Source of the DNA: Alphaproteobacteria bacterium
GTDB taxonomy: Bacteria > Pseudomonadota > Alphaproteobacteria > Rs-D84
Direction of reading: 5' to 3'
DNA: 64,000 nucleotides
Assembly (NCBI GenBank): GCA_015062495.1
Contig: SUUN01000002.1
Coordinates: forward strand, 159,210-223,209
Shown: positions 1 through 64,000 of the stretch, one piece after another
Layout: each line of letters opens with the position of its first letter
How positions within the stretch are numbered: position 1 is the first letter of the stretch
Program-made: the position numbers and the translations under genes
Notes under the pieces: generated by a model
What the model saw: the letters and a program-made list of their open reading frames with translations, nothing else
Database searches by the model: none
What the model was told of the DNA's origin: nothing

Positions 1-234
1 TGATGTTGCATGGCGCGTAATCGCACGGGACAAATCATCGCGACTCATCCCCGAGCCATTATCGACAATACTGATTAATGTCCGTCCACCGTCAGTGACG
101 TCAATCATAATCTGGTCTGCCCCCGCATCCAGTGCATTTTCCACCAGTTCTTTCACCACACTGGCGGGGCGTTCGACCACTTCACCTGCGGCAATTTGAT
201 TAATCAGAAAATCCGGCAATACGCGTACAGCCAT
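1..234 (-). CDS. mutL: DNA mismatch repair protein MutL, N-terminal part (gene continues beyond window start)
   Basis: RC translation from ATG at 234: [39 protein letters not shown]... = canonical MutL GHKL N-terminus. Confidence 0.8.
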
Positions 235-243
235 TCCTGTGCC

Positions 244-714
244 CTATTCCTTGAATGTAACGGATAAAATTTCGTATTCTTTTTCACCACCCGGCAACTT
301 GACGATACATGTATCCCCAACACACCGCCCAATCATTGCACGTCCAACCGGCGACGTACATGAAATCACCGTACGTCCATCTGATTCAATATCCGACAAT
401 ATCCGGCATTGCATTTTATTACCATCTTCGTCTTCGGCAATAACACGCGCACCAAACACAACACGATTTCCAGTCAAAGAATCAACATCAATCACCGCAG
501 CATTTTCAATAACATTTTCAATAAAGCGAATACGCGCATCAATTTGACGTTGCTTCTCTTTGGCTGCACTGTAATCAGCGTTTTCAGACAAATCCCCCAG
601 CGAACGTGCCCACTGTACAGTTTTTAAAATCTCGGGTCTTTGGTTTTCCTGTAAATCTTTTAATTCTTTAATCAGCGCATCAAATCCCGCGCGCGAAATA
701 GGCTTTTTTTCCAT
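244..714 (-). CDS. greA: transcription elongation factor GreA
   Basis: 156 aa; GreA N-terminal coiled coil (LKELKDLQENQRPEI) and FKBP-like C-terminus; size typical. Confidence 0.9.
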   Translation of the reverse strand: MEKKPISRAGFDALIKELKDLQENQRPEILKTVQWARSLGDLSENADYSAAKEKQRQIDARIRFIENVIENAAVIDVDSLTGNRVVFGARVIAEDEDGNKMQCRILSDIESDGRTVISCTSPVGRAMIGRCVGDTCIVKLPGGEKEYEILSVTFKE

Positions 715-786
715 ATCATCTTTCCTGTTTTAAATTACTTGGCAAATTATACGCGATGATTTTAATTTTGCAATTATGAAATTAAC

Positions 787-1863
787 ATGTATACTATACA
801 TAATATGTTCAGGACAAATATCTTAACCCGCTTTTTATTACGCCGATTTTTTTCCGGCGTTGGTCTTGTTATGCTGGTCGTATGCGGCATTATATTTGCG
901 GTAACATTTGTTGAACGCCTGCCGTCGAATCCAACGGCGTTTGATGCACTATATGAATCCTGGATTCGTTTATTAGAATATGTACCCATGTTTTTACCAT
1001 TGGCGGTATTTATGGGCACATTGCTAACATCATACAACCTGACAAAATCGACTGAAAATATTATTATATCCAGTGCGGGCCTGTCCCCATATCAGTCGAC
1101 AAAACCATTTCTGGTTGGGGCTTTTTTGATTGGCGTATTTGCAACAACTGTTGTTAATCCATATTCTGTTAATATCAGTACAAACAACATCACCCATGAC
1201 CAATTACAGTTAATTGACAATACCATATGGCTGCGCGAAGAATCTGACAAAGGTTTCATCACAATGAACGCCCGCGACATGCACAAGGCGGGCGGCGTCC
1301 TTATTTTTGAAAACGCAACTGTCTATACCCAAACACCCCAATTCAAACTGATTAATCGGATTCAGGCAAACACCATTACCCTGTCTGATACGGGACTGTC
1401 CGCCCACAACGCAATCATTTGGAACACAGACGGCACAACCGAACGCGGCGATTGGGCAACACAAACACTGCTGACCCCCCAAACAGTTTTAGATCGATAT
1501 CTGCAACCAGATCAGATTTCATTTTGGCAACTGCCTGACTTTATCAAACGCATGGAATCAATTGGTGTCCCGGTACGTGGCCACCGTGTACAATTGTGGA
1601 CATTGTTATTTTTACCATTAACAATGATTGCCATGGCAACACTGGGCGTCGCCTTTTCCCAGACCAAGCAACGTCGCAATTACAGTTTTGGCATTAAATT
1701 CAGTCTGGGGATTATCACATGCTTTGGTGTTTATTTTCTGACGAACATGTTTAATGCTTTGGGTGCAACGGGCGCATTGCCCCCCATATTATCCATCATT
1801 GCCCCACCACTGATTATCATCGCAGGTGCTGGCATATTCATCAACAGTTTTGACACAATATAA
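787..1863 (+). CDS. LptF/LptG (YjgP/YjgQ) family permease
   Basis: 358 aa polytopic membrane protein, N-terminal TM bundle, central periplasmic segment, C-terminal TMs. Confidence 0.55.
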   Translation: MYTIHNMFRTNILTRFLLRRFFSGVGLVMLVVCGIIFAVTFVERLPSNPTAFDALYESWIRLLEYVPMFLPLAVFMGTLLTSYNLTKSTENIIISSAGLSPYQSTKPFLVGAFLIGVFATTVVNPYSVNISTNNITHDQLQLIDNTIWLREESDKGFITMNARDMHKAGGVLIFENATVYTQTPQFKLINRIQANTITLSDTGLSAHNAIIWNTDGTTERGDWATQTLLTPQTVLDRYLQPDQISFWQLPDFIKRMESIGVPVRGHRVQLWTLLFLPLTMIAMATLGVAFSQTKQRRNYSFGIKFSLGIITCFGVYFLTNMFNALGATGALPPILSIIAPPLIIIAGAGIFINSFDTI

Positions 1864-1880
1864 ACAGACGGGGAACACAC

Positions 1881-2015
1881 ATGCCATTAAAAAAGAACAA
1901 GAATTCCAAAATTCCACGCATTTTAATGTGGATACTTATCGCCATATTGATTGTGCTGATGATTATATCATTTGCCCCAACCCAGCATATGACTGAAATC
2001 GTGGTATATCCCTAA
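1881..2015 (+). CDS. small hydrophobic ORF (44 aa), possible membrane peptide
   Basis: MPLKKNKNSKIPRILMWILIAILIVLMIISF...; preceded by ggggaacacacATG; not in ORF track (<60 aa). Confidence 0.25.
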   Translation: MPLKKNKNSKIPRILMWILIAILIVLMIISFAPTQHMTEIVVYP

Positions 2016-2867
2016 ATGAACTATATTGATATATTCTTAGAAGCACTGTCGGCCGAACGCGGTCGCAGCACAAAAACCCTGGCGGGATACGAATCTGACC
2101 TGCGTCTGGCAAATGACGCTATTGTGGGTGGTTTAATGTCGGCGGACGCAGACGCGGTACAAAAATACCTGTCGTCATTACCTGACAAACCATCATCCAT
2201 CGCGCGCAAGGCATCAGCCCTGCGTGGATTTTATAAATTTTTAATGATGGAAAAAATTATTTCCCACAACCCAACCGCAAATCTTGAATTGCCCAAACGC
2301 AATCGTACCCTGCCCAAGTTTTTATCAATTGATGAAATTGAATTGCTTATTTCCAGTGCCGGCGATATCAAGACATCCATACGCCTGCGCGCAATGATTG
2401 AATTATTGTATGCATCAGGCCTGCGCGTATCCGAATTGTGCGAATTACCAATGACGGGTGTTTTGGGCGACAAACTGTTAATTCATGGCAAAGGTGCCAA
2501 AGAACGCTTGGTCCCTATGCACGACGCGGCGATTCATGCACTAAACAAATGGCTGGACGCACGTGGCGAAAACGATTCTAAATATGTATTTCCGTCCAAC
2601 GGTAAATTCGGCCACATTACCCGCGATGGATTTTTCAAGATTCTAAAAAAGTGCGCTGTTCTGGCTGGCATCGACCCATCCCGGGTCAGTCCACACGTCC
2701 TGCGTCATTCATTTGCATCGCACCTGTTGGCGGGTGGCGCAAACCTGCGCGCGATACAAACAATGCTGGGCCACGAAGATATTTCCACCACCCAGATTTA
2801 CACACACATCATGCCGGAAAAATTATGCGAAACAATTGTGGCGCACCACCCCCTGGCAAAAAAATAA
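2016..2867 (+). CDS. site-specific tyrosine recombinase XerC/XerD family
   Basis: 283 aa; RHSFASHLL...GHEDISTTQIYTHI catalytic region; C-terminal HHPLAKK resembles the XerD tail. Confidence 0.8.
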   Translation: MNYIDIFLEALSAERGRSTKTLAGYESDLRLANDAIVGGLMSADADAVQKYLSSLPDKPSSIARKASALRGFYKFLMMEKIISHNPTANLELPKRNRTLPKFLSIDEIELLISSAGDIKTSIRLRAMIELLYASGLRVSELCELPMTGVLGDKLLIHGKGAKERLVPMHDAAIHALNKWLDARGENDSKYVFPSNGKFGHITRDGFFKILKKCAVLAGIDPSRVSPHVLRHSFASHLLAGGANLRAIQTMLGHEDISTTQIYTHIMPEKLCETIVAHHPLAKK

Positions 2868-2878
2868 AGGTATAAATA

Positions 2879-3382
2879 ATGATAAAAAAATGCGATAAAC
2901 CAGGTTGCACCAAGGCCGGCACATGCCGCGCCCCAAAATCACGTGATTTACGTGACTATTGGTTTTTCTGCCAAGAACACGCGGCAGAATATAATAAAAA
3001 CTGGAATTATTACGCAGACATGACCCCTGATGAAATCGAAGCGGACTGGGAACGACAAACTTTTGGCGCCGCCCTGCGCGACAAAGAAACCGCACGCGCC
3101 GACGCATCCGACTATGCCAAATTCATCAACGATTTTATAACCGGGCGCAGCAAATTCGACAAAATGCCCGCACGCAGTAAATTACCAACAAATGTTGTAT
3201 CGGCCCTTCGTGTATTCGACCTGGGGATATCGGCCACCTGGCGCGAAGTTGGCACAAAATACCGCGCCCTGGCAAAAAAATACCACCCAGACACCGCCAC
3301 GGACAAGCAAAACGCCGCAAATGAATTTGCGCGCATTTCCACCGCATATGAAATATTAAAAAAACATTTCGGAAAAAAATAA
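2879..3382 (+). CDS. J-domain (DnaJ-like) protein with N-terminal Cys-rich region
   Basis: C-terminal J domain with HPD motif (KYRALAKKYHPDTATD...); N-term CDKPGCTKAGTC...FFCQEH. Confidence 0.65.
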   Translation: MIKKCDKPGCTKAGTCRAPKSRDLRDYWFFCQEHAAEYNKNWNYYADMTPDEIEADWERQTFGAALRDKETARADASDYAKFINDFITGRSKFDKMPARSKLPTNVVSALRVFDLGISATWREVGTKYRALAKKYHPDTATDKQNAANEFARISTAYEILKKHFGKK

Positions 3383-3408
3383 TCCCGCACATTCCGCGGG
3401 ATTTTTTA
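3376..3408 (+). terminator. rho-independent terminator (AAAAATCCCGC..GCGGGATTTTTT family)
   Basis: aatcccgcacattccgcgggatttttt immediately after J-domain gene stop. Confidence 0.7.
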
Positions 3409-3479
3409 CGGAATTCATACCTGGTGACTATTCCCTGCGATTTATATACCATATAAATAACCAGAGGAGAGTCCACATC

Positions 3480-3989
3480 ATGTTACTAAAATCAAAAATT
3501 TGTTTTACATCAATTGCAATATACGAAATTATCGCAGTATCGTTTCTGCATTTTCAACGTCTTTGCGATTCCATATTTTCATCCAGTTTTTGTGCCGGTT
3601 GGTATCGCTATTTTCTGTTCTGCATTGTTGTTCCATTAATTGCCCTATTAATATGGATGTGGATACGCGAAATAATCCGTGTTCGTCGCCGTCACCGTTT
3701 TATCCGCCGTGCGAAAAATGCCGCATCTGGCATCATATCCAGCATCCGCGGCCATGTATCTGAAAACATCAGTTCCGCAGACCTGGAAAAAATAATCACC
3801 GCAGCGGTCTTGATTGGAATAAAACAGTACGCAGACCGTCACCCTAACCTGCGCAAAAATGTGAACAATATTATGGGGCTGGCGAATGGTGAAATTGACA
3901 TTGATTTAATGTCCACCGACGATGAAATGCCGAAAAAACAAACGCGCACCAAAGTTCAAAAAAACACCAAGCGCAAACGCACTAAATAA
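3480..3989 (+). CDS. hypothetical membrane protein with basic C-terminal tail
   Basis: strong SD (gaggagagtccacatcATG); two TM helices, Arg-rich linker, KR-rich C-terminus. Confidence 0.5.
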   Translation: MLLKSKICFTSIAIYEIIAVSFLHFQRLCDSIFSSSFCAGWYRYFLFCIVVPLIALLIWMWIREIIRVRRRHRFIRRAKNAASGIISSIRGHVSENISSADLEKIITAAVLIGIKQYADRHPNLRKNVNNIMGLANGEIDIDLMSTDDEMPKKQTRTKVQKNTKRKRTK

Positions 3990-4095
3990 AAAACAAATTC
4001 CCCGACCATCGGGGAAAACTTATAAAAGCAATATCGCATAAATTAAATAAATTAAAGAACTTTCAAAACAAAGCCCCTAGCATCGGGGAAAAAAT

Positions 4096-4192
4096 TAAAG
4101 ATAATGGTATAGATAAACGGGTTGGAAATGGCGTAGTGTACAGAAGTTACATGAGCCATTGCCAACCCGATTTAGATATGCCATTAGATTTA
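4096..4192. repeat. hairpin repeat element, type A termini (MITE/REP-like), copy 1
   Basis: taaagataatggtatagata..cgggttgg..gtagtgtacagaagttacatgag..ccaacccg..agatatgccattagattta; imperfect inverted termini, self-complementary inner stems. Confidence 0.75.
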
Positions 4193-5089
4193 ATTTTTGT
4201 TCAGGTACAATATGGCGTCCATCCCCGCACTACACCCCGTCCCCACAGCCGTCGCAATCTGCATTTTCAAATTGCTGTGAACATCCCCTGCGACATACAT
4301 ACCCACCGGCAACGCATCCGGGGCCAGGCGTCCCAACGCATCGCGCTTGACCTCTTCGGTCAGATAGTCTGTGTTCGCTTCGTGTCCAATGGCGACAAAC
4401 AAACCATCGGCAACAATTTCCGCACCGTCGGTTGTCGTGATAATTAATTCACCATCGGCCGAATCTGGCTTTGCCGCAATTTTTGCCAAATCTGTATTAA
4501 ACAGGCATTCTATGTTATCGCGTGCCTCAACCCGTTCGCGCAGAACTGCCTCGGCCCGGGTGAACGCAGATTTACGATACACAATCTTAACCGTCTTGGC
4601 CAAATCTGCCAAATACAGCGCATCGTTCAGCGCACTATTACCGCCCCCCATAACAACAACGGTTTTACCACTGTAAAAGAAACCATCACACGTCGCGCAA
4701 TATGACACACCGCGCCCCATAAATTCACGCGCGCCTTCGATTTCCAACTTACGCGGGCTTGCCCCTGTGGCAATAATAATGGTTTTACCAACATATTCCG
4801 CGCCATTATCACATATAACTTTGTATCCTGATTCCGCATCGCCTGTGATATTCTTGGCCGAAACAAATTCAACCACCGCCCCAAATGTTTCGCACTGTTT
4901 TTTCATAAATTCCGCCAATTCAAACCCAGAACCGGCCCAACCTGGATAATTTTCCAATGTTGCAATACCCGCCATCTGGCCGCCCAGTCTGTCGCCACCC
5001 AAAACAATGGTCTTTTTATTTGCACGTGCGGTATACAACGCCGCCGTCAAACCCGCCGGCCCTGAACCTAAAATAATAACATCATACAT
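4190..5089 (-). CDS. trxB: thioredoxin-disulfide reductase
   Basis: start set at MYDVIILGSGPAGL (FAD GxGxxG); CATCDG redox motif; NADPH GGGNSA motif. Confidence 0.9.
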   Translation of the reverse strand: MYDVIILGSGPAGLTAALYTARANKKTIVLGGDRLGGQMAGIATLENYPGWAGSGFELAEFMKKQCETFGAVVEFVSAKNITGDAESGYKVICDNGAEYVGKTIIIATGASPRKLEIEGAREFMGRGVSYCATCDGFFYSGKTVVVMGGGNSALNDALYLADLAKTVKIVYRKSAFTRAEAVLRERVEARDNIECLFNTDLAKIAAKPDSADGELIITTTDGAEIVADGLFVAIGHEANTDYLTEEVKRDALGRLAPDALPVGMYVAGDVHSNLKMQIATAVGTGCSAGMDAILYLNKN

Positions 5090-5345
5090 GATAAAAGCCT
5101 TCCTTCTATATCCTTCGCGAAACAGATTACAAAACAAACGCCCCCAACGCAAACGAATTTATTGCGCAACCCCAAAAAAAGATTTATAATTAAAGTGATA
5201 TGAAATTCAGTTTTGTATTTTTCTCGTCTTTCTCGTCATCCCCGTTGGGGGAATAATTTAGCATACACTTTTTTGATTTTGTAATTGCGAAACTGTTCGC
5301 ACCATAATAACATATATCCCAAAGATAAATCGAAGGAACAAGAAA

Positions 5346-6623
5346 ATGTTGGATATAAAATTTATTCGTGAAAACCCAGAAACCGTTAAAAACGCCTGCC
5401 GGGTCAAAGGTATGACAGATTACACAGACGAAATCCTGGCGTTGGACGCACGCGTTCGTGAACTGAAAACAGTCACCCAGGCAAAAACCGCCGAAAAAAA
5501 TAAAATCACACGCGAAATTCCAACCGCAACCGACCGCGCACCGTTAATCGCGCGTTCGCGCGAAATCGCGAACGAAATCGCGGCTGATATGGCGGAACTT
5601 GCGGACAAAGAATCCCAGTTAAACGATTTATTACACCGCGTTCCACAAATCCCTTCAAACGACGCACCAATTGGTCGCGACGACACAGAAAACGTGGAAA
5701 TCAGACGCGTTGGCACACCACGCGAATTTGACTTTACCCCACGTCCACAATGGGAACTGTTGGAAATGAACGGTTGGTGGAAACCTGAAAAAATCGCATC
5801 AATCTGTGGCACCCGCACCTATGCCCTGTTTGGCGAAGCAGCGGAACTGGAACTGGCAATTCAAACATATGTTCTACAAAAACTGATGGCACGCGGATTC
5901 ACATTCGTAAACTGTCCATCAATTACAAAACCCCAGACCATATTTAACGCCGGCCACTTTATGGGTTCGGACCTGTCCGTCATGAATAACGATGTATTTA
6001 TGTTAACCGACACCGATCGTTGCCTGGCGGGAACGGCTGAAATCATCTTAAATTCGCTGCACAGTGACGAAGTTTTAAACGAAAAAGATTTGCCAATTAA
6101 ATACGCGGGCTATTCCCCCTGTTTCCGCAAAGAAGCCGGCGCCGCCGGTCGTGACACCCGCGGAATCGTGCGCATACACCAGTTTAACAAGGTTGAACAG
6201 TATATTTACTGCACCCCCGAACAATCGGACGAAATGCACGAACATTTGTTAAACAACCTGTGCGAAGTAATGGATGATTTGGAATTACCATACCGCGTAA
6301 TTGCGGCATGTACCGGCGACATGGGATTTAACAAGGTTAAAATGCACGACGTCGAAGCCTGGTTCCCCAGTGAAAACACATACCGTGAACTGGGTTCATG
6401 TTCTTCGATTGGCACATTCCAGGCGCGCCGCACCAACACACGTTACCGCGCATCGGACGGCACACTGCAATTCTGCGCAACATTAAATAACACAGGTATC
6501 GCCCTGCCACGCGCAATTGTACCAGTAATTGAAAACCACCAAAACCCAGACGGTTCAGTGAACATCCCAAAAAAACTGCAACCATTAATGGGCGGTCGCA
6601 CAAAAATCGGTGGCAAACACTAA
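5346..6623 (+). CDS. serS: serine--tRNA ligase
   Basis: 425 aa; N-terminal coiled-coil arm, class II aaRS core; RBS aaggaac upstream. Confidence 0.95.
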   Translation: MLDIKFIRENPETVKNACRVKGMTDYTDEILALDARVRELKTVTQAKTAEKNKITREIPTATDRAPLIARSREIANEIAADMAELADKESQLNDLLHRVPQIPSNDAPIGRDDTENVEIRRVGTPREFDFTPRPQWELLEMNGWWKPEKIASICGTRTYALFGEAAELELAIQTYVLQKLMARGFTFVNCPSITKPQTIFNAGHFMGSDLSVMNNDVFMLTDTDRCLAGTAEIILNSLHSDEVLNEKDLPIKYAGYSPCFRKEAGAAGRDTRGIVRIHQFNKVEQYIYCTPEQSDEMHEHLLNNLCEVMDDLELPYRVIAACTGDMGFNKVKMHDVEAWFPSENTYRELGSCSSIGTFQARRTNTRYRASDGTLQFCATLNNTGIALPRAIVPVIENHQNPDGSVNIPKKLQPLMGGRTKIGGKH

Positions 6624-6629
6624 CACAAA

Positions 6630-6660
6630 TAAAAATCCCGCAATTGCGGGATTTTTATTT
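6630..6660. terminator. bidirectional rho-independent terminator between convergent serS and tatA
   Basis: aaaaatcccgcaattgcgggattttt, T/A runs on both sides. Confidence 0.75.
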
Positions 6661-6879
6661 ATTTCTTTTTCTGTGTTTTTTCACAGGCGCTTTTTTTGCA
6701 ACAGATTTTTTCTGTGGCTTCGCTTCTTGCTTTGGCGCAGTCTTTTTTATTTCCTTTTTAAAAATATTCAAACCATCCGCCAAATTTTTCATCATGCCTG
6801 GAATTTTATTCGACCCGAACAAAATAACCACCAAAACAACAATAACCAGAATCTCAGCCCATCCAAAACGTCCAAACAT
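6655..6879 (-). CDS. tatA: twin-arginine translocase subunit TatA/E
   Basis: 74 aa; MFGRFGWAEILVIVVLVVILFG TM + amphipathic helix + Lys-rich tail. Confidence 0.8.
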   Translation of the reverse strand: MFGRFGWAEILVIVVLVVILFGSNKIPGMMKNLADGLNIFKKEIKKTAPKQEAKPQKKSVAKKAPVKKHRKRNK

Positions 6880-6892
6880 TTCAAACTCCTAT

Positions 6893-7690
6893 TTATTTCG
6901 CAACATAGCAATCCAGTCCATCAGACTTGGCATTACGACAGAACCCATTTGCATCCGCCGCCGTCTTGAACGCAACACGCAAACGATATGTTGTTTTACC
7001 ATCTTTTAACTGTGCCGCCAAGATTACAAACTGCTGCCCATCAAACAAACTTTTGTGTGCGTTCTGAATCTGACGCTGGGCGCTTTCCGCCAATGCACGC
7101 GTGCTGTACGAGCCAAATTGAACATACCACGCCCCCGCCACAGGTTTGGCAACTGTCTTTGCCACAGGCTTTGCCGCAGGTTTTGCTGCCGCCTTGGCAA
7201 CCGGCTTTGCTGCTGGCTTTGCCGCAGGTTTTGGTTGTGCCACAGGCTTTGATTCTGCAGTCGGATTAAACTTAACTTCTTTGCGTTCTTCTACGACGCG
7301 AACCGGCACGCCCGCCGTTGCTGCCACTGGTTGTGGCTGTACAACCGGCTGTGGTTTTGGCTGTGGTTGTGCAACCGGTTGTGGTTGAACCTGAACCGGC
7401 TGTGGTTGCGCCTGAACAGGCTGTACTGGTGGCATAACATTCATATCTGCGCCCTGTCCCGCATCTACAACAACCGGCGCGTCCAAATCCACTTCTATCG
7501 AAGACGAAGATTCATCACCAATCGCACGAATGATAACATAAGTTGCCAGCACGATAACAACCAAGCCAACACTTAACAGCAACCATGGTTTTTTTGGACG
7601 TGGCACCGCAAATGGCGTTGCATCTGGCAATGTATCCATTGCACCATTATCGTCCAGATCTAACAAATCCAAGCTATTATCATCATTCAT
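6893..7690 (-). CDS. SPOR domain-containing protein with Pro/Gln/Ala/Lys-rich low-complexity linker
   Basis: N-terminal TM; QPQPV and AKPAAKPVA tandem repeats; C-terminal SPOR fold (WYVQFGSYS...RLRVAF). Confidence 0.75.
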   Translation of the reverse strand: MNDDNSLDLLDLDDNGAMDTLPDATPFAVPRPKKPWLLLSVGLVVIVLATYVIIRAIGDESSSSIEVDLDAPVVVDAGQGADMNVMPPVQPVQAQPQPVQVQPQPVAQPQPKPQPVVQPQPVAATAGVPVRVVEERKEVKFNPTAESKPVAQPKPAAKPAAKPVAKAAAKPAAKPVAKTVAKPVAGAWYVQFGSYSTRALAESAQRQIQNAHKSLFDGQQFVILAAQLKDGKTTYRLRVAFKTAADANGFCRNAKSDGLDCYVAK

Positions 7691-7817
7691 GATAAAATCC
7701 CCCTCTTATTCATTACAGATATTATATCATAAAAAAAAACAATAACCAAACAAATAGAACATAAAAAAAAACAGAAGACACAAAAATCATATCTCATGTC
7801 TCCTGTCACACATCTCA

Positions 7818-7961
7818 CTATTTCGGCATATTTCCAAAATTTGGTGGCACAATTAACTTCTGATTTTGTTCTACAATCGGCTCTACCGCGCACTGTTTTG
7901 CGCATCCCGCCAAAACAAAGGTCAAAGAACAAAGCGCAAACAGCAAAGTTATTTTTTTCAT
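7818..7961 (-). CDS. small lipoprotein (47 aa)
   Basis: MKKITLLFALCSLTFVLAGC lipobox; RBS aagggggaatatATG on minus strand. Confidence 0.4.
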   Translation of the reverse strand: MKKITLLFALCSLTFVLAGCAKQCAVEPIVEQNQKLIVPPNFGNMPK

Positions 7962-8017
7962 ATATTCCCCCTTTTCTTTATAAGCATCTGGGTGCGTCAT
8001 CCGCACCCAGAATTATA

Positions 8018-9751
8018 TTACAACGGCATCTTAACACTATCTTGCATCATTTCAACGAATGCGTCCAGTGACATTGATTCCTGTTTTTCAACCCCCAACT
8101 TGCGCAGTGTGACATTTCTGTCTGCCATTTCTTTTTCACCAACAACGGCAATGATTGGCGTCTTGGCCAACGACAGTTCGCGGATTTTATAGTTGACCTT
8201 TTCGTCCCTCAAATCTGCGCGCGCATTCACACCGGCATTACGCAACATTTCAACAACTTCATTTGCGTAATCGGCATGTTTTTGCGAAATTGGTGTAACA
8301 ACAACCGGTTCTGGCGACAACCATAATGGCAAATTACCACCCGTTGATTCCAGCAATACGCCCATAAAGCGTTCAATAGAACCCAACATCGCACGATGCA
8401 ACATAATCGGACGATGTTTTTCACCATCTTCGCCGACATAGGACAGGTCAAATCTTTCCGGCAAATTCATATCCAATTGCACCGTACCGCACTGCCATAC
8501 GCGCCCCATAGAATCGCGCAGATAGTTATCAATCTTTGGACCATAGAACGCCGCATCTCCTTCGGCGATTTCATATTCAATCCCGTTCGCATCCAGGGCA
8601 TGCTTTAATGCGCCTTCGGCCTTGTCCCAGATTTCATCCGACCCGATACGGAATTCTGATTCTTTGCGCGTTGCCAGTTTCATGGTAATTTTATCAAATC
8701 CAAACTTGCCATAAATATCTTTGATAAAGCGCAGGATTTTAACCACTTCTTCTTCTAACTGTTCTTCGGTACAGAAAATATGCGCATCGTCCTGGGTAAA
8801 TTCACGCACACGCATCAGACCCGACAAACCGCCCGCCGCCTCATAACGATGAACCTTGCCAAATTCGGCCATATACAATGGTAAATCTTTGTACGAACGC
8901 AATCCATGCCCAAACACCAACATACCACCCGGGCATGACATTGGTTTGATACAGAACACTTTGCCATCCTGGGTTTTACCTGAATAGTTATGTTCACCAT
9001 ACTTTGCCCAGTGACCACTGCGTTCCCACAAACATCTGTCCATAACGGCCGGCGTTGAAATTTCCTGATAGCCTGCCCGTTCTTGGCGCGCACGTACATA
9101 TTCAATCAGACGGCGATACATCTTGTACCCCTTGTCGTGCCAGAAAACCGCCCCCGGCGCATATTCTGGCTCAAAGTGGAACAAATCCATATCCTTGCCC
9201 AATTTACGGTTATCGCGCGCGGCGGCCTCTTCCTGCATTTTCAGGAAATTATCCAATTCTTCGCGTGTTGCGAACGCATCAACATAGATACGCTGTAACA
9301 TTTTGTTTTTTGAATCCCCCTTCCAGTATGCACCGGCAACACTGCGGATTTTGAAACTGTCGCGTGGTAAATCCTTGGAACTTTCCACGTGTGGTCCACG
9401 ACACAGGTCAACAAAATCACGGAAAGTATAGATTGACAATGCTTCGCCCGCCGCATCATATTCGTTCAACCATTCCATTTTATATGGTTGGTCTGCAAAG
9501 ATTTCTTTGGCCTCGGCCAACGAAACATTTCTCTGTTCAAAACGGCCATTAGACTTAATTAAATCACGCATTTCCCGTTCGATTTTTTCAAAATCATCTT
9601 CGGAAAACCGATATTCCGTATCAAAGTCATAATAGAATCCATTTTCAATCGCCGGACCGCCCGCGAATTTAACATCTGGGTGTAATTTTTTAACCGCCGC
9701 CGCCATCACGTGTGCCAACGAATGACGCATTAACTCGATATCATATGCCAT
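8018..9751 (-). CDS. thrS: threonine--tRNA ligase (N-terminal TGS domain apparently absent)
   Basis: 577 aa; begins at editing domain (HSLAHVMAAAV); class II motifs and C-terminal anticodon-binding domain. Confidence 0.95.
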   Translation of the reverse strand: MAYDIELMRHSLAHVMAAAVKKLHPDVKFAGGPAIENGFYYDFDTEYRFSEDDFEKIEREMRDLIKSNGRFEQRNVSLAEAKEIFADQPYKMEWLNEYDAAGEALSIYTFRDFVDLCRGPHVESSKDLPRDSFKIRSVAGAYWKGDSKNKMLQRIYVDAFATREELDNFLKMQEEAAARDNRKLGKDMDLFHFEPEYAPGAVFWHDKGYKMYRRLIEYVRARQERAGYQEISTPAVMDRCLWERSGHWAKYGEHNYSGKTQDGKVFCIKPMSCPGGMLVFGHGLRSYKDLPLYMAEFGKVHRYEAAGGLSGLMRVREFTQDDAHIFCTEEQLEEEVVKILRFIKDIYGKFGFDKITMKLATRKESEFRIGSDEIWDKAEGALKHALDANGIEYEIAEGDAAFYGPKIDNYLRDSMGRVWQCGTVQLDMNLPERFDLSYVGEDGEKHRPIMLHRAMLGSIERFMGVLLESTGGNLPLWLSPEPVVVTPISQKHADYANEVVEMLRNAGVNARADLRDEKVNYKIRELSLAKTPIIAVVGEKEMADRNVTLRKLGVEKQESMSLDAFVEMMQDSVKMPL

Positions 9752-9971
9752 AATAAAAGCCTTTTTATATTTTATATTTTTTTAATTTGATTAACTGTTT
9801 GATTATAAGAATTTGTGCCACGCACCGCAATAGAATTTATACCCCCAACGGGGTTGTAGTAGTTGTTGTAAAGAATAAACCAAACATTTTCATAACACCA
9901 ATATTATTACCATCACCGCAAAAAGTCAATCGGTAATATCCCCTTGCGCTTGAGACAGAATAAACAAAAAT

Positions 9972-10049
9972 GTTTTAGATAAAAACAAAACCGACAACGC
10001 AGTGTACAGAAGCTACATAAGTTGTCGGTTTTGTTTTTAGATGAATTAT
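9972..10049. repeat. hairpin repeat element, type B termini, copy
   Basis: ttagataaaaacaaaaccgacaacgcagtgtacagaagctacataagttgtcggttttgtttttagatgaattatt. Confidence 0.7.
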
Positions 10050-10055
10050 TTTTGT

Positions 10056-10772
10056 TTATTCTGCGGCGGTGAACACCTTCTGAACATCATCATTGGCATC
10101 CAGCGCATCCACCAACTTTTCCAGTTTCGCATACGCTTCGTCGTCCAAATCCATTGGCATATTTGGCAACCATGTCAATTCTGCCTGTTCTGGTTCACCC
10201 AACACATCGGCCAGATATTTCTGTGCATTGACAAAGTCTTCTGGTTTGGTTGTGATGATAAATCCTTCTTCGGATGTTTCCAGATTATCGGCATTGGCCT
10301 CCATAATAATTTCCATCATTTCGTCTTCGGTTTTGCCGATTGATGCGGGGTACATAATCTGGCCTGCGCGTGTGAACATGAACACAACAGAACCTTCTTC
10401 GCCCATATTTCCGCCATTTTTGCCAAAGATATTGCGAATTTCCGGCACAGTACGACGTGGATTATCGGTCAATGCCTCTACAATCACCGGCACTGCACCC
10501 GGTCCATAACCTTCATAACGCACAGATTCGTAATTTTCTGTATTTGAACCCGATGCCTTGTCAATTGCGCGTTTGATATTGTCGTTCGGCATAGAATTCT
10601 TGCGCGCGGTTAAAATCGCCAAACGCAGGCGTGGATTGTTATCTGGATTTTTATCACCCAACTTTGCCGCCATGGTAATTTCACGCGCCAGTTTTGTAAA
10701 CAGCCCACTGCGTGCTGCGTCGGCTGCGCCCTTTTTATGCTGAATATTGTGCCATTTACTGTGTCCACTCAT
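10056..10772 (-). CDS. YebC/PmpR family DNA-binding transcriptional regulator
   Basis: 238 aa; MSGHSKWHNIQHKKG...; family signature throughout. Confidence 0.9.
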   Translation of the reverse strand: MSGHSKWHNIQHKKGAADAARSGLFTKLAREITMAAKLGDKNPDNNPRLRLAILTARKNSMPNDNIKRAIDKASGSNTENYESVRYEGYGPGAVPVIVEALTDNPRRTVPEIRNIFGKNGGNMGEEGSVVFMFTRAGQIMYPASIGKTEDEMMEIIMEANADNLETSEEGFIITTKPEDFVNAQKYLADVLGEPEQAELTWLPNMPMDLDDEAYAKLEKLVDALDANDDVQKVFTAAE

Positions 10773-10822
10773 ATTTGACCTTTTTATTTATTTAGATTAA
10801 AATTACCCCAAAAGGATAACAA

Positions 10823-11416
10823 ATGATTGGCAAATTGCAAGGCATAGTTGACTATATCGGCGACGGATTTGTAATTTTATTGGTGAACGGTGTTGGGTAC
10901 AAAGTATTCACCGCCGAATACCTGACACACAAAAGCACGGTTGAACTGTGGATTGAAACGGTTGTCCGCGAAGATTCCATCCGCCTGTTTGGTTTTACGA
11001 CCCTAAACGGTCAAAACCTGTTTAACATGTTAACGGCGGTGTCAGGCGTCGGGCCTAAGGTTGCCCTGGCCATACTTGGCACAATAAATTCCGACACATT
11101 AATGTCTGCGATTGCGACTGGTGACGCAAAAACAATTGCGACGGCCCCGGGCGTTGGTAAAAAGATGGCGGAAAAAATCATTGTTGAATTAAAGAATAAA
11201 ATCGGTGGCGTATCGGCAACACTGTTTGCCCCAGACGCGGGCACAACCACATCTGCATCATCTGCCCTGCCTGATTTGCTGATGGCATTGGAATCATTGG
11301 GCTATCGCCGTCTGGACATAATTGAAATGGCGCAAAAACTGGTAAACCAAAACCCAACGGCGGACGTATCCAAACTGGTCCCCATGGCATTAAAAGAAAT
11401 CAGCGGAAACAAATAA
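10823..11416 (+). CDS. ruvA: Holliday junction branch migration complex subunit RuvA
   Basis: 197 aa; MIGKLQGIV..., HhH pairs GVGPKVALAIL / APGVGKKMAEKII. Confidence 0.9.
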   Translation: MIGKLQGIVDYIGDGFVILLVNGVGYKVFTAEYLTHKSTVELWIETVVREDSIRLFGFTTLNGQNLFNMLTAVSGVGPKVALAILGTINSDTLMSAIATGDAKTIATAPGVGKKMAEKIIVELKNKIGGVSATLFAPDAGTTTSASSALPDLLMALESLGYRRLDIIEMAQKLVNQNPTADVSKLVPMALKEISGNK

Positions 11417-11417
11417 C

Positions 11418-12746
11418 ATGAATAATAACGACACAATTTTCGCACTATCATCTGGGCATGGGAAATCCGGCGTTGCGGTAATTCGCATATCGGGCGACAA
11501 TTTACGCAATATTTTTTCCAAATTCATAAACAAATCGGAATTTGTCCCCCGCCACGCATACTTTTGTAATCTGACGGACACCGCGGGTGATTTAATTGAC
11601 CAATGCCTGGCGATATATTTTCCCGCCCCGAACAGTTTTACCGGCACGGATATTATCGAATTACACACGCACGGCGCACCGGCCACAATTAACGCGACAT
11701 TTGAATACCTGAAAACATTGGGCATGCGCATGGCGACCCCGGGTGAATTTTCACGTCGCGCATTTTATAACAATAAAATGGACTTGGCAGATGTTGATGG
11801 CCTGGCGGCATTACTGGATGCACAAACGGATGTCCAGCGCAAACACGCATTAAAATCCATGCTGGGCCGCGACAGCGAAATTTACAGCACCTGGCGCGAT
11901 CAGATGGTTGAAATTTCTGCGTATGCGGCGGCAATCCTGGATTACAGTTCCGACGACCTGCCCGCGAACATTGGCGAAACAATTCACACACGCACAGAAA
12001 AATTATACAATGAAATCGACACAGCCCTGAATAATTATCACACATCGCGCGCAATTCGTGGTGGTATTAATGTCGCATTGGTCGGCGAAACAAATGTCGG
12101 GAAATCATCAATATTTAATTACCTGGCGGGGTCTAACCGTGCAATTGTGTCCGATATTGCCGGCACCACACGTGATGTCGTATCAATTAACCTGGACATA
12201 GACGGATATTTAATCAACCTGTCTGATACGGCGGGCCTGCGCGAAACAGATGACGAAATTGAATCAATCGGCATCGAACGCACAAAATCTGAAATCGAAA
12301 ATGCGGATATAATTCTACGTATTTATTCCCCTTCGTCTAGCGCAGATGTGTCGCAAATGCGACGGGGTAGTGATAATGAAATCATTATAATCAACAAATC
12401 AGATTTATTATCAAAATCTGAACTCTGCACTCTGAACTCTGCAAACTGTTTGTGTATATCTGCCAAAACCGGCGATGGGATGGATAAATTTATGAACGAA
12501 CTGCGCGCAAAAATTCACGAAATAATGGATGGCGCAGAAAACAGCCTGACAATAAACGCGCGCACAAAATCATTACTGGAATCCGCCCGCGATGAATTGG
12601 GCATGGCACTATCGGCAACCGACAACTATGACATATTTGCCGAACATACGCGCCGCGCCGCAGACGCGATTGGCAAAATATTGGGCACAATCACCGCGAC
12701 CGAAGTTCTGGATAAAACATTTGGCCAACTGTGCCTGGGGAAATAG
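11418..12746 (+). CDS. mnmE: tRNA modification GTPase MnmE
   Basis: 442 aa; G domain GETNVGKSS, DTAG; C-terminal CLGK motif. Confidence 0.9.
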   Translation: MNNNDTIFALSSGHGKSGVAVIRISGDNLRNIFSKFINKSEFVPRHAYFCNLTDTAGDLIDQCLAIYFPAPNSFTGTDIIELHTHGAPATINATFEYLKTLGMRMATPGEFSRRAFYNNKMDLADVDGLAALLDAQTDVQRKHALKSMLGRDSEIYSTWRDQMVEISAYAAAILDYSSDDLPANIGETIHTRTEKLYNEIDTALNNYHTSRAIRGGINVALVGETNVGKSSIFNYLAGSNRAIVSDIAGTTRDVVSINLDIDGYLINLSDTAGLRETDDEIESIGIERTKSEIENADIILRIYSPSSSADVSQMRRGSDNEIIIINKSDLLSKSELCTLNSANCLCISAKTGDGMDKFMNELRAKIHEIMDGAENSLTINARTKSLLESARDELGMALSATDNYDIFAEHTRRAADAIGKILGTITATEVLDKTFGQLCLGK

Positions 12747-12773
12747 CCCCACCCTTACACACAAACACAATGA

Positions 12774-12806
12774 ATAAAAATCCCGCCAAATGGCGGGATT
12801 TTTATT
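12774..12806. terminator. bidirectional terminator between mnmE and the acyl-CoA synthetase gene
   Basis: aaaaatcccgccaaatggcgggattttt. Confidence 0.75.
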
Positions 12807-14382
12807 CATGGCGGTCTGGGTATTTACCCTCAATCAGATTCTGACGCACGACATGGTGTTTAACCTTTTGCGTGCTGGTCAATGGTAAATCTTCGGTTGT
12901 GATGGCGAAATGTGTCACCCACTTGTAACTGGCAACCTTTTTATTTTCCGCTGCAACCGCTGCGCCAATTTGGTCAATTGTTACACCATCTTCGACACTG
13001 AACACCGCATATGTAACAGTTTTATCTTTGACCTTGTGTTCAAATACGGCAACGTTCTTGACGCCTGGAATTGTGATATACATCCCTTCCAGTTCGTCTG
13101 GATAAACGTTTTTACCACTGTCCAAAACGATAACCTGCTTTTTGCGGCCCGCAAAGTGCAATTCACCGTTTTTATCCATCGTCACCATATCACCTGTATT
13201 AAAGAATCCGCGTTCATCGAATATCTCTTTGTTCGCTTCTTCGTTATTCAGATAACCACCAAACACCTGGTGACCGCGCAACCACAGAACACCAACACCG
13301 TCTTCGTTTTTATCACGAATTTCGCATTCATTATTCAGTGTTGGTCCACCGAACGCAAACGGGAAACGTTTCTTGGTTGGTTTTGAAATACAGATTGGTC
13401 CAACTGTTTCTGTCAATCCATACCCCTGGATAAAGGTCAATCCCAAACGTTCATAGAATGTTTCAACCTCTGGCTTGGTCGCCGCACCACCTGCGATTAA
13501 CAGACGCGCGCGTCCCCCAAACACATCCAAGATTGGTTTTTGCACCTTGCGCACCAATGCGCCCAGGCCAATTTTCTGTAACACCTTGCCATACTTCAAA
13601 ACAAATGATACCAGCCACCATTTTTTCTGGGCCTTGACATTGTCGATAATTTTGTTACGGAACACTTCCCACAGACGTGGCACCGCCGGAATAACCTGGG
13701 GACGGAATTTTTTAAAGTCCGCCATAATTTCCTTTGGATTAACGGTTGGCTGTAACAACACGCCCGCACCAAAGTGAATTGTCGCCAGGATTTCAACCCC
13801 AAACCCAAACACGTGATACATCGGCAGGAATCCATACAGAATATCCCCCTCTTTAATCCATTCGGCCATTGATTCCAAAGAATTCGCGCATTCAATAATA
13901 TTAAAGTGTGTCAATGGCACAACCTTGGGCACACCTGTTGAACCCGACGTGAATGACATTGTCGCAATATCCAGCGATTCCACCGCCGCCGGCTTTAAAT
14001 CCGGATCAATCTTGCCGTCTTTTTTGGTAATATCATAGAATTTAAATTTATCTGTTTTGTACTGGAACGATTTTTCCGAACAAACCACCTTACAATTTGT
14101 GATTGTCGCCATATTGTCATATTCGTACGGGGTCAGATTTGTATCCAGCAACAACACCGTCCCACCCAAATACCAAATCGCAAACAGCGTGATTGGAAAT
14201 TCTGGGATATTGTGCGACAAGATACCAACCACATCACCCTTTTTTACACCGGCTTTATCCAGGCTGGCGGCACGCGCCTTGACCAAACCGACAAAGTCTT
14301 TATACGAAACGCCTTCGCGCACCAGATACAGATTATCTGGCCATGTTTGCGCGGCGCGTTCTAACAACTGATACATATTCAT
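12802..14382 (-). CDS. long-chain fatty acid--CoA ligase (AMP-binding family)
   Basis: start set at MNMYQLLERAAQ...; TSGSTGVPK AMP-binding motif; ORF-track N-terminal extension looks spurious. Confidence 0.8.
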   Translation of the reverse strand: MNMYQLLERAAQTWPDNLYLVREGVSYKDFVGLVKARAASLDKAGVKKGDVVGILSHNIPEFPITLFAIWYLGGTVLLLDTNLTPYEYDNMATITNCKVVCSEKSFQYKTDKFKFYDITKKDGKIDPDLKPAAVESLDIATMSFTSGSTGVPKVVPLTHFNIIECANSLESMAEWIKEGDILYGFLPMYHVFGFGVEILATIHFGAGVLLQPTVNPKEIMADFKKFRPQVIPAVPRLWEVFRNKIIDNVKAQKKWWLVSFVLKYGKVLQKIGLGALVRKVQKPILDVFGGRARLLIAGGAATKPEVETFYERLGLTFIQGYGLTETVGPICISKPTKKRFPFAFGGPTLNNECEIRDKNEDGVGVLWLRGHQVFGGYLNNEEANKEIFDERGFFNTGDMVTMDKNGELHFAGRKKQVIVLDSGKNVYPDELEGMYITIPGVKNVAVFEHKVKDKTVTYAVFSVEDGVTIDQIGAAVAAENKKVASYKWVTHFAITTEDLPLTSTQKVKHHVVRQNLIEGKYPDRHE

Positions 14383-14452
14383 GTTATAAAATTCCTTGTT
14401 GTTTTTTATATTGGACACGGATATTATACTCATGAAAAAAAGGAAAGCAAAC

Positions 14453-15223
14453 ATGAAAATCTTGACCCTAAATATCAATTCTATCCGTGCACATATTGAA
14501 AGTTTTATCGACATCCTGCGTGGTGGCGAATACGACACAATCCTGGTCCAGGAATTAAAGGTTGAAACCGCCAATTTTCCCTACATGTTGCTCGATGAAT
14601 TTGGCTATAATGTCAAGGTTTTTGGCCAAAAATCCTGGAACGGCGTTGCGATTTTTTCTAAATATTCAATCGAAGACACCATACTTGGCATGCCAAATTA
14701 TGCCGATCCAAACGCCCGTTTTCTTGAATGCGTGATTGATGGTCGCGTGCGTGTTATCAACACATATATGCCAAATGGCGACACTGTGGATTCACCAAAA
14801 TTTCCATATAAATTGGAATGGATGCGCGCATTCACGGACTATATTTCCCAATACTTGGATTCCCCAGAACCCGTTATAATCGGCGGCGACTTTAATGTCG
14901 CAATCGAAGACCGCGACATCTGGAAACCAAAAAATTACGAAGGCATCGCCATTTCTGCCCCGGCGGCGCGCGCCATAATGAACGATTGGTTGAACGCGGG
15001 CTGGGTTGACGCATGGCGCGCCCTGCACCCAAATGACATTGATTACACATGGTACGGATATCGTGGCCGCGACACCGTTGGTAATAAACAGGGCCTGCGC
15101 CTGGATTATTTCCTGTGCAATAAAACAGCGGCAAAAATGATTAAGAATTGCGAAATCGATATCGAACCACGCCTAGCCTCTAAACCCACCGATCATTGTG
15201 GATTGATGCTGGAATTAAAATAG
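14453..15223 (+). CDS. xthA: exodeoxyribonuclease III
   Basis: start at MKILTLNINSIRAH with RBS aaaggaaagcaaacATG; EEP fold, C-terminal DHCGLMLEL. Confidence 0.85.
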   Translation: MKILTLNINSIRAHIESFIDILRGGEYDTILVQELKVETANFPYMLLDEFGYNVKVFGQKSWNGVAIFSKYSIEDTILGMPNYADPNARFLECVIDGRVRVINTYMPNGDTVDSPKFPYKLEWMRAFTDYISQYLDSPEPVIIGGDFNVAIEDRDIWKPKNYEGIAISAPAARAIMNDWLNAGWVDAWRALHPNDIDYTWYGYRGRDTVGNKQGLRLDYFLCNKTAAKMIKNCEIDIEPRLASKPTDHCGLMLELK

Positions 15224-15262
15224 TTCAAATCGCAACACCGCGAACCGATTGCGAAAAAAATA

Positions 15263-15357
15263 AAAGATAATGGTATAGATGCGCCGTGGTCGGCAAGCGT
15301 AGTGTACAGAAGTTACATGAGCGAACCGACCACAAGCAGATATGCCATTGGATTTTA
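15263..15357. repeat. hairpin repeat element, type A termini, copy 2a
   Basis: aaagataatggtatagatgcgccgtggtcggcaagcgtagtgtacagaagttacatgagcgaaccgaccacaagcagatatgccattggatttta. Confidence 0.75.
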
Positions 15358-15364
15358 TAAAATT

Positions 15365-15462
15365 AAAGATAATGGTATAGATATGGGATGGGGGCGACAT
15401 CGTAGTGTACAAACGCTACATGAGATGTCACCCCCGCCCATAGATATGCCATTAGATTTTAT
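15365..15462. repeat. hairpin repeat element, type A termini, copy 2b (tandem with 2a)
   Basis: core variant gtagtgtacaaacgctacatgag, flanked by gggatgggggcgacatc / gatgtcacccccgccc inverted stems. Confidence 0.75.
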
Positions 15463-15464
15463 TT

Positions 15465-17963
15465 TTAATCTTTAATGCGGGCTAAATCATCATACACCTT
15501 GTATTTCTGGTCACCTGTTTCGCGATATTCATATGCAGCCGCGCCCGCTGAATAGATATTAAACAATTCTGTTGTCTTATCGACCGCCATACGCATCATT
15601 TGGGCGGTTTGTTCCGCGTCATATTCAATCACCCGCGCGTCATTGTTTTTCAGTTGTAAAAACCGCATAATCGGCGCACGCGACAATGATGTTGTCTGAA
15701 TTGGAAAACCGCCCGACTGTAAAATATACGCCTCCAACGGTAATTGTGGCATATTGCCCTGCTCTAACTGGCTTTTTGATGGTGCGGCACCGGTCTTAAC
15801 ATCCATAACCCCACCATCCCATATGCGATCTGCGCGCGCACGCACATTGCGTCCCGCAATTTTAACGCACCCACCAATTTCCGCATACGCATTTTGAACG
15901 CTTGTCAATTCATTGGCAATAACCGGCGCAATTTCCAAGAACCGCTTATGCCAGAAATGAAATATCACACTGCCCGCGCCCAATTTTTCCAACGCCCGCC
16001 GATCCATTTCTGCGACCAATACGTCCGGGCGCAAATCCGTCGCATGTTCAATCACATCGTGAACCAGATTTCCAAAATCACGCGCATCAACCCCAACCCA
16101 ATAATCATCCAACACCCGCAACCGCAAAATATGTCGCACATAAAATGAATACGGATTATGAATCAAATGTTCTAACTCTGTCACATATACATCCGACCAA
16201 TCGGCGGGTGGCACAGGCGCAGAATAATCCAGCGGCCTATACGGCACATCATCACGCGCCAAAACCGCATCCAAAATTTCTGTATCCCGATTAAACACAC
16301 CCCGTCGCGCAATCACGCGTGATATAAAACGCGATTCTGTTGTCTGAACACCGCCGGACACACCCGACCGCAACCAATACACACACTTTCCACACGACAG
16401 ATTCATAAAATCCAGCGCCTGCAGGGACACTTTGCGATTTGGTGATGGCAACCCAATTTTTTCCGCCACCACACGTGGCAACCACGCATTTTCATACCCG
16501 CGCGATGGAAACATCCCTTCGTTCAGCCCCGTCAAAATCACAACATCCGCCGTCTGCATACGCGATTCAATTGTCCCCAGCACAACCACGTCTGCCCCAT
16601 CACGCATTGCACCACGTACCGACACGCCCGACAACGCATCTCCAACAAACGTGCGCGCATCCGACAATGTTAAATCTATCCCTGCCACATTCAGTGCATT
16701 TGACATATCGCGCAACGCCAACCAAATTTCCACATTATCATCCGCGACAAATTGTGGCTGAAACTGTGGCATATACAAATCCACAATCATCGCAATTGTA
16801 TTAAATAAATCATGATTATTTTCGGCATAGATTTTATCAAACGCATTTGATTTTTGTTCAATCCATGTATCTAATAAATTCAGAATCGCCCGCCCCTGTG
16901 CCGTCATCGTGCCGGGCACACCACCTGAAAAATCTGCATCCACACCACGTGCACGCAATGCCGCCGCAATACGCTGGTTTCCCGCCGCATCCGGCGTTAT
17001 CACCAACACAGATTTATTCTGCGCAACGGCACGCGCGGCAATTTCCGCAACCACGTCTGCCTCAACCCCTTCACGTGGAACAGTGACCAGGTGACAGTTT
17101 GATAAATCCGCATCTATATCACATGCCGCACAATCATTCCCAAATGCATAATTCATAAAATCTATTTTTGACGCCCCAACATCAATTGGCCGAACATCCC
17201 CCGCCCCTAACCCCAGGCGTGACAAGAACTTATATTCCGCATTGTACGGATTTGTATCTAATTCAAAGTCTTCCACGCGCCCCGCAATTTTCCCCGACAG
17301 GATAATCCGCCCATGTGGCGCGCGTGCAACAGATTCCATCAAATCGGCTGTGGCGGGCACACTGGCGGTTGATGCGCAGACAATCACCAATTTATATTTA
17401 TCCAGTTGATTTGCCCATGCATGAATATCGCGATTTCGCGCCGCAACCGCCGTAATTCGCCCCCCCGCATACTTATCCATAAATCCTGACAAAATCCCCA
17501 GGATTTTTGCCTTGCTTTGAAAATGTGTGGCATATTTTTCATCAACCAACGACGCCCAATCTATTGTTGCTGCATCCACCCCTTCGTTTTCCATATAGTC
17601 CTGCATACGCACCAAATCATGGGCCACAGACAATGCGGTCGTCAAATTTCCCACATTTGCGTCCGCCGCCAACAATCGGGTTAAAATCGCAACACGTTCA
17701 ACATTTAAAATAATATCCGGGGAATTTTCTGTATCATCTGCATCTTCGTCCACCCCTTCGCCCAGTGCAACCAAACGTGGCAAAATTGCCACCCCACCCG
17801 ACCGTTCCGCAATCATTTTTTCGACCGTGCGCACAGCGCGCCGACTGGGCAGAAATATCAGCATGTCTGCCACATCCACCCCAGATTCCACCATAACACG
17901 CCACAGCGCATCCGCCATCCGCGCCGGATTTGTCGCATAAAAGATATTGTTATTTAATGCCAA
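15465..17963 (-). CDS. AddB-like double-strand break repair nuclease (PD-(D/E)XK family), no adjacent AddA
   Basis: 832 aa; C-terminal RecB-type nuclease signature (ARADRIWDGGVMDVKTGAAPS). Confidence 0.6.
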   Translation of the reverse strand: MALNNNIFYATNPARMADALWRVMVESGVDVADMLIFLPSRRAVRTVEKMIAERSGGVAILPRLVALGEGVDEDADDTENSPDIILNVERVAILTRLLAADANVGNLTTALSVAHDLVRMQDYMENEGVDAATIDWASLVDEKYATHFQSKAKILGILSGFMDKYAGGRITAVAARNRDIHAWANQLDKYKLVIVCASTASVPATADLMESVARAPHGRIILSGKIAGRVEDFELDTNPYNAEYKFLSRLGLGAGDVRPIDVGASKIDFMNYAFGNDCAACDIDADLSNCHLVTVPREGVEADVVAEIAARAVAQNKSVLVITPDAAGNQRIAAALRARGVDADFSGGVPGTMTAQGRAILNLLDTWIEQKSNAFDKIYAENNHDLFNTIAMIVDLYMPQFQPQFVADDNVEIWLALRDMSNALNVAGIDLTLSDARTFVGDALSGVSVRGAMRDGADVVVLGTIESRMQTADVVILTGLNEGMFPSRGYENAWLPRVVAEKIGLPSPNRKVSLQALDFMNLSCGKCVYWLRSGVSGGVQTTESRFISRVIARRGVFNRDTEILDAVLARDDVPYRPLDYSAPVPPADWSDVYVTELEHLIHNPYSFYVRHILRLRVLDDYWVGVDARDFGNLVHDVIEHATDLRPDVLVAEMDRRALEKLGAGSVIFHFWHKRFLEIAPVIANELTSVQNAYAEIGGCVKIAGRNVRARADRIWDGGVMDVKTGAAPSKSQLEQGNMPQLPLEAYILQSGGFPIQTTSLSRAPIMRFLQLKNNDARVIEYDAEQTAQMMRMAVDKTTELFNIYSAGAAAYEYRETGDQKYKVYDDLARIKD

Positions 17964-18513
17964 GTGTTTCCCTTATTGCATCCAGACCTGTTTTCTTTTC
18001 TGCCGATGTCATCAGAATTTCCGGCAACATCGCCCCATGATCGGTATGCTTTATTTCCAACTGTTTTTCTTCGCGTACTTTTTTATCCTTTTTCGTATAA
18101 ACGATTTGATATGCAATCGCATTCGCATCACAGAAATCCATCAAATCTAAATCGGCATTTTTCACCCCAATTCGCGAATCAATCAAGATGAACAAGCGTT
18201 TCAACTGTCGTCGCGTCACCAGATATTCTTCCAATCGTTTCAACCACCGCATCGCATCAACTTTTGACACCTTGGCATAACCATAACCTGGCAAATCCAC
18301 AATCATCACCCGGTCATCCAGATTAAACAAATTCAGACTTTGCGTCCGCCCCGGCGTATTTGACGTACGCGCCACCGGCGCACCCACAACCGCATTAATC
18401 AATGATGATTTTCCCACATTACTGCGCCCGATAAACGCATACTCTGCAAAATGCGTATTTGGCAAAGATTTAACTGTTTCAAAACTGCCTACAAATTTAA
18501 TCATCTGCCCCAC
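17950..18513 (-). CDS. engB: ribosome biogenesis GTP-binding protein YihA/EngB
   Basis: 187 aa; GRSNVGKSSLIN, DLPGYGYAKVS, TKKDK motifs. Confidence 0.85.
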   Translation of the reverse strand: MGQMIKFVGSFETVKSLPNTHFAEYAFIGRSNVGKSSLINAVVGAPVARTSNTPGRTQSLNLFNLDDRVMIVDLPGYGYAKVSKVDAMRWLKRLEEYLVTRRQLKRLFILIDSRIGVKNADLDLMDFCDANAIAYQIVYTKKDKKVREEKQLEIKHTDHGAMLPEILMTSAEKKTGLDAIRETLGIK

Positions 18514-19297
18514 CTTTGTCTAATAAACGTTTATAGGCTTCTTTTTTTGAAATCCCGGTACGCGCCGCCAAATCAGCCGCCGCCGATTTCATAGATGTCG
18601 CCGCAATATCATTTACAATTTCTGAAATCTGCGCGTCACTCATTTTTATTTCTGGCCGTGGTGCAACCACAATAACAATTTCCCCACGCGGTGGCGCAAT
18701 ATTCACCAATTCTGCCGGATAGCCGATAATCGCCTCTTCATGAATTTTGGTAATTTCGCGCACAATTGCAATTTTGCGTTCTGGCATTACACGCGCCATT
18801 GCGGCAATTGTCGCCATAACACGATTTGGACTTTCATAGTAAATGATAGTATGCGGAATTTTGTTGTCATCGCGCAATTTCTTTTCATCAAAGAAACCAC
18901 AGAACGTAAATCTGTCTGTTGGAAACCCACTTAACACCAGTGCCGATATACACGCCACCGGCCCCGGCACAACAAACACCGGCACACCCGCCGCGCGCGC
19001 CGCACGCACCAAACGAAACCCTGGGTCCGATATCCCCGGCATACCCGCGTCAGACACACACGCCACCGACATACCATTTTGAATTTTTTGGATTAAATCA
19101 CCCACAACATCGCGTTCATTATGTTCATGACATGAAACACGTTTCGTCTTGATATCAAAGTGCGCCGCCAACTTGCCAAATACGCGTGTATCTTCGGCAG
19201 CGATTAAATCAACATTTTGTAAAACATCTATCGCGCGCGGCGACATATCTGACAAATTTCCAATTGGCGTCCCAACAACATAAAGCCCCGTTTGCAT
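18497..19297 (-). CDS. rsmI: 16S rRNA (cytidine1402-2'-O)-methyltransferase RsmI
   Basis: start set at MQTGLYVVGTPIGNLSDMSPRA; tetrapyrrole-methylase fold. Confidence 0.85.
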   Translation of the reverse strand: MQTGLYVVGTPIGNLSDMSPRAIDVLQNVDLIAAEDTRVFGKLAAHFDIKTKRVSCHEHNERDVVGDLIQKIQNGMSVACVSDAGMPGISDPGFRLVRAARAAGVPVFVVPGPVACISALVLSGFPTDRFTFCGFFDEKKLRDDNKIPHTIIYYESPNRVMATIAAMARVMPERKIAIVREITKIHEEAIIGYPAELVNIAPPRGEIVIVVAPRPEIKMSDAQISEIVNDIAATSMKSAAADLAARTGISKKEAYKRLLDKGGADD

Positions 19298-19333
19298 TCG
19301 TAATCCTTTTATAGTAAAATGATACAAAATAAA

Positions 19334-20956
19334 ATGGATTTTTCAATGTATATAAACAGATTTTTTGGATATATCACGACACTTTTAATCCTGGCGGGAT
19401 GCACAGGTCCGGACACAACCGCACCATCGGTCGATTGGTTTGACGAATATGAAAACATGCAGGCCGGCACACCATCCCAAATGTACGGCACACTGTCCGA
19501 CGGTTATGGCACAAACGACACATCAACCGACACGCACCGTATGGCGGTATTACTGCCCCTATCGGGCGACAACGCCGCGGTCGGCAAAACAATCCGCACA
19601 TCTGTTGAAATGGCGGTATTGCAGAACGCGCCAAAAAACCTGACGGTATCTTTCTATGACACGGCCGACAACACAACCGAAACCATTAACAACGCACTGG
19701 CCAAAAAACCTGAGATTATCATCGGCCCTGTATTTTCATCTGATGCAAAAACTCTGCGCGATACCAAGCCTGAACACCTGCCGGCACTGTCATTTACATC
19801 GGACGCAGACGCCCTGGGCAACGGATTAATGACAATGAATTTAATGCCAACAAACGGCGTTGAAACGATTGTACGCGAAATGAAATCCGATGATGTTAAA
19901 CAATTTATTATACTTGCCCCTGATTCAGAATCTGGTCGTCTGATGGCTGGAACCGCAAAAAATGCAGCGGAAATTTACGAATTACCATTGGCGGGCATAT
20001 TCTATTATGAATCTGGCAATCCTGATTCAATCAAGAACGCGGCATCTGCTGCATCTATGCATAACGCACGCACCATGGCCCACACCCGTGCCCGCCAGGT
20101 TTTATCCGACATATTAACAAACGAACGTCTGACCATTGTTGAAAAGTCAAATTTAAATACCCAACTGGAAAAATTAGAACGTGTCGACACAATCGGTCGC
20201 ATACCATATGATGCAGTGTTATTCCTTGGCAATGGCGACGATACAAAATCACTGGCGTCATATCTGCGCTATTTTGACGTACCCGCACGCGACGCACGTT
20301 TCTATGGCACAACGATGTGGGACGGTTCTGACATTGCATATGACACAACAATGATGGGCGCAAAATTTGCAACTATGCCCGACATTAATCCTGAATTTAC
20401 AAATCTTTATCAACAGATTTCTGGGGATATGCCAAATCGCCTGGCGACATTTGGATACGACGCCACCAACATGGCAATTGGCATGATATATTCTGATAAA
20501 TCAACCGCCGCCTATTTATTAGACCCCAGTGGCTATATGGGCACAGACGGCCTGTTCCGTATGCAACCAACCGGCGCATCTGAACGCGCACTGCGTATTG
20601 TTGAACTGGATGGATCTGGCACACCACGTGAAATCAAACCCGCCCCGTCTGATTTCATGTCACCACTGTATAATATCGAACAGCGTCACATAACACCGGC
20701 CCCCGCAATGGATTTACAAACGCCCGGCATTGACCCAGACAACTACATCCGTCTGCCCGAACGCCTTGCGTCCAGTTATCGCAGCAAAACCATCGGCACA
20801 AACATCACCATTTCCCCAATGGTGCAAAAAAGTGAAATTGTCGCCATATTACCCGAAGATGACAGCGACGCCATCCAAACCCAGAACTTTACCCCGGTAA
20901 AATTGGAAAGCGTATCCCGCAGTTTTATCGATGAATACGAAGTGTACGAAGATTGA
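19334..20956 (+). CDS. penicillin-binding protein activator LpoA-like lipoprotein (periplasmic-binding-protein fold)
   Basis: LILAGC lipobox; type-I PBP-like region (HRMAVLLPLSGDNAAVG); divergent from rsmI as in E. coli yraL-yraM. Confidence 0.65.
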   Translation: MDFSMYINRFFGYITTLLILAGCTGPDTTAPSVDWFDEYENMQAGTPSQMYGTLSDGYGTNDTSTDTHRMAVLLPLSGDNAAVGKTIRTSVEMAVLQNAPKNLTVSFYDTADNTTETINNALAKKPEIIIGPVFSSDAKTLRDTKPEHLPALSFTSDADALGNGLMTMNLMPTNGVETIVREMKSDDVKQFIILAPDSESGRLMAGTAKNAAEIYELPLAGIFYYESGNPDSIKNAASAASMHNARTMAHTRARQVLSDILTNERLTIVEKSNLNTQLEKLERVDTIGRIPYDAVLFLGNGDDTKSLASYLRYFDVPARDARFYGTTMWDGSDIAYDTTMMGAKFATMPDINPEFTNLYQQISGDMPNRLATFGYDATNMAIGMIYSDKSTAAYLLDPSGYMGTDGLFRMQPTGASERALRIVELDGSGTPREIKPAPSDFMSPLYNIEQRHITPAPAMDLQTPGIDPDNYIRLPERLASSYRSKTIGTNITISPMVQKSEIVAILPEDDSDAIQTQNFTPVKLESVSRSFIDEYEVYED

Positions 20957-21005
20957 TATTTCTGCAAAATCGTGATATAATCTAAAACAAACAAAAGGAT
21001 TTACC

Positions 21006-21335
21006 ATGGAAGATATTGTGAACGACCGCGTTAACACCGCACAGGCCGAACTGGCAAAACGCGCCAGTGAATTAAAACGCATTGTTGCGAAATCAAAAAC
21101 TAAAAAACTGGGCCCTGGATTTAACGAGGGTGTAAACATCGTATCCCAAATGATAGAAGGTCAATCAAAATTACTGGACACTTTTGTATTTGACACCCCA
21201 AAAACAGCATTGGAACAACAGCGCAATTTAATGTTGATGACAGGAACGATGAACCAATCCGTCCAAGAAGGCATCAAATCCACCACCGATGCAATTGATT
21301 CAATGCTTCGCACGCTGGACGAAATGACACGATAA
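21006..21335 (+). CDS. hypothetical helical protein (phasin-like?)
   Basis: 109 aa, predicted all-helical, no motifs; followed by hairpin terminator at 21341-21368. Confidence 0.45.
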   Translation: MEDIVNDRVNTAQAELAKRASELKRIVAKSKTKKLGPGFNEGVNIVSQMIEGQSKLLDTFVFDTPKTALEQQRNLMLMTGTMNQSVQEGIKSTTDAIDSMLRTLDEMTR

Positions 21336-21459
21336 TGACACACCGACCAAATGGTCGGTTTTTTGTGGCAAACACTGGCGTGGTGGCTGACGCTCTGGCG
21401 TATCCAGCCACCCCACCATACCAAAATAAAAACACCCCCATTCGGGGGTATTTTTATTT

Positions 21460-21546
21460 CTGGTGGGAGTGGCTGGATTCGAACCAGCTCAGGCTTAAGC
21501 CAACAGATTTACAGTCTGCCCCGGCTCTCCAACTCCGGCGCACGCC
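21460..21546 (-). tRNA. tRNA-Tyr (anticodon GTA), 87 nt with long variable arm, CCA encoded
   Basis: hand-folded: acceptor GGGCGTG/CACTCCC (one C-U mismatch at 4-69), anticodon stem GCAGA/TCTGT loop CTGTAAA, T-arm GCTGG-TTCGAAT-CCAGC. Confidence 0.85.
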
Positions 21547-21555
21547 CGAACTTAT

Positions 21556-21604
21556 TCGCCACATGCTCTTGTTTGTGGCTTGCCACACGAAGCTCTGGCG
21601 AAGT
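21556..21604 (-). repeat. tRNA 3'-flank repeat, family A (CCACAC/GTGTGG hairpin element), between tRNA-Gly and tRNA-Tyr
   Basis: ttgtttgtggcttgccacacgaagctctggcgaagtgtgg abutting the CCA of tRNA-Gly; homologous to 34741-34804. Confidence 0.7.
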
Positions 21605-21679
21605 GTGGTGCGGGCAGCGGGAATCGAACCCGCATTTCAAGCTTGGAAGGCTTGCATACTAGCCTTTGTACTATGCCCG
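21605..21679 (-). tRNA. tRNA-Gly (anticodon TCC), 75 nt, CCA encoded
   Basis: acceptor GCGGGCA/TGCCCGC, anticodon stem CAAGC/GCTTG loop CTTCCAA, T-arm GCGGG-TTCGATT-CCCGC. Confidence 0.85.
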
Positions 21680-21830
21680 CAACAAATTCAAAGCCCAACG
21701 ATTATATAATAAATGAAATAAAAATCAAGTGATTATTACGTGCAATAAAAAATGCCAAAAAATCCTAGACAACTGCCACAATCCATATGATATAATTTAA
21801 ATACAAACAATAAAATCAAAGGGGACAAAT

Positions 21831-22217
21831 ATGAAAAAGACTTCTTTATTTGCATTAATCGGCGTTTTATTTGCGGGCGCGGCATCCGCTGAATTTGCAG
21901 GCCCTGACGCACCGGCGGCAACTGCGACAAACGCACGTGGTGGTTTTGTTAGCGGCGCCGAAACAATCGTCACTGTAAAACAAGTAAACGAAATGCGCGA
22001 CGATGTACCTGTTATTATCCAGGGCAAAATTATCCAGCGCATGGGCGATGAAAAATACCTGTTCGAAGATTCAACCGGTTCTATTACTGTTGAAATCGAT
22101 GACGACAATTGGCGCGGCCAGACCATCAGACCAACCGACACAGTAAAAATGTATGGCGAAGTTGACCGTGGCATTTTCAGCACCGAAATCGACATCGACT
22201 ATGTTGAAAAACTGTAA
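21831..22217 (+). CDS. BOF (YgiW/YdeI) family periplasmic OB-fold protein
   Basis: signal peptide then OB region (GKIIQRMGDEKYLFEDSTGSITVEIDDD). Confidence 0.75.
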   Translation: MKKTSLFALIGVLFAGAASAEFAGPDAPAATATNARGGFVSGAETIVTVKQVNEMRDDVPVIIQGKIIQRMGDEKYLFEDSTGSITVEIDDDNWRGQTIRPTDTVKMYGEVDRGIFSTEIDIDYVEKL

Positions 22218-22224
22218 AAATTAA

Positions 22225-22252
22225 ACACCCCGCCAACCGGCGGGTTTTTTTT
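22225..22252 (+). terminator. rho-independent terminator after BOF gene
   Basis: caccccgccaaccggcgggtttttttt. Confidence 0.75.
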
Positions 22253-22267
22253 ATAATAAATTAAAAT

Positions 22268-22366
22268 AAAAGATAATGATATAGATACGGGATAGGGGCG
22301 ACATCGTAGTGTACAGAAGTTACATGAGATGTTGCCCCCGCCCGTAGATATGCCATTAGATTTTAT
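22268..22366. repeat. hairpin repeat element, type A termini, copy 3a
   Basis: aaagataatgatatagatacgggataggggcgacatcgtagtgtacagaagttacatgagatgttgcccccgcccgtagatatgccattagatttta. Confidence 0.75.
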
Positions 22367-22377
22367 TGAAAATAAAT

Positions 22378-22463
22378 TAGAATGATTTAGATAAAAACAA
22401 ATCAGGCATCGTAGTGTACAGACGCTACATGAGATGCCCGAATTGTTTTTAGATGAATTATTA
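22378..22463. repeat. hairpin repeat element, type B termini, copy 3b (tandem with 3a)
   Basis: tagaatgatttagataaaaacaaatcaggcatcgtagtgtacagacgctacatgagatgcccgaattgtttttagatgaattatta. Confidence 0.7.
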
Positions 22464-22467
22464 TAAT

Positions 22468-22893
22468 TTATTTTGCCTGTTTCTGTTCGTATAACTGGGC
22501 AAAGTCCACCGGCTGCATCGCAAATGTTGGGAAACCGGATTCTGATGTCAAACGTGTAATCAGGGCACGAACCGCTGGGAACAATAATGTTGGAACATCA
22601 ATCAACAGTGTACGTTTTTTCGCTTCTTCGTCTTTTTCTTCTTCCATCTGGACCAGACCTGAATATGTTGATTCAATCAGGAATATTGATTTATCACCCT
22701 GCTCTAACTTTGAATGAACCTTGGTAATCAAATCAACCATGAACAAGTTGTTTTCTGCACCCTTGATTTGAATATCGATATTGATTTCTAATTTAGCCTG
22801 ACCGTTATCGGACTTAAAGAACAATTCTGGTACATTTGGGCTTTCGAACGAAATGTCTTTTAGAAACTGTGAAATGATATTAAATTTTGCCAT
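22468..22893 (-). CDS. secB: protein-export chaperone SecB
   Basis: 141 aa; MAKFNIISQFLKDISFESPN... SecB-like throughout. Confidence 0.9.
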   Translation of the reverse strand: MAKFNIISQFLKDISFESPNVPELFFKSDNGQAKLEINIDIQIKGAENNLFMVDLITKVHSKLEQGDKSIFLIESTYSGLVQMEEEKDEEAKKRTLLIDVPTLLFPAVRALITRLTSESGFPTFAMQPVDFAQLYEQKQAK

Positions 22894-23004
22894 TATAAAT
22901 TCTCCTTCGGTCTTATTGGCTAAAAAGTGGTCTGGACTTGCGTCCTGCTTTTATGTTAATATAACACTATAAAAGATTTTTACAAGTGGGGGGACAAACC
23001 AAAA

Positions 23005-24105
23005 ATGCTTTTTTTAACAAAAAAATCTGTTTTTAATGGGATTCTGGGCATTTTATCCGCATTTATCCTGGCGTCATGTGATGTTTCTACGCCAACCGTA
23101 TCGGGCGACAATTCGGTAATACCATCTAATTTTCGGCGCGTATCTTATAACGACCTGCCCGGTTGGCGCGATGACGATGTGCGCTATGCACTGCAAGCGT
23201 TTCGTAATTCATGCAAGGCTAAAATTCAATACACCGGCCGCCTGATACCGGACCGCGAATTATTTGCCGAAAAATGTCGCATGTTGCCAAGTGCGTCGGC
23301 GGACGTGGCAACGGTTCGCGCATGGTTTGAATCAAATTTTCAACCGTACCAGATTTACAATGACAACGGTGGCGATCGCGGCACATACACCGGATATTAT
23401 TCCCCAATAATTCCCGCATGTCGCACAAAAACGGCCCAGTGTAACGAACCATTAATGGGCATCCCGACCGACGGCCGCAATTACAAGGGCGTGCCCAAGA
23501 AAGATATCGTAGAAAAGAAAATCGGTCGCGTCCTGTACTGGGCAAACATCGTTGATGTTCAAAATATCCAGATTCAGGGTTCTGGCAACCTGCGCCTAGA
23601 AGATGGCACGGACGTAAAATTAAACTTTGCCGCCGTTAACGATATGCCGTTCAAATCGATTGGCGAAGAATTGCGCAACCGTGGCATTCGCCCCGCCGGT
23701 GGCTTCTCTTCCGAGGCTGTCTGGCAACACCTGAAAGCGAATCCAACACTTGCGCGCGATGTAATTTACAAAAACCCACGCTATGTATATTTCTATGAAT
23801 CCACCCCACCGGACGTAATTGGCAAACTGGGTACACCACTGTCAAAAATCCGCAGTATTGCGATGGACGACGACCTGTATACGCTGGGTTTGCCCGTATA
23901 CATCAATACCAACCTGTCTGATGGTCGCCCGTTCCGCCGCCTGATGATTGCCCAGGACACCGGCAGTGCCATCCGCGGCTGGATTCGCGCAGATATCTTT
24001 TTCGGCAAAGGGGACGAAGCCTATAAATTCGCCCAGGGTCAACACGCCCAGGGCCAGATGTTCATCCTGATGCCCAAAGAATACACCTATGTCAAACCAC
24101 GATAA
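23005..24105 (+). CDS. mltA: murein transglycosylase A (MltA) lipoprotein
   Basis: LASC lipobox; MltA-specific and 3D domain regions. Confidence 0.75.
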   Translation: MLFLTKKSVFNGILGILSAFILASCDVSTPTVSGDNSVIPSNFRRVSYNDLPGWRDDDVRYALQAFRNSCKAKIQYTGRLIPDRELFAEKCRMLPSASADVATVRAWFESNFQPYQIYNDNGGDRGTYTGYYSPIIPACRTKTAQCNEPLMGIPTDGRNYKGVPKKDIVEKKIGRVLYWANIVDVQNIQIQGSGNLRLEDGTDVKLNFAAVNDMPFKSIGEELRNRGIRPAGGFSSEAVWQHLKANPTLARDVIYKNPRYVYFYESTPPDVIGKLGTPLSKIRSIAMDDDLYTLGLPVYINTNLSDGRPFRRLMIAQDTGSAIRGWIRADIFFGKGDEAYKFAQGQHAQGQMFILMPKEYTYVKPR

Positions 24106-24418
24106 AAAATTTGACGAACGCACCAAACGCCCCCAAACCATTGGCGGGGCATTGGGTGGTTTGATTAAAATTTTTGGGATTCGCGCATCGGATTCAGACC
24201 TGGCGGCGCGCTGGGATGAAATCATGGGGACTGATATCGCGTCTGTTGCGCGCCTGGCGGCAATAAAAAAGAATCGCGACAACACATTTAACGTTGTAAT
24301 TCGCCCCACCCACCCGGCGTACGCATTACAACTATCATATCAATCCGACGAAATAATAAAACGAATTAACAAATATTTCGGCTATGACGCCGTCGGCAAA
24401 ATAAGTTTTCGAAAATGA
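24089..24418 (+). CDS. DUF721-like (DciA-like) small protein
   Basis: 109 aa, overlaps mltA stop and ruvC start; call is from DUF721 size/position only, no motif checked. Confidence 0.4.
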   Translation: MSNHDKKFDERTKRPQTIGGALGGLIKIFGIRASDSDLAARWDEIMGTDIASVARLAAIKKNRDNTFNVVIRPTHPAYALQLSYQSDEIIKRINKYFGYDAVGKISFRK

Positions 24419-24894
24419 CAAAACGCGTACTGGGCATTGACCCTGGATTATTACATACCGGATGGGCGGTGGTTGATACCGCGGGACAAACACGCAAATA
24501 TATTGCCAGTGGCGTTATATTGCCCAAAACAACATTACCGTTTGCCGAACGCCTGACGACAATTTTTCGCGGCGTGTCCGAATTATGCGAAACATTTTCC
24601 CCCGACGAATGCAGCATTGAAATCACGTTTGTGAACAAAAACCCAAAAACCACACTTATTTTGGGACACGCGCGTGCGGCGGCAATTGTTGCAGTGGCGA
24701 ACCGCGACATCCCCGTTTTTGAATACGAACCAAATAAAATTAAAAAGGCCCTGACCGGCGCCGGCCACGCCGACAAAACTGCGATTGATAAAATGGTTCA
24801 AATTTTATTACCCACGGCCCACCCAAAAACCGCGGACGAAGCCGACGCCATCGCCATCGCCCTGGCCCACACAAATATGACACGATTTATATAA
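24415..24894 (+). CDS. ruvC: crossover junction endodeoxyribonuclease RuvC
   Basis: 159 aa; MTKRVLGIDPGLLHTGWAV; RNase H-like catalytic acidic residues. Confidence 0.9.
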   Translation: MTKRVLGIDPGLLHTGWAVVDTAGQTRKYIASGVILPKTTLPFAERLTTIFRGVSELCETFSPDECSIEITFVNKNPKTTLILGHARAAAIVAVANRDIPVFEYEPNKIKKALTGAGHADKTAIDKMVQILLPTAHPKTADEADAIAIALAHTNMTRFI

Positions 24895-24921
24895 ACAAAA
24901 ATCCCGCATATGCGGGATTCT
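24895..24921. terminator. bidirectional terminator (ruvC / convergent Cys-rich gene)
   Basis: aaaaatcccgcatatgcgggatt, stronger T-run on minus strand. Confidence 0.65.
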
Positions 24922-25163
24922 TACCGCAATGGTGGGAAACAATCGCCACCTGATTCCGGGCAACAATTAAAACCCAAATCATACATATCGGTATAAACCT
25001 CGCCTGGGCAACAGCCATGTTTATCGGGCATTTCGCCCCCATCACACATTGGCACATCACCCGGCGCAATCGTATCACGCGACGCATGCGCCCACATCCC
25101 CAGCACAAATCCAACCAAGAAAGCCATAACAATCGCAACACACGAACTAATATTCTTTTTCAT
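24921..25163 (-). CDS. small secreted cysteine-rich protein (CC-x-CC family), paralog 1
   Basis: signal peptide; C-terminal GCCPGEVYTDM...FNCCPESGGDCFPPLR. Confidence 0.55.
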   Translation of the reverse strand: MKKNISSCVAIVMAFLVGFVLGMWAHASRDTIAPGDVPMCDGGEMPDKHGCCPGEVYTDMYDLGFNCCPESGGDCFPPLR

Positions 25164-25206
25164 ATATTATCCCTTTGATATAAAAATGTACCCTTGCACA
25201 AAAAAT

Positions 25207-25304
25207 AAAAAATAATGGTATAGATACGGGATGGGGGCGACATCATAGTGTACAGAAGTTACATGAGATGTTGCCCCCGCCCGTAGATACGCCATTAGAT
25301 TTTA
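25207..25304. repeat. hairpin repeat element, type A termini, copy 4
   Basis: ataatggtatagatacgggatgggggcgacatcatagtgtacagaagttacatgagatgttgcccccgcccgtagatacgccattagatttta. Confidence 0.75.
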
Positions 25305-25307
25305 TTT

Positions 25308-25838
25308 TTATTTCAACGGGGGGAAACAGTCGCCACTACCCTCTTTCGGACAGCACGCAAACACCGTATTCCCCAAATCCTTGAACACTTCATCGCCACA
25401 GCACCCAAATTTATTGGGCTGACTGCCATCGGCGCACAGCCCCGCATCCAGATTGGCTAATTCCTGTTCCAACTCTATCATCGGGTCAATTTCCACAACA
25501 TCTTGCTGAACCACAGATTCTACCTCTGGCGATTCTTGGACGACATCCTCTACAACAGTCGATACCTCTTCGGGTGCGGCGGTCACTTCAACAACTATCC
25601 GCGCTTCCCCAGACGTCCGACGCCCACGCGCAGATTTCGTACACGTACGACGATATTCCGCCTTTAATTTTGTCAGTTCTGCCGTCTCGGCTTCTGTTGG
25701 TTCATCTATTTTACCAATTTCAGACACCCGCGCCGATATGTCTGCGCAACTCATCCTCTCTGACACAACCTGGCCTGCGCCATCGGCAAACGCCCCCGAC
25801 ACAAAGCAACTTAACATTAAAGTAAAAAGTAATTTCAT
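25308..25838 (-). CDS. secreted cysteine-rich protein (CC-x-CC family), paralog 2 with acidic linker
   Basis: signal peptide, acidic VxE-rich linker, C-terminal FGCCGDEVFKD...FACCPKEGSGDCFPPLK homologous to paralog 1. Confidence 0.55.
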   Translation of the reverse strand: MKLLFTLMLSCFVSGAFADGAGQVVSERMSCADISARVSEIGKIDEPTEAETAELTKLKAEYRRTCTKSARGRRTSGEARIVVEVTAAPEEVSTVVEDVVQESPEVESVVQQDVVEIDPMIELEQELANLDAGLCADGSQPNKFGCCGDEVFKDLGNTVFACCPKEGSGDCFPPLK

Positions 25839-25847
25839 AACTATAAC

Positions 25848-26582
25848 CTATTGTTCGTTAATGATTTTTTCGACTTCCAGAATGAAGTCAATCGCTGGAT
25901 TTGTTAATCGCTTGGCGGTTTCAAAAATCTCTTCTGCGGCCGCCTGCATATTCAACCTTTTATATGTTTCTACAACCTCGATTGTCTCTTGGTTATCAAA
26001 TTCATCATCTTCCAGCGCGCGCGCAATTTCCAATTCTTGTTTTGCCAAATCTACATACCTGGCACTATTTTCTGCGCATCCACGTTCTGACAAATTCGCA
26101 TAGATTTTTGCCCTTTCAATCCTGTCATCAGAATCATCACTTGCATATGGCAATTGCCCCAACAACAGTGTTTCAATCTGTTCGCACGTCTGCTGACCCG
26201 CATCAGAATCCTGTAACGCCACAACAATTTCACGTTCACGCGCCGCCGCATTATGATATTTCTGCTGATTCTGGGAACAACCATTCATAACCAATTTTTC
26301 ATAGACACCAATATTATATTCATGATCGCGAACATCCTGGCTATCCTCTGGCATCAGACGGCCCAGCAACAAATCTTCGATTATCGCGCATGTTTCTTTT
26401 GTCTGCGATTCCACCACCGGCGCAGGCGTTGCGACCTGCTCTATCTCTGCGACCGGGGTGGGACGGCCATTAATTCCCAATCCAACCATCAATCCGCACG
26501 CAAACAGTGCACCCAACGCCAACCATCCAAACACCTTCTCTTTTCTGGTGTGAACAACCTGAACTTTTTGCTTAACTTTCAC
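25848..26582 (-). CDS. hypothetical membrane-anchored protein with internal tandem ~70-aa repeat
   Basis: N-terminal TM; two repeats of TCxxIExLLLGxLP...Y..L...GC..N...Y...A..E.EI..AL(Q/E)D. Confidence 0.5.
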   Translation of the reverse strand: MKVKQKVQVVHTRKEKVFGWLALGALFACGLMVGLGINGRPTPVAEIEQVATPAPVVESQTKETCAIIEDLLLGRLMPEDSQDVRDHEYNIGVYEKLVMNGCSQNQQKYHNAAAREREIVVALQDSDAGQQTCEQIETLLLGQLPYASDDSDDRIERAKIYANLSERGCAENSARYVDLAKQELEIARALEDDEFDNQETIEVVETYKRLNMQAAAEEIFETAKRLTNPAIDFILEVEKIINEQ

Positions 26583-26603
26583 AACTCTCTCCTTATGTTT
26601 TTA

Positions 26604-27314
26604 TTATTCCACAATCCCATTGTTAATTGTAATAATTCTATCCGCGCGCGACGCCAGGTTCATATCATGCGTCACAAACAGCATTGCCATCTTGTTTTTA
26701 CGCACCAAATCCAGCAATAAATCAAATACACTGCCTGCATGCATTGGGTCCAGACTGCCCGTCGGCTCATCCGCCAACAAGATATCTGGATTATTCGCCA
26801 ACGCGCGTGCAACGGCGGTACGCTGTTGTTCGCCACCACTCATTTCCCCTGGAACATGCGACGCCCGATGCGCAACACTTGCAGCGCGCAGCAACTTCAT
26901 CGCACGTGCCCGCGCCAAATTTTCATCCACACCATTGGCCAACATCGGCAACATAACATTTTCCAGCGCCGTAAAATCTGACAGCAAATTATGCTTTTGA
27001 TACACAAATCCGATTTTTTTGCGTCGAATTTGTGTCCGCATATCTTCATCCATTTTCTGAACCGCCGCACCATTAATTAATATACTGCCCCCACTGGGTC
27101 GGTCTAACAATCCCACACACTGCAACAATGTTGATTTACCCGAACCCGACGCCCCAACCAGCGCGATAATTTCCCCACGATGCAAATCAAACCCACCGCC
27201 ACGCAGAATATGCAATGGTTGCCCCCCTTCGACAAACGTCCGTTTAATATCCCGCACCGACATAACCGCGTCGCCAGACTGTACCTTTGACAAAGAATCT
27301 AAAATATTCGCCAT
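26604..27314 (-). CDS. lolD: lipoprotein-releasing system ATP-binding protein LolD
   Basis: ABC ATPase Walker A GASGSGKST, signature SGGEQQR, Walker B LLADEPTG. Confidence 0.85.
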   Translation of the reverse strand: MANILDSLSKVQSGDAVMSVRDIKRTFVEGGQPLHILRGGGFDLHRGEIIALVGASGSGKSTLLQCVGLLDRPSGGSILINGAAVQKMDEDMRTQIRRKKIGFVYQKHNLLSDFTALENVMLPMLANGVDENLARARAMKLLRAASVAHRASHVPGEMSGGEQQRTAVARALANNPDILLADEPTGSLDPMHAGSVFDLLLDLVRKNKMAMLFVTHDMNLASRADRIITINNGIVE

Positions 27315-27330
27315 TTACTTTGCCTTTTTC

Positions 27331-28584
27331 TTACTCATTTCTCAACACCTCGACCGGGTCTGTGTTTGCCGCCTTCCATGCTGGGTACAACGTCGCCAAA
27401 AATGCCAACAACACCGCAATCAGCGCAATCCCCAACACATCCGTCCAAACCAATTTAGACGGCAATTCAGACAAATAATACAGTTCCGCCGGAAACAAAT
27501 CACGCCCTGTAATCCATTGAAAGAACTGACGAATTGGCTCAATATAAATCGCGACCAGCACCCCAAATATCGTGCCAAAGAACGCCCCAATCACACCAAT
27601 CGACGTCCCCGATAAAATAAATATCTTCATCATAGACCTGCGCGACACACCAAATGTGCGCAACACTGCGATATCTTTGTTTTTATCTTTGACCAACATA
27701 ACCAACGACGACACTATATTAAACGCCGCCACAATCACAATCAGCATCAAGATTAAAAACATAACATTTGATTCCACCTGTAATGCGCCAACAAAACCAC
27801 GGTTCAAATCGCGCCAATCACGCACCACAAACCCATCCGGCAACAGACGCGCCAAACTTTCGACAACCGCCGTTGTATCTTCGGGATTATCCAAGAACAA
27901 ATCAATATGCGTCACAGAATTGCCAATATTCAAATACTTTTGCGCGGTTTCCAACGGCATAAAAATATAGCCTGAATCATATTCATACATACCCATAAAG
28001 AATGAACTCATCACCGGGTACGACATAATCCGCGGCATTGAACCAAAGGGTGTCGGCGTTGCATTATTTGCAGACACTAACGAAATATTATCCCCCATAC
28101 CAACGCGCAATGCCCGCGTCAACGACGCCCCCGCGACCAGTTCGCCATCTGTGATTGCGGCCAAATCCTTGCCATAAATTCGTGTACCGGTCTGGGTTTT
28201 TGCCGCCAAATCAGACATCCGAATCCCCCGCAACATCGCCCCCGTATTATTCCCATTTGCGGTTGCCATAACCTGACCTTCGGCAATTGGCACAATCGAC
28301 ACAACACGCTGTTCAACCGCTTTGTTCTGTTTCATTTTATCAATCAGAAAATCAAAATCCGAAATCGCGCCATCCTGGTGATAGACAACCACATGCCCAT
28401 TCATCCCAACAATCCGCCCCAGCAGTGTATCATGAAAACCGCCCATGACCGACATCACCACAATCAGCGTTGCCACCCCCAACATAATACCAATCAGTGA
28501 CACCCACGAAATCACAGAACCAAACCCGCGTTTTTTCGCGCCCAAATACCTAAATGCAATTTTCCGTTCCAGTTTTGAAAACAT
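27331..28584 (-). CDS. lipoprotein-releasing system permease LolC/LolE (FtsX/MacB-like)
   Basis: 417 aa; TM1, large periplasmic domain, three C-terminal TMs. Confidence 0.85.
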   Translation of the reverse strand: MFSKLERKIAFRYLGAKKRGFGSVISWVSLIGIMLGVATLIVVMSVMGGFHDTLLGRIVGMNGHVVVYHQDGAISDFDFLIDKMKQNKAVEQRVVSIVPIAEGQVMATANGNNTGAMLRGIRMSDLAAKTQTGTRIYGKDLAAITDGELVAGASLTRALRVGMGDNISLVSANNATPTPFGSMPRIMSYPVMSSFFMGMYEYDSGYIFMPLETAQKYLNIGNSVTHIDLFLDNPEDTTAVVESLARLLPDGFVVRDWRDLNRGFVGALQVESNVMFLILMLIVIVAAFNIVSSLVMLVKDKNKDIAVLRTFGVSRRSMMKIFILSGTSIGVIGAFFGTIFGVLVAIYIEPIRQFFQWITGRDLFPAELYYLSELPSKLVWTDVLGIALIAVLLAFLATLYPAWKAANTDPVEVLRNE

Positions 28585-28597
28585 AACCTATCTTTCC

Positions 28598-29947
28598 TTA
28601 ATCCTGCAAGAAATCCCGCAACGCATCCCCAATCAGTTCATTTGATTGCCCAACACCCGCATTATCCGCAATTGAAATCACACGTGGCGACATAAACACA
28701 ACCAATTCCGCAAACGGCGACACCAATGTTTCCGGCGTTGTCACAAATGAATGTGTTGGAATACCAATAATCACATAGTTATCACCAATGGTCGACGGGA
28801 TATTAAACGAACTCAATTCCCCCTGGCTGGTACGCAGAACAATCTTGGCATCAATCTTGTCACGACCGCCAAAGTCCCCATATGTCCCGGTCGCCCCAAT
28901 CACTAAATCCGTTTCCAATCTTTCTTCGCGCCCACATTGACCAATATCAAATCGCGACTGCCACCCATTTGGAATTGCGAACGTTCCCTGGGATATCAGA
29001 ACAACATTTGCCTGCTGTCCTAAAAATTCCTGTAATGTTTTTGTATTGATTTCCGGCCCAACCACCAATGCGCGCCCAACGACACCCGGGATTGACATCT
29101 TGATATTTTTTTCACCGAACGCCGGCAACAAATTCATCCATACAATCGGGTTATCTGTACGCGGATACACACGATACACATCAATATCCCACGCCAGCAT
29201 ATATTTCTTGCCCGAAATGTCGGCGATTATTTTTGCGACTTCGCGTTCTGTCTGATAATTCCCTTCGAACACAACGGTTTTGTCACTCCAATCTACCAAC
29301 AGATTACGCATATCCGCCCCATGCATTGCATCCAACAACGCCATAATAATGGTCTGATTTTGCGGCATTTTAATCAGCCATTTTCCACGATGCGACAAAT
29401 TTAATTCGCCATTTTGCGCATCATACGAATAATACACACGCCCCATTTTCGTCATCAATTCAACCGCATCCGACAGTTCGCCCGTTGAAATTGTGCCTGT
29501 AATTTTTTCATACAGTGCGCCCTGCTCTACCACTGAAATATCTGTCCCGTCCAACAATTTATCCAGCGCATTTTTCACCGTCAAATCCTTGAACTCATAA
29601 TCTGACACCTGTAATTCTGGCAACGGATCACCCGCACCTAAACGCACCATTTCAATACGTTCCGACGGCACAACCGACACAACGCTTTGATTGTTCCAGT
29701 CCACCTCGCACCGCATTGGCAATTCAACTGAAAACCGACGCGCCGTATCTGTGGTCAACGCGGCCTTTTTCGGAAAAATCGGCACAGAATTTTCATCAAT
29801 TACCAACTCGTCAACAACGGTAATATTGTCATACAGTGGCTGTTCCTGTTGTTTATTCTGCACACACCCCAGCATCCCAAAGATACAAAACAACCCAAAT
29901 AAACTTTTTACAAATTTCATCCCCAATTTCCTTTGCTCTTTGCTCAT
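28598..29947 (-). CDS. hypothetical lipoprotein
   Basis: 449 aa; FGMLGC lipobox; co-directional downstream of lolCD. Confidence 0.55.
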   Translation of the reverse strand: MSKEQRKLGMKFVKSLFGLFCIFGMLGCVQNKQQEQPLYDNITVVDELVIDENSVPIFPKKAALTTDTARRFSVELPMRCEVDWNNQSVVSVVPSERIEMVRLGAGDPLPELQVSDYEFKDLTVKNALDKLLDGTDISVVEQGALYEKITGTISTGELSDAVELMTKMGRVYYSYDAQNGELNLSHRGKWLIKMPQNQTIIMALLDAMHGADMRNLLVDWSDKTVVFEGNYQTEREVAKIIADISGKKYMLAWDIDVYRVYPRTDNPIVWMNLLPAFGEKNIKMSIPGVVGRALVVGPEINTKTLQEFLGQQANVVLISQGTFAIPNGWQSRFDIGQCGREERLETDLVIGATGTYGDFGGRDKIDAKIVLRTSQGELSSFNIPSTIGDNYVIIGIPTHSFVTTPETLVSPFAELVVFMSPRVISIADNAGVGQSNELIGDALRDFLQD

Positions 29948-29965
29948 TGCTATTTGCTCTTTTTC

Positions 29966-30289
29966 TCAGATATTCATAACCCTTTCAAATTCTTCCAATG
30001 TCATTTCATGAATTGGTTTTTGCGATGGCGTTGTTAAATCCCGCACGCGTTCGAACTGGGCACTGAAACGATTGACCAGCGCAACAATTTCCGCCCCAAC
30101 ATTTTTATTTTGCTCTATTAATCTGCGTCCATATTCAACAACATATTCCAACACGTCCGCCATATAGAACCGCCCGACATAGTTTTCCATTGCAATTCCG
30201 CCTTTTTGCACACAAATTGCCGACATCAGCATAGCGGTCTGATTATAATAATTTGCCAACTTGATAAATTGTTGCATATTAATTGCCAT
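29966..30289 (-). CDS. hypothetical protein (107 aa)
   Basis: ORF with host-like codon usage. Confidence 0.4.
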   Translation of the reverse strand: MAINMQQFIKLANYYNQTAMLMSAICVQKGGIAMENYVGRFYMADVLEYVVEYGRRLIEQNKNVGAEIVALVNRFSAQFERVRDLTTPSQKPIHEMTLEEFERVMNI

Positions 30290-30366
30290 GGGCGTTGTTC
30301 CTTCTCTCTTTTTTCACATTATAAAAACTATTGCCCCCAAAAGGCAATTAAATTATAATATAAAAC

Positions 30367-30753
30367 ATGAGAATATATTTTCCGACCATTTTATTATCGC
30401 TTTTCCTGGCATCGTGCGCATCTGTCAACCGTGGCAGCATTGATAACGCAACGGTTCTGAACTGGGAAAACGAAGCGGTCACCACCGAACAGTTCGTACG
30501 CGATCACAAATCTTGCCTGGGCATAAACAAACCATCGTACCAACCCCGGTCCCGGATTGCTAAATTACTTGCCCCAAACCAATCTGGCCTGATGCCTGAC
30601 TGGGACGGCCTGTGGGTCACGTTTCAATCAAACGAATACCGCGACGTCGGCCAACGCAGTCTGATGTCCGTCCCCCGCAACACCACATCAAAATCAGTTG
30701 GTGCATACCGCAAATGTATGTTCCGTCGTGGCTATCTGTTGCGCGCGATGTAG
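30367..30753 (+). CDS. hypothetical lipoprotein (128 aa)
   Basis: LFLASC lipobox. Confidence 0.5.
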   Translation: MRIYFPTILLSLFLASCASVNRGSIDNATVLNWENEAVTTEQFVRDHKSCLGINKPSYQPRSRIAKLLAPNQSGLMPDWDGLWVTFQSNEYRDVGQRSLMSVPRNTTSKSVGAYRKCMFRRGYLLRAM

Positions 30754-30879
30754 TGCGGAAAACACACCTATACAAACCCCAGCCAAAATATCACATAATA
30801 CAAAACGCGGACACTGCACAAACAAACCCAACGGGTCTTTTACGGCCCCGAACCCACATCCCAGTAATGCAATGTTTGC

Positions 30880-30910
30880 AAAAAATCCCGCCACATGGCG
30901 GGATTTGTTT
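30880..30910. terminator. bidirectional terminator
   Basis: aaaaaatcccgccacatggcgggatttgttt. Confidence 0.7.
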
Positions 30911-31508
30911 ATCGTATCAATTGATTTTTTTCATTTAACAGTGAATCTATTTTCCCCTGCAAAGTGCGCACCTGGGCATTTGCGCTTTTATCAAAATGTG
31001 CCCGCACCGCATCCGGCACATGACGAACATTTGGTGCGCGACGGTCAAATTCCTGAATCTTATTTTTATTTGCATAATATTGCCATTTTACATTTTTAAC
31101 CCCTGGGACATCTGAAAAATCTCTAAATACCGTTTCATTATTTTTTACAATCGCCATTATAGAATGCTTTTGCGCCGCGTTATAGGCACGTGTCATTAAA
31201 TCCCGGTTTACTGTACGCAGACTGTCAATCGCCCCTTGGTTTTGCACGACCCATTGATACTCTGGATGGCGCACCAACGAATCCGCAATCAAAGAATCTG
31301 ACACACTATACAAACTGTCAATCTGGGCATTTGCAGATTTAACCTGTGAATCAATCTTGGCTATTTTCGTATTTTGCTCTCTTTCCATCCGTTTGATTTT
31401 TTTAGTGTCATACACCATAGCCATCACCAAGGCCAACACAAACAAAATCCCACCCGTCATAATAAACGGCACATGAAGTTTCCAAAAATTATCATTATTA
31501 TTTTTCAT
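30909..31508 (-). CDS. hypothetical membrane-anchored coiled-coil protein
   Basis: N-terminal TM then predicted coiled coil. Confidence 0.5.
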   Translation of the reverse strand: MKNNNDNFWKLHVPFIMTGGILFVLALVMAMVYDTKKIKRMEREQNTKIAKIDSQVKSANAQIDSLYSVSDSLIADSLVRHPEYQWVVQNQGAIDSLRTVNRDLMTRAYNAAQKHSIMAIVKNNETVFRDFSDVPGVKNVKWQYYANKNKIQEFDRRAPNVRHVPDAVRAHFDKSANAQVRTLQGKIDSLLNEKNQLIR

Positions 31509-31534
31509 GACGCAGCACTCCTATACATTTAATC

Positions 31535-31572
31535 TCGCCGTAGCGTAAGAGAAAGCGGATGGATGGTTCGCA
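31535..31572 (-). repeat. tRNA-flank repeat, family B, ~40 nt 3' of tRNA-Glu
   Basis: aatctcgccgtagcgtaagagaaagcggatgg, ~90% identical to 46751-46783. Confidence 0.65.
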
Positions 31573-31612
31573 TCACAAGGATACCCGACTCTCTTGTGCC
31601 GTTATTCAAGGC

Positions 31613-31687
31613 TGGCACCCCCAACGGGAATCGAACCCGTGTTGCCAGAATGAGAATCTGATGTCCTAACCGCTAGACGATGGGGGC
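31613..31687 (-). tRNA. tRNA-Glu (anticodon CTC as folded), 75 nt, CCA encoded
   Basis: acceptor GCCCCCA/TGGGGGT (G1-U72), D-arm GTCTAGCGGTTAGGAC, anticodon stem TCAGA/TCTGG loop TTCTCAT, T-arm ACGGG-TTCGATT-CCCGT. Confidence 0.75.
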
Positions 31688-31750
31688 AACAATCATTACG
31701 CGCTTTATCTTATACGCAAACACACAACATTTCAAACAAAACTTTCCAGA

Positions 31751-32419
31751 TTATGCATTTTTTCTTGCTTTTTGAAAGTACAGTTTTGAATATTCTGCCA
31801 AAACATCAATCCCCAAATATCGGTAATTTCTTTTTTCCCATGTACGCGTTGCAACATATAACGCCGGCAGAAAACTTTGAAACTTGGTATCTTCCCAGTC
31901 TATGAAATATGTAATATTACAATGTTCATCCAACATAAAGTTTTGCCAAATATCCCCCTGAAACCACCCATACAGATAATCAGGTTTATCCTTTGGATTA
32001 TCTTTCAGATCCTGAATTTCTTTTGGATTATACTTACCAATTACATACAACATATTTGCAATCTGTCGCGCAATATGTTTTCTGTGATTACTGACCACGG
32101 CGGGCGACACATCCGACAACAGCGTTCCGCGCGCAAATTCATACCTGCGAATAACGATATTCTTGTAATGAATTATCTTCATTGTTGGGATTTTTATCGG
32201 CGACACAGCCCCCAACGCTTCAACAATACGTTGTTCCCGATACGCAATTTCCCGCCCATCTGAAAACAGTGGAAATTTGAACACATACTTGTCATTCAGC
32301 ATCACCACAAAATTTCTGCATCCACGACCAACACGCGTTCTAATTTTGCGCTTTTTCATACCAGCGGCATACCTGCGCACCCACAATATATATGCCAACG
32401 TTTGGGGATATCGAATCAT
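31751..32419 (-). CDS. putative kinase-like protein (APH/choline-kinase/LPS-kinase-like fold?)
   Basis: conserved-looking FIDWEDTKF segment; start uncertain (ORF-track N-terminus overlaps the GT8 gene). Confidence 0.4.
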   Translation of the reverse strand: MIRYPQTLAYILWVRRYAAGMKKRKIRTRVGRGCRNFVVMLNDKYVFKFPLFSDGREIAYREQRIVEALGAVSPIKIPTMKIIHYKNIVIRRYEFARGTLLSDVSPAVVSNHRKHIARQIANMLYVIGKYNPKEIQDLKDNPKDKPDYLYGWFQGDIWQNFMLDEHCNITYFIDWEDTKFQSFLPALYVATRTWEKRNYRYLGIDVLAEYSKLYFQKARKNA

Positions 32420-32496
32420 CACCCGCACTTTATCGCGCAACTTTCTGTTTGGTATCACCAGACAAATCACATTCGACAGGAAATGCAACATCTGCC

Positions 32497-33411
32497 CTAC
32501 TCCTGGAACAAGCCTGTCTTGCGCGCAACATCCCACCAATATTCTGAAAACACAGGTCGAATACCGGTACTCCATGGCTTGATATAATCAGAATAATGCA
32601 GAACCACCAAATTATGTTTTAAATCATCCAGTTGCGATTCCGAATAAATCTTGAATATACGCGACCCATGCGACAGTTGGAAATTATACCGCAACGGCAA
32701 AAATGCAATTCGTCCCTTTAACGTAAAATTCAGTACATCTTGATCCGGGTTATAATAGTCGTGTGTTTTGGAATCCAACACCCACTTTTCATAAATATTT
32801 TCCTTGCGGATTTTATCCAAATCCATCAACAAGAATCCTGAATTAATGTACATATTTGTACGTGTTGGCACGGCTGCGATAACATTCTTGCCCAGATCAT
32901 ATTCATAAATATCAATCAAATCACCAAAGAATATGATATCCAAATCCGCATAGATAATTCGCGACACATCCGGCACCAATTTTGGCAACATCAAACGATA
33001 CCACATTGCAACCGGCCATTTACCACGACTGGATTCATCAAAGTCATGATTGCCCACAACAAAATGTACCTTGGACCCCGACCCTTTGACAACACCACGA
33101 ACAATGTCTTTTAAATCCTTATCTACATCCTCGGTCACGACACAGTAAATATCATAATCACAACGTCCCGCGGACGCCAACAACAAAGACTTGATTGTAA
33201 CGGCGGCCATTTTACAACCACGCGCATCAAAACAAAACGCCACAGGAATCTTGGTTGGATATTTTTGGCGTGGAATCCTGGTTTCGGACACAGTGGAAAT
33301 CAATCCCTTGTATCTGATTTTATCACGATTCAACCGACGCTGGGCGCGTGTTTTTCCAAACAATCCTGCGACCACAGAACTAACCCGTCTTACCAAACCA
33401 TATTTATACAT
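32497..33411 (-). CDS. glycosyltransferase family 8 (LPS/LOS core glycosyltransferase-like), paralog 1
   Basis: start set at MYKYGLV; GT8 DxD region IIYADLDIIFFGDL, NSGFLLMDL, HYSDYIKPW. Confidence 0.75.
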   Translation of the reverse strand: MYKYGLVRRVSSVVAGLFGKTRAQRRLNRDKIRYKGLISTVSETRIPRQKYPTKIPVAFCFDARGCKMAAVTIKSLLLASAGRCDYDIYCVVTEDVDKDLKDIVRGVVKGSGSKVHFVVGNHDFDESSRGKWPVAMWYRLMLPKLVPDVSRIIYADLDIIFFGDLIDIYEYDLGKNVIAAVPTRTNMYINSGFLLMDLDKIRKENIYEKWVLDSKTHDYYNPDQDVLNFTLKGRIAFLPLRYNFQLSHGSRIFKIYSESQLDDLKHNLVVLHYSDYIKPWSTGIRPVFSEYWWDVARKTGLFQE

Positions 33412-33512
33412 TGGCAATCCTTTCTTTTGCTGTTGTACTTTTATCCTAGGATATTTTTCTTTTTTTCGCAAACAAAATATACACCGCCCAATTTGGGCGG
33501 TGTATTCGTTGC

Positions 33513-34298
33513 CTATTTTACCCGTTGCGCAATGCCCGGCCATATGATGGTCTGTTGTGCCTTTTTAAAAATCGCCACCGGCAAATTAAAAAGATCCTCA
33601 TCCGCGCCATTGGTTGTTGCACGTTCCAACACCCCATACATATCAACCGCCCGGTGCAAATCATTTATGCGCCCTAATATTATTTTTTCCCCAGAATATC
33701 GGACATATTCATATTCAAACACATCACGCCCCAGGACAATTTTGTAAATTTTACCAATCGTGGAACAATCTATTTTCCCATCTGTATCCCGCAAAAACCA
33801 CTGATATTGCATTGGGTCACTAATTTGATTGGCCCTTACCCCCTGAACAATATTATCAAATTTATCCACGAACCGTCCCGAATTAATCATTTCCATATTG
33901 ACACGTTTCCCATTGACTGCCGCAATCCGTGTCTGCAAATCAGAATCTTTGATATATTTTGGCCGCGCCTTGTCATAAAGTGCGCCAATTGTATCCAACG
34001 TACATGTTGGAATTTCCAAGTGCACATAATCACCATTCAATTTATATGGCACAGACGACAAATTCAACGCCAACGAATACGGCAATTTAAAATCCACATT
34101 TTCCCACGATTGCATGGCGCAGCCAGTGGTACACGTTGTATATATCAAACGTCCATCCGACTGTGTCAGAAACAGACATTCTTCATATCTGTGTGCATCG
34201 CGTTCATACTTGGTTCTAAATTCGATATTTACCGGCCTGGCCAGTGCCTTGTGCTGTAAAACGACAGATGTTTTCAACGGAATATCCAACATTAACAT
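33513..34298 (-). CDS. hypothetical protein in the GT8 cluster
   Basis: start uncertain (MLMLD chosen, RBS aaaaagg); no motif recognised. Confidence 0.4.
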   Translation of the reverse strand: MLMLDIPLKTSVVLQHKALARPVNIEFRTKYERDAHRYEECLFLTQSDGRLIYTTCTTGCAMQSWENVDFKLPYSLALNLSSVPYKLNGDYVHLEIPTCTLDTIGALYDKARPKYIKDSDLQTRIAAVNGKRVNMEMINSGRFVDKFDNIVQGVRANQISDPMQYQWFLRDTDGKIDCSTIGKIYKIVLGRDVFEYEYVRYSGEKIILGRINDLHRAVDMYGVLERATTNGADEDLFNLPVAIFKKAQQTIIWPGIAQRVK

Positions 34299-34460
34299 TA
34301 CCTTTTTATAATCCGCTCTCTCGACACTTCCAACAATTGCATGATTAAAGAAAAACCACCAAAATTCAATACAAAAAAATGCCCCCTGCGGGCATTGTTT
34401 TATTTTGGTCGGTCGCGCACACAGGGGCGTGGGGATGTTCCCCACTAGTGTTTTGGGAAA

Positions 34461-34706
34461 TCATTTCCAAAAATGTTTTTTTGCGAATGCGTATCCTGAG
34501 CCAGTTTTAAGATATCGTTCAAATTCTAATGCCGCATCTTTTGAACTAAATGCAAAATAATTTACCAATTCCCAAGGTTTATATTTTGCTGTATGTATTG
34601 AATATCCCGCATTATGTTGCTTTAGTCGTTTCTTTAAATCATCTGTTTGACCGATGTATTTTTGTTCTGGATTGGAAATACTTTTTATAAGATAAACATA
34701 AAACAT
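34461..34706 (-). CDS. GIY-YIG nuclease family small protein (YhbQ-like), copy 1
   Basis: 81 aa; MFYVYLIKS...KYIGQTDDLKKRLKQHN = GIY-YIG core. Confidence 0.7.
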   Translation of the reverse strand: MFYVYLIKSISNPEQKYIGQTDDLKKRLKQHNAGYSIHTAKYKPWELVNYFAFSSKDAALEFERYLKTGSGYAFAKKHFWK

Positions 34707-34740
34707 TTATAAGTCCCCCTTCGTTAAAACTTCGGGCGAC

Positions 34741-34804
34741 ACTACTTCGCCTATGCTTCTCGCCTTGTGTGGCCTGCCACACGAAGCCTCGTAGAGGCGA
34801 AGTG
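34741..34804 (-). repeat. tRNA 3'-flank repeat, family A, abutting tRNA-Gln
   Basis: ttgtgtggcctgccacacgaagcctcgtagaggcgaagtgtgg; GTGTGG/CCACAC triple allows alternative hairpins. Confidence 0.7.
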
Positions 34805-34878
34805 TGGTTGGGGCGCACGGATTCGAACCATGATAAAGAGAACCAAAATCTCTTGTCCTACCATTAGACGACACCCCA
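34805..34878 (-). tRNA. tRNA-Gln (anticodon TTG), 74 nt, U1-A72, CCA encoded
   Basis: acceptor TGGGGTG/CGCCCCA with U1-A72 (typical bacterial tRNA-Gln), anticodon stem AGAGA/TCTCT loop TTTTGGT. Confidence 0.8.
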
Positions 34879-34964
34879 ATTGCACCGGCAATTATACCCA
34901 CCCCACAAATTTTTTCAATAACAAAATAACAACGTACAAAAAAACCGCCATTGGCGGTCTTGTT

Positions 34965-35522
34965 CTATGATTCTTCTTCTATGTCGTCGTCATCAGATTC
35001 AACGGCATTCAAATCTATTTCCTTGGGAATTCCCAATATATCTTCAATCTTGTCCGATGCCGCATCCAGGTCAATTTTATGTAAAACGGCAAATTCCTGG
35101 GCCATGCGTTCCAGCGCACGCAAATACAATTGACGTGCAGAAAACGTCATCGTGTCCGCCGCACTTCTGCGTTGCAGGTCGCGCACCACTTCGGCCAATT
35201 TCATTGGATCGCCCGAATTAATATTTTCTTCGTACTGTGCGGCGCGTCGCGCCCAAATCATACGTTTTGCGCCGGCTTTGCCCTTGGCTGATGCGATTGC
35301 TTCGTCTAATTTTTTAGCGGTTGTCAATGGACGCAGGCCGGAAATTTCTGCACGTTCCATCGGCACGCGCAACGTCATATGATTGCGTTCAAAATCAATC
35401 ACCAGCATTTTTATCTTCTGCCCGGCGATTGTCTGCTCTTCTATACGCAACAGTTTTCCAACACCCTGGGTCGGATAGACAACATACTGTCCTGTTTTAA
35501 AATCTAGTTTTTTACTTGGCAT
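34965..35522 (-). CDS. CarD/CdnL family RNA polymerase-binding transcription factor
   Basis: start at MPSKKLDFKTGQYVVYPTQGVGKL (RNAP-interacting domain); acidic tail; ORF-track extension spurious. Confidence 0.85.
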   Translation of the reverse strand: MPSKKLDFKTGQYVVYPTQGVGKLLRIEEQTIAGQKIKMLVIDFERNHMTLRVPMERAEISGLRPLTTAKKLDEAIASAKGKAGAKRMIWARRAAQYEENINSGDPMKLAEVVRDLQRRSAADTMTFSARQLYLRALERMAQEFAVLHKIDLDAASDKIEDILGIPKEIDLNAVESDDDDIEEES

Positions 35523-35646
35523 TATTGGATACCCTTTTACGGTTGCCATTCTCTCTGTCTGACATATTATACCATAAAAAAACCTGAAAAACAAACATTT
35601 GGCAAAAAAATTATCCCGAACCTGTGCTCGGGAAAACAAATCTAAA

Positions 35647-36189
35647 TCAACGCCCCAGACGCTTGACCGCCCCCGTTCGACGCAGTGTCGATGCACGTGC
35701 TGCCTCGGCCTTGTTTGTTTCTTTGACGCAAATCCATTTACCATCCTGCAATATGGCAGACATTCCCGCATCACAATCAGGCTTTTCCAACCGCCATGCA
35801 AAGCATGCACCCTTTTGATACGATTGATATGTCGAATTATCCCCACCGCGCGTATACGCACCATATTCTGGGTTCCATTGGCCTGCAACCTCGCCCCCGC
35901 ACCACTTACGCGCGCCCCAACATTCAACACAATTTCCCGATGCATCGCACAGTTCACTTGCCGAACCAGTTGAAACATATCCTGAACCAGCCTTGTCACC
36001 ATTGCCCATCATTTTGCCTGTTTCCAAATCACGACACCACAACTTCTGACATTCTGCCGATGGGATACCATCAATTTTTTTTCGCGATTCCACCAGCACA
36101 TATCCCGGCCCACACGACGTAAATGTTGCATTCGCCCCACACATGGTCGCCAAAACTACAACTGCGGAAATAATAAATTGTTTTATCAT
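35647..36189 (-). CDS. secreted cysteine-rich protein (hypothetical)
   Basis: signal peptide; ~12 Cys in mature part. Confidence 0.5.
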   Translation of the reverse strand: MIKQFIISAVVVLATMCGANATFTSCGPGYVLVESRKKIDGIPSAECQKLWCRDLETGKMMGNGDKAGSGYVSTGSASELCDASGNCVECWGARKWCGGEVAGQWNPEYGAYTRGGDNSTYQSYQKGACFAWRLEKPDCDAGMSAILQDGKWICVKETNKAEAARASTLRRTGAVKRLGR

Positions 36190-36246
36190 GATAAATCCTA
36201 CTTAATACTATTTTACATATTTTATATATATTTTACAAACAGATTT

Positions 36247-36885
36247 TTATTCCGCGCCCTTTTTCATCAGGGACTGCACCGCCAACGGGAAATCAGCCGC
36301 CCGCGCCAGATATGATCCCGACACCAACAAATCCGCCCCCGCATCCCAGCATAACTGGGCGGTACTTTCATTAATTCCACCATCAACCGAAATCGTAAAC
36401 TGCAACCCATACTTTTTACGCGTTCCTGCCAACACTGAAATCTTGTGCAACGCCCCCGGATCAAAGGCCTGTCCCGCTGCCCCTGGCGCGACTGCCATTA
36501 CCATTACCTCGTCAATCTCGCGCAGGATTGGCTTTAACAACGAAACATTTGAATCTGGATGCAACGCCACCCCCACCCGACGACCCGCCGCCCGAACATT
36601 TCGAACCGCGGTCTTTAACCCAGATGTATTGGTTGACAATATCACCGTATCCGCCCCAGCTGCAATCGCGTCCGCCGCCCAGACAACGGGACTCTCGGTC
36701 ATCAGATGAACATGTAAATGCGCATTTGTTCGCGCCCTAATATTTTTTAATTCATCAATTCCACCTGCAATTCTGTCAACATAGAACCCATCCATAATAT
36801 CGATATGAATCATTGAAATCCCGCCCGCCCGAAACATTGAATACGTTTCGGCCCGTTGCATATCAAAACATAAACTGCTGGGCAT
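36247..36885 (-). CDS. rpe: ribulose-phosphate 3-epimerase (in frame with upstream ftsA, no intervening stop)
   Basis: from internal Met MPSSLCFDMQRAETYSMF...; TIM-barrel motifs HVHLM, VDGGI; 212 aa. Confidence 0.8.
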   Translation of the reverse strand: MPSSLCFDMQRAETYSMFRAGGISMIHIDIMDGFYVDRIAGGIDELKNIRARTNAHLHVHLMTESPVVWAADAIAAGADTVILSTNTSGLKTAVRNVRAAGRRVGVALHPDSNVSLLKPILREIDEVMVMAVAPGAAGQAFDPGALHKISVLAGTRKKYGLQFTISVDGGINESTAQLCWDAGADLLVSGSYLARAADFPLAVQSLMKKGAE

Positions 36886-38025
36886 AATTGGGACAAATTT
36901 CTGAACCTTTTTCTGCTTTTTTCTAAACAATTTCCCAATCCAGTTTGTACGTCGCACCCACCGGTCGTGCCGTGCGATATACCTTTGACGTTGTGCACCC
37001 TGCCCCCGCCAAACATAATCAGACAACGCACGCACAGTTGCGTCCACCGGCAACACTTCGGTCATAACTGCGAACGCATTTTCAATAAAGTCACGCAAAC
37101 CTTCGATTTCTGCCCCACCCCCGGTCAGGATAATTTTTGTTGGCCGATATTTTGTAAAGGACGGCAAACATTGATCTTTCAGTTGTCCAATAATATCAAC
37201 CAATATCGGCAACACAACATCATTTACATCCCCGCGCGAAAAATCATATGCCCGGTCGGCGGGCGCAAACCGATCCATTTCCTTGGGCACCAATGATGCA
37301 ACCGCCCGCTTAATCCGGTCGGCAGAATCAAAATCTATATTCAGTTTTTCTACAATTGCATTTGTAATGTCTGTCCCACCCCGCTGAATTTTGGTATGCC
37401 ACACTGGCCCACGATCCGTCCAAATCGACGCAGCCGTAAATTGCGCCCCAAAATCAATAAACAGTGTTGTCTGTTTTTCCGCGCGACAAATCGCGTTTTG
37501 AACAAACTGTGGGTCAAACAAAGCGTCCGCCTGAATATGTGCACCGCGCAAATGTTCAAAAACAGCATCCACCCCGTCACGCGAATAAAAAATCACCCCA
37601 AAAGCAGAAATCAATTGTCGATCAACATGTCCAATTGGCGTCACCATATTTCGTGCCTGTGGCGCATCATATCGCAGTGGCACAATATGCATTGGGAAAA
37701 AACCATCCGCCGGCACAATCTGGGCAATCTGATTTCTGACATCGGTTGGCGATATCTTGTGCTCTCCGCCCCAAACTGTACTTTTTGCGCACATTTCATA
37801 TTTTGAAACACCAAAATTACCGGTAATATACGCTGAATCAAAATGTGTTCCAATCTGTTTTTCCAACTCGTCCACCACAGACTTGATTGCGAACACAGTG
37901 TCATAACTGTCCATTGCAAAGAACGCCGACTTGTCAATTCGTGCACTGCGCACACGATGTGCGATACCACGTACACCATACGTGCCAATATCCAGACACA
38001 AAAAAGACGAATCAAACAAATTCAT
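36886..38025 (-). CDS. ftsA: cell division protein FtsA-like (actin fold), reading through into rpe
   Basis: phosphate-1 LCLDIGTYGVRG, phosphate-2 IDFGAQFTAAS, adenosine ILTGGGAEIEGL; C-terminal amphipathic helix NWIGKLFRKKQKK; directly downstream of ftsQ. Confidence 0.7.
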
Positions 38026-38029
38026 ATCT

Positions 38030-38770
38030 TTACTTTACCAAGATTCGCGCACTATCACGCATATCTATCAGATTGATTTTTCGGCTTAAAATATTGTGAT
38101 TATTATTCAGTGACACCAACTGTCCAATTGCATCGACCGGATTTTGTTCTGGCAACATAATGGTTATTCCCCCCGTCGTATGCAAATTCCAACGTCTGTT
38201 TTCAATCCATTCTAAATAATCCAAATCCCCAACCAGATTATGTGCTGCCTTGGTAATTGCATCAATATCACCCGGTACAACCCCACGAAAAACCACATGT
38301 CCTGCGTCCCGCACATCGGTTGGTTTATTTACAATTGTCCCATCAACCGACAGCGGATAAAAATGTTCCCCATCTGTCCACAATGCCACCGCCGTATACA
38401 TAGACACCTGGACAACCAAGTTACCATTCGGCAATCTACGTACTGCGGATTTCTTAACCCCTGGCACAGCCGCCACACGCGCATTCATATTATCCAAATT
38501 TACCGAATAAGACCGCGTTCCCGGTGCTACTGACACCGCATTTGCAATTGCCGATAAATCTTTGTTATCTTTATCCGCAGTTATTAAAATATTGCGCACC
38601 CGCGAAATATCGCCATGCCCCATTCCAACCATAATAATCCGGGACGCAAAATAAACCGCCAGAACCACGGAAACAACAAAACACAACCAAAACCAGATTG
38701 AACGCTTCATAGGGTCAATTATATCATAAAATCTGCCCCCATTCAAACACGGAAAATAAAAAACCGGCAA
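38030..38770 (-). CDS. ftsQ: cell division protein FtsQ (POTRA domain)
   Basis: N-terminal TM, POTRA-like region; position upstream of ftsA. Confidence 0.65.
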   Translation of the reverse strand: MPVFYFPCLNGGRFYDIIDPMKRSIWFWLCFVVSVVLAVYFASRIIMVGMGHGDISRVRNILITADKDNKDLSAIANAVSVAPGTRSYSVNLDNMNARVAAVPGVKKSAVRRLPNGNLVVQVSMYTAVALWTDGEHFYPLSVDGTIVNKPTDVRDAGHVVFRGVVPGDIDAITKAAHNLVGDLDYLEWIENRRWNLHTTGGITIMLPEQNPVDAIGQLVSLNNNHNILSRKINLIDMRDSARILVK

Positions 38771-38786
38771 TACCGGTTATTTAACT
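38755..38786 (-). terminator. rho-independent terminator after tsaE (overlaps its stop)
   Basis: minus strand: aaccggtattgccggttttttatttt. Confidence 0.65.
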
Positions 38787-39175
38787 TCTATCTTTCGTCC
38801 ATCACCATATTGGGTGATATGCAAACTAATTGTATTTTCCGGCAACATATCGCATGCAATTTGTGGCCATTCAATCAGCGTTATATCATTTTGCATTGCA
38901 TGTTCTAACCCAATTTCGGCCAATTCTGACGCATCTTCGACCCGATATAAATCAAAGTGCGAAATCCCATCATAATTTTGCACGATTGTAAATGTCGGAC
39001 TGGGGACAACCGTATCCGCCCCACGCAGTGTTTGAATTACTGCACGTGCAATCTCAGACTTGCCCATTCCCAAATCGCCATACAACGCAACCACACATGG
39101 CGCGGTCAGTGTTTTCGCAAAATCCCGTGCCCATGCCCGTGTTTCATTGATATTATTTAACACAAATTCTTTCAT
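38777..39175 (-). CDS. tsaE: tRNA threonylcarbamoyladenosine biosynthesis ATPase TsaE
   Basis: P-loop YGDLGMGKSEIARAV; start at MKEFVLNN with RBS aagggaaaaag. Confidence 0.8.
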   Translation of the reverse strand: MKEFVLNNINETRAWARDFAKTLTAPCVVALYGDLGMGKSEIARAVIQTLRGADTVVPSPTFTIVQNYDGISHFDLYRVEDASELAEIGLEHAMQNDITLIEWPQIACDMLPENTISLHITQYGDGRKIEVK

Positions 39176-39423
39176 AATACTTTTTCCCTTTGCAAATCCA
39201 TCCAATGAACCAACGGTTTATATGCTGGTGTTTTTATTTCAGATTTTTTTTGTTTTATTTGTTCCAGTGTACGTTCTGCATCCGCACGCACATTGTATGG
39301 ATATCTGACTCTTAAATATTTTTCCCCTACCTTAACAATAACTTCCACGGCATAGTAATCTTGCCACAGTTGAGAAAAATAAATACCATTTGTTTTAACA
39401 ATTTTATTTACGTCTATTTTCAT
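39172..39423 (-). CDS. hypothetical small protein (83 aa) coupled between uvrB and tsaE
   Basis: ORF, stop overlaps tsaE start. Confidence 0.4.
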   Translation of the reverse strand: MKIDVNKIVKTNGIYFSQLWQDYYAVEVIVKVGEKYLRVRYPYNVRADAERTLEQIKQKKSEIKTPAYKPLVHWMDLQREKVL

Positions 39424-39426
39424 ACC

Positions 39427-41430
39427 CTACTCCACCAATAACAGGTCATCTTCCAGTTTATGAATTTGGTCGCGAATTTCCGCCGCCAATTCAAATTCCA
39501 GGTCTTCGGCTGCATTATGCATTTTCTTGGTCAGTTTTGCAATCTCGCGACGCAGCGATTCCGCATCCATCACCCCACCTGATTTATCATACACAAACCT
39601 GCGTGCTTTATCGGTCTTTTCCTGTTTTTCGCCAACCTCGGCAAATATTGCCTTGGACACAGTTTTTGGTGTAATTCCATGTTCTGCGTTATACGCCATT
39701 TGTTTTTCACGTCTGCGCGCTGTTTCATCCAACGCCGCCCGCATAGAATCCGTGATTTTATCCGCATACAAAATCACACGCCCATTTGCATTACGCGCCG
39801 CGCGCCCAATCGTCTGAATCAGCGACCGTGTCGAACGCAGAAAACCTTCTTTGTCTGCATCCATAATTGCCACCAGTTCACATTCTGGTACATCCAACCC
39901 TTCGCGCAACAGGTTAATTCCAACCAACACATCAAATTTACCCATACGCAATTCACGTAACAATTCGATGCGCTCCAACGTTTCGATATCGCTATGCAGA
40001 TACTTTGCCCTGACGTTATTTTCATTTAAATAATCCGTCAACTGTTCCGCCATTTTTTTTGTCAGTGTTGTCACCAACACGCGCCCCTGGGTCTGTCTGA
40101 CCTGGGTCAATAAATCATCAACCTGGTGTTGGGTGGGGCGCACTTCGCACACTGGGTCCAACAGGCCTGTGGGTCTAATAACCTGTTCAGACACCACCCC
40201 ATTCGCCTGGGCTAATTCCCATTCTGCGGGCGTTGCGGACACAAAAATTGTCTGGGGCCGCAAATTATCCCATTCATCAAACGTCAATGGCCGATTATCA
40301 ATACACGCCGGCAATCTAAAACCATACTGCGACAATGTTTCCTTGCGCGCGCGGTCACCACGGCTCATCGCGCCAATCTGTGGCACAGTCACATGACTTT
40401 CATCAATAAATAACACTGCGTCACGTGGCAAATACTCAAACAATGTTGGCGGCGGTTGTCCCGGTAACCGCCCCGACAAATACCGTGAATAGTTTTCCAC
40501 CCCACGACACGTCCCTGTACTTTCCATCATTTCGATATCAAAGTTCACACGTTCCCGCAAACGTTGCTCTTCAATATACTTCATATTTTCATGAAAATAA
40601 TTCAACCTTTCTTTCAGGTCTGCGCGAATCTGATTCAATGCCTGCAATACACTGGGCATCGGTGTCGCATAGTGTGTATTTGGATACACCACCACCCGTT
40701 CTAATTTCTGTAATTTTGCCCCGGTCAGCGTATCAAATTCCCAAATCTCTTCGATTTCATCGCCCCAGAACGATAATTTCCACCCCCGGTCTTGGGCATG
40801 CGACGGGAACAAATCCAGCGTATCCCCACGTACACGAAACGCACCGCGTTCAAATGCGGTATCATTTCGCTTGTACTGAATATCTACCAACGCGCGCATC
40901 ACATCGCGCATTGACATCACATCGCCCGCCTTTAACACCAACTTCATGCCTGCGTATTGTTCGGGCGATCCCATACCATAAATCGACGACACAGACGACA
41001 CAACCACAACATCGCGTTCTTCCAGCATGGCGCGCGTCGCACTGTGGCGCATACGGTCCAATTGTTCGTTAATCGATGCATCTTTGTCTATATAAGTATC
41101 GGTTGTCGGCATATATGCCTCTGGCTGATAATAATCATAGTACGACACAAAATATTCCACATGATTTCGTGGAAAGAACGACTTCATTTCCGTATATAAT
41201 TGTGCCGCCAGAATTTTATTCGGCGCCATAATCAACGCCGGCCGCCCCAGTTTCGCGATAACGTTCGCCATGGTAAATGTTTTACCAGACCCCGTCACCC
41301 CCAACAGCACCTGGGATTGTTTCCCGGCATTCACCCCATCTACCAATTCTGCAATTGCCGTTGGCTGGTCCCCCATCGGCTGATAAGAACTTTCAAGATA
41401 AAATTCCGCACGTTTCATTTTTTTATTCAC
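39427..41430 (-). CDS. uvrB: excinuclease ABC subunit B
   Basis: 667 aa; Walker A GVTGSGKT, helicase motifs, C-terminal UVR coiled coil. Confidence 0.95.
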   Translation of the reverse strand: MNKKMKRAEFYLESSYQPMGDQPTAIAELVDGVNAGKQSQVLLGVTGSGKTFTMANVIAKLGRPALIMAPNKILAAQLYTEMKSFFPRNHVEYFVSYYDYYQPEAYMPTTDTYIDKDASINEQLDRMRHSATRAMLEERDVVVVSSVSSIYGMGSPEQYAGMKLVLKAGDVMSMRDVMRALVDIQYKRNDTAFERGAFRVRGDTLDLFPSHAQDRGWKLSFWGDEIEEIWEFDTLTGAKLQKLERVVVYPNTHYATPMPSVLQALNQIRADLKERLNYFHENMKYIEEQRLRERVNFDIEMMESTGTCRGVENYSRYLSGRLPGQPPPTLFEYLPRDAVLFIDESHVTVPQIGAMSRGDRARKETLSQYGFRLPACIDNRPLTFDEWDNLRPQTIFVSATPAEWELAQANGVVSEQVIRPTGLLDPVCEVRPTQHQVDDLLTQVRQTQGRVLVTTLTKKMAEQLTDYLNENNVRAKYLHSDIETLERIELLRELRMGKFDVLVGINLLREGLDVPECELVAIMDADKEGFLRSTRSLIQTIGRAARNANGRVILYADKITDSMRAALDETARRREKQMAYNAEHGITPKTVSKAIFAEVGEKQEKTDKARRFVYDKSGGVMDAESLRREIAKLTKKMHNAAEDLEFELAAEIRDQIHKLEDDLLLVE

Positions 41431-41475
41431 AACATTAATTATAATCCATTATAATGAAAACACAAGGGGACGGGA

Positions 41476-43950
41476 ATGGCATTAAAACCCAGACATAAAC
41501 GCAGAATATTCTGGACGCTGATATGCGCCATCGGCGCGCTTGCCTTGGCTGTCATAATTATCCCACCGATGATAACCCTGAATAAATTCCGGCCAATAAT
41601 CGAACGTTCGATTTACGACCAAATGGCTGTACCTGCAAAACTAAATGGCGACATTCATTTCAGCCTGGTTGGTGGCGCAACAATTGTGGCACACGATGTT
41701 GTCGTGCCAACGGCGCGCATTGGTTCTGTGATGCTGTCTGTTCCATTCCATGATTTATTTGACATGGAACATGCACAATTAAAGAATGCGGTTGTTGTCT
41801 ATGACGCCGATATAAAAATCGACAAACTATCCCCTGTGGACTTTAATCACACCATTGAAATATACAACAGTAACATTGAATTTATGGGATTAAAATTCCA
41901 CATAGTTCGCGCAGAATTTTCAAACGGCGAATTTCACGGCATTATCCGTACATCCGAACACAAATACGACATTGAATTTATCGGTGACACATTTAATATC
42001 AAGAATAAAAATAACAACCTGGACATCACCGGCCAAATGTATTCAGACGGCACAATCCGTGGCCACCTGTCTATTGAAACCGACAACATAAATTCATGGT
42101 TTGGATTTGACGCCCCAAAAACGGACCAACCAATCAAACTAACCGCAAACTTTGAATGGGATGGTGGCAACGGATATAAACTGACAAACATAAACACAGA
42201 TAACGTATCTGGCAACATCGATATCTTACCCACCGGCGAAAAGAATATACAACTTGTCTCGGACAATACAGACTATGACTTTTCGTTTCTGACAACACCG
42301 GGAAAGTTAATCAACAAAACCAATTTGAATCTTGATTTTTATGGCAATCTGACATTTGCCAATCACAAATTCAATCACCTGCGGATTCAGGCAACCGGCA
42401 CATCTGACAAATTGCAAATTGCCAACATTGTCGCCGATGACATTGCAATCACTGGTGGCACAATTACCGCCAACGGTGCTGAAAATATAATGATAACAAT
42501 GCCCATTAACGGCACAAATTCTATGTGCTTGTTTTCCGGCACACCAACCAATTGGACATGCTCCATGTTCACATACGGCGACTTGTCGGGCCACCTGTCT
42601 GTTGATGGCGACAAATTTAACATATCGGTCCAATCCAGCAAACCAATGCCAACGGATGACACATTTATAAAAATGATAAAAAAACTGGGCACATCTGGTC
42701 GCATTGATTTTCAGTTTTCCGACATTGGTGGTACATACGAAATCAACGGCGACAAAACACATGCTAAATATAACTTTGCAAAAAACAAAACCCTGGCATT
42801 TATGGGGACGAATATCCCATTTTTACCCGAATTTATGAAAGACGCACACGGTGATTTTGCATGGCGTGGTGGCATGTTAACATTTACCCCATACGACGGC
42901 ACATGGCAACTGTCCCAATATGACAATTACTTTCACCTATCCGGCCACAGTTTCAAGGCCTGGCTGCCAAATATTGATTTACAATCCATAAACGATTCCG
43001 AATACACTGTTTCTGGATTCTACCAAGACGGTCAAATATCCAACCTGACGATAAAAATAAACGACCACGAATTTACCGGCAGTGCATCAAACAACAGTAT
43101 CACACTGCACACACCGCAATTATCAATCGACGCATTCAAGAATCATGCATTTATTGATAACTATGCCGAACTTGAATTTCGCACCAACGAACCATTGTTG
43201 ATATTATTTGGCATTCCGGCAAACATTGCTTTATCTGCCGAACGATTAATATACAACGGCAATGAATACAACAACTTTGTTTATTCATTAAAGCCAAACG
43301 CCCAGACATTTTCAATCATGGACGCATCACGTGGTAACATGTTGGCCACAATTGAACGCGACAAAATTAACTATGAAATTTTTGCACAATTAAATCGCTT
43401 TGTCATAAACGGTTATTTGTTATCCGATAATATGCCACTAAACATCCGCGACACGACGATAACCGGCCAAATTGAAATGACAACATCGGGCCAAATCGCA
43501 CACGATATTTATTACAACCTGCGTGGCACACTGGATTTAACATTTGACGGCGGATATTTATCGGGCCTTGGGATTGATGGCTTTTACGCATCGGCTGAAA
43601 ACATAACATCCCTAAACGCAGAATATGCATTATCACGCGCGCTAAGCGGGGGTGAAACCGCACTAAAACAAATGCAGATTATTGGCGAATATGAACGTGG
43701 CAATTTCATCACCACTGCACCAACAACAATCGCAATGCGGCACACAACTGGCATTGGCGGCTTTGCAATAACCGACGGATATATGACGGCTGAATTTGAT
43801 TTAACCCTGCGTGGCACAGCCCCCACCCCCGCAACAATTCAACTAAGCATTATCCCAGACGGCATGCGTGAATATTCGCTGTCCGATATAATGCGTCAAA
43901 TCGACCCTGGCTTTATGCGTGCATTTGTAAAAACGCATAATAAATTTTAA
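41476..43950 (+). CDS. AsmA family outer-membrane biogenesis protein
   Basis: 824 aa; N-terminal TM anchor then long beta-rich periplasmic region. Confidence 0.7.
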   Translation: MALKPRHKRRIFWTLICAIGALALAVIIIPPMITLNKFRPIIERSIYDQMAVPAKLNGDIHFSLVGGATIVAHDVVVPTARIGSVMLSVPFHDLFDMEHAQLKNAVVVYDADIKIDKLSPVDFNHTIEIYNSNIEFMGLKFHIVRAEFSNGEFHGIIRTSEHKYDIEFIGDTFNIKNKNNNLDITGQMYSDGTIRGHLSIETDNINSWFGFDAPKTDQPIKLTANFEWDGGNGYKLTNINTDNVSGNIDILPTGEKNIQLVSDNTDYDFSFLTTPGKLINKTNLNLDFYGNLTFANHKFNHLRIQATGTSDKLQIANIVADDIAITGGTITANGAENIMITMPINGTNSMCLFSGTPTNWTCSMFTYGDLSGHLSVDGDKFNISVQSSKPMPTDDTFIKMIKKLGTSGRIDFQFSDIGGTYEINGDKTHAKYNFAKNKTLAFMGTNIPFLPEFMKDAHGDFAWRGGMLTFTPYDGTWQLSQYDNYFHLSGHSFKAWLPNIDLQSINDSEYTVSGFYQDGQISNLTIKINDHEFTGSASNNSITLHTPQLSIDAFKNHAFIDNYAELEFRTNEPLLILFGIPANIALSAERLIYNGNEYNNFVYSLKPNAQTFSIMDASRGNMLATIERDKINYEIFAQLNRFVINGYLLSDNMPLNIRDTTITGQIEMTTSGQIAHDIYYNLRGTLDLTFDGGYLSGLGIDGFYASAENITSLNAEYALSRALSGGETALKQMQIIGEYERGNFITTAPTTIAMRHTTGIGGFAITDGYMTAEFDLTLRGTAPTPATIQLSIIPDGMREYSLSDIMRQIDPGFMRAFVKTHNKF

Positions 43951-44384
43951 TTTGATTTATTATCCATAAATTCTTGGCGTGAAACAATACGTCCTGTGGC
44001 ATCTGCATAATATGTATATCGTCCCGCGCGCACACAATGATATCCATTTGAATAAAACCGAATTCCACGCCGCGCCCGCAACAGCACAGAATTTTTTCCA
44101 ATTAAATCCGCACGCACGCCAAATAAAACTTTTCCAATATATTGCCACAATCCATGTGTTGCATAGGGCGCAAACAGAACCCCACCACGTTGTTCCAGAC
44201 GTGAAAAATTATAACGCTCGCAATGCATTTTTAATTTACCACTTTGGTATTGATTCAGTCCCATCAATTCACACAGTTGATTTATATTTTTGTGCATATA
44301 TTCTCTCTCGTTTTTATGCACAAAATTATATATGGAAAAAAATCTTTGCCAACAGGTATGAATTCCACAAAAAAAATCCCCCAC
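43947..44384 (-). CDS. hypothetical protein (start uncertain)
   Basis: 145-aa ORF; possible internal start at MHKNINQLCELMGL. Confidence 0.3.
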   Translation of the reverse strand: MGDFFCGIHTCWQRFFSIYNFVHKNEREYMHKNINQLCELMGLNQYQSGKLKMHCERYNFSRLEQRGGVLFAPYATHGLWQYIGKVLFGVRADLIGKNSVLLRARRGIRFYSNGYHCVRAGRYTYYADATGRIVSRQEFMDNKSN

Positions 44385-44403
44385 TTACCTGGGGGATTTA
44401 TAT

Positions 44404-46173
44404 TTAGTTCTTTTTGCGAACCTGAATGTGAACTTCGCGTAACTGCTTTTCTGTCACAGTTGTCGGCGCCCCCATCATCAGGTCTTGCCCACGTTGATTG
44501 GTTGGGAAAATCACCACCTGACGCAGGTTTGGTTCATCCAACATAATCTGAACCAGTCGATCCAACCCAAACGCACATCCACCGTGCGGTGGCGCGCCAT
44601 ACTGGAACGCAGTGTACATACCACCAAACTTTTCCTTAACAATCTCTTCACTGTACCCAGTGATGTCAAAGCATTTTAACATAACCTCTGGGTTAAAGTT
44701 ACGCAAACCACCACTGCAAATTTCTGCACCATTTAACACCATGTCAAACTGTGCCGCCTTGATTTCCAACGGGTTTTTAGTATTCAATTCTTCCAACGTT
44801 GCCATCGGGAACGAGAATGGATTATGCGTAAATGCAATCCCTGTTGGTGATTCTTCATCTTCTTCAAAGAATGGGAATTCTTCAATCCAACAGAATCTAA
44901 ATTCTTTCTCGTCAATCAGACCTAAATCATCGCCCAACTTGTTGCGCAACTTGCCCGCCGCCTTGGCTGCGGTATTTTTTTCATCGCAAACAAAGAACAA
45001 CGACGAATTATCACCCGCAATTTCACGCAGTTTTGCAATACGTTCCGCATCTAACTTTTTCGCAACTGGCCCTTTGGCTTCATCTGCAAAAACAATATAT
45101 CCCAATCCGCCCAGTCCCAATTCTTTGACCGCAAATTCACCCAATTTATCAAACCAAGAACGTGGTTTATCGGCCGAATTTGGTGCCGGAATTGCGCGCA
45201 CAACACTGCCGTTTTCAACGGCGTTTGCAAAGATTCCAAAATCAGATCCACGGAAAATTTCCGTCACATCATGAATAATGATTGGGTTACGCAAATCTGG
45301 TTTATCCGAACCATATTTCAGCATCGCTTCATCAAATGGAATGTGTGGAATATCCGCGCAAACCTTTGCCCCTGGGACAAATTCGCGAATTAATTCTGGC
45401 ATTAATTTATTACCAACCGCCTGAATATCCGGCAGGTCCACAAACGACATTTCCAAATCCAACTGGTAAAATTCCAACAATCTGTCTGCGCGCAAATCTT
45501 CGTCACGGAAACATGGCGCAATCTGGAAATAACGATCAAACCCAGAAATCTGGATAAACTGCTTGAACTGCTGTGGTGCCTGTGGCAACGCATAGAACAT
45601 ACCATGATGATTACGACTGGGGACAATAAAGTCACGCGCCCCTTCTGGACTTGACGCGGTCAAAATTGGCGTCTGAAATTCTGAAAAGCCCATATCCCAC
45701 ATTTTATCGCGCAGGAATTTCATCACACGATTACGGAACAAAATATTCTTGTGCAAACTTTCACGACGCAAATCGATATAGCGATACTTTAATCTCAAAT
45801 CTTCTGCTACTGAATCATCATCACCGAACACCTGGAACGGCAACACATCTGAATTAGTCAACACTTCGAACGATGTCGCCTGAATTTCAATACCACCTGT
45901 TGGGATTTTATCATTAACGGCCGACGCGTCACGTGCAACAACCGTCCCCATAACCTTAATCACAGATTCCGGGCGCACTTTTTCCAACGCCTCGTTACCA
46001 CCATCGAAAACAATCTGTGTAATACCATAATTATCGCGCAGGTCAACGAACATCAACGCGCCATGGTCACGCTTGCGATGTACCCAACCCGACAACACAA
46101 CACTTTCACCAACATTAGATGTATTTAATTCACCACATGTATGCGTTCTGTACTTTGATTTCAAAGACAACAT
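44404..46173 (-). CDS. aspS: aspartate--tRNA ligase
   Basis: start at MLSLKSKYRTHTCGEL; OB anticodon-binding domain, class II core, GAD insertion. Confidence 0.95.
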   Translation of the reverse strand: MLSLKSKYRTHTCGELNTSNVGESVVLSGWVHRKRDHGALMFVDLRDNYGITQIVFDGGNEALEKVRPESVIKVMGTVVARDASAVNDKIPTGGIEIQATSFEVLTNSDVLPFQVFGDDDSVAEDLRLKYRYIDLRRESLHKNILFRNRVMKFLRDKMWDMGFSEFQTPILTASSPEGARDFIVPSRNHHGMFYALPQAPQQFKQFIQISGFDRYFQIAPCFRDEDLRADRLLEFYQLDLEMSFVDLPDIQAVGNKLMPELIREFVPGAKVCADIPHIPFDEAMLKYGSDKPDLRNPIIIHDVTEIFRGSDFGIFANAVENGSVVRAIPAPNSADKPRSWFDKLGEFAVKELGLGGLGYIVFADEAKGPVAKKLDAERIAKLREIAGDNSSLFFVCDEKNTAAKAAGKLRNKLGDDLGLIDEKEFRFCWIEEFPFFEEDEESPTGIAFTHNPFSFPMATLEELNTKNPLEIKAAQFDMVLNGAEICSGGLRNFNPEVMLKCFDITGYSEEIVKEKFGGMYTAFQYGAPPHGGCAFGLDRLVQIMLDEPNLRQVVIFPTNQRGQDLMMGAPTTVTEKQLREVHIQVRKKN

Positions 46174-46423
46174 TTTGGACCCTTTTTTATTTCGGGCGCG
46201 AAAAAACAGAATTTGGAATTTCGGCACCCACATTTAATTGTTAACCTTCAGGGGCGCAGGTCAAACCGGCCGCGCGGTGCCACCCTGATTTATAACTTTT
46301 TTATCCGTTGCGTCATTCCATGGTTGTCAGTCATATCATCACAACGCAAATCAGATGAATCACACAGACAAGAGTATATCTACCTTTTTTCTCAATGGCA
46401 AGCAATTTATAAAAAAAATACAA

Positions 46424-46663
46424 TCAAAAGAATTTCTTTTGAAATATTCTACCATTACCTGTTTTAAGAAAAATTTCAAAATTCCGTGCTTTCTCTTCAC
46501 TATCAAACGCCACATACCCATGCAGGGTCCATGGTTTAAATTTATTGGTATATATCGATTTTCCATCATTATGTTCTTTTAAGCGCCTTTTTAAATCACC
46601 TGTGCAACCAACATAAAAACGTTCTGGGAAATTTATACTTCGCAAAAGATAAACATAAAACAT
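46424..46663 (-). CDS. GIY-YIG nuclease family small protein (YhbQ-like), copy 2
   Basis: MFYVYLLRS...FYVGCTGDLKRRLKEHN; paralog of 34461-34706. Confidence 0.7.
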   Translation of the reverse strand: MFYVYLLRSINFPERFYVGCTGDLKRRLKEHNDGKSIYTNKFKPWTLHGYVAFDSEEKARNFEIFLKTGNGRIFQKKFF

Positions 46664-46744
46664 CAAAAAGTCCGCTTTCATTCACTACGTTCATTACAGC
46701 GCGACATCCGTTTCTCTAACCCTACACCTTCGCTTGATTTTATT

Positions 46745-46783
46745 CAAAATCAATCTCGCTGTAGCGCAAGCGAAAGCGGATGG
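46745..46783 (-). repeat. tRNA-flank repeat, family B, abutting tRNA-Thr CCA
   Basis: aatctcgctgtagcgcaagcgaaagcggatgg; preceded by perfect palindrome ttgattttattcaaaatcaa (46733-46760). Confidence 0.65.
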
Positions 46784-46854
46784 TGCCCTAAGCAAGAATC
46801 GGACTTGCGACTCGTCCTTACCAAGGACGTGTTTTACCACTAGACTATTAGGGC
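46781..46854 (-). tRNA. tRNA-Thr (anticodon GGT), 74 nt, CCA encoded
   Basis: acceptor GCCCTAA/TTAGGGC, anticodon stem CGTCC/GGACG loop TTGGTAA, T-arm GCAAG-TCCGATT-CTTGC. Confidence 0.85.
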
Positions 46855-46917
46855 AACGATTACGCCCAATTATAAGTGATACACATTAAAAATCAAGGAC
46901 AAAGTGTCCGGCACAGA

Positions 46918-46947
46918 ATAAAAATACCGGCATTGCCGGTATTTTTA
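46918..46947. terminator. bidirectional terminator
   Basis: aaaataccggcattgccggtattttt. Confidence 0.7.
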
Positions 46948-47490
46948 TTCTATACAACAATTGACGGCGTTCTTTACCCAACTCTTTAACTTTGACACCT
47001 TGCCTGAATCTTTTTCGGCTTTGACTTCTGCTGCCTTGGCTGGGGCCGATTTCTTTGCTGCCTTGGCATCCTTTTTATCCCCGGTCAACAATCCCATGTT
47101 TAACCCCCAGAACATAGAATACAATCCATACGACTGGTCAAACAAATCATATGCGGTCTGCTTATCCCCCGCGGCCAGGGCCTTAGTCCCCACTTCGAAC
47201 ACACGCATAGACGCCGCCAACAGGTGTTTTGAAATACACCACACTTCACCTTCGTACGCTGGAATAATTTTCAGCATGGCGTTTTTACGCATTTCACGCA
47301 CTTCGTTAATCAAATCATAGAACTGTGTCTTGCCGGTTTTCGCACCTGAAAACATCAAATGTTCTTCGATTGAAATCAGGTTCATAATCCCAATGGTTAA
47401 ATCCTGGTCAGACGACAAATCCTTTGGATTAACCTTTTTTGCCGCATCTAATTTTTCAACAAATTCCTGAACAGATTCTATTTTTTTCAT
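46945..47490 (-). CDS. hypothetical protein (181 aa)
   Basis: ORF with host codon usage; Lys/Ala-rich C-terminal third. Confidence 0.45.
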   Translation of the reverse strand: MKKIESVQEFVEKLDAAKKVNPKDLSSDQDLTIGIMNLISIEEHLMFSGAKTGKTQFYDLINEVREMRKNAMLKIIPAYEGEVWCISKHLLAASMRVFEVGTKALAAGDKQTAYDLFDQSYGLYSMFWGLNMGLLTGDKKDAKAAKKSAPAKAAEVKAEKDSGKVSKLKSWVKNAVNCCIE

Positions 47491-47505
47491 TTCAACACCC
47501 CTTAC

Positions 47506-48009
47506 TTAGAAACACAACATCATCGCCCAACTGGCCAACGCCAGTGCCACAATCGGCAACACAACCTTTTCAAATGGGAAATGCGCATGCCCACCGTTTT
47601 TATTCTTCATCCATTGATACAATTTACCCGTTCCAACAAATATCAACGCCCCACAAATCGTCCCGAACAAAACCGGGTCCATAACGAACGCGCCACAGAT
47701 TGACACCGGATTATACTTTACCGTCCCCAGATATACAAACCCAATCATCGCAACGGACAAAACAATAACAATTGTATCACGCCCACGGAAATGCCAATTT
47801 TTCTTGTCCATCCATTTCAGCATCCAATACCCCAGCAACGTCAACAATGCCCCAGCCCACAGTCCAACAATACTGTCCGGCACGCCCAAGCGACGCGCAA
47901 TATCCAGCCCCGCCCCAACGGCAATCGTACACACCGGACACGCCGGATTTGCCATAACAGATGTCGGAATCAATGCCAACATCGCCAACAACAATTTACG
48001 CATAAACAT
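47506..48009 (-). CDS. hypothetical membrane protein (start adjusted)
   Basis: start at MFMRKLLLAMLALIPTSVMA (signal/TM), CPVC motif, 4-5 TM helices. Confidence 0.45.
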   Translation of the reverse strand: MFMRKLLLAMLALIPTSVMANPACPVCTIAVGAGLDIARRLGVPDSIVGLWAGALLTLLGYWMLKWMDKKNWHFRGRDTIVIVLSVAMIGFVYLGTVKYNPVSICGAFVMDPVLFGTICGALIFVGTGKLYQWMKNKNGGHAHFPFEKVVLPIVALALASWAMMLCF

Positions 48010-48081
48010 TTCCCCTTTTCGTATAATCACCTGTATTATTCTGAATATCACAAAAAAAGTCAACCACCCAGGTTGGGAAAT

Positions 48082-48106
48082 AAAAACCGCCACACGGGCG
48101 GCGGTT
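48082..48106 (-). terminator. rho-independent terminator after GT8 paralog 2
   Basis: minus strand: aaccgccgcccgtgtggcggttttt. Confidence 0.65.
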
Positions 48107-48107
48107 A

Positions 48108-49085
48108 TCAAACAACTGTTTTCACACGACACAAAGGAATTTTCCCAAACAAATAGTACTTAACATTGTTCTGTCTAATTTTTATCGTCATCAAATTTAT
48201 ACAATTAAATAACAATACTTTCTTGATTACAACATCCGGCATCTGTGTTATGCGCGCTTGAAAAGCCGCATAAAATGGCGTCATTGCGGCATATCGCCAC
48301 CACTGATCCCCACACATATGCGCCCGCCCCAACCACGGTTGCCGTAAAATATAATGAATAATAACAGGATTGGCTTTGGCTTCTTCAACTTCTTGTGCGC
48401 TGTAAATACCCTGCGGAATTACCGCACTTAGTCTATGTCCATCTGCACCACACATATAATTATATTTCAATGGCAGATACAAAATTTTTCCATCACACGT
48501 TTTATTCAAAATATCTTGGTCTGGATATGCAAACTCTTCACTTCTTGATAATTCAATCCATTGTTCATACATTCCCAAACGGCGAATTTCTGCCAAGTTC
48601 AGCATCAACACCCCGCTATTAACATATCCGTTTTTATTACTTGGCCACTTACGCCCCTGTGATGCATCACGTACACCCGCTATAATATTTTGCCCCATAT
48701 CAATCGCAAACAATTCTTTCAAACTGTCGCCAAAACTAACATCCACATCACAGTAAATTATTTTATCCGTATCAGGCAACAATTTAGCCAACATAAACCT
48801 AAAATAAATACCAGTTGTATATTGCCTTACCACTGACGCATCAAAATCACTATTTGCATCCAGGAACTCAATCCGGCTATTCTCATCCAACCTGGCAACC
48901 ATATCAACCAGCTCACGCCGCTTTGCCACCCCCAGATTTTTTGGGACAACACAATATATATTGTATTCTACCTGCCCCTGACCATGATACAACAGCGACG
49001 CAATTGCAACCCCAGCCAACATCCACATATTATTATCAAAACAAAAAGCAACGCTTATCGGCAACTTTGATTTTCGTACCATCAC
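48108..49085 (-). CDS. glycosyltransferase family 8, paralog 2
   Basis: 325 aa; DxD region IIYCDVDVSFGDSL, NSGVLMLNL; paralog of 32497-33411. Confidence 0.75.
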   Translation of the reverse strand: MMVRKSKLPISVAFCFDNNMWMLAGVAIASLLYHGQGQVEYNIYCVVPKNLGVAKRRELVDMVARLDENSRIEFLDANSDFDASVVRQYTTGIYFRFMLAKLLPDTDKIIYCDVDVSFGDSLKELFAIDMGQNIIAGVRDASQGRKWPSNKNGYVNSGVLMLNLAEIRRLGMYEQWIELSRSEEFAYPDQDILNKTCDGKILYLPLKYNYMCGADGHRLSAVIPQGIYSAQEVEEAKANPVIIHYILRQPWLGRAHMCGDQWWRYAAMTPFYAAFQARITQMPDVVIKKVLLFNCINLMTIKIRQNNVKYYLFGKIPLCRVKTVV

Positions 49086-49191
49086 AAACCCCTTTCAAAT
49101 AAATGTCTCTCTAAGCATAAAACACAAACAAAACAAACACAAGAATTTATACCTGCCACAAAAACCGCCACACGGGCTGTTTGAATTCTGA

Positions 49192-49233
49192 TAGCAGCGG
49201 AGGGATTCGGACCCCCGACCAAAGGATTATGAT
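49192..49233 (-). other. 3'-half fragment of tRNA-Met (attL-like direct repeat of islet)
   Basis: tagcagcggagggattcggacccccgaccaaaggattatgat: 42/42 identical to 53879-53920 (anticodon loop to discriminator); 5' half absent. Confidence 0.75.
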
Positions 49234-49559
49234 ATACCAGCGCTGGGGAATTTCTCCGCACGAGCTAGGCAGAAATCCGCACCTTTCATAAGCATACAAA
49301 ATTTCTATGTACGCAATATGTCCGCCGAAAGAAAAAACGCAATCAGATTAAATACAAAATTCACTTTAACAAAAATCGCTACACCACTCACATTTCTGCC
49401 ATTTTTTAACCATTTTTCTATGTAAAGTTTTTACCCATACTTAATCATACCAAATACAAACCCCATACTTTTAATATCTAATTGAGATTTTTGATTTTTA
49501 ATGATAGACTATGAAATGAATCATTTTGGAAATTTTATTCCTTTAATACGGTAAAAAAC

Positions 49560-50216
49560 ATGAAACTAAAAGCTTTTTATTTTCTGTCATTATGTTGTCT
49601 GCTGACTGGATGTGTTGAAAGCGCAAGGACCAAGTATTTGTCTTTTTATATTGATGTTCCAAAACAAGATCCAAGTCCGTCCAAAGCAGTGTTTTCCTCG
49701 GTTGTACCTACTGACGGTCCGGATGGTGTATGCATATACAAAAATGGTAAGTGCGATAATTCCAATCTAGATTTTTTGATAAAAGATTTTAAGAAAGAAT
49801 TTGATTCAGATTTTATAGCAACATACTATGCTCTTAAGGTAAACGATAATACAAACAAATTCCAAGGCTGTGGATATATGTTTATGGATTCAGAAATAAA
49901 AGAACATGAAAATGAATACGAAACCAAATCGAACAACTTGGTTTTGAGAACCTGGGCAACTTGTCCGACAGAATCAACATTTGATTATCGAACATATGTT
50001 TTTTACAAAAATAAAGAAATCGGTACAGTAAACTTATTGAATTCTGTCTATGACGAAGAAAACAGGGAATGGGTCAAAGAGATTGTGCCAAAAATAGCAT
50101 TGTGTGCAGCCAAAACTGGTTTTAAGGGCGTAATTGGTGGCGAGGAATATTTTGTTGAAAGGCCAAAAAGTCCCTCTATGGAAGAGTTTTTTGATCAATG
50201 TGGTATGGATTGGTAA
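49560..50216 (+). CDS. islet lipoprotein, hypothetical
   Basis: LSLCCLLTGC lipobox; 218 aa; foreign codon usage. Confidence 0.5.
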   Translation: MKLKAFYFLSLCCLLTGCVESARTKYLSFYIDVPKQDPSPSKAVFSSVVPTDGPDGVCIYKNGKCDNSNLDFLIKDFKKEFDSDFIATYYALKVNDNTNKFQGCGYMFMDSEIKEHENEYETKSNNLVLRTWATCPTESTFDYRTYVFYKNKEIGTVNLLNSVYDEENREWVKEIVPKIALCAAKTGFKGVIGGEEYFVERPKSPSMEEFFDQCGMDW

Positions 50217-50218
50217 AA

Positions 50219-50842
50219 ATGAAATTAAAAACAATAAGCATTTGTCTGTTTTTTATAATAATTGGTTGGAATTGTAATGCAAAAACATTTTCAACAGCAG
50301 AACATCCAAAAAGCAAGGGAATAGAGTTAAATATTGAATATCCTGATCATTGGATATTTGCATCAGGTAAAAGACCAAACACTCTTGCAACATTTACCAG
50401 CGATTACAACAATGAGACTACAGATTATTCAAATGCTGTTTGCGTGCTAACGATTAAAGAATTTACGGACGCGGAAGAACTTTTGGAAAGGACGCCAACA
50501 AAATCTGATTGGGAAGAAATAATCGTTTACATAAAAGATAATACGGCTATTGAGTTTTTTGAATCAACCTATCAAAATGCCAAAGTACTATCTTCAAAAA
50601 TGACTTATTTTGATAAACAACCCGGCTTTATCGCAGAAGGAACTGGGTTAGCAGTCCGCGCCGGTCAAGAAATGTTCGCTCATGGCAATGTATACTTTTT
50701 TGGATATGAAAATAAAGTTATAGCAATATCATGCAGCACTTATGCTTTTACACAAGAGGCAGCTGACAAGAGATTTGAAATAGAGAAACAAAACTTTGCA
50801 TTTGTGGCCAACAGTATTATTGTTATGAATCAATATAAATAA
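50219..50842 (+). CDS. islet secreted protein, hypothetical
   Basis: start at MKLKTISICLFFIIIGWNCNA (signal peptide), 2 nt after upstream stop. Confidence 0.5.
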   Translation: MKLKTISICLFFIIIGWNCNAKTFSTAEHPKSKGIELNIEYPDHWIFASGKRPNTLATFTSDYNNETTDYSNAVCVLTIKEFTDAEELLERTPTKSDWEEIIVYIKDNTAIEFFESTYQNAKVLSSKMTYFDKQPGFIAEGTGLAVRAGQEMFAHGNVYFFGYENKVIAISCSTYAFTQEAADKRFEIEKQNFAFVANSIIVMNQYK

Positions 50843-50879
50843 AACACCAAAAATTTACCAAAACATTACCAAGACAAGT

Positions 50880-51089
50880 GTGTTGTATATTGTAAATAAT
50901 ACAACAAAGGAAATCATAATGTATGAAAATTTTAACAACAATGACATATTAGCCGCCGGGGGCCTGAAAATGATTTTAGACCTTAAGCAAATAGACAAAG
51001 AAACCGCAGATCGCATAGAGCTGTTGATTAAATATATGATACGCCAACAACTTGATGATCACAGACAACATATAATAATGGGCGTTTAA
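50880..51089 (+). CDS. islet small helical ORF (possible start at 50919, 56 aa)
   Basis: RBS aaaggaaatcataATG at internal Met. Confidence 0.3.
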   Translation: MLYIVNNTTKEIIMYENFNNNDILAAGGLKMILDLKQIDKETADRIELLIKYMIRQQLDDHRQHIIMGV

Positions 51090-51095
51090 GATACT

Positions 51096-51281
51096 TTGCC
51101 TCCTGTATTTGTACGCGGACTTCGCGTGTCGGCATTATATCTTGACGACCAGGATTTACAAAAAGAGGTTTCTAAATTCCTGGACGAACCAAATATGAAA
51201 AACCTTGAAGACATCATACACAAACTCGATGAATCAATAGCCAAAAAGCAATTAGACAAATTATTAAAGAAAAACAGATAA
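51096..51281 (+). CDS. islet small helical ORF (61 aa)
   Basis: ORF only. Confidence 0.25.
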   Translation: MPPVFVRGLRVSALYLDDQDLQKEVSKFLDEPNMKNLEDIIHKLDESIAKKQLDKLLKKNR

Positions 51282-51430
51282 ATGCCAAAAAAATAGGCTG
51301 TGGTTTTGTTTGTGTTCCAAAGATAGAATCGAATTAACCGATTCGATTTAACAAAACGAAAAAAAATCAACAAATTTTATGTTTGTCTACAAATAGTTTT
51401 TTGTTGATTTTTTCATTTTTTTATGATAAA

Positions 51431-51467
51431 GTTGCTAGCATGAACGCAAAGAAAATTTGCTAGCAAC
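51431..51467. promoter_or_regulatory. perfect 10-bp inverted repeat (putative operator) ~100 bp upstream of the ATPase gene
   Basis: gttgctagca-N17-tgctagcaac in AT-rich region 51290-51570. Confidence 0.4.
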
Positions 51468-51571
51468 TCAAACCATCTTTTTTTGGTGGTTTTTTTTATT
51501 AGAAAAATATAGAATAAACTTGAGAAATGCTATTTATGTAGTATATTTTCTCTAAAAACAAGGTATTACAT

Positions 51572-52885
51572 ATGCAAATAACTCTGAAAAATGTTGGGTA
51601 TATAAAAGAAGCCAAAGTGGATTTAGTTGGCTTAAATGTAATTGCTGGTCCAAACGGAACAGGTAAAAGCACCGTTGGCAAAACTGTTTTTTCAATAATA
51701 AAATCCATAAGTGAAAGAAACGCAATTATAAAAGAGCATAGAACAGAAATTATAAAAGGTTTATGTAGCTCAATTTTTTATGCTATACAAAACAACTTGG
51801 ATATCAAAGGGCTAACCACTAAAGACCCATCATACAGAGACTTGAGCATCCTGATGGATAACTTTAACTATAGACCTTTTGCTATGACATTGATAAGATG
51901 TCTAGAATCCAATTCTTTTATAGATGCCAGAAATCGCATAGTAAAAAATATAGCTTTAGTCGATTCTATGGAGACTTTAGACAACAAAAGTAAGTTATCT
52001 GCCAAAAGGCTTTTAGATAATTTGTTGAGTGTTTTTGTAGAAATCAACGATAATGATGCTATAACAAAATCTCTACAATATATGTATCAAGAAATATTTA
52101 GAGAACAGATCAACAATATCAACACTCACGAAACATCTGAAGTTTTGTTCGAGAATAACGGTTCTACCCTAGAATACATGGTTTCTAATAATGCGGAAAT
52201 ACTGCCATTTTCAGAGAGGTTCAAAATTCTTAATTTAGACTCTCCTCTAAAAGAAAGCATTTTTCCTAGAGTTACATTTGTTGAAACCCCTCTTGTCTTA
52301 CAAGTATCAGAATGTAGCGGATTGCCTTTGTATTGGAGTGACCTACTTTCAAAATTGAAAATTGATATAAATACTGCTAATACAGGTATTAACAAATGGG
52401 TCTATGATGAAATTTCTGATATTCTTGGTGGCGAACTGATTCATATATCAGAAAAACAAGAATTTTATTTTATCCCAAAAGGCACCAGCAATAAACTATA
52501 TGTCAACAATATGGCCTCAGGTGAAAAATTATTTGGCATTTTACAAAGATTATCAAAAATGGGCTTTTTGTCTTCTGATCATTTGTTAATTTTTGACGAA
52601 CCAGAAAACCATTTACACCCTCAATGGCAAGTAAAACTTGCAGAAATATTGGTTTCTCTTGTTGAGAATAATATTTCCGTATTATTAACAACACACAGCT
52701 CTACACTAATAAGTGCCTTACGACAATTTGCAAAATCTAAAGACGTTGTAAAAAAGACAAAATTTTATTTTGCTGATCCTGAAAATAAAAAGATAACAAA
52801 CGTAAATTCCCTTAATGAAAAAGGCGAAGATGTTATTTACAAATCTTTTTATGAGTCTAAAAAATTTTTGCCAGAGTTCAAATAA
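51572..52885 (+). CDS. ABC/OLD-type (AAA_15/AAA_21-like) ATPase, candidate defense-system component
   Basis: 437 aa; Walker A GPNGTGKST, signature-like NMASGEKLFGIL, Walker B/D-loop LLIFDEPENHLHP, H-loop TTHS. Confidence 0.8.
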   Translation: MQITLKNVGYIKEAKVDLVGLNVIAGPNGTGKSTVGKTVFSIIKSISERNAIIKEHRTEIIKGLCSSIFYAIQNNLDIKGLTTKDPSYRDLSILMDNFNYRPFAMTLIRCLESNSFIDARNRIVKNIALVDSMETLDNKSKLSAKRLLDNLLSVFVEINDNDAITKSLQYMYQEIFREQINNINTHETSEVLFENNGSTLEYMVSNNAEILPFSERFKILNLDSPLKESIFPRVTFVETPLVLQVSECSGLPLYWSDLLSKLKIDINTANTGINKWVYDEISDILGGELIHISEKQEFYFIPKGTSNKLYVNNMASGEKLFGILQRLSKMGFLSSDHLLIFDEPENHLHPQWQVKLAEILVSLVENNISVLLTTHSSTLISALRQFAKSKDVVKKTKFYFADPENKKITNVNSLNEKGEDVIYKSFYESKKFLPEFK

Positions 52886-52886
52886 A

Positions 52887-53441
52887 ATGAAAAAATCAAC
52901 ACCTGTTTGTAGTATTTGTAACAGTGAAAAATCCTTATGTGGTTGCTGTGAGGCAGAGAATATCACATCGAACAAAGATTGGAGCTGCAAAGAAAAAAAT
53001 GATTATAATTTTTTAAATCAATGTATTTTTTGTGAAGGAAAACATCTGTGCTCAACAGGAAGCAATCCAGATTGTATCTATAAATATAACGGTAATTACG
53101 TAGCTGCTATAGAGATTAAAGACCAACCAGAAAACAGTATAGAATACAATATTCTTGTAAAAAAAATAAAAAATTTCTATGACAAGTCTATTGAACAAAA
53201 CTTAATTCCTTCTGTTTTTATTTTACAAATATCAAACGCAAAAAATACAGATGAAGGATTATACTCGTTACAAGACTCATGTACTTATGGTCTAGGCAAC
53301 TACGGTTTTTCAATTGGATATGGAGGAACATTATTCAGTTCAAATGAAAATTTAGCTTACATAAAATGTAGGTTTTTTGTTGTAAAATGCGCCGAATTAA
53401 CAGAAGATTTGTTTTTTCAATTACTACAAACCGACGCATAG
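52887..53441 (+). CDS. Cys-rich Zn-ribbon protein with putative PD-(D/E)xK-like core, coupled partner of the ATPase
   Basis: ATG 1 nt after ATPase stop; CSICNSEKSLCGCC...CIFCEGKHLC; NPDCIYKYNGNYVAAIEIKD (PD...ExK spacing); no clear HNH motif. Confidence 0.55.
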   Translation: MKKSTPVCSICNSEKSLCGCCEAENITSNKDWSCKEKNDYNFLNQCIFCEGKHLCSTGSNPDCIYKYNGNYVAAIEIKDQPENSIEYNILVKKIKNFYDKSIEQNLIPSVFILQISNAKNTDEGLYSLQDSCTYGLGNYGFSIGYGGTLFSSNENLAYIKCRFFVVKCAELTEDLFFQLLQTDA

Positions 53442-53580
53442 TGCGTATACAAAAATACTATCAACAATAAATATTTTTTTAGAAAAAAACACTTGATTCA
53501 ACCATTGTTAGAATTTTATACAAGCATGAATTATATATTTCTATATCCAGCACATATACATATCTGCCAAAGAGCAAAAC

Positions 53581-53616
53581 TTAAAAAACACCGCCTATTT
53601 GGGGCGGTGTTTTTAA
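53581..53616 (+). terminator. rho-independent terminator after islet two-gene cassette
   Basis: aaaaaacaccgcctatttggggcggtgtttttaa. Confidence 0.75.
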
Positions 53617-53847
53617 TTATATTTATATTACTTTTGTAAAGAGTCATACCCCTTTGTAAACCTTTGTCATTCTTCGCAAGCTTTTGTCGCGACTTTCTGT
53701 TTGTTTCCCTTTATAATTCATAGTGTAAAACAAGCAAAAGGATTACACATGTAAATATATTTTCTATGTCCGAAATTATGTCCAGTATATGTAAACACAT
53801 CTGCTAAAAATTACAAATTCGGGCGAAACTGAGAACTTTTTGCTAAA

Positions 53848-53873
53848 TAAAAAATCCCGGTTAACCGGGAAAT
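53848..53873 (-). terminator. rho-independent terminator immediately 3' of tRNA-Met
   Basis: minus strand: tcccggttaaccgggatttttt. Confidence 0.7.
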
Positions 53874-53875
53874 TC

Positions 53876-53950
53876 TGGTAGCAGCGGAGGGATTCGGACC
53901 CCCGACCAAAGGATTATGATTCCTCTGCTCTACCACTGAGCTACGCTGCC
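53876..53950 (-). tRNA. tRNA-Met (anticodon CAT; elongator type; tRNA-Ile2 not excluded), 75 nt, CCA encoded
   Basis: GGCAGCGTAGCTCAGTGGTAGAGCAGAGGAATCATAATCCTTTGGTCGGGGGTCCGAATCCCTCCGCTGCTACCA; anticodon stem GAGGA/TCCTT lacks the initiator 3xGC. Confidence 0.85.
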
Positions 53951-54087
53951 AAGCGTCACGCATTATAACAACATTTTTTTCAAAAGCAAGAAAAACAAAC
54001 ACGCCGATTTTATTCGTATTTACAATCATTATTTTTTTTAACAAAATAGATTTGAACCCAACCCTAATTTATGGTATCATACACCTT

Positions 54088-54645
54088 ATGAAAAAATTCT
54101 TGTGTAGTTTGTTAATAATATCTGCTGCGACAACCGCCCACGCAGACACAAACCCGTTTTTTAATGGATACGACAACCAAATTGCTCTCAATTTCGGCTG
54201 GGGCGTGGACAGTGGTTTTCTGTTACCTGCACCTGTTCGATGGGCACCATTTATCATGCTGAACGCTGGCTATTCTCAGCCAACTGAATTTTTTCGCCTG
54301 CCAGCGCGCCGCACATTAAACATAACCCAGACATTGGGCATGGGCACATCGCGCGGATGGCATTGGGACAAATATACGATTCCAATCGTCACTCTGTCCG
54401 AAGACGTTATATTGGCACACGGTAAAAACTGGTATTTCTATTCCGGCCTGGCCGTCGGCATGCAAGCTCAGCAAAATGAACGCATTGGTTCAAAATTACT
54501 GTTTGGATTTAAACTGGGCACTGGTTATAAACTGTCTGAATGCACAAATCTGGAATTGTTTATGCAACACTATTCTAACGGCAACACCGCGCCCGAGAAT
54601 AATTCATACGCATTCTTTGGTGCCGGCCTGACATATAATTTCTAA
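54088..54645 (+). CDS. PagL-like lipid A deacylase / acyloxyacyl hydrolase outer-membrane protein
   Basis: signal peptide; 8-strand barrel size; C-terminal HYSNG catalytic motif and terminal Phe. Confidence 0.55.
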   Translation: MKKFLCSLLIISAATTAHADTNPFFNGYDNQIALNFGWGVDSGFLLPAPVRWAPFIMLNAGYSQPTEFFRLPARRTLNITQTLGMGTSRGWHWDKYTIPIVTLSEDVILAHGKNWYFYSGLAVGMQAQQNERIGSKLLFGFKLGTGYKLSECTNLELFMQHYSNGNTAPENNSYAFFGAGLTYNF

Positions 54646-54663
54646 GGGGCGCATGGCGCAAAT

Positions 54664-55392
54664 TTACATAACGAAATCTTCGCCCAGGTAAACTTTTTTC
54701 ACCATTTCGTCCTGAACGATTTCAGACGTTGTGCCATGCTTTAATATTTTCCCATCATGCAACACATAACTGCGGTCGGTAATCCCCAGTGTTTCACGCA
54801 CATTATGGTCGGTAATAATCACCCCCAGCCCACGATTTTTCAATTGCGACACCAGGCTGCGAATTTCATTCACTGCAATTGGGTCAATACCCGCAAATGG
54901 TTCATCTAACAAGATAAATTTCGGATCATTTGCCAGTGCACGCGCAATTTCAACACGCCGTCTTTCACCACCCGACAGTGCCGTTGCCGGACTGCGCCGC
55001 AGTGACGTTATTGAAAATTCATCCAACAGCGAGTCCAGTTTTTTTATACGTTTTTTTCTGTCAGGTTCGACAACTTCCAGAATTGCCATAATATTCTGTT
55101 CCACTGTCAGTCCACGAAACACACTGTTTTCCTGGGGCAGATATCCGATATGCAACCGCGCCCGCTGATAAAAAGGCAAATGCGTTATATCCTGAGAATT
55201 CAAGAAAATCTGTCCACCGGTCGCCGCCAACTGTCCAGTTATACAATAAAATGCCGTGGTTTTTCCCGCACCATTTGGCCCCAACAGTCCAACCGACTCG
55301 CCCTGGCGGGCAATCAGTGACACATCTTTGATAACCATACGTTTACCGTACGATTTTGACAAATGTTCAACACGCAATACTGATTGTTTCAT
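54664..55392 (-). CDS. lptB: LPS export ABC transporter ATP-binding protein LptB
   Basis: Walker A GPNGAGKTT, signature LSGGERRR, Walker B ILLDEPFAG. Confidence 0.85.
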   Translation of the reverse strand: MKQSVLRVEHLSKSYGKRMVIKDVSLIARQGESVGLLGPNGAGKTTAFYCITGQLAATGGQIFLNSQDITHLPFYQRARLHIGYLPQENSVFRGLTVEQNIMAILEVVEPDRKKRIKKLDSLLDEFSITSLRRSPATALSGGERRRVEIARALANDPKFILLDEPFAGIDPIAVNEIRSLVSQLKNRGLGVIITDHNVRETLGITDRSYVLHDGKILKHGTTSEIVQDEMVKKVYLGEDFVM

Positions 55393-55868
55393 AGCCTTAT
55401 CACCAATTCATCTGTACGCAGTTTATCCCCATTACTGGAATCCACCCGCACATTTCCACTAAGTGTTATTGTTTTTTTTCGTCTGTTATATTGTCCACGA
55501 TTTGCGGTAATATTGTCTGTTATTTTGACTTCATTTGTTGTTCGCCGCAAAGTCCCCGACACAGTATCCATAAATATCACATCTGGGTTATCATATTCCT
55601 GATACCCTGTTTTAGCACGCAATTTAAATGGTTCACCATTTTTATCCGTCCCCACAAACGACGCACCGGACATTTTAAACTGATTACTGACAATATCCGT
55701 CATATTTATCGCCGATATTGGCGTCCACAAAATCTGTTTTGTAAACAGTGACCCCGCAACCAACGCCGCCACCATTACCAGTCCCCATCCTGTAAAAAAG
55801 AACTGCCACAGACGTTTCAACCGTCTGTGTTTTGTAAATATAATAAAATTGCGTTTATCTTTGTGCAC
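55389..55868 (-). CDS. LptC-like (TM-anchored OstA-fold) LPS transport protein
   Basis: N-terminal TM anchor + beta-jellyroll-sized periplasmic domain; overlaps lptB start by 4 nt. Confidence 0.5.
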   Translation of the reverse strand: MHKDKRNFIIFTKHRRLKRLWQFFFTGWGLVMVAALVAGSLFTKQILWTPISAINMTDIVSNQFKMSGASFVGTDKNGEPFKLRAKTGYQEYDNPDVIFMDTVSGTLRRTTNEVKITDNITANRGQYNRRKKTITLSGNVRVDSSNGDKLRTDELVIRL

Positions 55869-55954
55869 ATTCTCAGTTTAGTCCCTAAATAACGAAAATG
55901 CAATTTTTATATTTGTCGGGACTGTTTTTTGTGTTATAATTGAACCCAAGAGAG

Positions 55955-56761
55955 ATGAAGAAATTTTTACTGCTTTTTATCGGCACATTGTTCATGGCGC
56001 ACAATACCGCCATGGCGATTACTATTACCAAGGCTAAACCCGTCGCCACCAAACAAACATCCGTTACCGATAACACAGGCAGTTTGGTTGGCACTGTCGT
56101 CGGCCTGGTCAGCAGTGTAAAACAATTAACACAACAGCAAAAGGCCCTGACCGCCGAATGCATACCCAGCACAACTGAAATAAACTTTGTTAACACCACA
56201 ATCAAGGAATGGGCAAAAACCGGTGCTAAAACCGCAGACGAGGTTCAAACCACCCTTGGTATGAAGCGTTGCACCACCCCAACCGGTGGATACCAGGCAA
56301 ACGTCCGCCTTGCCGCCGGCACTGATGAAAAGGATATGCTATGCTATGACTGGTTCGGTGGCAGTGGTAACGAAGACATGGTATGGGAAAAATTTCCCAT
56401 GGCGGTCAGCACCTATTACTGTACCGACGGTTCTTTGACAACATGTTCAGATAAACATAAACAATATGTATCGAACATCTATGATGTATTTAATCTGATT
56501 GACTTTGACACATCAGACTATACCCAACAAGAAGCCAAGATGGCCGGCACCCTGATATCCAAGATTGAAAATTGTTCATACGCCAAATTAAACGCCAAGA
56601 AAAAGGCCCTGTGGGGTGATTTCCTGATTAATACCGTTGGCAACCTGGGTCAAAAGACCAACACTGGCACAATTATGCAAACGGTCAGCAGCACCGCCAA
56701 CAGCGGTGGCATGGGTGCACTGCAATCATTGGGCAGTATTGCAACCCAATTCATGCAATAA
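55955..56761 (+). CDS. hypothetical secreted protein
   Basis: signal peptide MKKFLLLFIGTLFMAHNTAMA; 8 Cys; terminator 56761-56790. Confidence 0.45.
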   Translation: MKKFLLLFIGTLFMAHNTAMAITITKAKPVATKQTSVTDNTGSLVGTVVGLVSSVKQLTQQQKALTAECIPSTTEINFVNTTIKEWAKTGAKTADEVQTTLGMKRCTTPTGGYQANVRLAAGTDEKDMLCYDWFGGSGNEDMVWEKFPMAVSTYYCTDGSLTTCSDKHKQYVSNIYDVFNLIDFDTSDYTQQEAKMAGTLISKIENCSYAKLNAKKKALWGDFLINTVGNLGQKTNTGTIMQTVSSTANSGGMGALQSLGSIATQFMQ

Positions 56762-56787
56762 CCCCCGCATAAAAACGGGGGATTTTT

Positions 56788-57471
56788 TTACCATTCTATC
56801 GGTGTTTCACCACAACTTTCCAGATATTGATTTGCGCGACTGAAATGTTTATTTCCAAAAAATCCACGATACGCCGACAGCGGTGACGGATGCGCACTTT
56901 TCAGCACCAGGTTTTTTTCCGGATTTACAAACGCTGCTTTTTTCTGGGCATAACTGCCCCACAGCATATAGACAATATTATCACGCGCACTAACCGCACT
57001 AATAACCGCGTCTGTAAATTCTTCCCATCCACGGCCTGCGTGCGATGCCGCTGCATGTGCCTGAACGGTTAATGTCGCATTTAACAATAACACGCCCTGG
57101 TTTGCCCAATGTGTCAAATCACCATTTGTAACCGATTTTCGCCCCAGGTCTGATTCAATCTCTTTATAAATATTTTGCAACGATGGCGGGATTGGCGTCG
57201 GTGGCAACACTGAAAAACAAAGTCCATGCGCCTGGCCTGGTTCATGATATGGATCTTGCCCGATGATTACAACTTTAACCTTATCCAACGGACACAAATT
57301 AAACGCATTAAAAATATTCTGTGGCGCAGGATACACCGTTTTCCCAGACAAATATTCCCCACGCACAAAGTCTGTTAATTTGATAAAATAATCCTTATCA
57401 AATTCCGCACCCAACGCATCTTTCCAAGATTGTTCAATTTTCACATTCATAGTTCTATCAACCTCAATCAA
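56788..57471 (-). CDS. ung: uracil-DNA glycosylase
   Basis: GQDPYH water-activating loop, HPSPLS motif. Confidence 0.9.
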   Translation of the reverse strand: MIEVDRTMNVKIEQSWKDALGAEFDKDYFIKLTDFVRGEYLSGKTVYPAPQNIFNAFNLCPLDKVKVVIIGQDPYHEPGQAHGLCFSVLPPTPIPPSLQNIYKEIESDLGRKSVTNGDLTHWANQGVLLLNATLTVQAHAAASHAGRGWEEFTDAVISAVSARDNIVYMLWGSYAQKKAAFVNPEKNLVLKSAHPSPLSAYRGFFGNKHFSRANQYLESCGETPIEW

Positions 57472-57488
57472 CTTTAAAATTAATTATA

Positions 57489-57630
57489 TCGCTACATGAC
57501 CGACGGTTTGTACAAGTAATCGTCCATACTTTTTTTTAAATTAATTTATATGAGATGAGTACGCCGCACAAACCAAAGGGAGTGTACCACTCGCTACATG
57601 ACCAGCGGTTTGTGCAAGCAATCGTCCATA
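57489..57630. repeat. two 40-bp direct repeats (57489-57528, 57591-57630) flanking a spacer with core-like AGTGTAC...GCTACATGA motif
   Basis: tcgctacatgaccgacggtttgtacaagtaatcgtccata / tcgctacatgaccagcggtttgtgcaagcaatcgtccata. Confidence 0.65.
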
Positions 57631-58265
57631 GAAATTAATTTTACCTGACAAGATTTCCATAACACCACATCTATATACCCACGCGGCAATCCGGTCTGTG
57701 CTACCAAATGCGCAAACATATCATCGCATGCACATTTTACATCCGGTGATAATTTAGCATTATCAATCAGCAAATTTTTCCCAACAAACGCACACCCCAG
57801 TCGCTGAATCCAAATATCATATTTCACAACATCTTCGCCCAGATTTCGCGCCAAATGATTTGCTGTTATTTTTCCAACATGTGGTAATTTTTGCAAAAAA
57901 TTTAATTTATCATCCAGTAATTCTAATTTGTAATATTCCCCGCGCAACTGTTCCCGATTTTCCCATATTTTACAAATCGCATTAATTTTATTTTTGTTGT
58001 TAAAAATTTTTATCAGTGCATCAAAATCTGCCCCGGCTGAATCTAAAACATTCATAATTTTTTCATGAATTTTTTTTGCTGTTTTTTGTGAAAACCCACC
58101 CGCCAGAATTACATAAGCACAGTGCCCCGCGAACGCATCTGCATCATAAATTTTTCGCGCACGCAGGTTTTCCAAAATCTCATCAAAACTTTGCGCATCA
58201 CTGTCCAACCCCGCATCACGCAGTCGCGCATCTAAACAAAAAAACCAATCCCGCGAAAAATCCAT
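57594..58265 (-). CDS. hypothetical protein with helix-hairpin-helix motif (DNA glycosylase-like?)
   Basis: LPHVGKITANHLARNLGE HhH-GPD-like segment; 3' end overlaps the direct repeat. Confidence 0.4.
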   Translation of the reverse strand: MDFSRDWFFCLDARLRDAGLDSDAQSFDEILENLRARKIYDADAFAGHCAYVILAGGFSQKTAKKIHEKIMNVLDSAGADFDALIKIFNNKNKINAICKIWENREQLRGEYYKLELLDDKLNFLQKLPHVGKITANHLARNLGEDVVKYDIWIQRLGCAFVGKNLLIDNAKLSPDVKCACDDMFAHLVAQTGLPRGYIDVVLWKSCQVKLISMDDCLHKPLVM

Positions 58266-58555
58266 TACCCGCGCCCACCATGCAATTCTGCGATTTGTTC
58301 CGGGGTCAGTTGCGGTTGCTGATTTTGCGCTGCCATCATATCGTTTAACTTATCAGTCCCCGCATTAAACTTACCCGCCGGCGATTCCAGTTCTGCAATA
58401 CGTTTTTTAATCCACTCAATCCGCGATTTTTTATGCCAAATTTGTGAATCAGACACCGCCGTTCCTAACGCTTCAATCTCGGCCTCTAATTTATGTAATT
58501 CCTCGGTCAGTTTTTCTTTCTCTGACCTGCCCCACTTAACAAATCCATCTGCCAT
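58265..58555 (-). CDS. hypothetical coiled-coil protein
   Basis: start at MADGFVKWG; helical. Confidence 0.4.
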   Translation of the reverse strand: MADGFVKWGRSEKEKLTEELHKLEAEIEALGTAVSDSQIWHKKSRIEWIKKRIAELESPAGKFNAGTDKLNDMMAAQNQQPQLTPEQIAELHGGRG

Positions 58556-58600
58556 AATAATCACCACAAATTTATGGCGCGGTCACCCGCGCCATTATCA

Positions 58601-61341
<2,741 letters not shown>

Positions 61342-61342
61342 T

Positions 61343-61912
61343 ATGAAATTTAAATTATTATATTTTGGCGATATTTTGATTAATCCAAAAAAACGGGCCC
61401 AGCATATTGCCGACATTCGTATGCAGTTTCATCCACAACTAAAAAAACTGGTTGAACACAGTCCCTGGAACAATTTAACCCAGTACATGGTGCCCAACCC
61501 AACTAAAAGCCCAATTACCACCCGCCACGTCGGTGGAATCGATTGGAATCCAATTATTACACCAAATCTGAAATTGATTGCAGAACTGGACATTCAAATG
61601 TTGCACCCAGAAATCGTTGGTGTACCGCGTTCTGACATCGACAACCGTGTTAAAACGATAATGGACGGCCTGCGTTGCCCCCAGAACGAACATGAAATCG
61701 GCGCGAACACACCACGTGACATTGGGCCAATCTATACACTGCTGGATGACGACCATTTGATTACCAAATTATCTGTTAACACCAGCCACCTGCTGGATTC
61801 AGAAATATTTGCTAATCACGCTGCGCGCACACCAGATTCTGTCTTTATGATGATTGACGTCAACGTCCGCGTCGCCGAAGGCACATTGGAAAACCTGCCA
61901 TTTATGGTGTAA
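61343..61912 (+). CDS. hypothetical protein (189 aa), second gene of coupled pair
   Basis: ORF; no recognisable motif. Confidence 0.45.
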   Translation: MKFKLLYFGDILINPKKRAQHIADIRMQFHPQLKKLVEHSPWNNLTQYMVPNPTKSPITTRHVGGIDWNPIITPNLKLIAELDIQMLHPEIVGVPRSDIDNRVKTIMDGLRCPQNEHEIGANTPRDIGPIYTLLDDDHLITKLSVNTSHLLDSEIFANHAARTPDSVFMMIDVNVRVAEGTLENLPFMV

Positions 61913-62011
61913 CGCTTTTTTAGCGCGCTATTCCTAGCAGTGGGGTAAAAAATAAAGATAATGGTATAGATGCGCTCAAAACCACAACCTCTTGCGGTGG
62001 AAAAAATTAAA

Positions 62012-62097
62012 TAGAATGATTTAGATACGAGATGGGGGTGACAACGTAGTGTACAAAAGTTACATGAGTTGTCGCCCCCGCTCGTAGATGAATTATT
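62012..62097. repeat. hairpin repeat element, type B termini, copy (preceded by partial type-A left end at 61954-61975)
   Basis: tagaatgatttagatacgagatgggggtgacaacgtagtgtacaaaagttacatgagttgtcgcccccgctcgtagatgaattatta. Confidence 0.7.
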
Positions 62098-62108
62098 ATA
62101 TTTAATTT

Positions 62109-63179
62109 TTATGATAATACGCTTGTAATCTGGTCCTGCATCTGAAACGTCCCCAATACAACCCAGGCGATTATTGCAGACACCAACAAAATTCCCAAAC
62201 TGTTTAATGTGCTGGAAATCTTTTCCATTTTGCGCACTGATTCATTCAAATAATCATTTGCAACCTGATTCAGATTTTCATCAAATTCGTTCATATCGGC
62301 ATAAATTGTCAAATCCCCAATAATTTCAGAATCCGGGAAATCACGTCCAGTGTGCGCCAATGCCCGCCCCAGGTTTTCACCATTTGCAATATACTTTAAC
62401 GCGCGTTCTAAAATACTTTTCAGATATCTGTTTGCACTGTCCGCCAGCATTCGCATCGCATCCGGAATTGTAACACCGGCACTGACCATTGCGCCCAAAC
62501 TCATCAACCAACCAACCGACACTTGGATTTTATAAACATTCCACGGCGGTAATTTATCAAACATTGCGCGCAATCGTCCCGACCAGTTTGCCAGACTTAT
62601 CCATACAACCGCAACAACGGACGCAAACACAACCAAGAATATATACCAATATTCAATCGCAAAATCCGACAACCACACCAGTGATCGCGCCGACCCGCGC
62701 CAAACAACATCGTTTCCTGCGATTTCTGCCAACGGTGGCACCAAATACAACCCCACCATAATGATAATACCGAACGTCAACGCCAACAAAAACATTGGAT
62801 ACCCAATCGCAGACGCCATTGCACGTTTTATCCGTTGTGTTCCATCAACAACGCGCCCAACATTTTCCAACGCCACGACCAGGTTTGATAAATTCCCCGA
62901 TGTCACCAACAACGTTTCATTTTCTGGCACCCAACCGCGCGTCGCTTCGGAAAAAGTCATACCGCGTTCCAGATTCTTTTGCCATTCGCGCATCACAATT
63001 GCAAACGGTTCACGCGGTTTTGTACCATTGTGTGATTCAACCATTTCCAATCGTTCCAGCGCATCAATCAATGTAAAATCATTACGCAACAGCGACGCCA
63101 ATTTTCGACAAATTGACATACGCTTTTCCGTATTTAACCGGAACATCATTTTTGCATATAATAATTCCAGTTTATTCAT
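62109..63179 (-). CDS. type II secretion / type IV pilus platform protein (GspF/PilC family)
   Basis: 356 aa; 3 TM segments; GspF-like cytoplasmic domains. Confidence 0.7.
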   Translation of the reverse strand: MNKLELLYAKMMFRLNTEKRMSICRKLASLLRNDFTLIDALERLEMVESHNGTKPREPFAIVMREWQKNLERGMTFSEATRGWVPENETLLVTSGNLSNLVVALENVGRVVDGTQRIKRAMASAIGYPMFLLALTFGIIIMVGLYLVPPLAEIAGNDVVWRGSARSLVWLSDFAIEYWYIFLVVFASVVAVVWISLANWSGRLRAMFDKLPPWNVYKIQVSVGWLMSLGAMVSAGVTIPDAMRMLADSANRYLKSILERALKYIANGENLGRALAHTGRDFPDSEIIGDLTIYADMNEFDENLNQVANDYLNESVRKMEKISSTLNSLGILLVSAIIAWVVLGTFQMQDQITSVLS

Positions 63180-63180
63180 A

Positions 63181-64000
63181 TCAATATGCCCCCGGCTGGT
63201 CTAATTGCCCGACCCAGCGTTCTAATTCATCGACACTGATAATTCCCTGCAACATTAATGACGCGGCGGCCTCTTTCAACGTGCGTCCATCCATATCTTC
63301 CAGCCAGTATCGCATCGCCCCATCTGTATTTCCAGACAATGCCAGGCGCAAAAATTCACTGTTTGTGACAATAATCTCGCCCGCTTTGACGCGTCCAATA
63401 TTTCCCGTACCCTTGCAATGTGCACAGCCAGGCCCCCGCTGATACACCTGGCGCAGACCAATTTCACCATATGCATCCATCACACGCCGATATGCCCCAC
63501 GTTCTGGATGATTTGCCAAAGGCTCGCGACAATGTGGGCAAACCTTTTTGAACAAACGCATCGACACCAACCCCCGCATCAGCGTTTCTTCTTTTAACTT
63601 AAACGGTTCAACACCCAAATCCAGCAAACGTGTTAACGCCGCCATGGCCGAATTTGCATGCAATGTCGTCCAAACATTATGCCCCGACAATGCACCACGC
63701 ACCGTCAGTTCTGCCGCCGCCAACGTACGAATTTCCCCCACCATCAGCGTATCTGGGTCACTGCGCAACGCCGCCGCCAATGCTTCGACATACTTATCTT
63801 CGCGTTGTTCTTCGTTCATAGCATTAACCACCGGCATCTGACGCGCGCCAAAAATCTTTTGTTCAACGGGGTTTTCCACCGTAATCATATTGATTTCATA
63901 ATTACGTTCTTTCAGCATCAACGACATATTCCGCACCAACGTCGTCGATTTACCTGAACTGGTTGGCCCCGCCACAATAACCAACCCTGTTGGAAACGAA
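63181..64000 (-). CDS. GspE/PilB-family secretion ATPase, C-terminal part (N-terminus beyond window end)
   Basis: Walker A GPTSSGKSTTL, Asp box, His box, tetracysteine CPHC...CAHC; ORF open to window edge. Confidence 0.8.
   Translation of the reverse strand, partial: SFPTGLVIVAGPTSSGKSTTLVRNMSLMLKERNYEINMITVENPVEQKIFGARQMPVVNAMNEEQREDKYVEALAAALRSDPDTLMVGEIRTLAAAELTVRGALSGHNVWTTLHANSAMAALTRLLDLGVEPFKLKEETLMRGLVSMRLFKKVCPHCREPLANHPERGAYRRVMDAYGEIGLRQVYQRGPGCAHCKGTGNIGRVKAGEIIVTNSEFLRLALSGNTDGAMRYWLEDMDGRTLKEAAASLMLQGIISVDELERWVGQLDQPGAY

Follow-up and report, generated by a model that had tools for sequence, protein, structure and literature searches.

The 64,000-nt stretch of alphaproteobacterial DNA analysed here, called the window throughout, carries eight full copies of a previously undescribed hairpin repeat that is strictly polar with respect to replication and sits directly behind the stop codons of leading-strand genes. 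The explanation that I favour, with moderate confidence, is a lineage-specific, non-autonomous hairpin of the REP/REPIN kind, which is handled as single-stranded DNA in connection with replication and has been reused as the 3' end of leading-strand genes. It is possible, if somewhat doubtful, that the copies represent a distinct class of single-stranded-DNA hairpin with a fork-set orientation, homing after leading-strand TAA codons and a terminator or 3'-end role at ~100 genes of a sub-megabase genome, which would depend on some enzyme that is neither a RAYT nor an IS200 transposase, or have been kept as a host system once that enzyme was lost.

Copies, gene ends and replication strand

Searching the window for the 23-nt core GTAGTGTACARAMGYTACATGAG with up to two mismatches returned eight matches (starts 4133, 9999, 15299, 15402, 22306, 22411, 25245 and 62046), all on the + strand, and none in 100 shuffles. 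All eight full copies placed by the initial annotation were thereby confirmed, its partial left end at 61954-61975 proved real, and the copy sequences bore out its distinction of two terminus types, A and B. A repeat finder also recovered the hairpin units and their inverted-repeat arms, each unit of ~105 nt forming a single long hairpin with fold z-scores of -8.7 to -12.9 for the window copies. A covariance model (R1) built from 114 copies, a check suggested at the outset, scored the eight full copies at 74-123 bits and additionally brought out two remnants, one a decayed copy (57531-57649, 29 bits) and the other a right-half copy (57470-57530). The density was 8-10 copies per 64 kb of window, all intergenic, which extrapolates to ~100 copies per genome. 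The copies and remnants in the window are as follows.

4085-4204, + strand: copy 1, type A arms; core at 4133-4155; 113.8 bits
9951-10069, + strand: copy 2, atypical old arms; core variant GCAG...ATAAG at 9999-10021; 101.1 bits
15251-15352, + strand: copy 3, type A, first unit of a tandem pair; core at 15299-15321; 74 bits
15353-15472, + strand: copy 4, type A; core at 15402-15424; 123.2 bits
22257-22362, + strand: copy 5, type A; core at 22306-22328; 90.6 bits
22363-22481, + strand: copy 6, type B; core at 22411-22433; 116.1 bits
25196-25315, + strand: copy 7, type A; core variant beginning ATAG at 25245-25267; 111.2 bits
57470-57530, + strand: right-half copy (3' half of the core and right arm); direct repeat of 57591-57630
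57531-57649, + strand: decayed tenth copy; core GGAGTGTACCACTCGCTACATGAC; 29.1 bits; orthologue of an intact copy in locus L124
61954-61975, + strand: solo left end (type A arm) and, after it, a module of the CTTGC type; what is left of a unit located upstream of copy 8
61997-62116, + strand: copy 8, type B; core at 62046-62068; 121.8 bits

An ORF on the - strand (57594-58265) runs through the right arm of the decayed copy and ends on a TAG within its core, the only such case among the window copies.

An exact scan for the core pattern in one genome per species matched at least 120 stretches, more than 250 copies were recovered from other assemblies, and a metagenome scan supplied 83 further stretches that were used as an independent set. 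Among the genome matches listed (at least 120), all came from Ca. Enterousia or from uncultured alphaproteobacterial MAGs of animal guts, and among these matches the family is thus confined to uncultured Alphaproteobacteria of the gut, namely Ca. Enterousia of order Rs-D84, with genomes of ~0.9 Mb. Ca. Enterousia genomes measure 0.75-1.0 Mb at a coding density of ~90% (PMC12306168). An Rfam scan of the window returned no family at the gathering threshold and, at E values up to 10, only chance-level matches to miRNA and XIST; a search of viral contigs for the hairpin repeat gave no match, and a full-text literature search for the core sequence found no paper.

The position of the repeat relative to genes was assessed for the window together with the listed genome loci, which comprised 185 cores grouped into 134 clusters. 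Genes were called on both flanks of 103 clusters, and in 99 of these the element was followed, on its 3' side in core sense, by a gene of the opposite strand at a median distance of 0. This opposite-strand gene, whose stop codon touches the T-rich right arm, is the constant feature of the placement, and the apparent exceptions were mostly ORF-calling artefacts, the remainder being accounted for by three copies with the core flipped in unchanged arms (L015, L085, L094). The other neighbour was convergent in 56 and co-directional in 43 of the 99 clusters, and the window sites split 4/6 to 2/6 in the same way; the claim that copies sit almost only between convergent gene ends thus stood as far as a convergent majority is concerned, but failed in its exclusivity, since co-directional pairs are common. 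The abutting stop codon was TAA in 108 of 114 cases (95%, compared with 74% for long ORFs generally), a count in which orthologous sites are not independent insertion events. It was located 33-45 nt from the core and thus falls within the T-rich arm or at its end. The genes and transcript ends next to the window copies are listed below.

3998-4016, - strand: second hairpin near copy 1, called as a - strand terminator
4075-4089, - strand: small GC hairpin CCCCGATGCTAGGGG followed by CTTTGTTTT, just past copy 1's left arm; terminator-like, at the end of the trxB transcript; compared with locus L068
4190-5152, - strand: thioredoxin-reductase-like gene (trxB); TAA stop within the T-rich right arm of copy 1
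8018-9751, - strand: proS, co-directional with yebC; its start faces copy 2
10056-10772, - strand: yebC; the arm of copy 2 reaches 5 nt into the gene, with copy 2 separating the yebC end from the proS start
15465-17963, - strand: addB; its TAA stop (15465-15467) adjoins copy 4
22229-22244, + strand: ordinary terminator of a BOF gene, with copy 5 downstream of it
22468-22893, - strand: secB; the TAA stop and the last codon lie inside the T-rich arm of copy 6
25308-25838, - strand: gene of unknown kind; its stop abuts copy 7, which lies between two co-directional - strand genes
62109-63179, - strand: T2SS-F gene; its TAA stop (62109-62111) adjoins copy 8

The abutting genes in the window (thioredoxin-reductase-like, yebC, addB, secB, unknown and T2SS-F) displayed no functional theme, which argues against a regulon. 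The promoter and terminator scanner was uninformative for hairpins of this length.

Using the GC skew at third codon positions enabled separation of the coding-strand effect from the replication-strand effect. Genes on the core-sense strand had a skew of -0.27 and those on the opposite strand one of +0.375, and the sign held in every locus (84/84). In the window, the skew was negative for each of the 12 + strand genes checked and positive for each of the 12 - strand genes checked, and the + strand as such had a skew of -0.10 to -0.26 along the whole length of the window. The strand bearing GTAG at the start of the core is consequently the C-rich and A-rich, lagging-type strand, and the abutting gene is a leading-strand gene, in 84 of 84 loci and in 80 of 83 metagenome stretches; the metagenome set repeated the polarity in its second count as well (44/46). 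Neighbouring clusters within one locus had the same orientation in 12 of 13 cases, the exception being a flipped core. The orientation is uniform even though ~34% of nearby genes run on the other strand and offer hundreds of unoccupied 3' ends. Neither this polarity nor the position behind stop codons, nor the terminators at empty sites described below, had been noticed in the initial annotation. A polarity this strict with respect to replication is not explicable by a gene-linked RNA function alone.

Hairpin anatomy and the folded strand

Read in core sense, the unit (alignment A1, 114 complete copies) begins with an A-rich outer arm, followed by AGAT, a middle stem of 8-10 nt, a second AGAT, the inner stem and the core, after which the left parts recur as their mirror image and terminate in the T-rich arm. 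The middle stem exists in two forms, which correspond to types A and B, and the inner stem of 17-19 bp varies in sequence with its complementarity kept. AGAT is present in both arms in the same sense, all eight bases being invariant in the 114 copies, so that the folded core-sense strand contains two tandem G.A/A.G bubbles; on the opposite strand these turn into C.U bubbles. A further module of ~20 nt, either ACCCAACCCCTTGC-N-GGGG or GTGATTAGCG, is often found 5' of the left arm. In many arrays, several left-half units, each made up of module, left arm, left inner stem, core and ~5-12 nt more, precede one complete unit that adjoins the gene.

RNAalifold predicted 29 pairs from the 114 copies, 21 of which had changes on both sides; columns 49/74, for example, contained GC 38, AU 33, UA 25 and CG 14 times. 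Across these copies from many species, 94.0% of cells were paired, compared with 76.0% in shuffles and ~31-40% when the partner column was slid, and 708 double-changed cells were observed against 259 in shuffles. The compensatory changes that had been read as selection on structure are therefore genuine: covariation, on which that reading had been made to depend, was far above the shuffled level, and the stems are clearly under selection for structure. Snap-back or copy-back synthesis, with one arm templating the other, was considered as the source of the perfect complementarity and rejected, because the AGAT/AGAT mismatches and the fixed G.T pairs have been inherited unchanged in all copies. 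In locus L083/L037, a native spacer is inversely duplicated around a core.

The apex is composed of GTAG, a 5-bp mini-hairpin TGTAC/GTACA with one bulged base and a 4-nt loop, and TGAG, whose final G pairs with the base just before the core; the core pattern can be written as GTAG + TGTAC-ARAM-G(N)TACA. GTAG was present in most of 189 cores, with GCAG and ATAG as minor variants and GATG variants in addition. Within the mini-hairpin, variation was confined to the loop and the bulge, and the TGTAC/GTACA stem was invariant in 114 copies. The initial annotation had instead paired GTAG with GYTAC. This apical GTAG/YTAC fold had to be abandoned, as it is broken in several core variants (by G or A at core positions 13 and 15, and by GATG), and the alternative 5-bp apical stem never varies.

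Whether the stems are selected as RNA or as DNA bears directly on the nature of the family. The initial annotation took changes that preserve G-U pairing as a hint of an RNA-level fold, a suggestion that did not survive: among sporadic mismatches in 98 distinct inner stems, G.T (67) was no commoner than A.C (77), and there is hence no wobble bias. As RNA, the + strand folded better than the - strand by ~7-19 kcal/mol in all eight window copies, and as DNA by 2.5-6.7 kcal/mol in four copies. The difference is due to a few subfamily-fixed features, namely the G.A bubbles, an invariant G.U at the apex and four further G.U positions, which belong to the middle and outer stems. The bubbles, the fixed G.U pairs and the better fold of the + strand suit single-stranded DNA as well as RNA, and an RNA-specific signature is not supported.

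I consider it unlikely that the element is a structured RNA, that is, a 3'-UTR hairpin or an sRNA whose apex and G.A bubbles would bind a dedicated RNA-binding protein or nuclease and whose stems would be selected as RNA. Probable co-transcription with the abutting gene, with no terminator in between, and the strong covariation are what such an RNA would lead one to expect, and the tandem G.A, the invariant G.U and the GUA/GA internal loop are RNA-like features of the core-sense strand, which is also the strand with the ~7-19 kcal/mol advantage. That internal loop may resemble a sarcin-ricin or K-turn motif, a reading that was set aside. However, the mRNA of the abutting gene would hold the reverse complement of the core, the strand on which the RNA-like motifs become C.U and A.C mismatches. 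Transcription in core sense would need another source, and 43 of 99 sites have no upstream gene of the same sense. An internal sigma-70 promoter for a core-sense RNA, with CCCCTTGCA as the -35 and GATAAT or TAGAAT in the left arm as the -10, was also rejected: the putative spacing varied from 14 to 17 nt, modules of the GTGATTAGCG type had no -35 element, and the left arm cannot house a promoter, since its covariation with the right arm makes it part of the folded strand. The even mismatch counts and the Rfam result count against a structured RNA too, and a purely RNA-level role would leave unexplained why copies are absent behind lagging-strand genes.

Turnover and terminator replacement

Presence and copy number vary between species at orthologous sites, which agrees with the initial description of a multi-copy hairpin repeat of the MITE or REP type. 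The addB site, for example, carries two, one or no copies in different species (syntenic loci, 72-86% identity). Other assemblies match the window at 93-100% identity. Among the loci listed, 116 gene-proximal copies were located on only ~35 gene ends, and orthologous sites held 0-3 copies whose subfamily differs by species, with type A or B arms and unrelated inner stems. Tandem arrays made up 38 of 134 clusters, only one of the 38 having cores of mixed orientation, and ~5-8 of the 114 complete copies were left/right hybrids joined at the core.

Comparing filled and empty alleles revealed no visible target duplication, and the element begins directly after the stop codon. As an example of a junction (marked by a slash), locus L054 reads '...ggcat/TTAatc' and the window reads '.../aaaaaaataaaagat...gattttattt/TTAatc'. 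The A and T tracts of the elements overlap with those of the terminators that they replaced, which is why the exact target and the ends of the element can be placed only to ~5 nt. At five sites, the TAA of the empty allele is followed at once by a canonical terminator (A-tract, GC hairpin, T-tract), and the filled allele carries the element there instead; where the gene pair is co-directional, the empty allele has a ~20-nt spacer. The element, its hairpin lying between A and T tracts, thus takes the place of canonical terminators. It departs from the typical intrinsic terminator in its outer stem, which near the U tract is AU-rich and contains mismatches (G.A or C.U bubbles).

These replacements raise the possibility that the copies are host terminator modules, oversized and bidirectional, which would be spread by recombination or gene conversion and undergo concerted evolution with no transposition at all. 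The shared A-tract/T-tract frame, the identical place of elements and canonical terminators at orthologous sites, the occupation of the same ~35 gene ends across species and the hybrids, which indicate recombination at the core, would all suit such modules. An origin of this kind is nevertheless improbable in my view: types A and B and unrelated inner stems swap at one site with no homology beyond the A/T tracts, and copies also occur within operon-like co-directional pairs whose empty alleles are ~20-nt spacers with no terminator (cluster 131). A terminator would, moreover, have no need of an invariant 23-nt apex, of AGAT bubbles or of polarity with respect to replication.

Known elements, mobilisation and implications

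The closest known kind of element is REP/REPIN. In REPs, a conserved GTAG precedes the foot of a small imperfect palindrome on its 5' side and is read on a single strand (PMC3333891; PMC8266576); group-3 REPs are reduced to as little as a 10-nt palindrome with a 4-nt loop, and E. coli REPs need conserved mismatches in the stem (PMC3333891, PMC8266576, PMC3116915). The present family shares with REP, BIME and REPIN sequences the high copy number of extragenic palindromes at gene 3' ends, GTAG 5' of the palindrome foot, tandem clusters and compensatory stem changes; long persistence in one lineage and a proposed role as terminator or mRNA 3' stabiliser are further points in common with REPs (PMC3333891, PMC8266576, PMC3116915). 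It differs in that the GTAG mini-hairpin forms the apex of a ~45-bp outer hairpin, with one core per hairpin rather than a REP and an inverted REP, and in that its tandem units are direct, unlike the inverted units of REPINs and BIMEs. Its orientation is also tied to replication and to leading-strand stop codons, and whereas RAYT-associated REPs usually flank a RAYT (TnpA_REP) gene of their genome, a weak search found no RAYT in the DNA sampled here.

The 'peel and paste' transposition of the IS200/IS605 family, which also has MITE-like derivatives, is strand-specific, replication-coupled, target-specific and duplication-free (PMC5027513). Strand-specific hairpin signals, a 4-nt guide 5' of the hairpin foot and an orientation bias related to the fork are likewise common to both (PMC5027513). 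A position next to a short fixed sequence with no visible target duplication may be a further parallel, the ends of the present element being placed only to ~5 nt and orthologous sites not being independent events. In contrast to the distinct left and right subterminal hairpins of IS200/IS605, there is a single palindrome here whose ends pair together, and those elements depend on tnpA, which was not found here. The GTAG strand is, in addition, on the leading- and not the lagging-strand template, unlike in IS608 if this strand is the active one, and the polarity may therefore reflect the survival of copies in the inactive orientation rather than the direction of insertion.

Motif and tblastn searches of the window and of ~1.5 Mb of element-centred loci, which were weak as searches, found no Y1 transposase, RAYT or any other transposase, and PF01797 was absent among the annotated genes of the window. 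An IS200/IS605 end set with a nearby tnpA, which the initial annotation had named as a finding that would speak against its reading, was looked for in the same DNA with the same weak searches, and neither such ends nor tnpA or tnpB were found. Small GIY-YIG proteins near tRNA genes were dismissed as candidate mobilisers, as they are single orthologues in conserved synteny and are not linked to the elements.

The only recombinase found in the window is the one listed here.

2016-2867: XerD-like recombinase gene

This gene would fit a model in which a tyrosine recombinase, possibly the host Xer, uses the elements as folded single-stranded hairpins, in the manner of attC or the attP of CTX phage. 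Integron attC sites (e.g. the VCRs of Vibrio) measure 60-140 nt, are imperfect palindromes as well and likewise follow an ORF directly, with unpaired spacers and strand-specific folding. The attC-like build of conserved ends, unpaired bubbles and a variable complementary centre, the position at gene 3' ends overlapping stop codons and the uniform orientation to replication also fit. The model is quite unlikely all the same: R and L boxes are lacking, the arms containing no R-box motif (RYYYAAC or GTTRRRY); the apex is conserved here and the tip of attC is variable; and the hosts are syntenic core housekeeping genes with no cassette arrays, and no integron integrase was seen. A likeness of the arms to dif, specifically to its XerD arm, was tried and rejected as chance-level by my own estimate.

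A classical MITE, whose duplex inverted-repeat arms a DDE transposase would recognise and move in trans, would account for terminal inverted repeats of ~20 nt, a size of ~105 bp, many copies and polymorphic sites, but is very improbable given that no target-site duplication is visible at filled/empty pairs, that the weak searches found no transposase, and that a polar orientation (84/84 loci) is unexpected for a symmetric inverted-repeat element, the two ends here not even being equivalent in duplex DNA because the four AGAT motifs are direct and not inverted.

Other families of small repeats offer partial parallels. RPE, Correia and ERIC-type repeats are hairpins of 100-150 nt that are occasionally part of an ORF end; RPEs have proliferated in a small alphaproteobacterial genome, and Correia repeats act as terminators and processing sites. 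RPEs are typically in frame within genes, and Correia repeats have TA duplications and occur in both orientations. No transposase is known for RPE, Correia or ERIC-type repeats, and neither strict polarity relative to replication nor contact with stop codons is known from any of the three.

Returning to the favoured explanation of a REP/REPIN-kind hairpin, copies would spread or be retained via a replication-coupled step on single-stranded DNA, in which a protein reads the folded hairpin and its GTAG apex. Such a protein may be akin to the HUH Y1 enzymes of REP and IS200/IS605 or to the tyrosine recombinases that act on folded attC or CTX DNA. The single-strand step would fix the orientation relative to the fork, and insertion after TAA on the G-rich strand, with TAA as the putative target, would place a copy behind a leading-strand stop codon. 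The element is probably then transcribed as the end of the mRNA, because there is no terminator between stop codon and element, and the long hairpin between A and U tracts may replace the intrinsic terminator or act as a 3' stabiliser, like REPs. Covariation would in that case reflect the need for a hairpin, be it in propagation or in 3'-end function, and not a dedicated structured RNA gene.

Small palindromic repeats such as REP, RPE and Correia are common, and how they spread and why their hosts retain them is still debated. The present family appears to belong to a known kind, that of REP-like hairpin repeats, and is unusual in its replication orientation and its placement after stop codons. 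It offers a clean case, in which a tiny, gene-dense genome tolerates at least 100 copies (as extrapolated) with strict replication orientation and precise landing behind stop codons, and in which natural filled and empty alleles show an ordinary terminator replaced by the element. In practical terms, the core and the covariance model are a ready marker for genomes of Ca. Enterousia and Rs-D84, and the elements call for caution with gene callers because ORF ends run into them. If the polarity stems from the mechanism, it would tie REP-like elements directly to fork-coupled processing of single-stranded DNA; if it stems from selection, it would measure the cost of a hairpin on one template strand.

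Rearrangements at the hairpin elements

The 23-nt core at the apex of the hairpin element was found to be inverted inside otherwise normal arms in three copies, all on element-bearing stretches from other assemblies or metagenomes (L-numbers).

Copies with an inverted core
L015:5147-5265, the copy between yebC and proS, orthologue of window 9951-10069
L094, about 2224, - strand
L085, about 706, - strand

Because the core is inverted relative to normal arms in these copies, they show that the apex can flip through recombination between the arms. A further pair, L083 and L037 (starting at about 2302 and about 1819, respectively, in the orientation in which the core reads), is orthologous to window 15220-15260. 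Here, the stem capping the core is built from two copies of the intergenic spacer, one native (gttcaaatcgcaac) and one an inverted duplicate, and a partial direct duplicate of the spacer lies further left of this spacer-derived stem; the arrangement is a fold-back style rearrangement at a hairpin element.

Possible remnants and relatives of the element

Two small hairpins lie within window 4000-4095, beside an element.

4000-4014, small hairpin CCCCGACCATCGGGG
4075-4089, small hairpin CCCCTAGCATCGGGG

The sequence between them includes a remnant that resembles the beginning of a left arm (aaattaaagaac). The orthologue L068 has only a single hairpin, which directly adjoins the element, and this comparison suggests the deletion of a second unit from the window. 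At the degenerate copy (window 57531-57649), the mechanically annotated ORF 57594-58265 (-) runs through the right arm and stops at a TAG within the core, so that its last ~18 codons appear to come from the element. Core-like sequences (GTAGTGTACA...TACATGAG) with quite different flanks also occur in the metagenome stretches L147, L158, and L206, one of them within a 1593-aa ORF; these may match only by chance or be distantly related sequences outside Enterousia.

Genes and a possible island near tRNA genes

The 3' end of tRNA-Met (window 53871-53920) has a second copy at 49184-49233 (98% identity), and the two flank a low-G+C stretch of ~4.7 kb (49184-53920); the G+C content of the 48-56 kb bin is 36%, versus about 44-46% in the rest of the window. 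The stretch has the appearance of a small island, possibly a defence island, that has integrated at a tRNA gene. It encodes an ATPase, together with ORFs that match no family.

51572-52885, AAA_15/AAA_21 ATPase

Two GIY-YIG genes, each encoding ~80 aa, lie immediately downstream of other tRNA genes.

34461-34706, - strand, GIY-YIG protein, downstream of tRNA-Gln
46424-46681, - strand, GIY-YIG protein, downstream of tRNA-Thr

They are paralogues (57% identical) with similar 5' regions (repeat D17 of the repeat-finder listing), and L026 and L060 carry orthologues at the equivalent position. No connection was seen between the GIY-YIG genes and the hairpin elements.

Other genes and strand composition

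Precomputed Pfam hits place FtsA and ribulose-phosphate 3-epimerase domains together in a 592-aa product (window 36247-38025, -), which would be an unusual fusion. The SPOR-domain protein gene (ORF 6893-7690, -) contains 6-7 tandem 12-nt repeats (TTTGCCGCAGGC-like) at 7134-7233, and the protein varies in length among close relatives (265 aa versus 249 aa in L001 and L002). Across the whole window and all loci, GC skew at third codon positions ranges from roughly +0.2 to +0.6 for genes on the - strand and from -0.06 to -0.40 for those on the + strand, a compositional asymmetry between strands that is very strong by bacterial standards.

Follow-up and report, generated by a model that had tools for sequence, protein, structure and literature searches.

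A single open reading frame joins FtsA and ribulose-phosphate 3-epimerase in the alphaproteobacterial order Rs-D84

Results

Organization of the ftsA::rpe locus

Positions 36247..38025 (minus strand) of the window, i.e., the whole 64-kb stretch of DNA analyzed in this work, are occupied by one ORF of 592 codons, TAA stop included, for which the ORF listing displays no internal stop. Its product (65.3 kDa, pI 8.6) consists of a divergent FtsA (aa 1-341), a strongly basic tail of 38 aa, and a complete ribulose-phosphate 3-epimerase (Rpe) barrel (aa ~377-587); the gene is hereafter referred to as ftsA::rpe. A preliminary description of this DNA had reported that no stop codon separates ftsA from rpe, quoting the junction peptide NWIGKLFRKKQKKVQKFVPIMPSSLCFDM, which was found within the translation of the ftsA::rpe ORF; the uninterrupted 592-codon frame was confirmed, and it recurs in 40/40 species-level loci. 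Such an open frame is far beyond chance, because the same frame is present in all these loci and in >100 clusters from independent assemblies. The profile PF00834 (Ribul_P_3_epim) matches aa 381-573 of the fusion (E=2e-40), and the AF2 model reached a pLDDT of 91.5, with the FtsA and Rpe domains both folding at pLDDT >90; in Foldseek searches using this model, the N-terminal half matched FtsA above PilM, and the C-terminal half matched Rpe. The FtsA-Rpe observation is real and confirmed.

Immediately upstream lies ftsQ (38030..38770, minus strand), encoding a protein of 246 aa that matches PF03799 (FtsQ_DivIB_C, E=3.4e-8). Its TAA stop is found 4 nt ahead of the ftsA::rpe ATG, and given this short gap, both genes are probably translationally coupled. 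A FtsQ homologue ends just upstream of the fusion in 40/40 related loci, as well as in the distant loci L080, L082, L086 and L088, the latter displaying the order ftsI-ftsQ-ftsA::rpe, and the gene downstream of the fusion varies between loci. No ftsZ, second ftsA or second rpe was found by tblastn in the 64-kb window and the flanks of the 40 relatives (<=6 kb on each side).

The FtsA half

The FtsA core (aa 1-341; 37003..38025, minus strand) displays an actin-like (ASKHA) fold in which the FtsA-specific extra subdomain 1C replaces 1B, as observed both in the AF2 model, with pLDDT mostly >90 over this region, and in the Foldseek comparisons. The best structural matches were 3WT0, 7Q6F, 1E4G, 4A2A and 7Q6D (TM 0.66-0.74, normalised to the target); the top 19 were all FtsA, and PilM appeared lower in the ranking, with TM values of 0.52-0.63. 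Three nucleotide-binding motifs, LDIGT (aa 11-15), DFG..T (aa 191-197) and TGGGA (aa 301-305), are conserved across 41 Enterousia sequences, and some sublineages lack the ATP-binding aspartates of FtsA. Identity to Escherichia coli FtsA is ~20%. Regarding profile models, PF14450 (FtsA) scored 35.9 bits on the fusion, above its cut-off of 31.8, and TIGR01174 (ftsA) 53.3 bits, below its cut-off of 175.85; the PilM and MreB models match this half too, and the precomputed Pfam annotation lists SHS2_FTSA for two deep members of the group, P0146 (unmarked) and P0144 (weak). The early assignment of the N-terminal half to FtsA was right, as judged by structure and by the ftsQ gene immediately upstream.

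The Rpe barrel

The Rpe (beta/alpha)8 barrel (aa 377-587; 36265..36897, minus strand) opens with the conserved strand F-[IV]-P-[IV]-[ML]-P-S. It was recognized by PF00834, whose alignment spans profile positions 3-197 of 198, by the subfamily model NF004076 (170.1 bits, above the cut-off of 165), and by Foldseek, with 2FLI as match (TM 0.93, rmsd 1.3-1.7 A, about 1.4 A, 36% identity). In Rpe enzymes, two His and two Asp serve as metal ligands, an Asp pair as acid/base, and three Met as a cushion (PMC9978339). The equivalents of human H35, D37, H70, D175, M39, M72 and M141 are invariant in 41/41 Enterousia sequences, and the metal ligands, acid/base Asp and Met cushion are kept in 18/20 deep representatives; this set is not intact in P0131, P0134 and P0285. 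The domain is atypical, with the loop PGFGG changed to PGAAG and the motif DGHFVPN to DGFYVDR, and its score with the equivalog model TIGR01163 was 146.8 bits, under the cut-off of 212.6; given these departures, the substrate of the fused Rpe could differ from the usual one.

The junction codon

The supposed rpe start, the codon for Met381 (36883..36885, minus strand), is placed in the first barrel strand, and among 41 sequences it is ATG in 15, TTG in 17 and TTA in 9. A Shine-Dalgarno (SD) core, defined by the crude rule of GGAG, GAGG or AGGA within -18..-4, is absent upstream of the rpe ATG of the window, in agreement with the lack of a Shine-Dalgarno originally described for this ATG (36885), and was found upstream of codon 381 in 0/41 sequences; since only 8/49 long ORFs of the window pass the same rule, a missing SD alone says little. 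Furthermore, a scan for internal promoters and terminators gave nothing above background at the ftsA-rpe junction, with 15 promoter-like sites vs 9.3±3.1 in shuffled sequences and none standing out near the junction. These results do not support the suggestion of a tight leaderless coupling, nor a separate initiation at the ATG, as TTA, which is no start codon, occupies the position in 9/41 sequences, the SD core is missing in all, and the frequency of TTG is ordinary. The junction Met is an internal barrel codon and not a conserved start site. The idea that selection for a start codon had enriched TTG at codon 381 was considered and rejected: the excess had P=0.0005 against all Leu codons and P=0.09 against TTR codons only, and other Met/Leu columns equal it.

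The tail helix and basic connector

The tail includes a helix predicted by AF2 at aa 343-367 (GAQRQRYIARHDRWVRRTNWIGKLF; 36925..36999, minus strand), along which pLDDT drops from ~91 to ~52, and a polybasic connector at aa 368-376 (RKKQKKVQK; 36898..36924, minus strand) predicted to be disordered, with pLDDT <50 over aa 368-374. In 41/41 sequences the tail measures 38-40 aa and carries a net charge of +7 to +13; Lys/Arg account for 66-95% at most positions of columns 369-376, and the hydrophobic positions 349, 350, 356, 363, 366 and 367 of the helix are conserved. This cationic segment is a candidate for a helix that binds the membrane or serves in packing.

The hydrophobic moment of the tail (0.72) was not significantly different from that of shuffled tails (0.66±0.14), a test that does not discriminate because any arrangement of so many Lys/Arg gives a high moment, and the column-wise periodicity peaked at 100-110 degrees with a permutation P=0.125. 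When the protein was aligned with E. coli FtsA by profile, confidence was limited to aa 84-324, so this alignment does not establish the tail as homologous to the E. coli MTS, and a tblastn alignment reaching residue 420 of E. coli FtsA is not to be over-read. Rather than lying at the extreme C-terminus, the candidate helix is internal and the Rpe domain comes after it. The preliminary description had recognized here an amphipathic membrane-targeting helix, the internal position of which it found functionally odd. Of this description, the model supports the helix, and its amphipathicity and its kinship to the E. coli MTS were not confirmed; a membrane-targeting helix is nonetheless a plausible identity for the modeled tail. 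The internal position is indeed unusual for FtsA, but it constitutes the conserved state in this lineage and not an oddity of one genome.

Conservation and spread of the fusion

Single frames of 589-596 codons were found in 40/40 related species genomes, with identities from 98% down to 47%, and >100 full-length homologous clusters bearing both Pfam domains were recovered from ENA, Logan, NCBI and JGI assemblies. One of these clusters occurs on 83 contigs, and the same architecture appears in hundreds of independent assemblies produced by different assemblers. Among Enterousia sequences, dN/dS values ranged over 0.03-0.06 in FtsA, 0.05-0.16 in the tail and 0.05-0.08 in Rpe; hence, all three parts of the fusion are under strong purifying selection (0.03-0.16). 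A comparison of orthologous ftsA 3' ends had been proposed as a check, and in the relatives the frame is open through the junction in 40/40 species. A lost stop codon, either as an incipient pseudogene or as a sequencing error, is refuted by these open frames, the independent assemblies and the dN/dS values, and a genuine fusion, strongly supported, is the only one of the three options originally raised to survive.

A phmmer search with the FtsA half as query was carried out against 1.84e9 (1.84 billion) representatives. Every non-fragment match above ~65 bits was 542-623 aa long, Rpe is present in 20/20 of the long matches read, whose FtsA identity falls as low as 24%, and ordinary FtsA proteins of 390-440 aa appeared only below ~60 bits. 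That the non-fragment matches above ~65 bits are all long, and Rpe-bearing wherever they were read, indicates that the fusion is ancient and marks the Rs-D84 lineage. Rs-D84 is an uncultured order of gut alphaproteobacteria with reduced genomes, which includes Candidatus Enterousia. Within the collection, a deep subgroup (P0147, P0150, P0156 and P0157) has a short Pro/Arg linker and no helix, and in P0121 the Rpe end is frameshifted, as is typical of assembly errors, the junction being nonetheless fused.

A sublineage with a degenerate active site

In a sublineage with 20% GC, the Rpe domain of P0134, which recurs as 10 full-length alleles, carries the substitutions H35Y, D37T and D175C, and P0285 (75% identical to P0134) carries the same ones. 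Within-species dN/dS among four P0134 alleles involved too few substitutions, and the P0134-P0285 comparison was used instead: dN/dS was lower in the Rpe-like domain (0.20) than in the FtsA core (0.36), with dN<dS (Fisher P=3e-12), and the chance of 211 codons staying open at 20% GC is 6e-10. That this barrel is under tighter constraint than the FtsA core, although its catalytic residues are destroyed, indicates that it has a structural role other than catalysis, at least in this 20%-GC branch and possibly in all. The nucleotide-binding motifs of the P0134 FtsA are degenerate as well, so the whole protein is unusual there and this lineage may be atypical of the clade.

Discussion

Taken together, the sequence and structure comparisons lead us to propose, with a probability of about 0.88, that ftsA::rpe is a genuine, ancient and vertically inherited fusion whose product, one polypeptide of ~65 kDa, is the normal FtsA throughout the order Rs-D84. 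Translation would proceed from the ftsA start, coupled to ftsQ, through the FtsA core, the 38-aa cationic tail and the Rpe barrel, and the resulting protein would fill the place of FtsA in the divisome of the cell and would have epimerase activity. The old FtsA C-terminal tail would now act as an interdomain linker, probably still located on the anionic inner membrane face; with the tether at the N-terminal strand of the barrel, opposite to the active site, the latter would stay free. Rpe enzymes are obligately dimeric or hexameric, and by analogy with them the fused barrel probably joins FtsA molecules to one another as well.

A further proposal, which we put forward tentatively and with less than even confidence, is that the Rpe barrel is now, in the whole of Rs-D84, built into the structure of FtsA as an integral module on which FtsA function depends. 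Such dependence would explain the strong constraint on the barrel after its catalytic residues were lost. As a structural module, the barrel might be an oligomerisation hub cross-linking FtsA at the membrane, or it might sense a sugar-phosphate, tying division to the pentose-phosphate supply.

The genuine fusion has to be weighed against explanations in which the domains do not work as one protein, or are not what they seem. It is unlikely that the ORF yields two proteins, free Rpe and free FtsA, through initiation at codon 381 or proteolysis of the connector, with the domains acting separately. Residue 381 is encoded by ATG in the species of the window and by ATG or TTG in 32/41, initiation would be possible without an SD given how rare these cores are (8/49 long ORFs), and the connector, predicted disordered over aa 368-374 and rich in Lys/Arg, would be accessible to proteases; however, nine of the 41 sequences have a TTA unable to initiate, none has an SD core, the TTG bias at codon 381 is the same as in other Met/Leu columns, and none of the promoter-like sites (15 vs 9.3±3.1 in shuffles) is conspicuous around the junction. 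With respect to cleavage, a tail fixed at 38-40 aa with dN/dS of 0.05-0.16 fits a functional tether better than a cleavage spacer, and a dead barrel maintained by selection is hard to explain if its sole use were as a released enzyme.

We regard as highly improbable that the N-terminal half corresponds to some other ASKHA protein, PilM-like or a sugar kinase, that became joined with Rpe to serve metabolism. The low score with the FtsA equivalog model (53 vs 175.85 bits), the matches to the PilM and MreB models and the identity of only about 20% to E. coli FtsA are what this explanation would expect, but the top structural matches are FtsA proteins of five species with PilM behind, no sugar-kinase family is among the profile matches, and SHS2_FTSA is listed for P0146 (unmarked) and P0144 (weak). 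Moreover, the gene is always right after ftsQ, in the order ftsI-ftsQ-ftsA::rpe in L088, and the 64-kb window and the flanks of 40 loci (<=6 kb on each side) contain no second ftsA. An artefact or decay, that is, a stop lost by sequencing or assembly error or by recent mutation, with an incipient pseudogene or a chimeric call as outcome, has a practically negligible probability: its only arguments are the unusual architecture and the Rpe frameshift of P0121, which is fused at the junction all the same, and against them stand an identical architecture in 40/40 species genomes and hundreds of independent assemblies, strong purifying selection throughout, and two domains with pLDDT >90.

The protein encoded by ftsA::rpe shares with canonical FtsA (E. 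coli, T. maritima, S. aureus and V. maritimus; 7Q6D, 1E4G/4A2A, 3WQT and 7Q6F) its fold, its extra subdomain and its position after ftsQ, as well as the nucleotide-binding motifs and a basic helix after the core that ends hydrophobic (...WIGKLF), resembling the C-terminal membrane-targeting helix. Canonical FtsA stops at that helix, whereas in the fusion ~10 basic residues and an enzyme domain of 210 aa come next; ftsZ normally follows canonical ftsA but not ftsA::rpe. Identity to canonical FtsA is about 20%, the score lies below the TIGR01174 cut-off, and some sublineages have lost the ATP-binding aspartates. With stand-alone Rpe (PF00834; 2FLI, 3OVP and 1RPX), the fusion has in common the barrel, the His/Asp ligands, the Asp pair and the three-Met cushion. 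Unlike these enzymes, the fused barrel has no start codon of its own, its first strand being joined to FtsA, it bears PGAAG and DGFYVDR instead of PGFGG and DGHFVPN and scores below the TIGR01163 cut-off, and the P0131, P0134 and P0285 lineages keep the domain without its catalytic residues.

Known moonlighting regulators of division include UgtP of B. subtilis, OpgH of E. coli, and KidO and GdhZ of Caulobacter, which are separate polypeptides that bind reversibly and act on FtsZ; KidO resembles an enzyme whose active site has degenerated. The fusion is similar to them in the physical coupling of the division machinery to an enzyme of central metabolism or to a protein derived from an enzyme, and differs in that the fused Rpe is covalently and permanently part of FtsA. 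Fusions of PilM with PilN and other actin-fold proteins with C-terminal extensions, represented among the weak matches by P0204, P0205, P0248 and P0254, also combine a FtsA/PilM-family ATPase with a C-terminal partner; in PilM-PilN the fused part is the normal membrane partner PilN, whereas in ftsA::rpe it is an unrelated metabolic enzyme. FtsA-Rpe is a new domain architecture made of known parts.

The division ring of bacteria is held at the membrane chiefly by FtsA, whose mode of action is considered to require a free C-terminal helix. The presence throughout an order of a 210-aa enzyme after this helix, with its shell kept once the chemistry is lost, implies that FtsA can bear a large cargo at its C-terminus and may make use of it. 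In the fusion, nature also provides a 'Rosetta-stone' connection of division with central carbon metabolism. A literature search for FtsA, epimerase and fusion found no papers, and in the genome paper on Rs-D84/Enterousia, Rpe is counted as present and the fusion is not mentioned. In databases, these fusion proteins bear only the name 'ribulose-phosphate 3-epimerase', as a consequence of which these genomes seem to lack FtsA and, in metabolic reconstructions, their Rpe is counted among the ordinary soluble enzymes.

Conservation of the ftsA::rpe fusion

The region 36247..38025 (-) constitutes a single ORF of 592 codons with zero internal stops, which contains the peptide NWIGKLFRKKQKKVQKFVPIMPSSLCFDM quoted in the preliminary description and confirms the FtsA-Rpe read-through proposed there; the putative rpe ATG corresponds to codon 381 (36885-36883, -). 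According to Pfam and NCBIfam assignments, the first ~325 residues represent a divergent FtsA (35.9 bits against PF14450, cut-off 31.8; 53 bits against TIGR01174, well under its cut-off of 175.85), and residues 379-587 constitute the ribulose-phosphate 3-epimerase (Rpe) domain (PF00834, E=2e-40; NF004076, 170.1, cut-off 165), which scores under the equivalog cut-off of TIGR01163.

A protein search of clusters drawn from ENA, Logan, NCBI and JGI assemblies recovered >100 clusters of 584-598 aa with 72-99% identity, each with both domains; one exact fusion sequence was present on 83 contigs, and the NCBI label for these proteins is only 'ribulose-phosphate 3-epimerase'. In a species scan using one genome per GTDB species and matches over the whole query length, 40 loci matched the full-length query, from 98% down to 47% identity, and corresponded to MAGs named Candidatus Enterousia or Alphaproteobacteria, from gut samples of humans, ruminants, birds and termites. 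The comparison with the ftsA 3' ends of relatives, suggested in the preliminary description, fits a genuine fusion, with an uninterrupted single frame of 589-596 codons in 40/40 translated loci. For moderately diverged pairs, dN/dS was 0.03-0.06 in the FtsA core, 0.05-0.16 in the tail and 0.05-0.08 in Rpe; the open frames and these low values rule out the lost stop, sequencing error or incipient pseudogene initially contemplated. Two loci at 47% identity (L035 and L038) carry the record label 'uncultured Muribaculaceae', probably a binning or taxonomy error judging by gene content.

The FtsA half alone (aa 1-379) was searched against 1.84 billion cluster representatives. Non-fragment hits above ~65 bits were all 542-623 aa long, and those below ~60 bits were ordinary FtsA of 390-440 aa. 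An Rpe-like C-terminal domain was found in 20/20 long hits inspected, with FtsA-half identity as low as 24% and sources including 'Alphaproteobacteria bacterium' and 'Rickettsiales bacterium' MAGs; these searches yielded no close relative lacking the fusion. The host organisms are assigned to the GTDB order Rs-D84, whose genomes of 0.75-1.0 Mb encode a very limited metabolism from which a partner-dependent lifestyle has been inferred; the published analysis scores the non-oxidative pentose-phosphate genes, Rpe included, as present, and does not mention the fusion (PMC12306168).

Upstream of the fusion lies ftsQ (38030..38770, -), with its TAA stop 4 nt before the fusion ATG. This gene was upstream in 40/40 Enterousia loci, and directly upstream in the deep loci L086 and L088, the latter with the order ftsI-ftsQ-ftsA::rpe. 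The downstream neighbour is variable, being most commonly a convergent tsaE-uvrB (most Enterousia species), and orf180-carD takes this position only in the window's closest relatives. ftsZ was absent from the 64-kb window and from all flanks (up to 6-10 kb per side), as were further copies of ftsA and rpe. The division gene cluster is fragmented in the window (26604-41430) and in loci L080, L086 and L088, where no ftsZ follows ftsA, and tsaE and uvrB precede ftsQ in place of ddl/mur genes.

Translation across the junction

Across the 41 aligned sequences (the window and the 40 loci), codon 381 is ATG in 15, TTG in 17 and TTA in 9, the last being a codon unable to initiate translation. The absence of a Shine-Dalgarno sequence before the rpe ATG was borne out, with GGAG, GAGG or AGGA found at -18..-4 of codon 381 in 0/41 sequences; such cores are rare in the window's genome generally (8/49 long ORFs, by a crude rule), so the identity of codon 381 carries more weight than the missing core. 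The motif to which residue 381 belongs, F-[IV]-P-[IV]-[ML]-P-S, is conserved and aligns with IAPSIL in E. coli Rpe and IGPSIL in human Rpe, where it forms strand 1 of the barrel; its Ser is invariant in the Enterousia alignment and in both references, and the sole invariant Met near the junction, Met388, is located past this strand. Based on these sequence comparisons, namely TTA in 9/41, no Shine-Dalgarno core and a position inside a strand motif, separate Rpe initiation is not a conserved feature, and leaderless coupling, one of the options raised for this junction, is not supported. A separate initiation from codon 381 is possible in the window's own species, which has ATG at this codon. 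TTG at codon 381 appears enriched relative to all Leu codons; however, this was rejected as a start-codon signal, since the enrichment falls short of significance when TTA+TTG serve as the sole reference (P=0.09) and a like bias is seen at other Met/Leu-alternating columns, e.g., residue 566.

Structure of both halves and the intervening tail

In Foldseek searches against the PDB, the top 19 hits of the FtsA half were all FtsA (S. aureus, V. maritimus, T. maritima, X. poinarii and E. coli; TM to target 0.66-0.74), with PilM ranking below (TM 0.52-0.63), and the C-terminal half matched S. pyogenes Rpe (2FLI) with TM 0.93, rmsd ~1.4 A and 36% identity. The FtsA phosphate-1, phosphate-2 and adenosine motifs are conserved across Enterousia, and the Rpe metal ligands, acid/base pair (H35, D37, H70, D175, human numbering) and three cushioning Met (M39, M72, M141), with functions as described (PMC9978339), are invariant in 41/41 sequences. 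In contrast to the typical Rpe phosphate loop PGFGG and motif DGHFVPN, the fused Rpe has PGAAG and DGFYVDR; given these atypical loops and the score relative to TIGR01163, we can only infer its exact substrate.

The FtsA core ends in ...DYVW (aa 340), followed in 41/41 sequences by 38-40 residues before the barrel, with a net charge of +7 to +13 and 18-76% identity to the window, except for the nearest relative L001 (95%). Profile alignment to E. coli FtsA was confident for aa 84-324 only. In the AF2 model (whole-model pLDDT 91.5), residues 343-367 form a helix, along which confidence drops from ~91 to ~52, and residues 368-374 a disordered basic stretch. Conserved hydrophobic columns (349, 350, 356, 363, 366 and 367) share a single face of the helix, Lys/Arg being found outside it, a pattern that plausibly matches the expectation for a membrane-binding amphipathic helix with a polybasic patch. 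Of the membrane-targeting helix initially proposed, which is plausible, the helix itself is predicted, but its amphipathicity was not supported, as the hydrophobic moment (0.72) showed no excess over shuffled tails (0.66+-0.14) and the periodicity test gave P=0.125. A deep subgroup (P0147, P0150, P0156 and P0157) has a short, helix-free Pro/Arg linker as its tail.

Lineages with a degenerate epimerase site

Catalytic residues were lost in two deep cluster representatives: P0131 displays H35N, H70N, no Asp aligned at 175 and a deleted PGxGG loop, and P0134 displays H35Y, D37T, D175C and altered phosphate-binding loops. An artefact was rejected for P0134, as independent assemblies (contigs up to 198 kb) contain ten full-length alleles, and both the overlap with ftsQ and the neighbouring genes are as usual. 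At the 20% GC of this gene, the chance of 211 codons remaining open is 6e-10. P0285, 75% identical to P0134, shares H35Y and D175C. Between the two (dS 0.43-0.50), the Rpe-like domain shows 81% aa identity and dN/dS 0.20, and the FtsA core 74% and 0.36; dN is below dS in the Rpe-like domain (Fisher P=3e-12), and relative to synonymous changes this domain has fewer nonsynonymous ones than the FtsA core (P=0.037). The AF2 barrel of the P0134 lineage is still complete (pLDDT 89), from an alignment that includes active homologues. As judged from sequence, a dead site under purifying selection indicates that the barrel is retained in the P0134/P0285 branch for a role other than epimerisation. The FtsA half of this lineage also lacks the phosphate-1, phosphate-2 and adenosine motifs (DIG->SIA, DxG->NLE, GGG->GS), so the whole protein is atypical, yet this half remains under purifying selection despite the loss. 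The loci of this lineage (L080-L085 and L089) form an Rs-D84 sublineage with an ftsA::rpe of only 20% GC. Both motif aspartates of FtsA are likewise lost in the P0144, P0152 and P0155 group.

Proposed function and origin

We propose that a single polypeptide would be translated from the ftsA start and act as the divisome FtsA, and that in most lineages, the window's included, it would also be an active epimerase, which the cationic tail would hold close to the membrane. From TIM-barrel geometry, a tether at the N-terminal strand of the barrel, opposite the active site, would leave catalysis possible. Rpe enzymes assemble either as dimers or as trimers of dimers (PMC9978339), and by analogy the barrel would therefore likely connect FtsA molecules, which would account for its retention after catalytic death. 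Plausibly, the fusion arose during genome reduction, when neighbouring ftsA and rpe genes lost the stop codon and spacer that separated them. Full-text literature searches yielded no paper joining FtsA, epimerase and fusion; the component parts are well known, but their combination into an FtsA-Rpe architecture, the conservation of the latter across the order and the persistence of a pseudo-enzyme are undescribed. A conserved enzyme behind the FtsA tail would surprise division specialists, and the fusion yields testable hypotheses.

Other features of the window

A Cys-rich ORF of 180 aa (orf180; 35647-36189, -), which is hydrophobic near its N-terminus and has no match in Pfam, lies 57 nt downstream of the fusion and is restricted to the window's closest relatives (L001, L002 and L004). 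A strong terminator-like hairpin (35633-35614) is located past orf180, so this ORF may be co-transcribed with the fusion. The carD ORF, listed with 345 aa (34965-36002, -; CarD_TRCF_RID 168-225, CarD_C 241-319), corresponds to CarD proper only from ~aa 165, and the long stretch before this point runs across orf180 and the terminator; thus, translation probably begins at the Met near 35525. A stand-alone GIY-YIG nuclease-domain protein of 81 aa (34461-34706, -) lies beside tRNA-Gln (34805-34878, -). An AAA_15/AAA_21 ATPase of the OLD or abortive-infection-type family (51572-52885, +) adjoins ORFs without Pfam hit (49560-50842), a region that could constitute a phage-defence locus amid housekeeping genes. 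Outer-membrane LPS machinery is retained in this reduced genome, though lipid biosynthesis is reported lost, with two family-8 glycosyltransferases (32497-33543, -, and 48108-49085, -) accompanied by genes of LPS transport, namely LptF/G (787-1863), LptC (55389-55868), an ABC-transporter ATPase, probably LptB (54664-55392), and PagL (54052-54645).

Follow-up and report, generated by a model that had tools for sequence, protein, structure and literature searches.

Cis-mobilizable elements (CIMEs) have been defined in connection with the accretion of CIMEs with ICEs and IMEs in streptococci (PMC5704250), and islands seeded at tRNA genes via tycheposons have been described in Prochlorococcus, together with a model of tRNA-island accretion (bioRxiv 10.1101/2020.12.28.424599). 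Among the defence systems, HEC-02 combines an ABC ATPase with a NERD protein and needs the two genes together for its effect (bioRxiv 10.1101/2024.01.29.577857). Enterousia and its relatives have genomes under 1 Mb (PMC12306168). In a window of 64 kb, the whole stretch of DNA that was analysed, from a Candidatus Enterousia genome (a gut alphaproteobacterium), 4.6 kb of foreign DNA was found at the end of a tRNA-Met gene. This islet is similar to a CIME in that attL- and attR-type copies of the tRNA end flank it, integration and transfer genes are absent, and an att arm is shared with an integrase-encoding element that stands in tandem with relatives of the islet at the same site. It differs in its presumed helper, a prophage with a GpA terminase and a ParB-methylase and not a conjugative element, as well as in its host, a gut alphaproteobacterium with a genome of less than 1 Mb, and in that mobilisation is here only putative. 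The tycheposon islands resemble the present case in the streamlined genome, the insertion at tRNA genes (one of them a tRNA-Met), the arrays separated by partial tRNAs, the degenerate integrase-less remnants that gather beside the tRNA and the defence genes among the cargo. The integrases found at the present site are, however, of the P4 type, namely tyrosine integrases with Arm-DNA-bind_3 and Phage_integrase domains accompanied by an HTH_17 excisionase-like protein (Xis), and the islets showed no replication module.

The islet is bounded by a single 50-nt direct repeat, identical at 49 of the 50 positions, which takes in the 3' 45 nt of the tRNA-Met gene and whose two copies lie 4,637 bp apart (Table 1). 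The initial annotation had reported an exact 42-nt copy of the tRNA at 49192-49233 and had read it as an attL/attR duplication produced at the tRNA by an integrase; the 42 nt are correct, because the sole mismatch (49191) falls inside the CCA end of the remnant copy, and the full 50-nt repeat bears out the duplication. The same core is repeated in the loci L003, L005, L027, L033 and L034. Between the two copies the GC content was 0.29–0.35 over 49300-53800, against about 0.40–0.48 in the flanks, with overall values of 31.8% for the islet and 44.6% outside and GC3 values of 0.26 and 0.46, respectively. AGA and AGG accounted for 82% of the Arg codons in the islet (12% outside) and ATA for 48% of the Ile codons (21% outside), so that the windowed GC and the codon counts agree with the earlier description of an AT-rich islet using AGA, AGG and ATA codons that are rare in the flanks.

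Scans of all the islet ORFs with Pfam, NCBIfam, PADLOC and PHROGs revealed no integrase, transposase or excisionase, and the integrases of L003 and L020, used as tblastn queries, gave no match in 49184-53950 at E ≤ 10; the absence of such ORFs, already noted before, was thereby confirmed by four profile libraries and two query proteins. In the 64-kb window, no integrase or prophage was found other than an Xer-like recombinase at 2016-2867. Phage satellites of the PICI and P4-like kinds have their own integrase, replication or primase and capsid-hijacking genes, whereas no such families were detected among the islet ORFs with Pfam and PHROGs. Of the features by which tRNA islands are recognised, direct repeats, a foreign composition and an unoccupied site in relatives were thus found here, and an internal integrase was not.

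Table 1. Features of the islet and its boundaries, with positions counted from the first nucleotide of the window.
Feature	Position	Strand	Basis or remark
Core copy 2, attR-type remnant of the tRNA 3' part	49184-49233	minus	Repeat search
Left (remnant-proximal) non-coding arm	49234-49470	minus	Alignment with islets of L005, L007 and L001
218-aa protein with signal peptide and lipobox-like LLTGC; variable left cargo module	49560-50216	plus	ORF translation
207-aa protein with N-terminal hydrophobic signal; variable left cargo module	50219-50842	plus	ORF translation
120-codon gene just upstream of the defence slot	50919-51281	plus	Translation; alignment with L005 1620-1982
Upstream region travelling with the cassette	51367-51571	plus	Homology with the L003 element begins at 51367
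437-aa ABC-type ATPase (AAA_15/AAA_21)	51572-52885	plus	Pfam AAA_21 2.3e-16, AAA_15 7.6e-12
184-aa Cys-rich partner with C-terminal D...ExK domain	52887-53441	plus	
Terminator-like hairpin, bidirectional, closing the cassette	53584-53614	none	
Right (tRNA-proximal) non-coding arm	53614-53870	minus	Alignment; kept across islets with unlike cargo
tRNA terminator hairpin	53855-53870		Inside the right arm
Core copy 1, attL-type, from the tRNA anticodon loop to CCA and 5 nt past	53871-53920	minus	Repeat search
Intact tRNA-Met, anticodon CAT, CCA encoded	53876-53950	minus	ARAGORN; Rfam RF00005, 66.3 bits

The islet is a member of a modular family with conserved non-coding arms of about 250 nt. The part of the left arm at about 49234-49377 is of the prophage type and the remainder is common only to other islets, with ACATAGAAA(T/A)-type motifs at 49300 and 49413. 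The right arm includes TTTACATATACTGGACATA at 53777-53795, and its portion 53653-53755 is similar to the prophage xis leader as far as the ATG, which in the window is followed by TAA. TTTGTAA-type repeats with a phase of about 10 nt occur in this leader-like stretch and are also present in L034, and the right arm is 78% identical to the region upstream of xis in L033–L036. The stretch ending in ATG-TAA may be the scar of a lost xis-int module. The comparison with the prophage, whose integrase is P0161, covers its xis-int end. The order core, window-type left arm, xis leader, xis and int was found in L033, L034 and L036, as well as in L035, where the core is reduced to 10 nt. The core and left arm (from 49184 or 49189 to 49368) were 93.3–93.5% identical to the sequence adjacent to xis-int in L033 and L034, and the core with about 140 nt of the left arm showed identities to the prophage of 92% in L035 and 87% in L036. 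Elsewhere, integrase-less islets lie in tandem with this prophage or with a different xis-int element. The islet of L034, with a 157-aa gene, a 120-aa gene, DarT and DarG, has both arms, is flanked by cores and directly adjoins the prophage, and further integrase-less islets adjoin xis-int in L033 and L027. In the window itself the tRNA directly follows the islet, with no tandem partner. The islet and the prophage were both present in sample ERZ28436107.

The occupancy of the site was found to vary between relatives. The empty attB site that had been proposed for related genomes was recovered in other species but not within the same species: the Ca. Enterousia MAG L002 is near-empty, with PagL, tRNA-Met, the terminator and a 49-aa ORF, then GT8 405 nt past the tRNA, and L035 presents an empty-type 3' junction, in which an intact tRNA-Met abuts the remnant-side flank of the window (97% identical over 74 nt). 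In L003, exact 46-nt tRNA-Met repeats (6643-6688 and 10769-10814) enclose only a tyrosine integrase of 473 aa, the ATPase (83% identical) and its partner (68% identical). This locus is a minimal case of the P4-type islands that integrate at tRNA genes and has the same target tRNA, the same core type and also the same cassette as the window islet, which differs in having no integrase and unlike arms. Because the arm alignments showed that the L003 integrase element is without the islet's arms, it is the prophage, and not L003, that links the islet to a cognate integrase. Different modules occupy the site in L001 (9.4 kb, where the arms are repeated and 22 nt of the core remain), and other cargo lies behind the same right arm in L023, L025 and L026. 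Further islets at the site contained a HigBA-like pair (by ORF reading) or a PDC-S57 match; elsewhere, a Cas9-Cas1-Cas2 element that has an xis-int of its own is located at a tRNA-Met core remnant.

Besides the two-gene cassette that had been described initially, the islet was found to carry two signal-peptide or lipoprotein-like genes and a broken 120-codon gene. The 218-aa protein gave no match past a curated cut-off and none in Pfam or PHROGs, with only chance-level scores in PADLOC (JetC, E 0.0068) and in NCBIfam (13 bits, where the cut-off is 344); a 258-aa or 157-aa gene takes its place in L005 and L007. The gene of the 207-aa protein is called identically in L011–L014. These two lipoprotein-like genes are regarded as accessory cargo. 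The 120-codon gene, for which no family match was obtained, is conserved in the sister islets of L005, L007, L008 and L034 (91% identical in L034), and its copy in the window is a pseudogene, with an in-frame TAA at 51087-51089 where L005 has CAA.

The best explanation, to which a probability of about 0.7 was given, is that the islet is a non-autonomous CIME-like element at a P4-type integrase site, dependent on functions in trans and carrying a putative ATPase-nuclease defence cargo; we infer both the mobility and the defence. The resemblance to a trans-dependent cis-mobilizable element follows from the near-empty site, the L003 twin, the arm identity with the prophage, the tandem sister islets and the identity of the right half with that of L005 and L006. 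The description of the islet as an "immobilised or trans-mobilised remnant" is likewise supported, at the level of sequence comparison, by the integrase-bearing twin in L003, the prophage arm identity of about 93% and the tandem sisters. According to the proposed mechanism, an integrase would have recombined the islet into the tRNA core, and the islet would now depend on an integrase in trans, most likely that of the prophage. It may spread by excising from a tandem array, alone or jointly with the neighbouring prophage, and the cargo modules between the arms may also be exchanged by recombination. Excision is predicted to produce the circular junction ...CCCCAGCGCTGGTAT/ATCATAATCC...CCAGAATT/TCCCGGTTAACCGGG... 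and the empty site ...GAGCAGAGGA/core/CAAACAGCCCGTGTGGCGG.

The 370-kb source contig and many others of this species showed an identical arrangement, with 17 further similar places reported. As the search for an empty site within the species gave none, the islet may have become fixed and have stopped moving in this lineage. The mismatch in the CCA of the remnant core and the broken 120-codon gene suggest decay. Together with the ATG-TAA at the end of the xis-leader-like stretch, these observations would suit a dead remnant, in which a prophage or another element with an integrase has decayed to a stump that is now inherited only vertically in this species and whose att-like repeats are fossils. 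Such a fate was judged rather unlikely, although well worth weighing, as the right half of the islet is 96.5–98% identical in L005 and L006 when the flanking genes are just 77–85% identical (PagL, 76.9%; UDG, 83.6%; gyrB, 84.7%, against 96.5–97.7% for the islet in these two loci, in line with horizontal transfer), intact arms are common to islets with unlike cargo, and the core-adjacent arm closely matches that of a live-looking prophage.

Equally tentative is the proposal that the hotspot now turns over by cassette exchange, in which DNA uptake is followed by ordinary homologous recombination, with the arms and the tRNA as homology anchors and no role for site-specific recombination. The arms are 80–95% conserved around unrelated cargo, the module boundaries inside the islet (50888 and 51307/51367) vary between loci, and a lineage switch lies inside the core of L011; in L001, moreover, the modules are separated by arm copies without core copies between them, which points to homologous recombination also being at work. 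Nevertheless, the islets of the window, L003, L005, L027 and L034 have full core copies of 46–50 nt at their ends, with a partial 27-nt copy and a 46-nt core copy in L033, integrases of one family adjoin the cores, and the core-separated tandem arrays are a signature of repeated site-specific insertion. The site-specific and homologous mechanisms are compatible and can coexist, so that exchange of this kind could accompany the trans-dependent mobility preferred here.

As for the cargo of this CIME-like islet, a promoter-like site TTGAGA-16-TATATT (a consensus match only) was located at 51520-51547, ahead of the ATPase gene, and the start codon of the partner lies 1 nt past the ATPase stop. The ATPase displays a Walker A motif (G26-S33, with K32), a signature-like SGE (316-318), a Walker B motif LLIFDE (338-343) and an H-loop TTHS (373-376), and matches phrog_14430 over its full length (1.7e-47). 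Its best PADLOC match was HEC-02A (1.4e-26), with the PDC-M47A, PD-T4-4_A and NsnB models scoring nearly as high, followed by AriA, PtuA, GajA, Old and AbiLi, and its closest solved relative is AriA (E 2.9e-5). The N-terminal part of the partner is rich in Cys (C8, C11, C18, C21, C34 and C55) and is followed by the motif D62...E76-x-K78, in which, among 17 sequences with identities down to 14%, E76 and K78 never vary and D62 hardly does. In the predicted structure, D62 precedes a strand (63-67), and E76 and K78 are within another (71-78), and the protein is probably a PD-(D/E)xK nuclease. No match was obtained for the window partner in PADLOC (E ≤ 0.1), Pfam (E ≤ 5) or PHROGs, and its homolog P0189 was the sole member of the family to touch NERD, weakly (E 0.0096; 16.9 bits, where the cut-off is 22.1). 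Only about 8 clusters among 1.84 billion representatives make up this tiny partner family, and the ATPase-partner pair is kept at 34–57% identity in Fibromonadales and other contigs.

The cassette most resembles HEC-02 (HEC-02A and HEC-02B, the latter a NERD-family PD-(D/E)xK protein), as both are two-gene operons in which the gene of an ABC-type ATPase precedes that of a small (D/E)xK-motif protein. However, only residues 256-393 of the islet ATPase, in its C-terminal half, align well with HEC-02A, and the window partner matches no HEC-02 or NERD model and has an extra Cys-rich N-terminal region. PARIS (AriA/AriB), Septu (PtuA/PtuB), AbiL, PD-T4-4 and the fused forms OLD and Gabija belong to the same ATPase clade, and the logic of a sensor ATPase with a nuclease, as in HEC-02, Septu and PARIS, may apply here as well. 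Nevertheless, the similarity of the ATPases of this clade to that of the islet is limited to the conserved ABC motifs, the partner has neither TOPRIM/DUF4435 (AriB, GajA) nor HNH (PtuB) and gave no Pfam match, and, unlike Gabija, the ATPase has no fused TOPRIM. A defence cassette made up of an ABC ATPase of the HEC-02A, PD-T4-4 or AriA kind and a probable PD-(D/E)xK nuclease is plausible; the ATPase would sense infection and then license the nuclease to cut DNA. From these comparisons, we infer that this very rare conserved pair is a candidate anti-phage or anti-mobile-element system. It appears improbable that the pair acts outside defence, as an addiction or stabilisation module of the element or in DNA repair or partition (as an SMC/RecF-like ATPase and its accessory protein). 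The weak similarity of the ATPase to SMC_N and AAA_23 in Pfam, the lack of a recognised domain in the partner and the toxin-antitoxin pairs in the corresponding slot of sister islets (DarTG by Pfam, following the shared 120-aa gene in L034, and a HigBA-like pair) would fit such a function, but the best family matches of the ATPase are all defence ATPases (HEC-02A, PD-T4-4_A, PDC-M47A, NsnB, AriA, PtuA and GajA) and the D...ExK motif is conserved in the partner family. In addition, one distant copy of the pair adjoins a type I R-M system, an integrase and Fic in an unrelated contig, and in L018, L030 and L031 the pair has no integrase nearby. Finally, the reading of the repeat as what is left of another tRNA-Met gene that decayed independently, which the initial annotation had named as a refuting case and which has nothing in its favour except the repeat itself, is already refuted by these data: neither ARAGORN nor Rfam (E ≤ 1) called a tRNA or a tRNA-like 5' half at the remnant, the sequence upstream of it is the arm common to the prophage and other islets, and elements at six other loci are bounded by the same partial copy.

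With the islet read as a trans-dependent, CIME-like element, a single tRNA-Met gene in Enterousia and its relatives could be a hotspot for interchangeable integrase-less defence islets that are moved by phage, with the ATPase and D...ExK pair as a new defence system, although this broader proposal is put forward tentatively. The cargo observed at the hotspot includes the ATPase-nuclease pair, DarTG, the HigBA-like pair and the PDC-S57 match; if the proposal is true, the ABC ATPase with its Cys-rich D...ExK protein would represent a genuinely new system with a tiny effector family. Since the att arms on the islets would be those of a resident temperate phage, the integrase of that phage, and possibly its capsid, would move anti-phage genes between lineages.

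The islet, 4,637 bp lying between two tRNA-Met-derived copies of a 50-nt attachment core, was interpreted, with a probability of roughly 0.7, as a CIME-like (cis-mobilizable) element that was generated and moved at the tRNA-Met core by a prophage-type tyrosine integrase, that now lacks an integrase of its own and whose cargo is a putative ATPase-licensed nuclease defence pair. A repeat search of 47-56 kb found a sole long direct repeat (49184-49233 and 53871-53920; 50 nt, 49/50 identical), which begins in the anticodon loop, spans the encoded CCA and ends 5 nt past it. Its single mismatch, at 49191 within the CCA, leaves a 42-nt identical run, and both the exact 42-nt tRNA copy and the ~4.6 kb spacing described in the initial annotation were thus borne out. 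The intervening DNA had also been described as AT-rich and enriched in AGA, AGG and ATA codons. Windowed GC was found to drop from ~0.40-0.48 to 0.29-0.35 across 49300-53800, with overall GC at 31.8% in the islet versus 44.6% outside and GC3 at 0.26 versus 0.46, and AGA plus AGG make up 82% versus 12% of Arg codons and ATA 48% versus 21% of Ile codons. The possibility, raised earlier as one that would speak against insertion, that the core remnant (the copy at 49184-49233) is a second, decayed tRNA gene was refuted, as neither ARAGORN nor Rfam called a tRNA there and the sequence upstream is the shared non-coding arm. An exact 18-nt repeat, AAAAACCGCCACACGGGC (48082-48099 and 49160-49177), is part of terminator-like hairpins on both sides of the GT8 gene that flanks the islet beyond the remnant; its second copy abuts the core remnant, and it also flanks the tRNA in L035, a prophage-bearing related locus.

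Features of the islet and of other parts of the window
Feature	Position	Strand	Evidence or remark
tRNA-Met(CAT)	53876-53950	minus	ARAGORN; Rfam 66.3 bits
Left arm, non-coding	49234-49470		adjoins core remnant
218-aa lipoprotein-like protein	islet	plus	family matches at chance level only, none above curated cut-off
207-aa signal-bearing protein	islet	plus	family matches at chance level only, none above curated cut-off
120-codon gene	islet	plus	CAA to TAA at 51087 in the window; intact in L005
Promoter-like site	51520-51547
437-aa ABC-type ATPase	51572-52885	plus	Pfam AAA_21 2.3e-16, AAA_15 7.6e-12
184-aa Cys-rich protein (partner)	52887-53441	plus	starts one base past the ATPase stop
Terminator-like hairpin	53584-53614		closes the cassette
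Right arm, non-coding	53614-53870		adjoins tRNA
283-aa tyrosine recombinase	2016-2867	plus	XerC/D-like by length and tblastn similarity to integrase catalytic domains
T-box-leader-like match	46247-46506	minus	upstream of aspS; 37.3 bits, E 1.9e-5, well under the gathering score of 93
Dispersed ~105-nt repeat	4085-4200, 15350-15470, 22255-22372, 25195-25312, 61995-62112		weaker copy at 9992-10060

All islet genes lie on the plus strand. The absence of an integrase, transposase or excisionase, as initially claimed, held in family scans, which found no recombinase, transposase or excisionase domain in any islet ORF, and tblastn with two tyrosine integrases as queries gave no match in the islet; an integrase pseudogene concealed there was rejected on the same searches. 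With these two queries the Xer-like gene was the sole match in the window (E 3e-11), and apart from it no integrase was seen in this genome's 64 kb. Identity as a satellite or PICI was rejected on Pfam and PHROGs scans of the islet ORFs. In the right arm, a conserved minus-strand ORF that would encode a small basic product (MNYKGKQTESRDKSLRRMTKVYKGV) was set aside, its copies differing mostly by non-synonymous changes.

The two arms that form the islet ends, each of ~250 nt, are, in alignments A3 and A4, ~80-95% conserved among islets that differ in cargo, and have short motifs in common. TTTACATATACTGGACATA has a single window occurrence (53777-53795), the three matches to ACATAGAAAAT (at most one mismatch) in the 64 kb all fall within the arms, and TTTGTAA-type repeats phased at ~10 nt are also present; judged from sequence, these motifs and phased repeats resemble the binding-site arrays that would be expected of an integrase or excisionase. 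Loci L033-L036 contain a prophage that encodes a GpA terminase and a ParB-methylase and whose integrase is P0161. The order in L033, L034 and L036 is core remnant, sequence similar to 49234-49368 (87-93%), a stretch similar to 53653-53755 (78%), xis (excisionase-like) and int, and L035 has this order with the core reduced to 10 nt. By this order and identity, the window's core and adjacent ~140 nt correspond to the prophage's integrase-proximal arm, and over part of that stretch the window resembles the phage more than it does the L005 islet. The right-arm piece 53653-53755 aligns with the phage xis leader as far as its ATG, which in the window is followed by TAA, and may be the scar of a lost xis-int module. 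Directly beside the prophage in L034, a two-armed sister islet (1288-4851) lies between core copies and carries a 157-aa gene, a 120-aa gene that shares 91% identity with its window counterpart, and DarT-DarG; the corresponding place in L033 is taken by a different islet, whose cargo gene encodes 380 aa. DarT-DarG stands where the window has the ATPase-nuclease pair, and a further right-arm end with a partial core (L034 1069-1202) points to a third array unit. Scans of viral contigs with the P0161 integrase, the integrase of L003 (described next), the partner profile, the phage-type left arm and the right-arm motif gave no match. Islet and prophage are present in metagenomes such as ERZ28436107, ERZ28436105 and JGI 3300029305, and contigs NODE_407_length_54184 and NODE_487_length_29710 carry the prophage. 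An intact tRNA-Met in L035 (4327-4860) has an empty-type 3' junction and is situated 165 nt left of the prophage left end, where only 10 nt of core are present, and arm-like CTATGTCTAGTCTATGTAAAA motifs occur in the tRNA 5' flank; a simple 3'-end insertion does not account for this arrangement, which might reflect a secondary site, inversion or misassembly.

Relatives bearing an integrase were also found. L003 (GCA_045613345.1), reached through partner homologs, has the same synteny as the window (AsmA, aspS, tRNA-Thr ... tRNA-Met, PagL), and its exact 46-nt repeats (6643-6688 and 10769-10814) bracket three genes only. The element encodes a 473-aa integrase (HTH_17, Arm-DNA-bind_3 and Phage_integrase) and a cassette with ATPase and partner 83% and 68% identical to the window's, and its arms are unlike the window's. 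A search with this integrase returned a family of 57 proteins. In L027, xis-int stands next to an islet that carries RhuM, GNAT and GH3 but no integrase and is enclosed by two core copies. L028 (1203-10608) has a tRNA-Met core remnant followed by an element with xis (HTH_17), an int of the same family and Cas9-Cas1-Cas2, apparently a type II CRISPR-Cas locus carried by a small integrative element. In the proposed mechanism, a prophage-type tyrosine integrase would act at the tRNA-Met core, inserting and moving the islet; the excised islet would have the predicted circular junction TCTGCCTAGCTCGTGCGGAGAAATTCCCCAGCGCTGGTAT + ATCATAATCCTTTGGTCGGGGGTCCGAATCCCTCCGCTGCTACCAGAATT + TCCCGGTTAACCGGGATTTTTTATTTAGC, and excision would leave the predicted empty site GGCAGCGTAGCTCAGTGGTAGAGCAGAGGA + core + CAAACAGCCCGTGTGGCGGTTTTTGTGG.

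A search with the GT8 flank protein led to two Candidatus Enterousia MAGs; Enterousia belongs to the order Rs-D84, with genomes mostly <1 Mb (PMC12306168). The empty site anticipated in related genomes was recovered in near-empty form in L002, with PagL, tRNA-Met, a terminator, a 49-aa ORF and GT8 405 nt past the tRNA. In L001, tRNA and GT8 are separated by 9.4 kb of other modules (among them a PDC-S57 match, GNAT, histidine phosphatase and S41 peptidase), with a 22-nt core remnant, several islet-arm copies and no integrase in the region. Metagenome contigs L023, L025 and L026 have further different cargo behind the same tRNA-proximal arm, and the two ORFs of L026 read as a putative HigB/HigA-like pair. 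The L005/L006 equivalent of 50888-53984 is 96.5-97.7% identical to the window versus 76.9% for PagL, 83.6% for UDG and 84.7% for gyrB, and the right half therefore moved between lineages far more recently than these diverged. The left module of L005/L006 has a 258-aa gene in place of the two lipoprotein-like genes, and the module boundaries at 50888 and 51307/51367 indicate that cargo was reshuffled between arms. Homologous recombination between arms as the main cause of this turnover is a tentative proposal, one compatible with an islet made by a prophage-type integrase.

Compared over 17.3 kb, the window was 100% identical to a 370-kb JGI contig (Ga0307249_10000134), and another 17 similar places were reported; the islet is hence a common one in this species and may be fixed there, which fits the less likely reading that it is today a fixed fossil. 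An exact-pattern scan of metagenome contigs for a same-species empty junction gave no match, and a broader tRNA-end pattern gave five loci, none a clean same-species empty site. The initial annotation had proposed an immobilised or trans-mobilised remnant. The left arm shared with the prophage and the right half's movement between lineages support the trans-mobilised form, and the immobilised one is considered less likely. In L011 (1-5635), islet and right flank are 99.6% identical to the window; left of window-equivalent 49207, inside the core remnant, the contig is of another lineage (~83% identical, no GT8, gyrB/UDG inverted). Either the recombination is genuine or the assembler joined two lineages at the repeat.

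The ATPase carries Walker A (G26-S33) and Walker B (LLIFDE, 338-343) motifs together with a signature-like SGE and an H-loop. Its best PADLOC matches were HEC-02A (1.4e-26, C-terminal half only), PDC-M47A, PD-T4-4_A, NsnB and AriA, the last being also the closest solved structure (2.9e-5); phrog_14430 matched at full length (1.7e-47), and phage genomes gave two weak matches only, both to unannotated faecal phages. The partner family has no Pfam, PADLOC or PHROGs model, and tblastn of the partner against plasmids gave no match; a word-indexed search returned 7 homologs and a profile search of 1.84 billion representatives only 8 clusters. The two-gene candidate defence cassette proposed initially is plausible, and a role for the pair in addiction or repair instead of defence is improbable. 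HEC-02 consists of an ABC ATPase and a NERD protein, both genes being required for defence, and the match of the PADLOC model labelled HEC-02B (PDLC04146) to the ATPase, not the partner, is at odds with the NERD description of HEC-02B (bioRxiv 10.1101/2024.01.29.577857). ATPase homologs at 49-57% identity occur in Fibromonadales and other contigs, with a 181-186-aa partner homolog (34-45% identical) after the ATPase in 3/3 such loci examined; one distant pair adjoins a type I R-M system, an integrase and Fic. Across 17 sequences, residues E76 and K78 of the partner never vary and D62 almost never does, and C8, C11, C18, C21, C34 and C55 are invariant in close homologs. On these sequence grounds we read the cassette as a divergent system of the HEC-02 class, not a demonstrated member, and place it within the known ABC-ATPase-plus-nuclease class, with a putative effector that is unclassified and very rare. 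L030 (5371-5871) and L031 (5289-5813) encode, after ATPase homologs (43% and 30% identical), 166-174-aa proteins without family match, whose D-A-I-Y...E-F-K-N(-Q) motif resembles the partner's D62...E76-x-K78-D-Q. The hhalign comparison of the partner profile with these proteins was not significant; they are possibly remote relatives in a wider partner superfamily.

Elsewhere in the window, the dispersed palindromic intergenic repeat (mean identity 84%), also present in L022 and L035, was folded by RNAalifold into a single long hairpin (-53 kcal/mol) in which 11/44 pairs show compensatory changes, and matched no Rfam family at gathering score; its appearance is that of a REP/MITE-like element or of a structured RNA family in Enterousia. 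At the interval equivalent to the T-box-leader-like match, a short GIY-YIG ORF was called in L012.

Small tRNA-linked islands with defence genes are ordinary. Less usual is a family of integrase-less, arm-bearing modules whose members have an attachment arm in common with a prophage and are arrayed in tandem with that prophage. The islet agrees with the published CIME definition and accretion model (PMC5704250) and the tRNA-seeded island model of the tycheposons of streamlined Prochlorococcus (bioRxiv 10.1101/2020.12.28.424599); it differs from both in that its likely helper is a prophage and its setting a host-associated genome of <1 Mb. The cassette would extend the ABC-ATPase-plus-nuclease class with an extremely rare effector family and, being compact (437 + 184 aa), is a candidate for functional testing. 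Mobilisation dependent on a phage integrase would offer a testable route along which immune genes could pass between very reduced gut symbionts.

Follow-up and report, generated by a model that had tools for sequence, protein, structure and literature searches.

Two adjacent genes on the forward strand of the 64,000-nucleotide stretch of DNA analysed here (the window), gene 1 at 51572-52885 (437 aa) and gene 2 at 52887-53441 (184 aa plus stop), probably constitute a self-contained, translationally coupled operon that serves as an anti-phage or anti-mobile-element module of the ABC ATPase plus PD-(D/E)xK class. The product of gene 1 is an ABC ATPase and the proposed sensor or regulator, and that of gene 2 is a cysteine-rich protein with a predicted PD-(D/E)xK fold and the proposed nuclease effector. 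The design itself is not new, having been validated in the systems HEC-02 and PD-T4-4, and the architecture of the pair has therefore already been described; the undescribed part is the sequence family of the nuclease together with its cysteine features.

Gene 1 encodes an SMC/Rad50/OLD-like ABC ATPase of the AAA_21/AAA_15 group, scoring 61.2 bits against the Pfam model AAA_21 (cut-off 27) and 46 bits against AAA_15 (cut-off 32.1). The protein has the ABC ATPase head fold, and its best structural matches are the heads of SMC and Rad50, with RecF and RecN also among the matches. The motifs of the nucleotide-binding site comprise a Walker A, GPNGTGKS(T) (residues 26-34; 51647-51673), a signature-like ASGE (residues 315-318; 52514-52525), the segment LLIFDEPENHLHP at residues 338-350, which includes the Walker B LLIFDEPE (residues 338-345) and the Walker B/D-loop DEPENHLHP (52595-52621), and an H-loop, TTHS (residues 373-376; 52688-52699). 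Ten of these positions are invariant across 78 homologues (G26, N28, G31, K32, S33, D342, E343, P344, E345, and H347) and H375 is conserved in at least 90% of them. An all-helical insert of ∼130 residues (residues 49-176; 51716-52099) is specific to the family, and gene 1 has no long coiled coil of the type seen in SMC and Rad50. A preliminary description of this DNA had recognized an ORF of 437 aa with the motifs GPNGTGKST and DEPENHLHP and had placed it with the AAA_21/AAA_15 ATPases of the type found in Septu, PARIS, and Gabija; the ORF and motifs are as described there, and the family assignment is borne out by Pfam scores above the cut-offs and by the structural matches. Identity with a housekeeping RecF/RecN protein was considered and rejected in view of distribution and genomic context.

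The stop codon of gene 1 (TAA, 52883-52885) is separated by one base from the ATG of gene 2 at 52887, as the preliminary description had it, and its length of 185 aa needs correction, the protein being 184 aa plus stop, in agreement with the NCBI call (MBE6457005.1). Three of seven homologues with 63-68% identity start at MKKSTP and three others have the same Met after a short N-terminal extension; these starts and the 184-aa NCBI call contradict an alternative start at 52815, which would give a protein of 208 aa and a 71-nt overlap with gene 1. From its sequence, gene 2 is proposed to encode a small restriction-endonuclease-like protein of the PD-(D/E)xK fold that would act as a nuclease on a nucleic acid substrate. 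The core, NPDCIYKYNGNYVAAIEIKD (residues 60-79), contains P61-D62 at 53067-53072 and E76-I-K78 at 53112-53120, and an alignment of 118 gene 2 sequences, whose identity elsewhere is just 13-20%, shows no substitution of D62, E76, or K78 and at least 90% conservation of P61. Because the full triad persists at such low identity, it is read as an active-site pattern rather than as the remnant of a degenerate fold, and the PD...ExK-like spacing pointed out earlier is supported.

Recognition of the gene 2 family by existing models is poor. The protein itself has no match at E ≤ 1 in Pfam, PADLOC-DB 2.0, NCBIfam, or PHROGs, and these scans show neither an HNH nor a TOPRIM domain, in agreement with the preliminary description; since no library match was found at that threshold, identification as PtuB, AriB, AbiLii, or GajB was rejected. 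Relatives of gene 2 give recurrent weak matches to HEC-02B, Cas4, CARF_PDDEXK, NERD, L_protein_N, and SduA_C. A gene 2 profile searched against PDB sequences retrieved only spurious coiled-coil matches to Nsp1/NUP62, Foldseek against the PDB returned nothing significant, and a fold search gave modest scores, with resemblance also to repair nucleases of the Mus81, XPF, Bax1, and NucS types. In the AlphaFold2 model, residues 1-53 have a pLDDT below 50. The cysteine-rich clade to which the window protein belongs has a very patchy distribution, being present in 2 of 185,579 species representatives. When the profile of the close clade was run in an exhaustive HMM search, nine matches among 1.84 billion cluster representatives were obtained, and one of these nine (P0134) is a repetitive artefact translation.

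In each of the 12 independent contexts examined, the window included, the ATPase gene lies directly upstream of its partner on the same strand, with a spacer of 1 nt in the window and of -32 to +20 nt in the 11 other contexts. Taken together with the invariance of D62, E76, and K78, this adjacency makes the observation more than chance. The surroundings vary. The pair is accompanied by Type I restriction-modification, integrase, and Fic genes in context L011, by an Eco57I-type methyltransferase and a ResIII/T5orf172 helicase in L013, and by serine recombinases in L017; in L019 it is carried by a phage genome. A Pseudomonas aeruginosa relative (L025) lies between two halves of the BREX gene pglX, ahead of PglZ and BrxL, and in Acinetobacter (L026) a HEC-01A-like ATPase pair is situated next to the gene pair. 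In Roseateles (L024), defence or mobile-element genes are absent from the vicinity of the pair, and conserved synteny with repair genes is found in none of the contexts examined. The earlier characterization of the architecture as defence-like is upheld by the tight coupling of the pair and by neighbours of the kind that usually accompany defence systems and mobile elements.

The window copy of the pair is carried by a small mobile island integrated at tRNA-Met. The island (49234..53870, ∼4.6-4.7 kb), delimited by GC content, repeats, and comparison with the related loci L001 and L003, has a GC content of 31.8%, whereas the remainder of the window is at 44.6%. It is bounded by a 50-nt direct repeat, the two copies of which (49184..49233 and 53871-53920) are 98% identical; the proximal copy is the 3′ half of an intact tRNA-Met gene (CAT anticodon; 53876..53950, reverse strand; detected by ARAGORN and by Rfam at 66.3 bits) that represents the integration site, and the distal, att-like copy, also on the reverse strand, is a partial copy of that tRNA-Met 3′ half. 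Repeats derived from a tRNA 3′ end thus surround DNA of foreign composition, as in a tRNA-integrated island. Island-bounding repeats are also present in L001 (46 nt, 100% identical) and in L003, and identity to L003 reaches 96.5% over 50888-53984 but only 76.9% over the flanking PagL gene. Immediately outside the island are housekeeping LPS genes (GT8, PagL, and LptB-like) and no defence island. The island of L001, inserted at the same tRNA, consists of an integrase, the ATPase, and its partner only, whereas neither the ORF list nor Pfam reveals an integrase ORF within 49234-53870. The window island is hence without an integrase, yet the pair is intact.

Among the closest known systems is HEC-02 (Hma-embedded candidate 02; Payne et al.), an ABC ATPase plus a NERD-like PD-(D/E)xK protein which, when taken from Dickeya, protects Escherichia coli against phage and needs both genes to do so (bioRxiv 10.1101/2024.01.29.577857). 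HEC-02 is likewise a two-gene operon in which the ABC ATPase precedes a PD-(D/E)xK protein (∼170 aa in HEC-02), the same co-oriented, ATPase-first order that is kept in 12 of 12 contexts of the present pair. HEC-02A is the best PADLOC match of gene 1 (1.4e-26), albeit over two stretches only, the Walker A and residues 256-393, and is also the best match for ATPases of the wider family (1e-34). By BLASTP, gene 1 and Dickeya HEC-02A are 25% identical over 136 aa, and hhalign aligns the C-terminal lobe of gene 1 with HEC-02A at a probability of 99.3% over 137 columns. Gene 1 is, however, ∼95 aa longer, it aligns with HEC-02A only at the Walker A and residues 254-392, and its helical insert has no counterpart there. 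The nuclease cores share the local pattern D-x2-Y-x(8-10)-IE(I/V)KD, and at least 16 of the 118 gene 2 relatives weakly match HEC-02B models (best E 2e-4), but gene 2 itself does not match these models at E ≤ 1, and hhalign with one or three HEC-02B sequences gives probabilities of 0.7-12%, confined to the D...ExK core. HEC-02B, moreover, lacks the C34/C168 pair and the N-terminal cysteine cluster of gene 2 (see below). The PADLOC models would not name the present locus HEC-02.

PD-T4-4 is a validated two-gene E. coli system carried on a mobile element (Vassallo et al., 2022; PMC9519451) and comprises a P-loop/AAA_15-type ATPase and a PD-(D/E)xK nuclease (PMC9519451; domain table in PMC10952713). 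In a model-based comparison, PD-T4-4_A matches gene 1 at 3.6e-22 and has a model length (460-474) close to the 437 aa of gene 1, although the match is limited to the C-terminal lobe (gene 1 residues 275-385 against model positions 267-375 of 460). Gene 2 matches neither PD-T4-4_B nor PF11645 at E ≤ 1, none of the 118 gene 2 sequences matches PD-T4-4_B at E ≤ 0.05, and PF11645 is absent from the 25 Pfam families listed for gene 2 relatives at E ≤ 0.1. Since gene 2 matches neither partner model, direct membership in HEC-02 or PD-T4-4 was rejected. OLD-type ABC ATPases paired with PD-(D/E)xK restriction-type nucleases, or with HNH or PIN effectors, have been catalogued in BREX loci (PMC12839542), a survey of architectures in 594 taxa in which restriction-like systems built on ABC ATPases are referred to Krishnan et al. 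(2020). A relative of the present pair does lie inside the P. aeruginosa BREX locus, whereas the window copy is on a tRNA island and outside BREX. Other ATPase-based systems differ in their effectors: AriB of PARIS is a TOPRIM/DUF4435 protein and PtuB of Septu and of retron-associated PtuA/PtuB is an HNH protein, domains that gene 2 lacks, and Gabija (GajA/GajB) combines a fused TOPRIM with a UvrD-like helicase, whereas gene 1 has no fused TOPRIM and the island contains no helicase gene. The suggestion that the effector departs from known partners and may represent a new variant is not upheld as worded and understates earlier work: the nuclease family is unrecognized by the libraries, but the design had already been validated in PD-T4-4 and HEC-02 and pairs of this kind had been catalogued in BREX loci.

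Following the precedent of PARIS, Septu, and HEC-02, the two proteins would form a physical complex in which the ATPase holds or gates the nuclease. The helical insert of gene 1 (residues 49-176) may sense an infection cue that acts as trigger, and ATP-dependent sensing would then lead the ATPase to release or activate the gene 2 nuclease, which could cleave nucleic acid by means of D62, E76, and K78, the target being either phage DNA or host molecules, the latter with abortive infection. Protection against phage would be the outcome in either case. It is highly improbable, in our judgement, that gene 2 is instead an inactive PD-(D/E)xK fold serving as a DNA-binding or sensor subunit, with the effector function residing elsewhere, for example in an ATPase that depletes ATP or clamps DNA. 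Defence proteins often contain restriction-endonuclease folds without activity, the inactive REase of BrxHII (PMC12839542) being one example, and the fold-search scores of gene 2 are modest, but the triad of D62, E76, and K78, with P61, has been retained throughout the 118 divergent sequences.

The genomic contexts bear on two further explanations. The pair could be an addiction or stabilization module of the island, the nuclease acting as toxin and the ATPase as its neutralizing partner, and would then have been selected for preventing loss of the element and not for phage protection. The L001 island holds nothing besides an integrase and the pair, so that the pair, as its only cargo, might be of use to the element; in the window, the integrase has been lost and the pair kept intact. 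The names in the databases also point in this direction, AAA_21 being titled 'putative AbiEii toxin, Type IV TA system' in Pfam and AriA chains 'AriA antitoxin' in the PDB. The pair nevertheless also occurs without integrase or repeats, in a BREX locus, beside restriction-modification systems, and in a phage, and the validated systems of the same architecture, HEC-02 and PD-T4-4, work against phage, so that an exclusive role in addiction appears unlikely; addiction and defence can, in any case, coexist. Quite improbable is a role in housekeeping or element DNA processing, in which a RecF/RecN/SbcCD-like ATPase and a structure-specific nuclease would serve repair, recombination, or excision and replication of the island. 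Such a role would be in keeping with the SMC and Rad50 heads, RecF, and RecN among the structural matches of gene 1, with the likeness of gene 2 to Mus81, XPF, Bax1, and NucS-type repair nucleases, and with the integrase that adjoins the pair in L001 and L011. It fits poorly with the very patchy occurrence of the cysteine-rich clade, with carriage of the pair on a horizontally moved low-GC island, with the lack of conserved synteny with repair genes, and with a gene 1 insert of ∼130 helical residues in place of the extended coiled coil that SMC and Rad50 possess. A defence module remains the preferred reading of the pair. Counting against it are the failure of gene 2 to match any defence model, its alignment with HEC-02B at the catalytic core only, the low-confidence model of its N-terminal third, the housekeeping LPS genes that flank the window island, and the Roseateles relative with neither defence nor mobile-element genes in its vicinity.

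The cysteines of gene 2 set it apart within its own family. Three CxxC motifs, CSIC (residues 8-11), CGCC (18-21), and CIFC (46-49), lie in an N-terminal cluster extending from C8 to C55 (52908-53051), and this extra cluster is a very rare feature. Family-wide conservation is limited to C34 (99%; 52986-52988) and C168 (98%; 53388-53390). C18 and C21 are 94% conserved in alignment A3, which consists of 17 sequences (the cysteine-rich clade and three distant partners), as against only 7-8% in the wider family; C8 and C11 are conserved in close relatives only, and CIFC is gone in homologues at ∼45% identity. Of the Zn-ribbon with CxxC pairs described previously, the motifs CSIC, CGCC, and CIFC are indeed present, but the N-terminus matches no zinc-ribbon family in Pfam even at E ≤ 10, CIFC is unconserved, and AlphaFold2 models the region with low confidence; a Zn-ribbon there is at most putative. 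A further reading, unlikely in our view, is that the nuclease partners constitute a separate effector family with the C34/C168 pair as hallmark and with gating by a metal staple, deserving a system name of its own. Such a family may comprise 117 or more sequence clusters, the sources of which range from Alphaproteobacteria through Pseudomonas, Acinetobacter, and Fibrobacterota to a gut phage. C34, situated before the catalytic core, and C168, situated after it, may, by analogy with Cas4/AddB-type nucleases, hold a metal 'staple' (Zn or an Fe-S cluster) that ties the ends of the nuclease together, and in the rare clade of the window C18 and C21 may add to the pair. If this were true, metal or redox state would control the effector alongside the ATPase, a mechanism different from that of HEC-02 and PD-T4-4. 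The conserved cysteine pair offers a concrete, testable hypothesis of metal-dependent nuclease control.

If the proposed function is confirmed, the pair would represent a third, sequence-distinct branch of ABC ATPase plus PD-(D/E)xK nuclease defence systems, and the general picture would be unchanged, as systems of this design have been recognized and validated before. As the effector is unrecognized by Pfam, PADLOC-DB 2.0, NCBIfam, and PHROGs, tools that use those models would miss such loci, including the copy in the P. aeruginosa BREX locus. The minimal island of L001 (att, integrase, ATPase, nuclease, att) would be a tidy natural case of an integrative element that carries a defence module and no other cargo.

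The remainder of the island carries variable and accessory elements. Two forward-strand ORFs outside the pair (49560..50842), at 49560-50216 (218 aa) and 50198-50842 (214 aa), have hydrophobic N-termini and gave no significant family match in the four libraries scanned; they are missing from the L001 island and are replaced by other ORFs in L003. Upstream of the pair, a gene of ∼120 aa on the forward strand (50919..51281) is interrupted by an in-frame TAA at 51087-51089, the only internal stop in its translation, and its L003 orthologue is intact (120 aa). This gene has no Pfam match, is missing in L001, and, not being conserved with the pair, is regarded as accessory. Between it and gene 1 is a conserved operon leader (51367..51571, forward strand), delineated by hairpins, a promoter-like element, and column conservation. 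A terminator scan detected a hairpin at 51430-51468 and another, terminator-like, at 51470-51492 that is followed by a T-run, and a promoter scan found a promoter-like TTGAGA-16-TATATT at 51520-51547, 3′ of both hairpins. From ∼51380 to 51571, most columns are identical across the window, L001, and L003; over the 300 columns of the leader alignment, the mean column identity is 90%, with the first ∼90 columns, upstream, poorly conserved, and the whole leader-containing block is only 78% identical to L001. Apart from the tRNA-Met, an Rfam scan identified no RNA family in the leader or the rest of the island; the leader RNA has a fold z-score of -4.16. The end of the operon is marked by a bidirectional hairpin resembling an intrinsic terminator (53584..53614), with a 13-pair stem that includes six G-C pairs and with T-runs on both strands.

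The pair consists of gene 1, an ABC ATPase ORF (51572-52885, plus strand, 437 aa, stop codon TAA), and gene 2, a small cysteine-rich ORF (52887-53441, plus strand) whose ATG lies one base past the gene 1 TAA. Both ORFs sit at the positions given in the preliminary description and contain every motif quoted for them, although gene 2 counts 184 aa rather than the 185 aa reported there. In the NCBI annotation of this Alphaproteobacteria metagenome-assembled genome, both products (MBE6457004.1 and MBE6457005.1) are hypothetical proteins. The operon looks self-contained, with its own promoter-like site (51520-51547) and a terminator-like hairpin (51470-51492) ahead of gene 1, and a strong bidirectional terminator (53584-53614) past gene 2.

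Gene 1 carries the motifs GPNGTGKS(T) (residues 26-34) and DEPENHLHP (342-350), reaches 61.2 bits with Pfam AAA_21 and 46 bits with AAA_15, both above the cut-off, and is covered end to end by phrog_14430, a family of unknown function. Its best PADLOC match is HEC-02A, the ATPase of the two-gene system HEC-02 (E 1.4e-26), followed by PDC-M47A (E 4.9e-23), PD-T4-4_A (E 3.6e-22) and NsnB (E 2.1e-21), with AriA, GajA and PtuA ranking below NsnB.

Gene 2, which contains CSIC (residues 8-11), CGCC (18-21), CIFC (46-49) and NPDCIYKYNGNYVAAIEIKD (60-79), has no match at E <= 1 in Pfam, PADLOC, NCBIfam or PHROGs. Close relatives are very rare: seven clusters were found among 5.8 billion proteins, an exhaustive HMM search (1.84 billion searched) returned nine cluster representatives, and the clade occurs in two of 185,579 species-representative genomes, those of a Candidatus Enterousia sp. 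and of a Candidatus Fibrimonadales member. The partners of more distant ATPase homologues can still be aligned to gene 2, and a profile widened with them retrieved 117 clusters of ∼176-aa hypothetical proteins from sources including Oligella, Acinetobacter, Pseudomonas aeruginosa, Roseateles and Alcaligenaceae, none with a Pfam domain. In the resulting 118-sequence alignment, where identity to gene 2 is just 12-20% for most members, D62, E76 and K78 are invariant and P61, C34 and C168 are conserved in at least 90%. Individual family members weakly match HEC-02B, the HEC-02 nuclease (at least 16 members, best E 2e-4), CARF_PDDEXK (E 2.2e-5) and L_protein_N (30 members), and Cas4_II, NERD and SduA_C are further recurrent weak PD-(D/E)xK matches. 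The AlphaFold2 model of gene 2 (mean pLDDT 71.7) is confident over residues 60-180 (block means 83-92, with one block at 72) and unconfident over residues 1-53. Gene 2 is concluded to encode a probable PD-(D/E)xK-fold protein whose catalytic triad is intact.

Across the 12 independent contexts that were examined, the ATPase gene always immediately precedes its partner in the same orientation, with a spacing of -32 to +20 nt. These contexts are of defence or mobile-element type, the exception being a Roseateles locus (L024) that has no such neighbours. Relatives of the pair were found beside Type I restriction-modification genes, an integrase and Fic (L011), beside an Eco57I-type methyltransferase and a ResIII/T5orf172 helicase (L013), beside serine recombinases (L017), and on a phage contig from the human gut (L019). 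In Oligella ureolytica (L015), a tRNA-Leu (CAA) gene (5895-5979) adjoins the end of a distant relative pair, with no flanking direct repeat within the available 9.3 kb. In P. aeruginosa GCA_045953975.1 (L025, 1-4476), a relative of the pair and an 83-aa ORF lie between two ORFs that cover residues 414-621 and 619-1173 of the 1174-residue PglX model (its N- and C-terminal halves), and PglZ and BrxL follow downstream; with PglX halves on either side of the pair, either the gene for the BREX methyltransferase is split or insertion of the pair has interrupted it. In Acinetobacter populi (L026), a second pair (8593-10214) lies directly 3′ of the relative pair and encodes a 371-aa ATPase (HEC-01A-like, 4e-25) and a 171-aa protein without a PADLOC match, so that two ABC ATPase pairs stand in tandem.

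In the window, the pair is held by a ∼4.6-kb island (49234-53870) with a GC content of 31.8%, against 44.6% in the remaining window. At its two ends lie the copies of a 50-nt direct repeat (49184-49233 and 53871-53920) that corresponds to the 3′ half of a tRNA-Met gene (53876-53950, minus strand), and the genes beyond it have housekeeping roles related to LPS (a GT8 glycosyltransferase, PagL and an LptB-like ATPase). A minimal integrative island is seen in Candidatus Enterousia sp. GCA_045613345.1 (L001, 4643-8814), which has a perfect 46-nt tRNA-Met repeat at its bounds and contains only the pair and a 473-aa tyrosine integrase with HTH_17, Arm-DNA-bind_3 and Phage_integrase domains. The window island has no integrase; its place is filled by two overlapping ORFs (49560-50842; 218 and 214 aa) with hydrophobic N-termini, one bearing an LTGC lipobox-like motif, which differ from the cargo of the related locus L003 and have no significant match in four libraries. 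Island DNA at 50888-53984 is 96.5% identical to L003 (1590-4673), whereas the adjacent chromosomal PagL gene (54006-54645 versus L003 4754-5393) is only 76.9% identical, which indicates, from sequence comparison, that the island moved recently and horizontally between related gut Alphaproteobacteria. A ∼120-aa gene of unknown function upstream of the pair (50919-51281) has an in-frame TAA at 51087-51089 and is intact in L003 (1620-1982), and is probably a pseudogene in the window genome.

The pairing of an ABC ATPase with a PD-(D/E)xK protein is itself already known. HEC-02 combines an ABC ATPase with a NERD-like PD-(D/E)xK protein and protects E. coli, for which both genes are needed (bioRxiv 10.1101/2024.01.29.577857), PD-T4-4 pairs a PDDEXK nuclease with a P-loop ATPase (PMC9519451; PMC10952713), and the BREX-embedded pairs catalogued in PMC12839542 consist of an OLD-type ABC ATPase plus a PD-(D/E)xK restriction-type nuclease. 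HEC-02 was compared using Dickeya sequences (supplementary table 2, bioRxiv 10.1101/2024.01.29.577857) and two plasmid-borne tblastn homologues. The C-terminal lobe of its ATPase is clearly homologous to that of gene 1 (hhalign 99.3%, residues 254-392), whereas nothing is shared in the insert. Between the nucleases the D...ExK core alone aligns (probability 0.7-12%); the cores are locally much alike (MDVVYIDAHTFWLIEVKD versus PDCIYKYNGNYVAAIEIKD), a likeness that does not demonstrate family membership, and no PADLOC HEC-02B model hits gene 2. Gene 2 (E <= 1) and its relatives (E <= 0.05) gave no PD-T4-4_B match, and PF11645 was not among the 25 Pfam families listed for the family at E <= 0.1. 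The proposal of a possible undescribed anti-phage pair holds for its defence-like character and for an effector that current libraries do not cover, which is what is new here, but not for the design, which belongs to a class that is already established and has validated members.

The analysis establishes the domain identities of the pair, its invariant motifs, its linkage, its context and its mobility, and PARIS, Septu and HEC-02 offer analogies from which its mode of action may be sketched. The ATPase would act as a dimer, sensing an infection cue via a helical insert specific to its family; on binding or hydrolysing ATP it would set free or switch on the tightly co-expressed nuclease, which would then cleave phage DNA or host targets.

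The 'Zn-ribbon' label given to gene 2 is not established. C34 and C168 are the only universal cysteines in the family, and no zinc-ribbon model matches the N-terminus at E <= 10. C18 and C21 are present in 94% of a 17-sequence alignment of the cysteine-rich clade and three distant partners, and in just 7-8% of the family at large; close relatives alone keep C8 and C11, and CIFC is gone in homologues at ∼45% identity. The loose end of most interest lies in these cysteines: C34 and C168 as a near-universal pair, and the additional cluster that marks the rare clade.

Ahead of gene 1, the leader (51367-51571) is more conserved than the coding region, being mostly identical across the window, L001 and L003, while the whole block is 78% identical between the window and L001. 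It matches no Rfam family and folds with z = -4.16 into two strong hairpins, GTTGCTAGCA-N-TGCTAGCAAC (51430-51468) and ACCATC...GGTGGT followed by a U-run (51470-51500), and could act as an insulating terminator or as an operator, or give rise to a small RNA.
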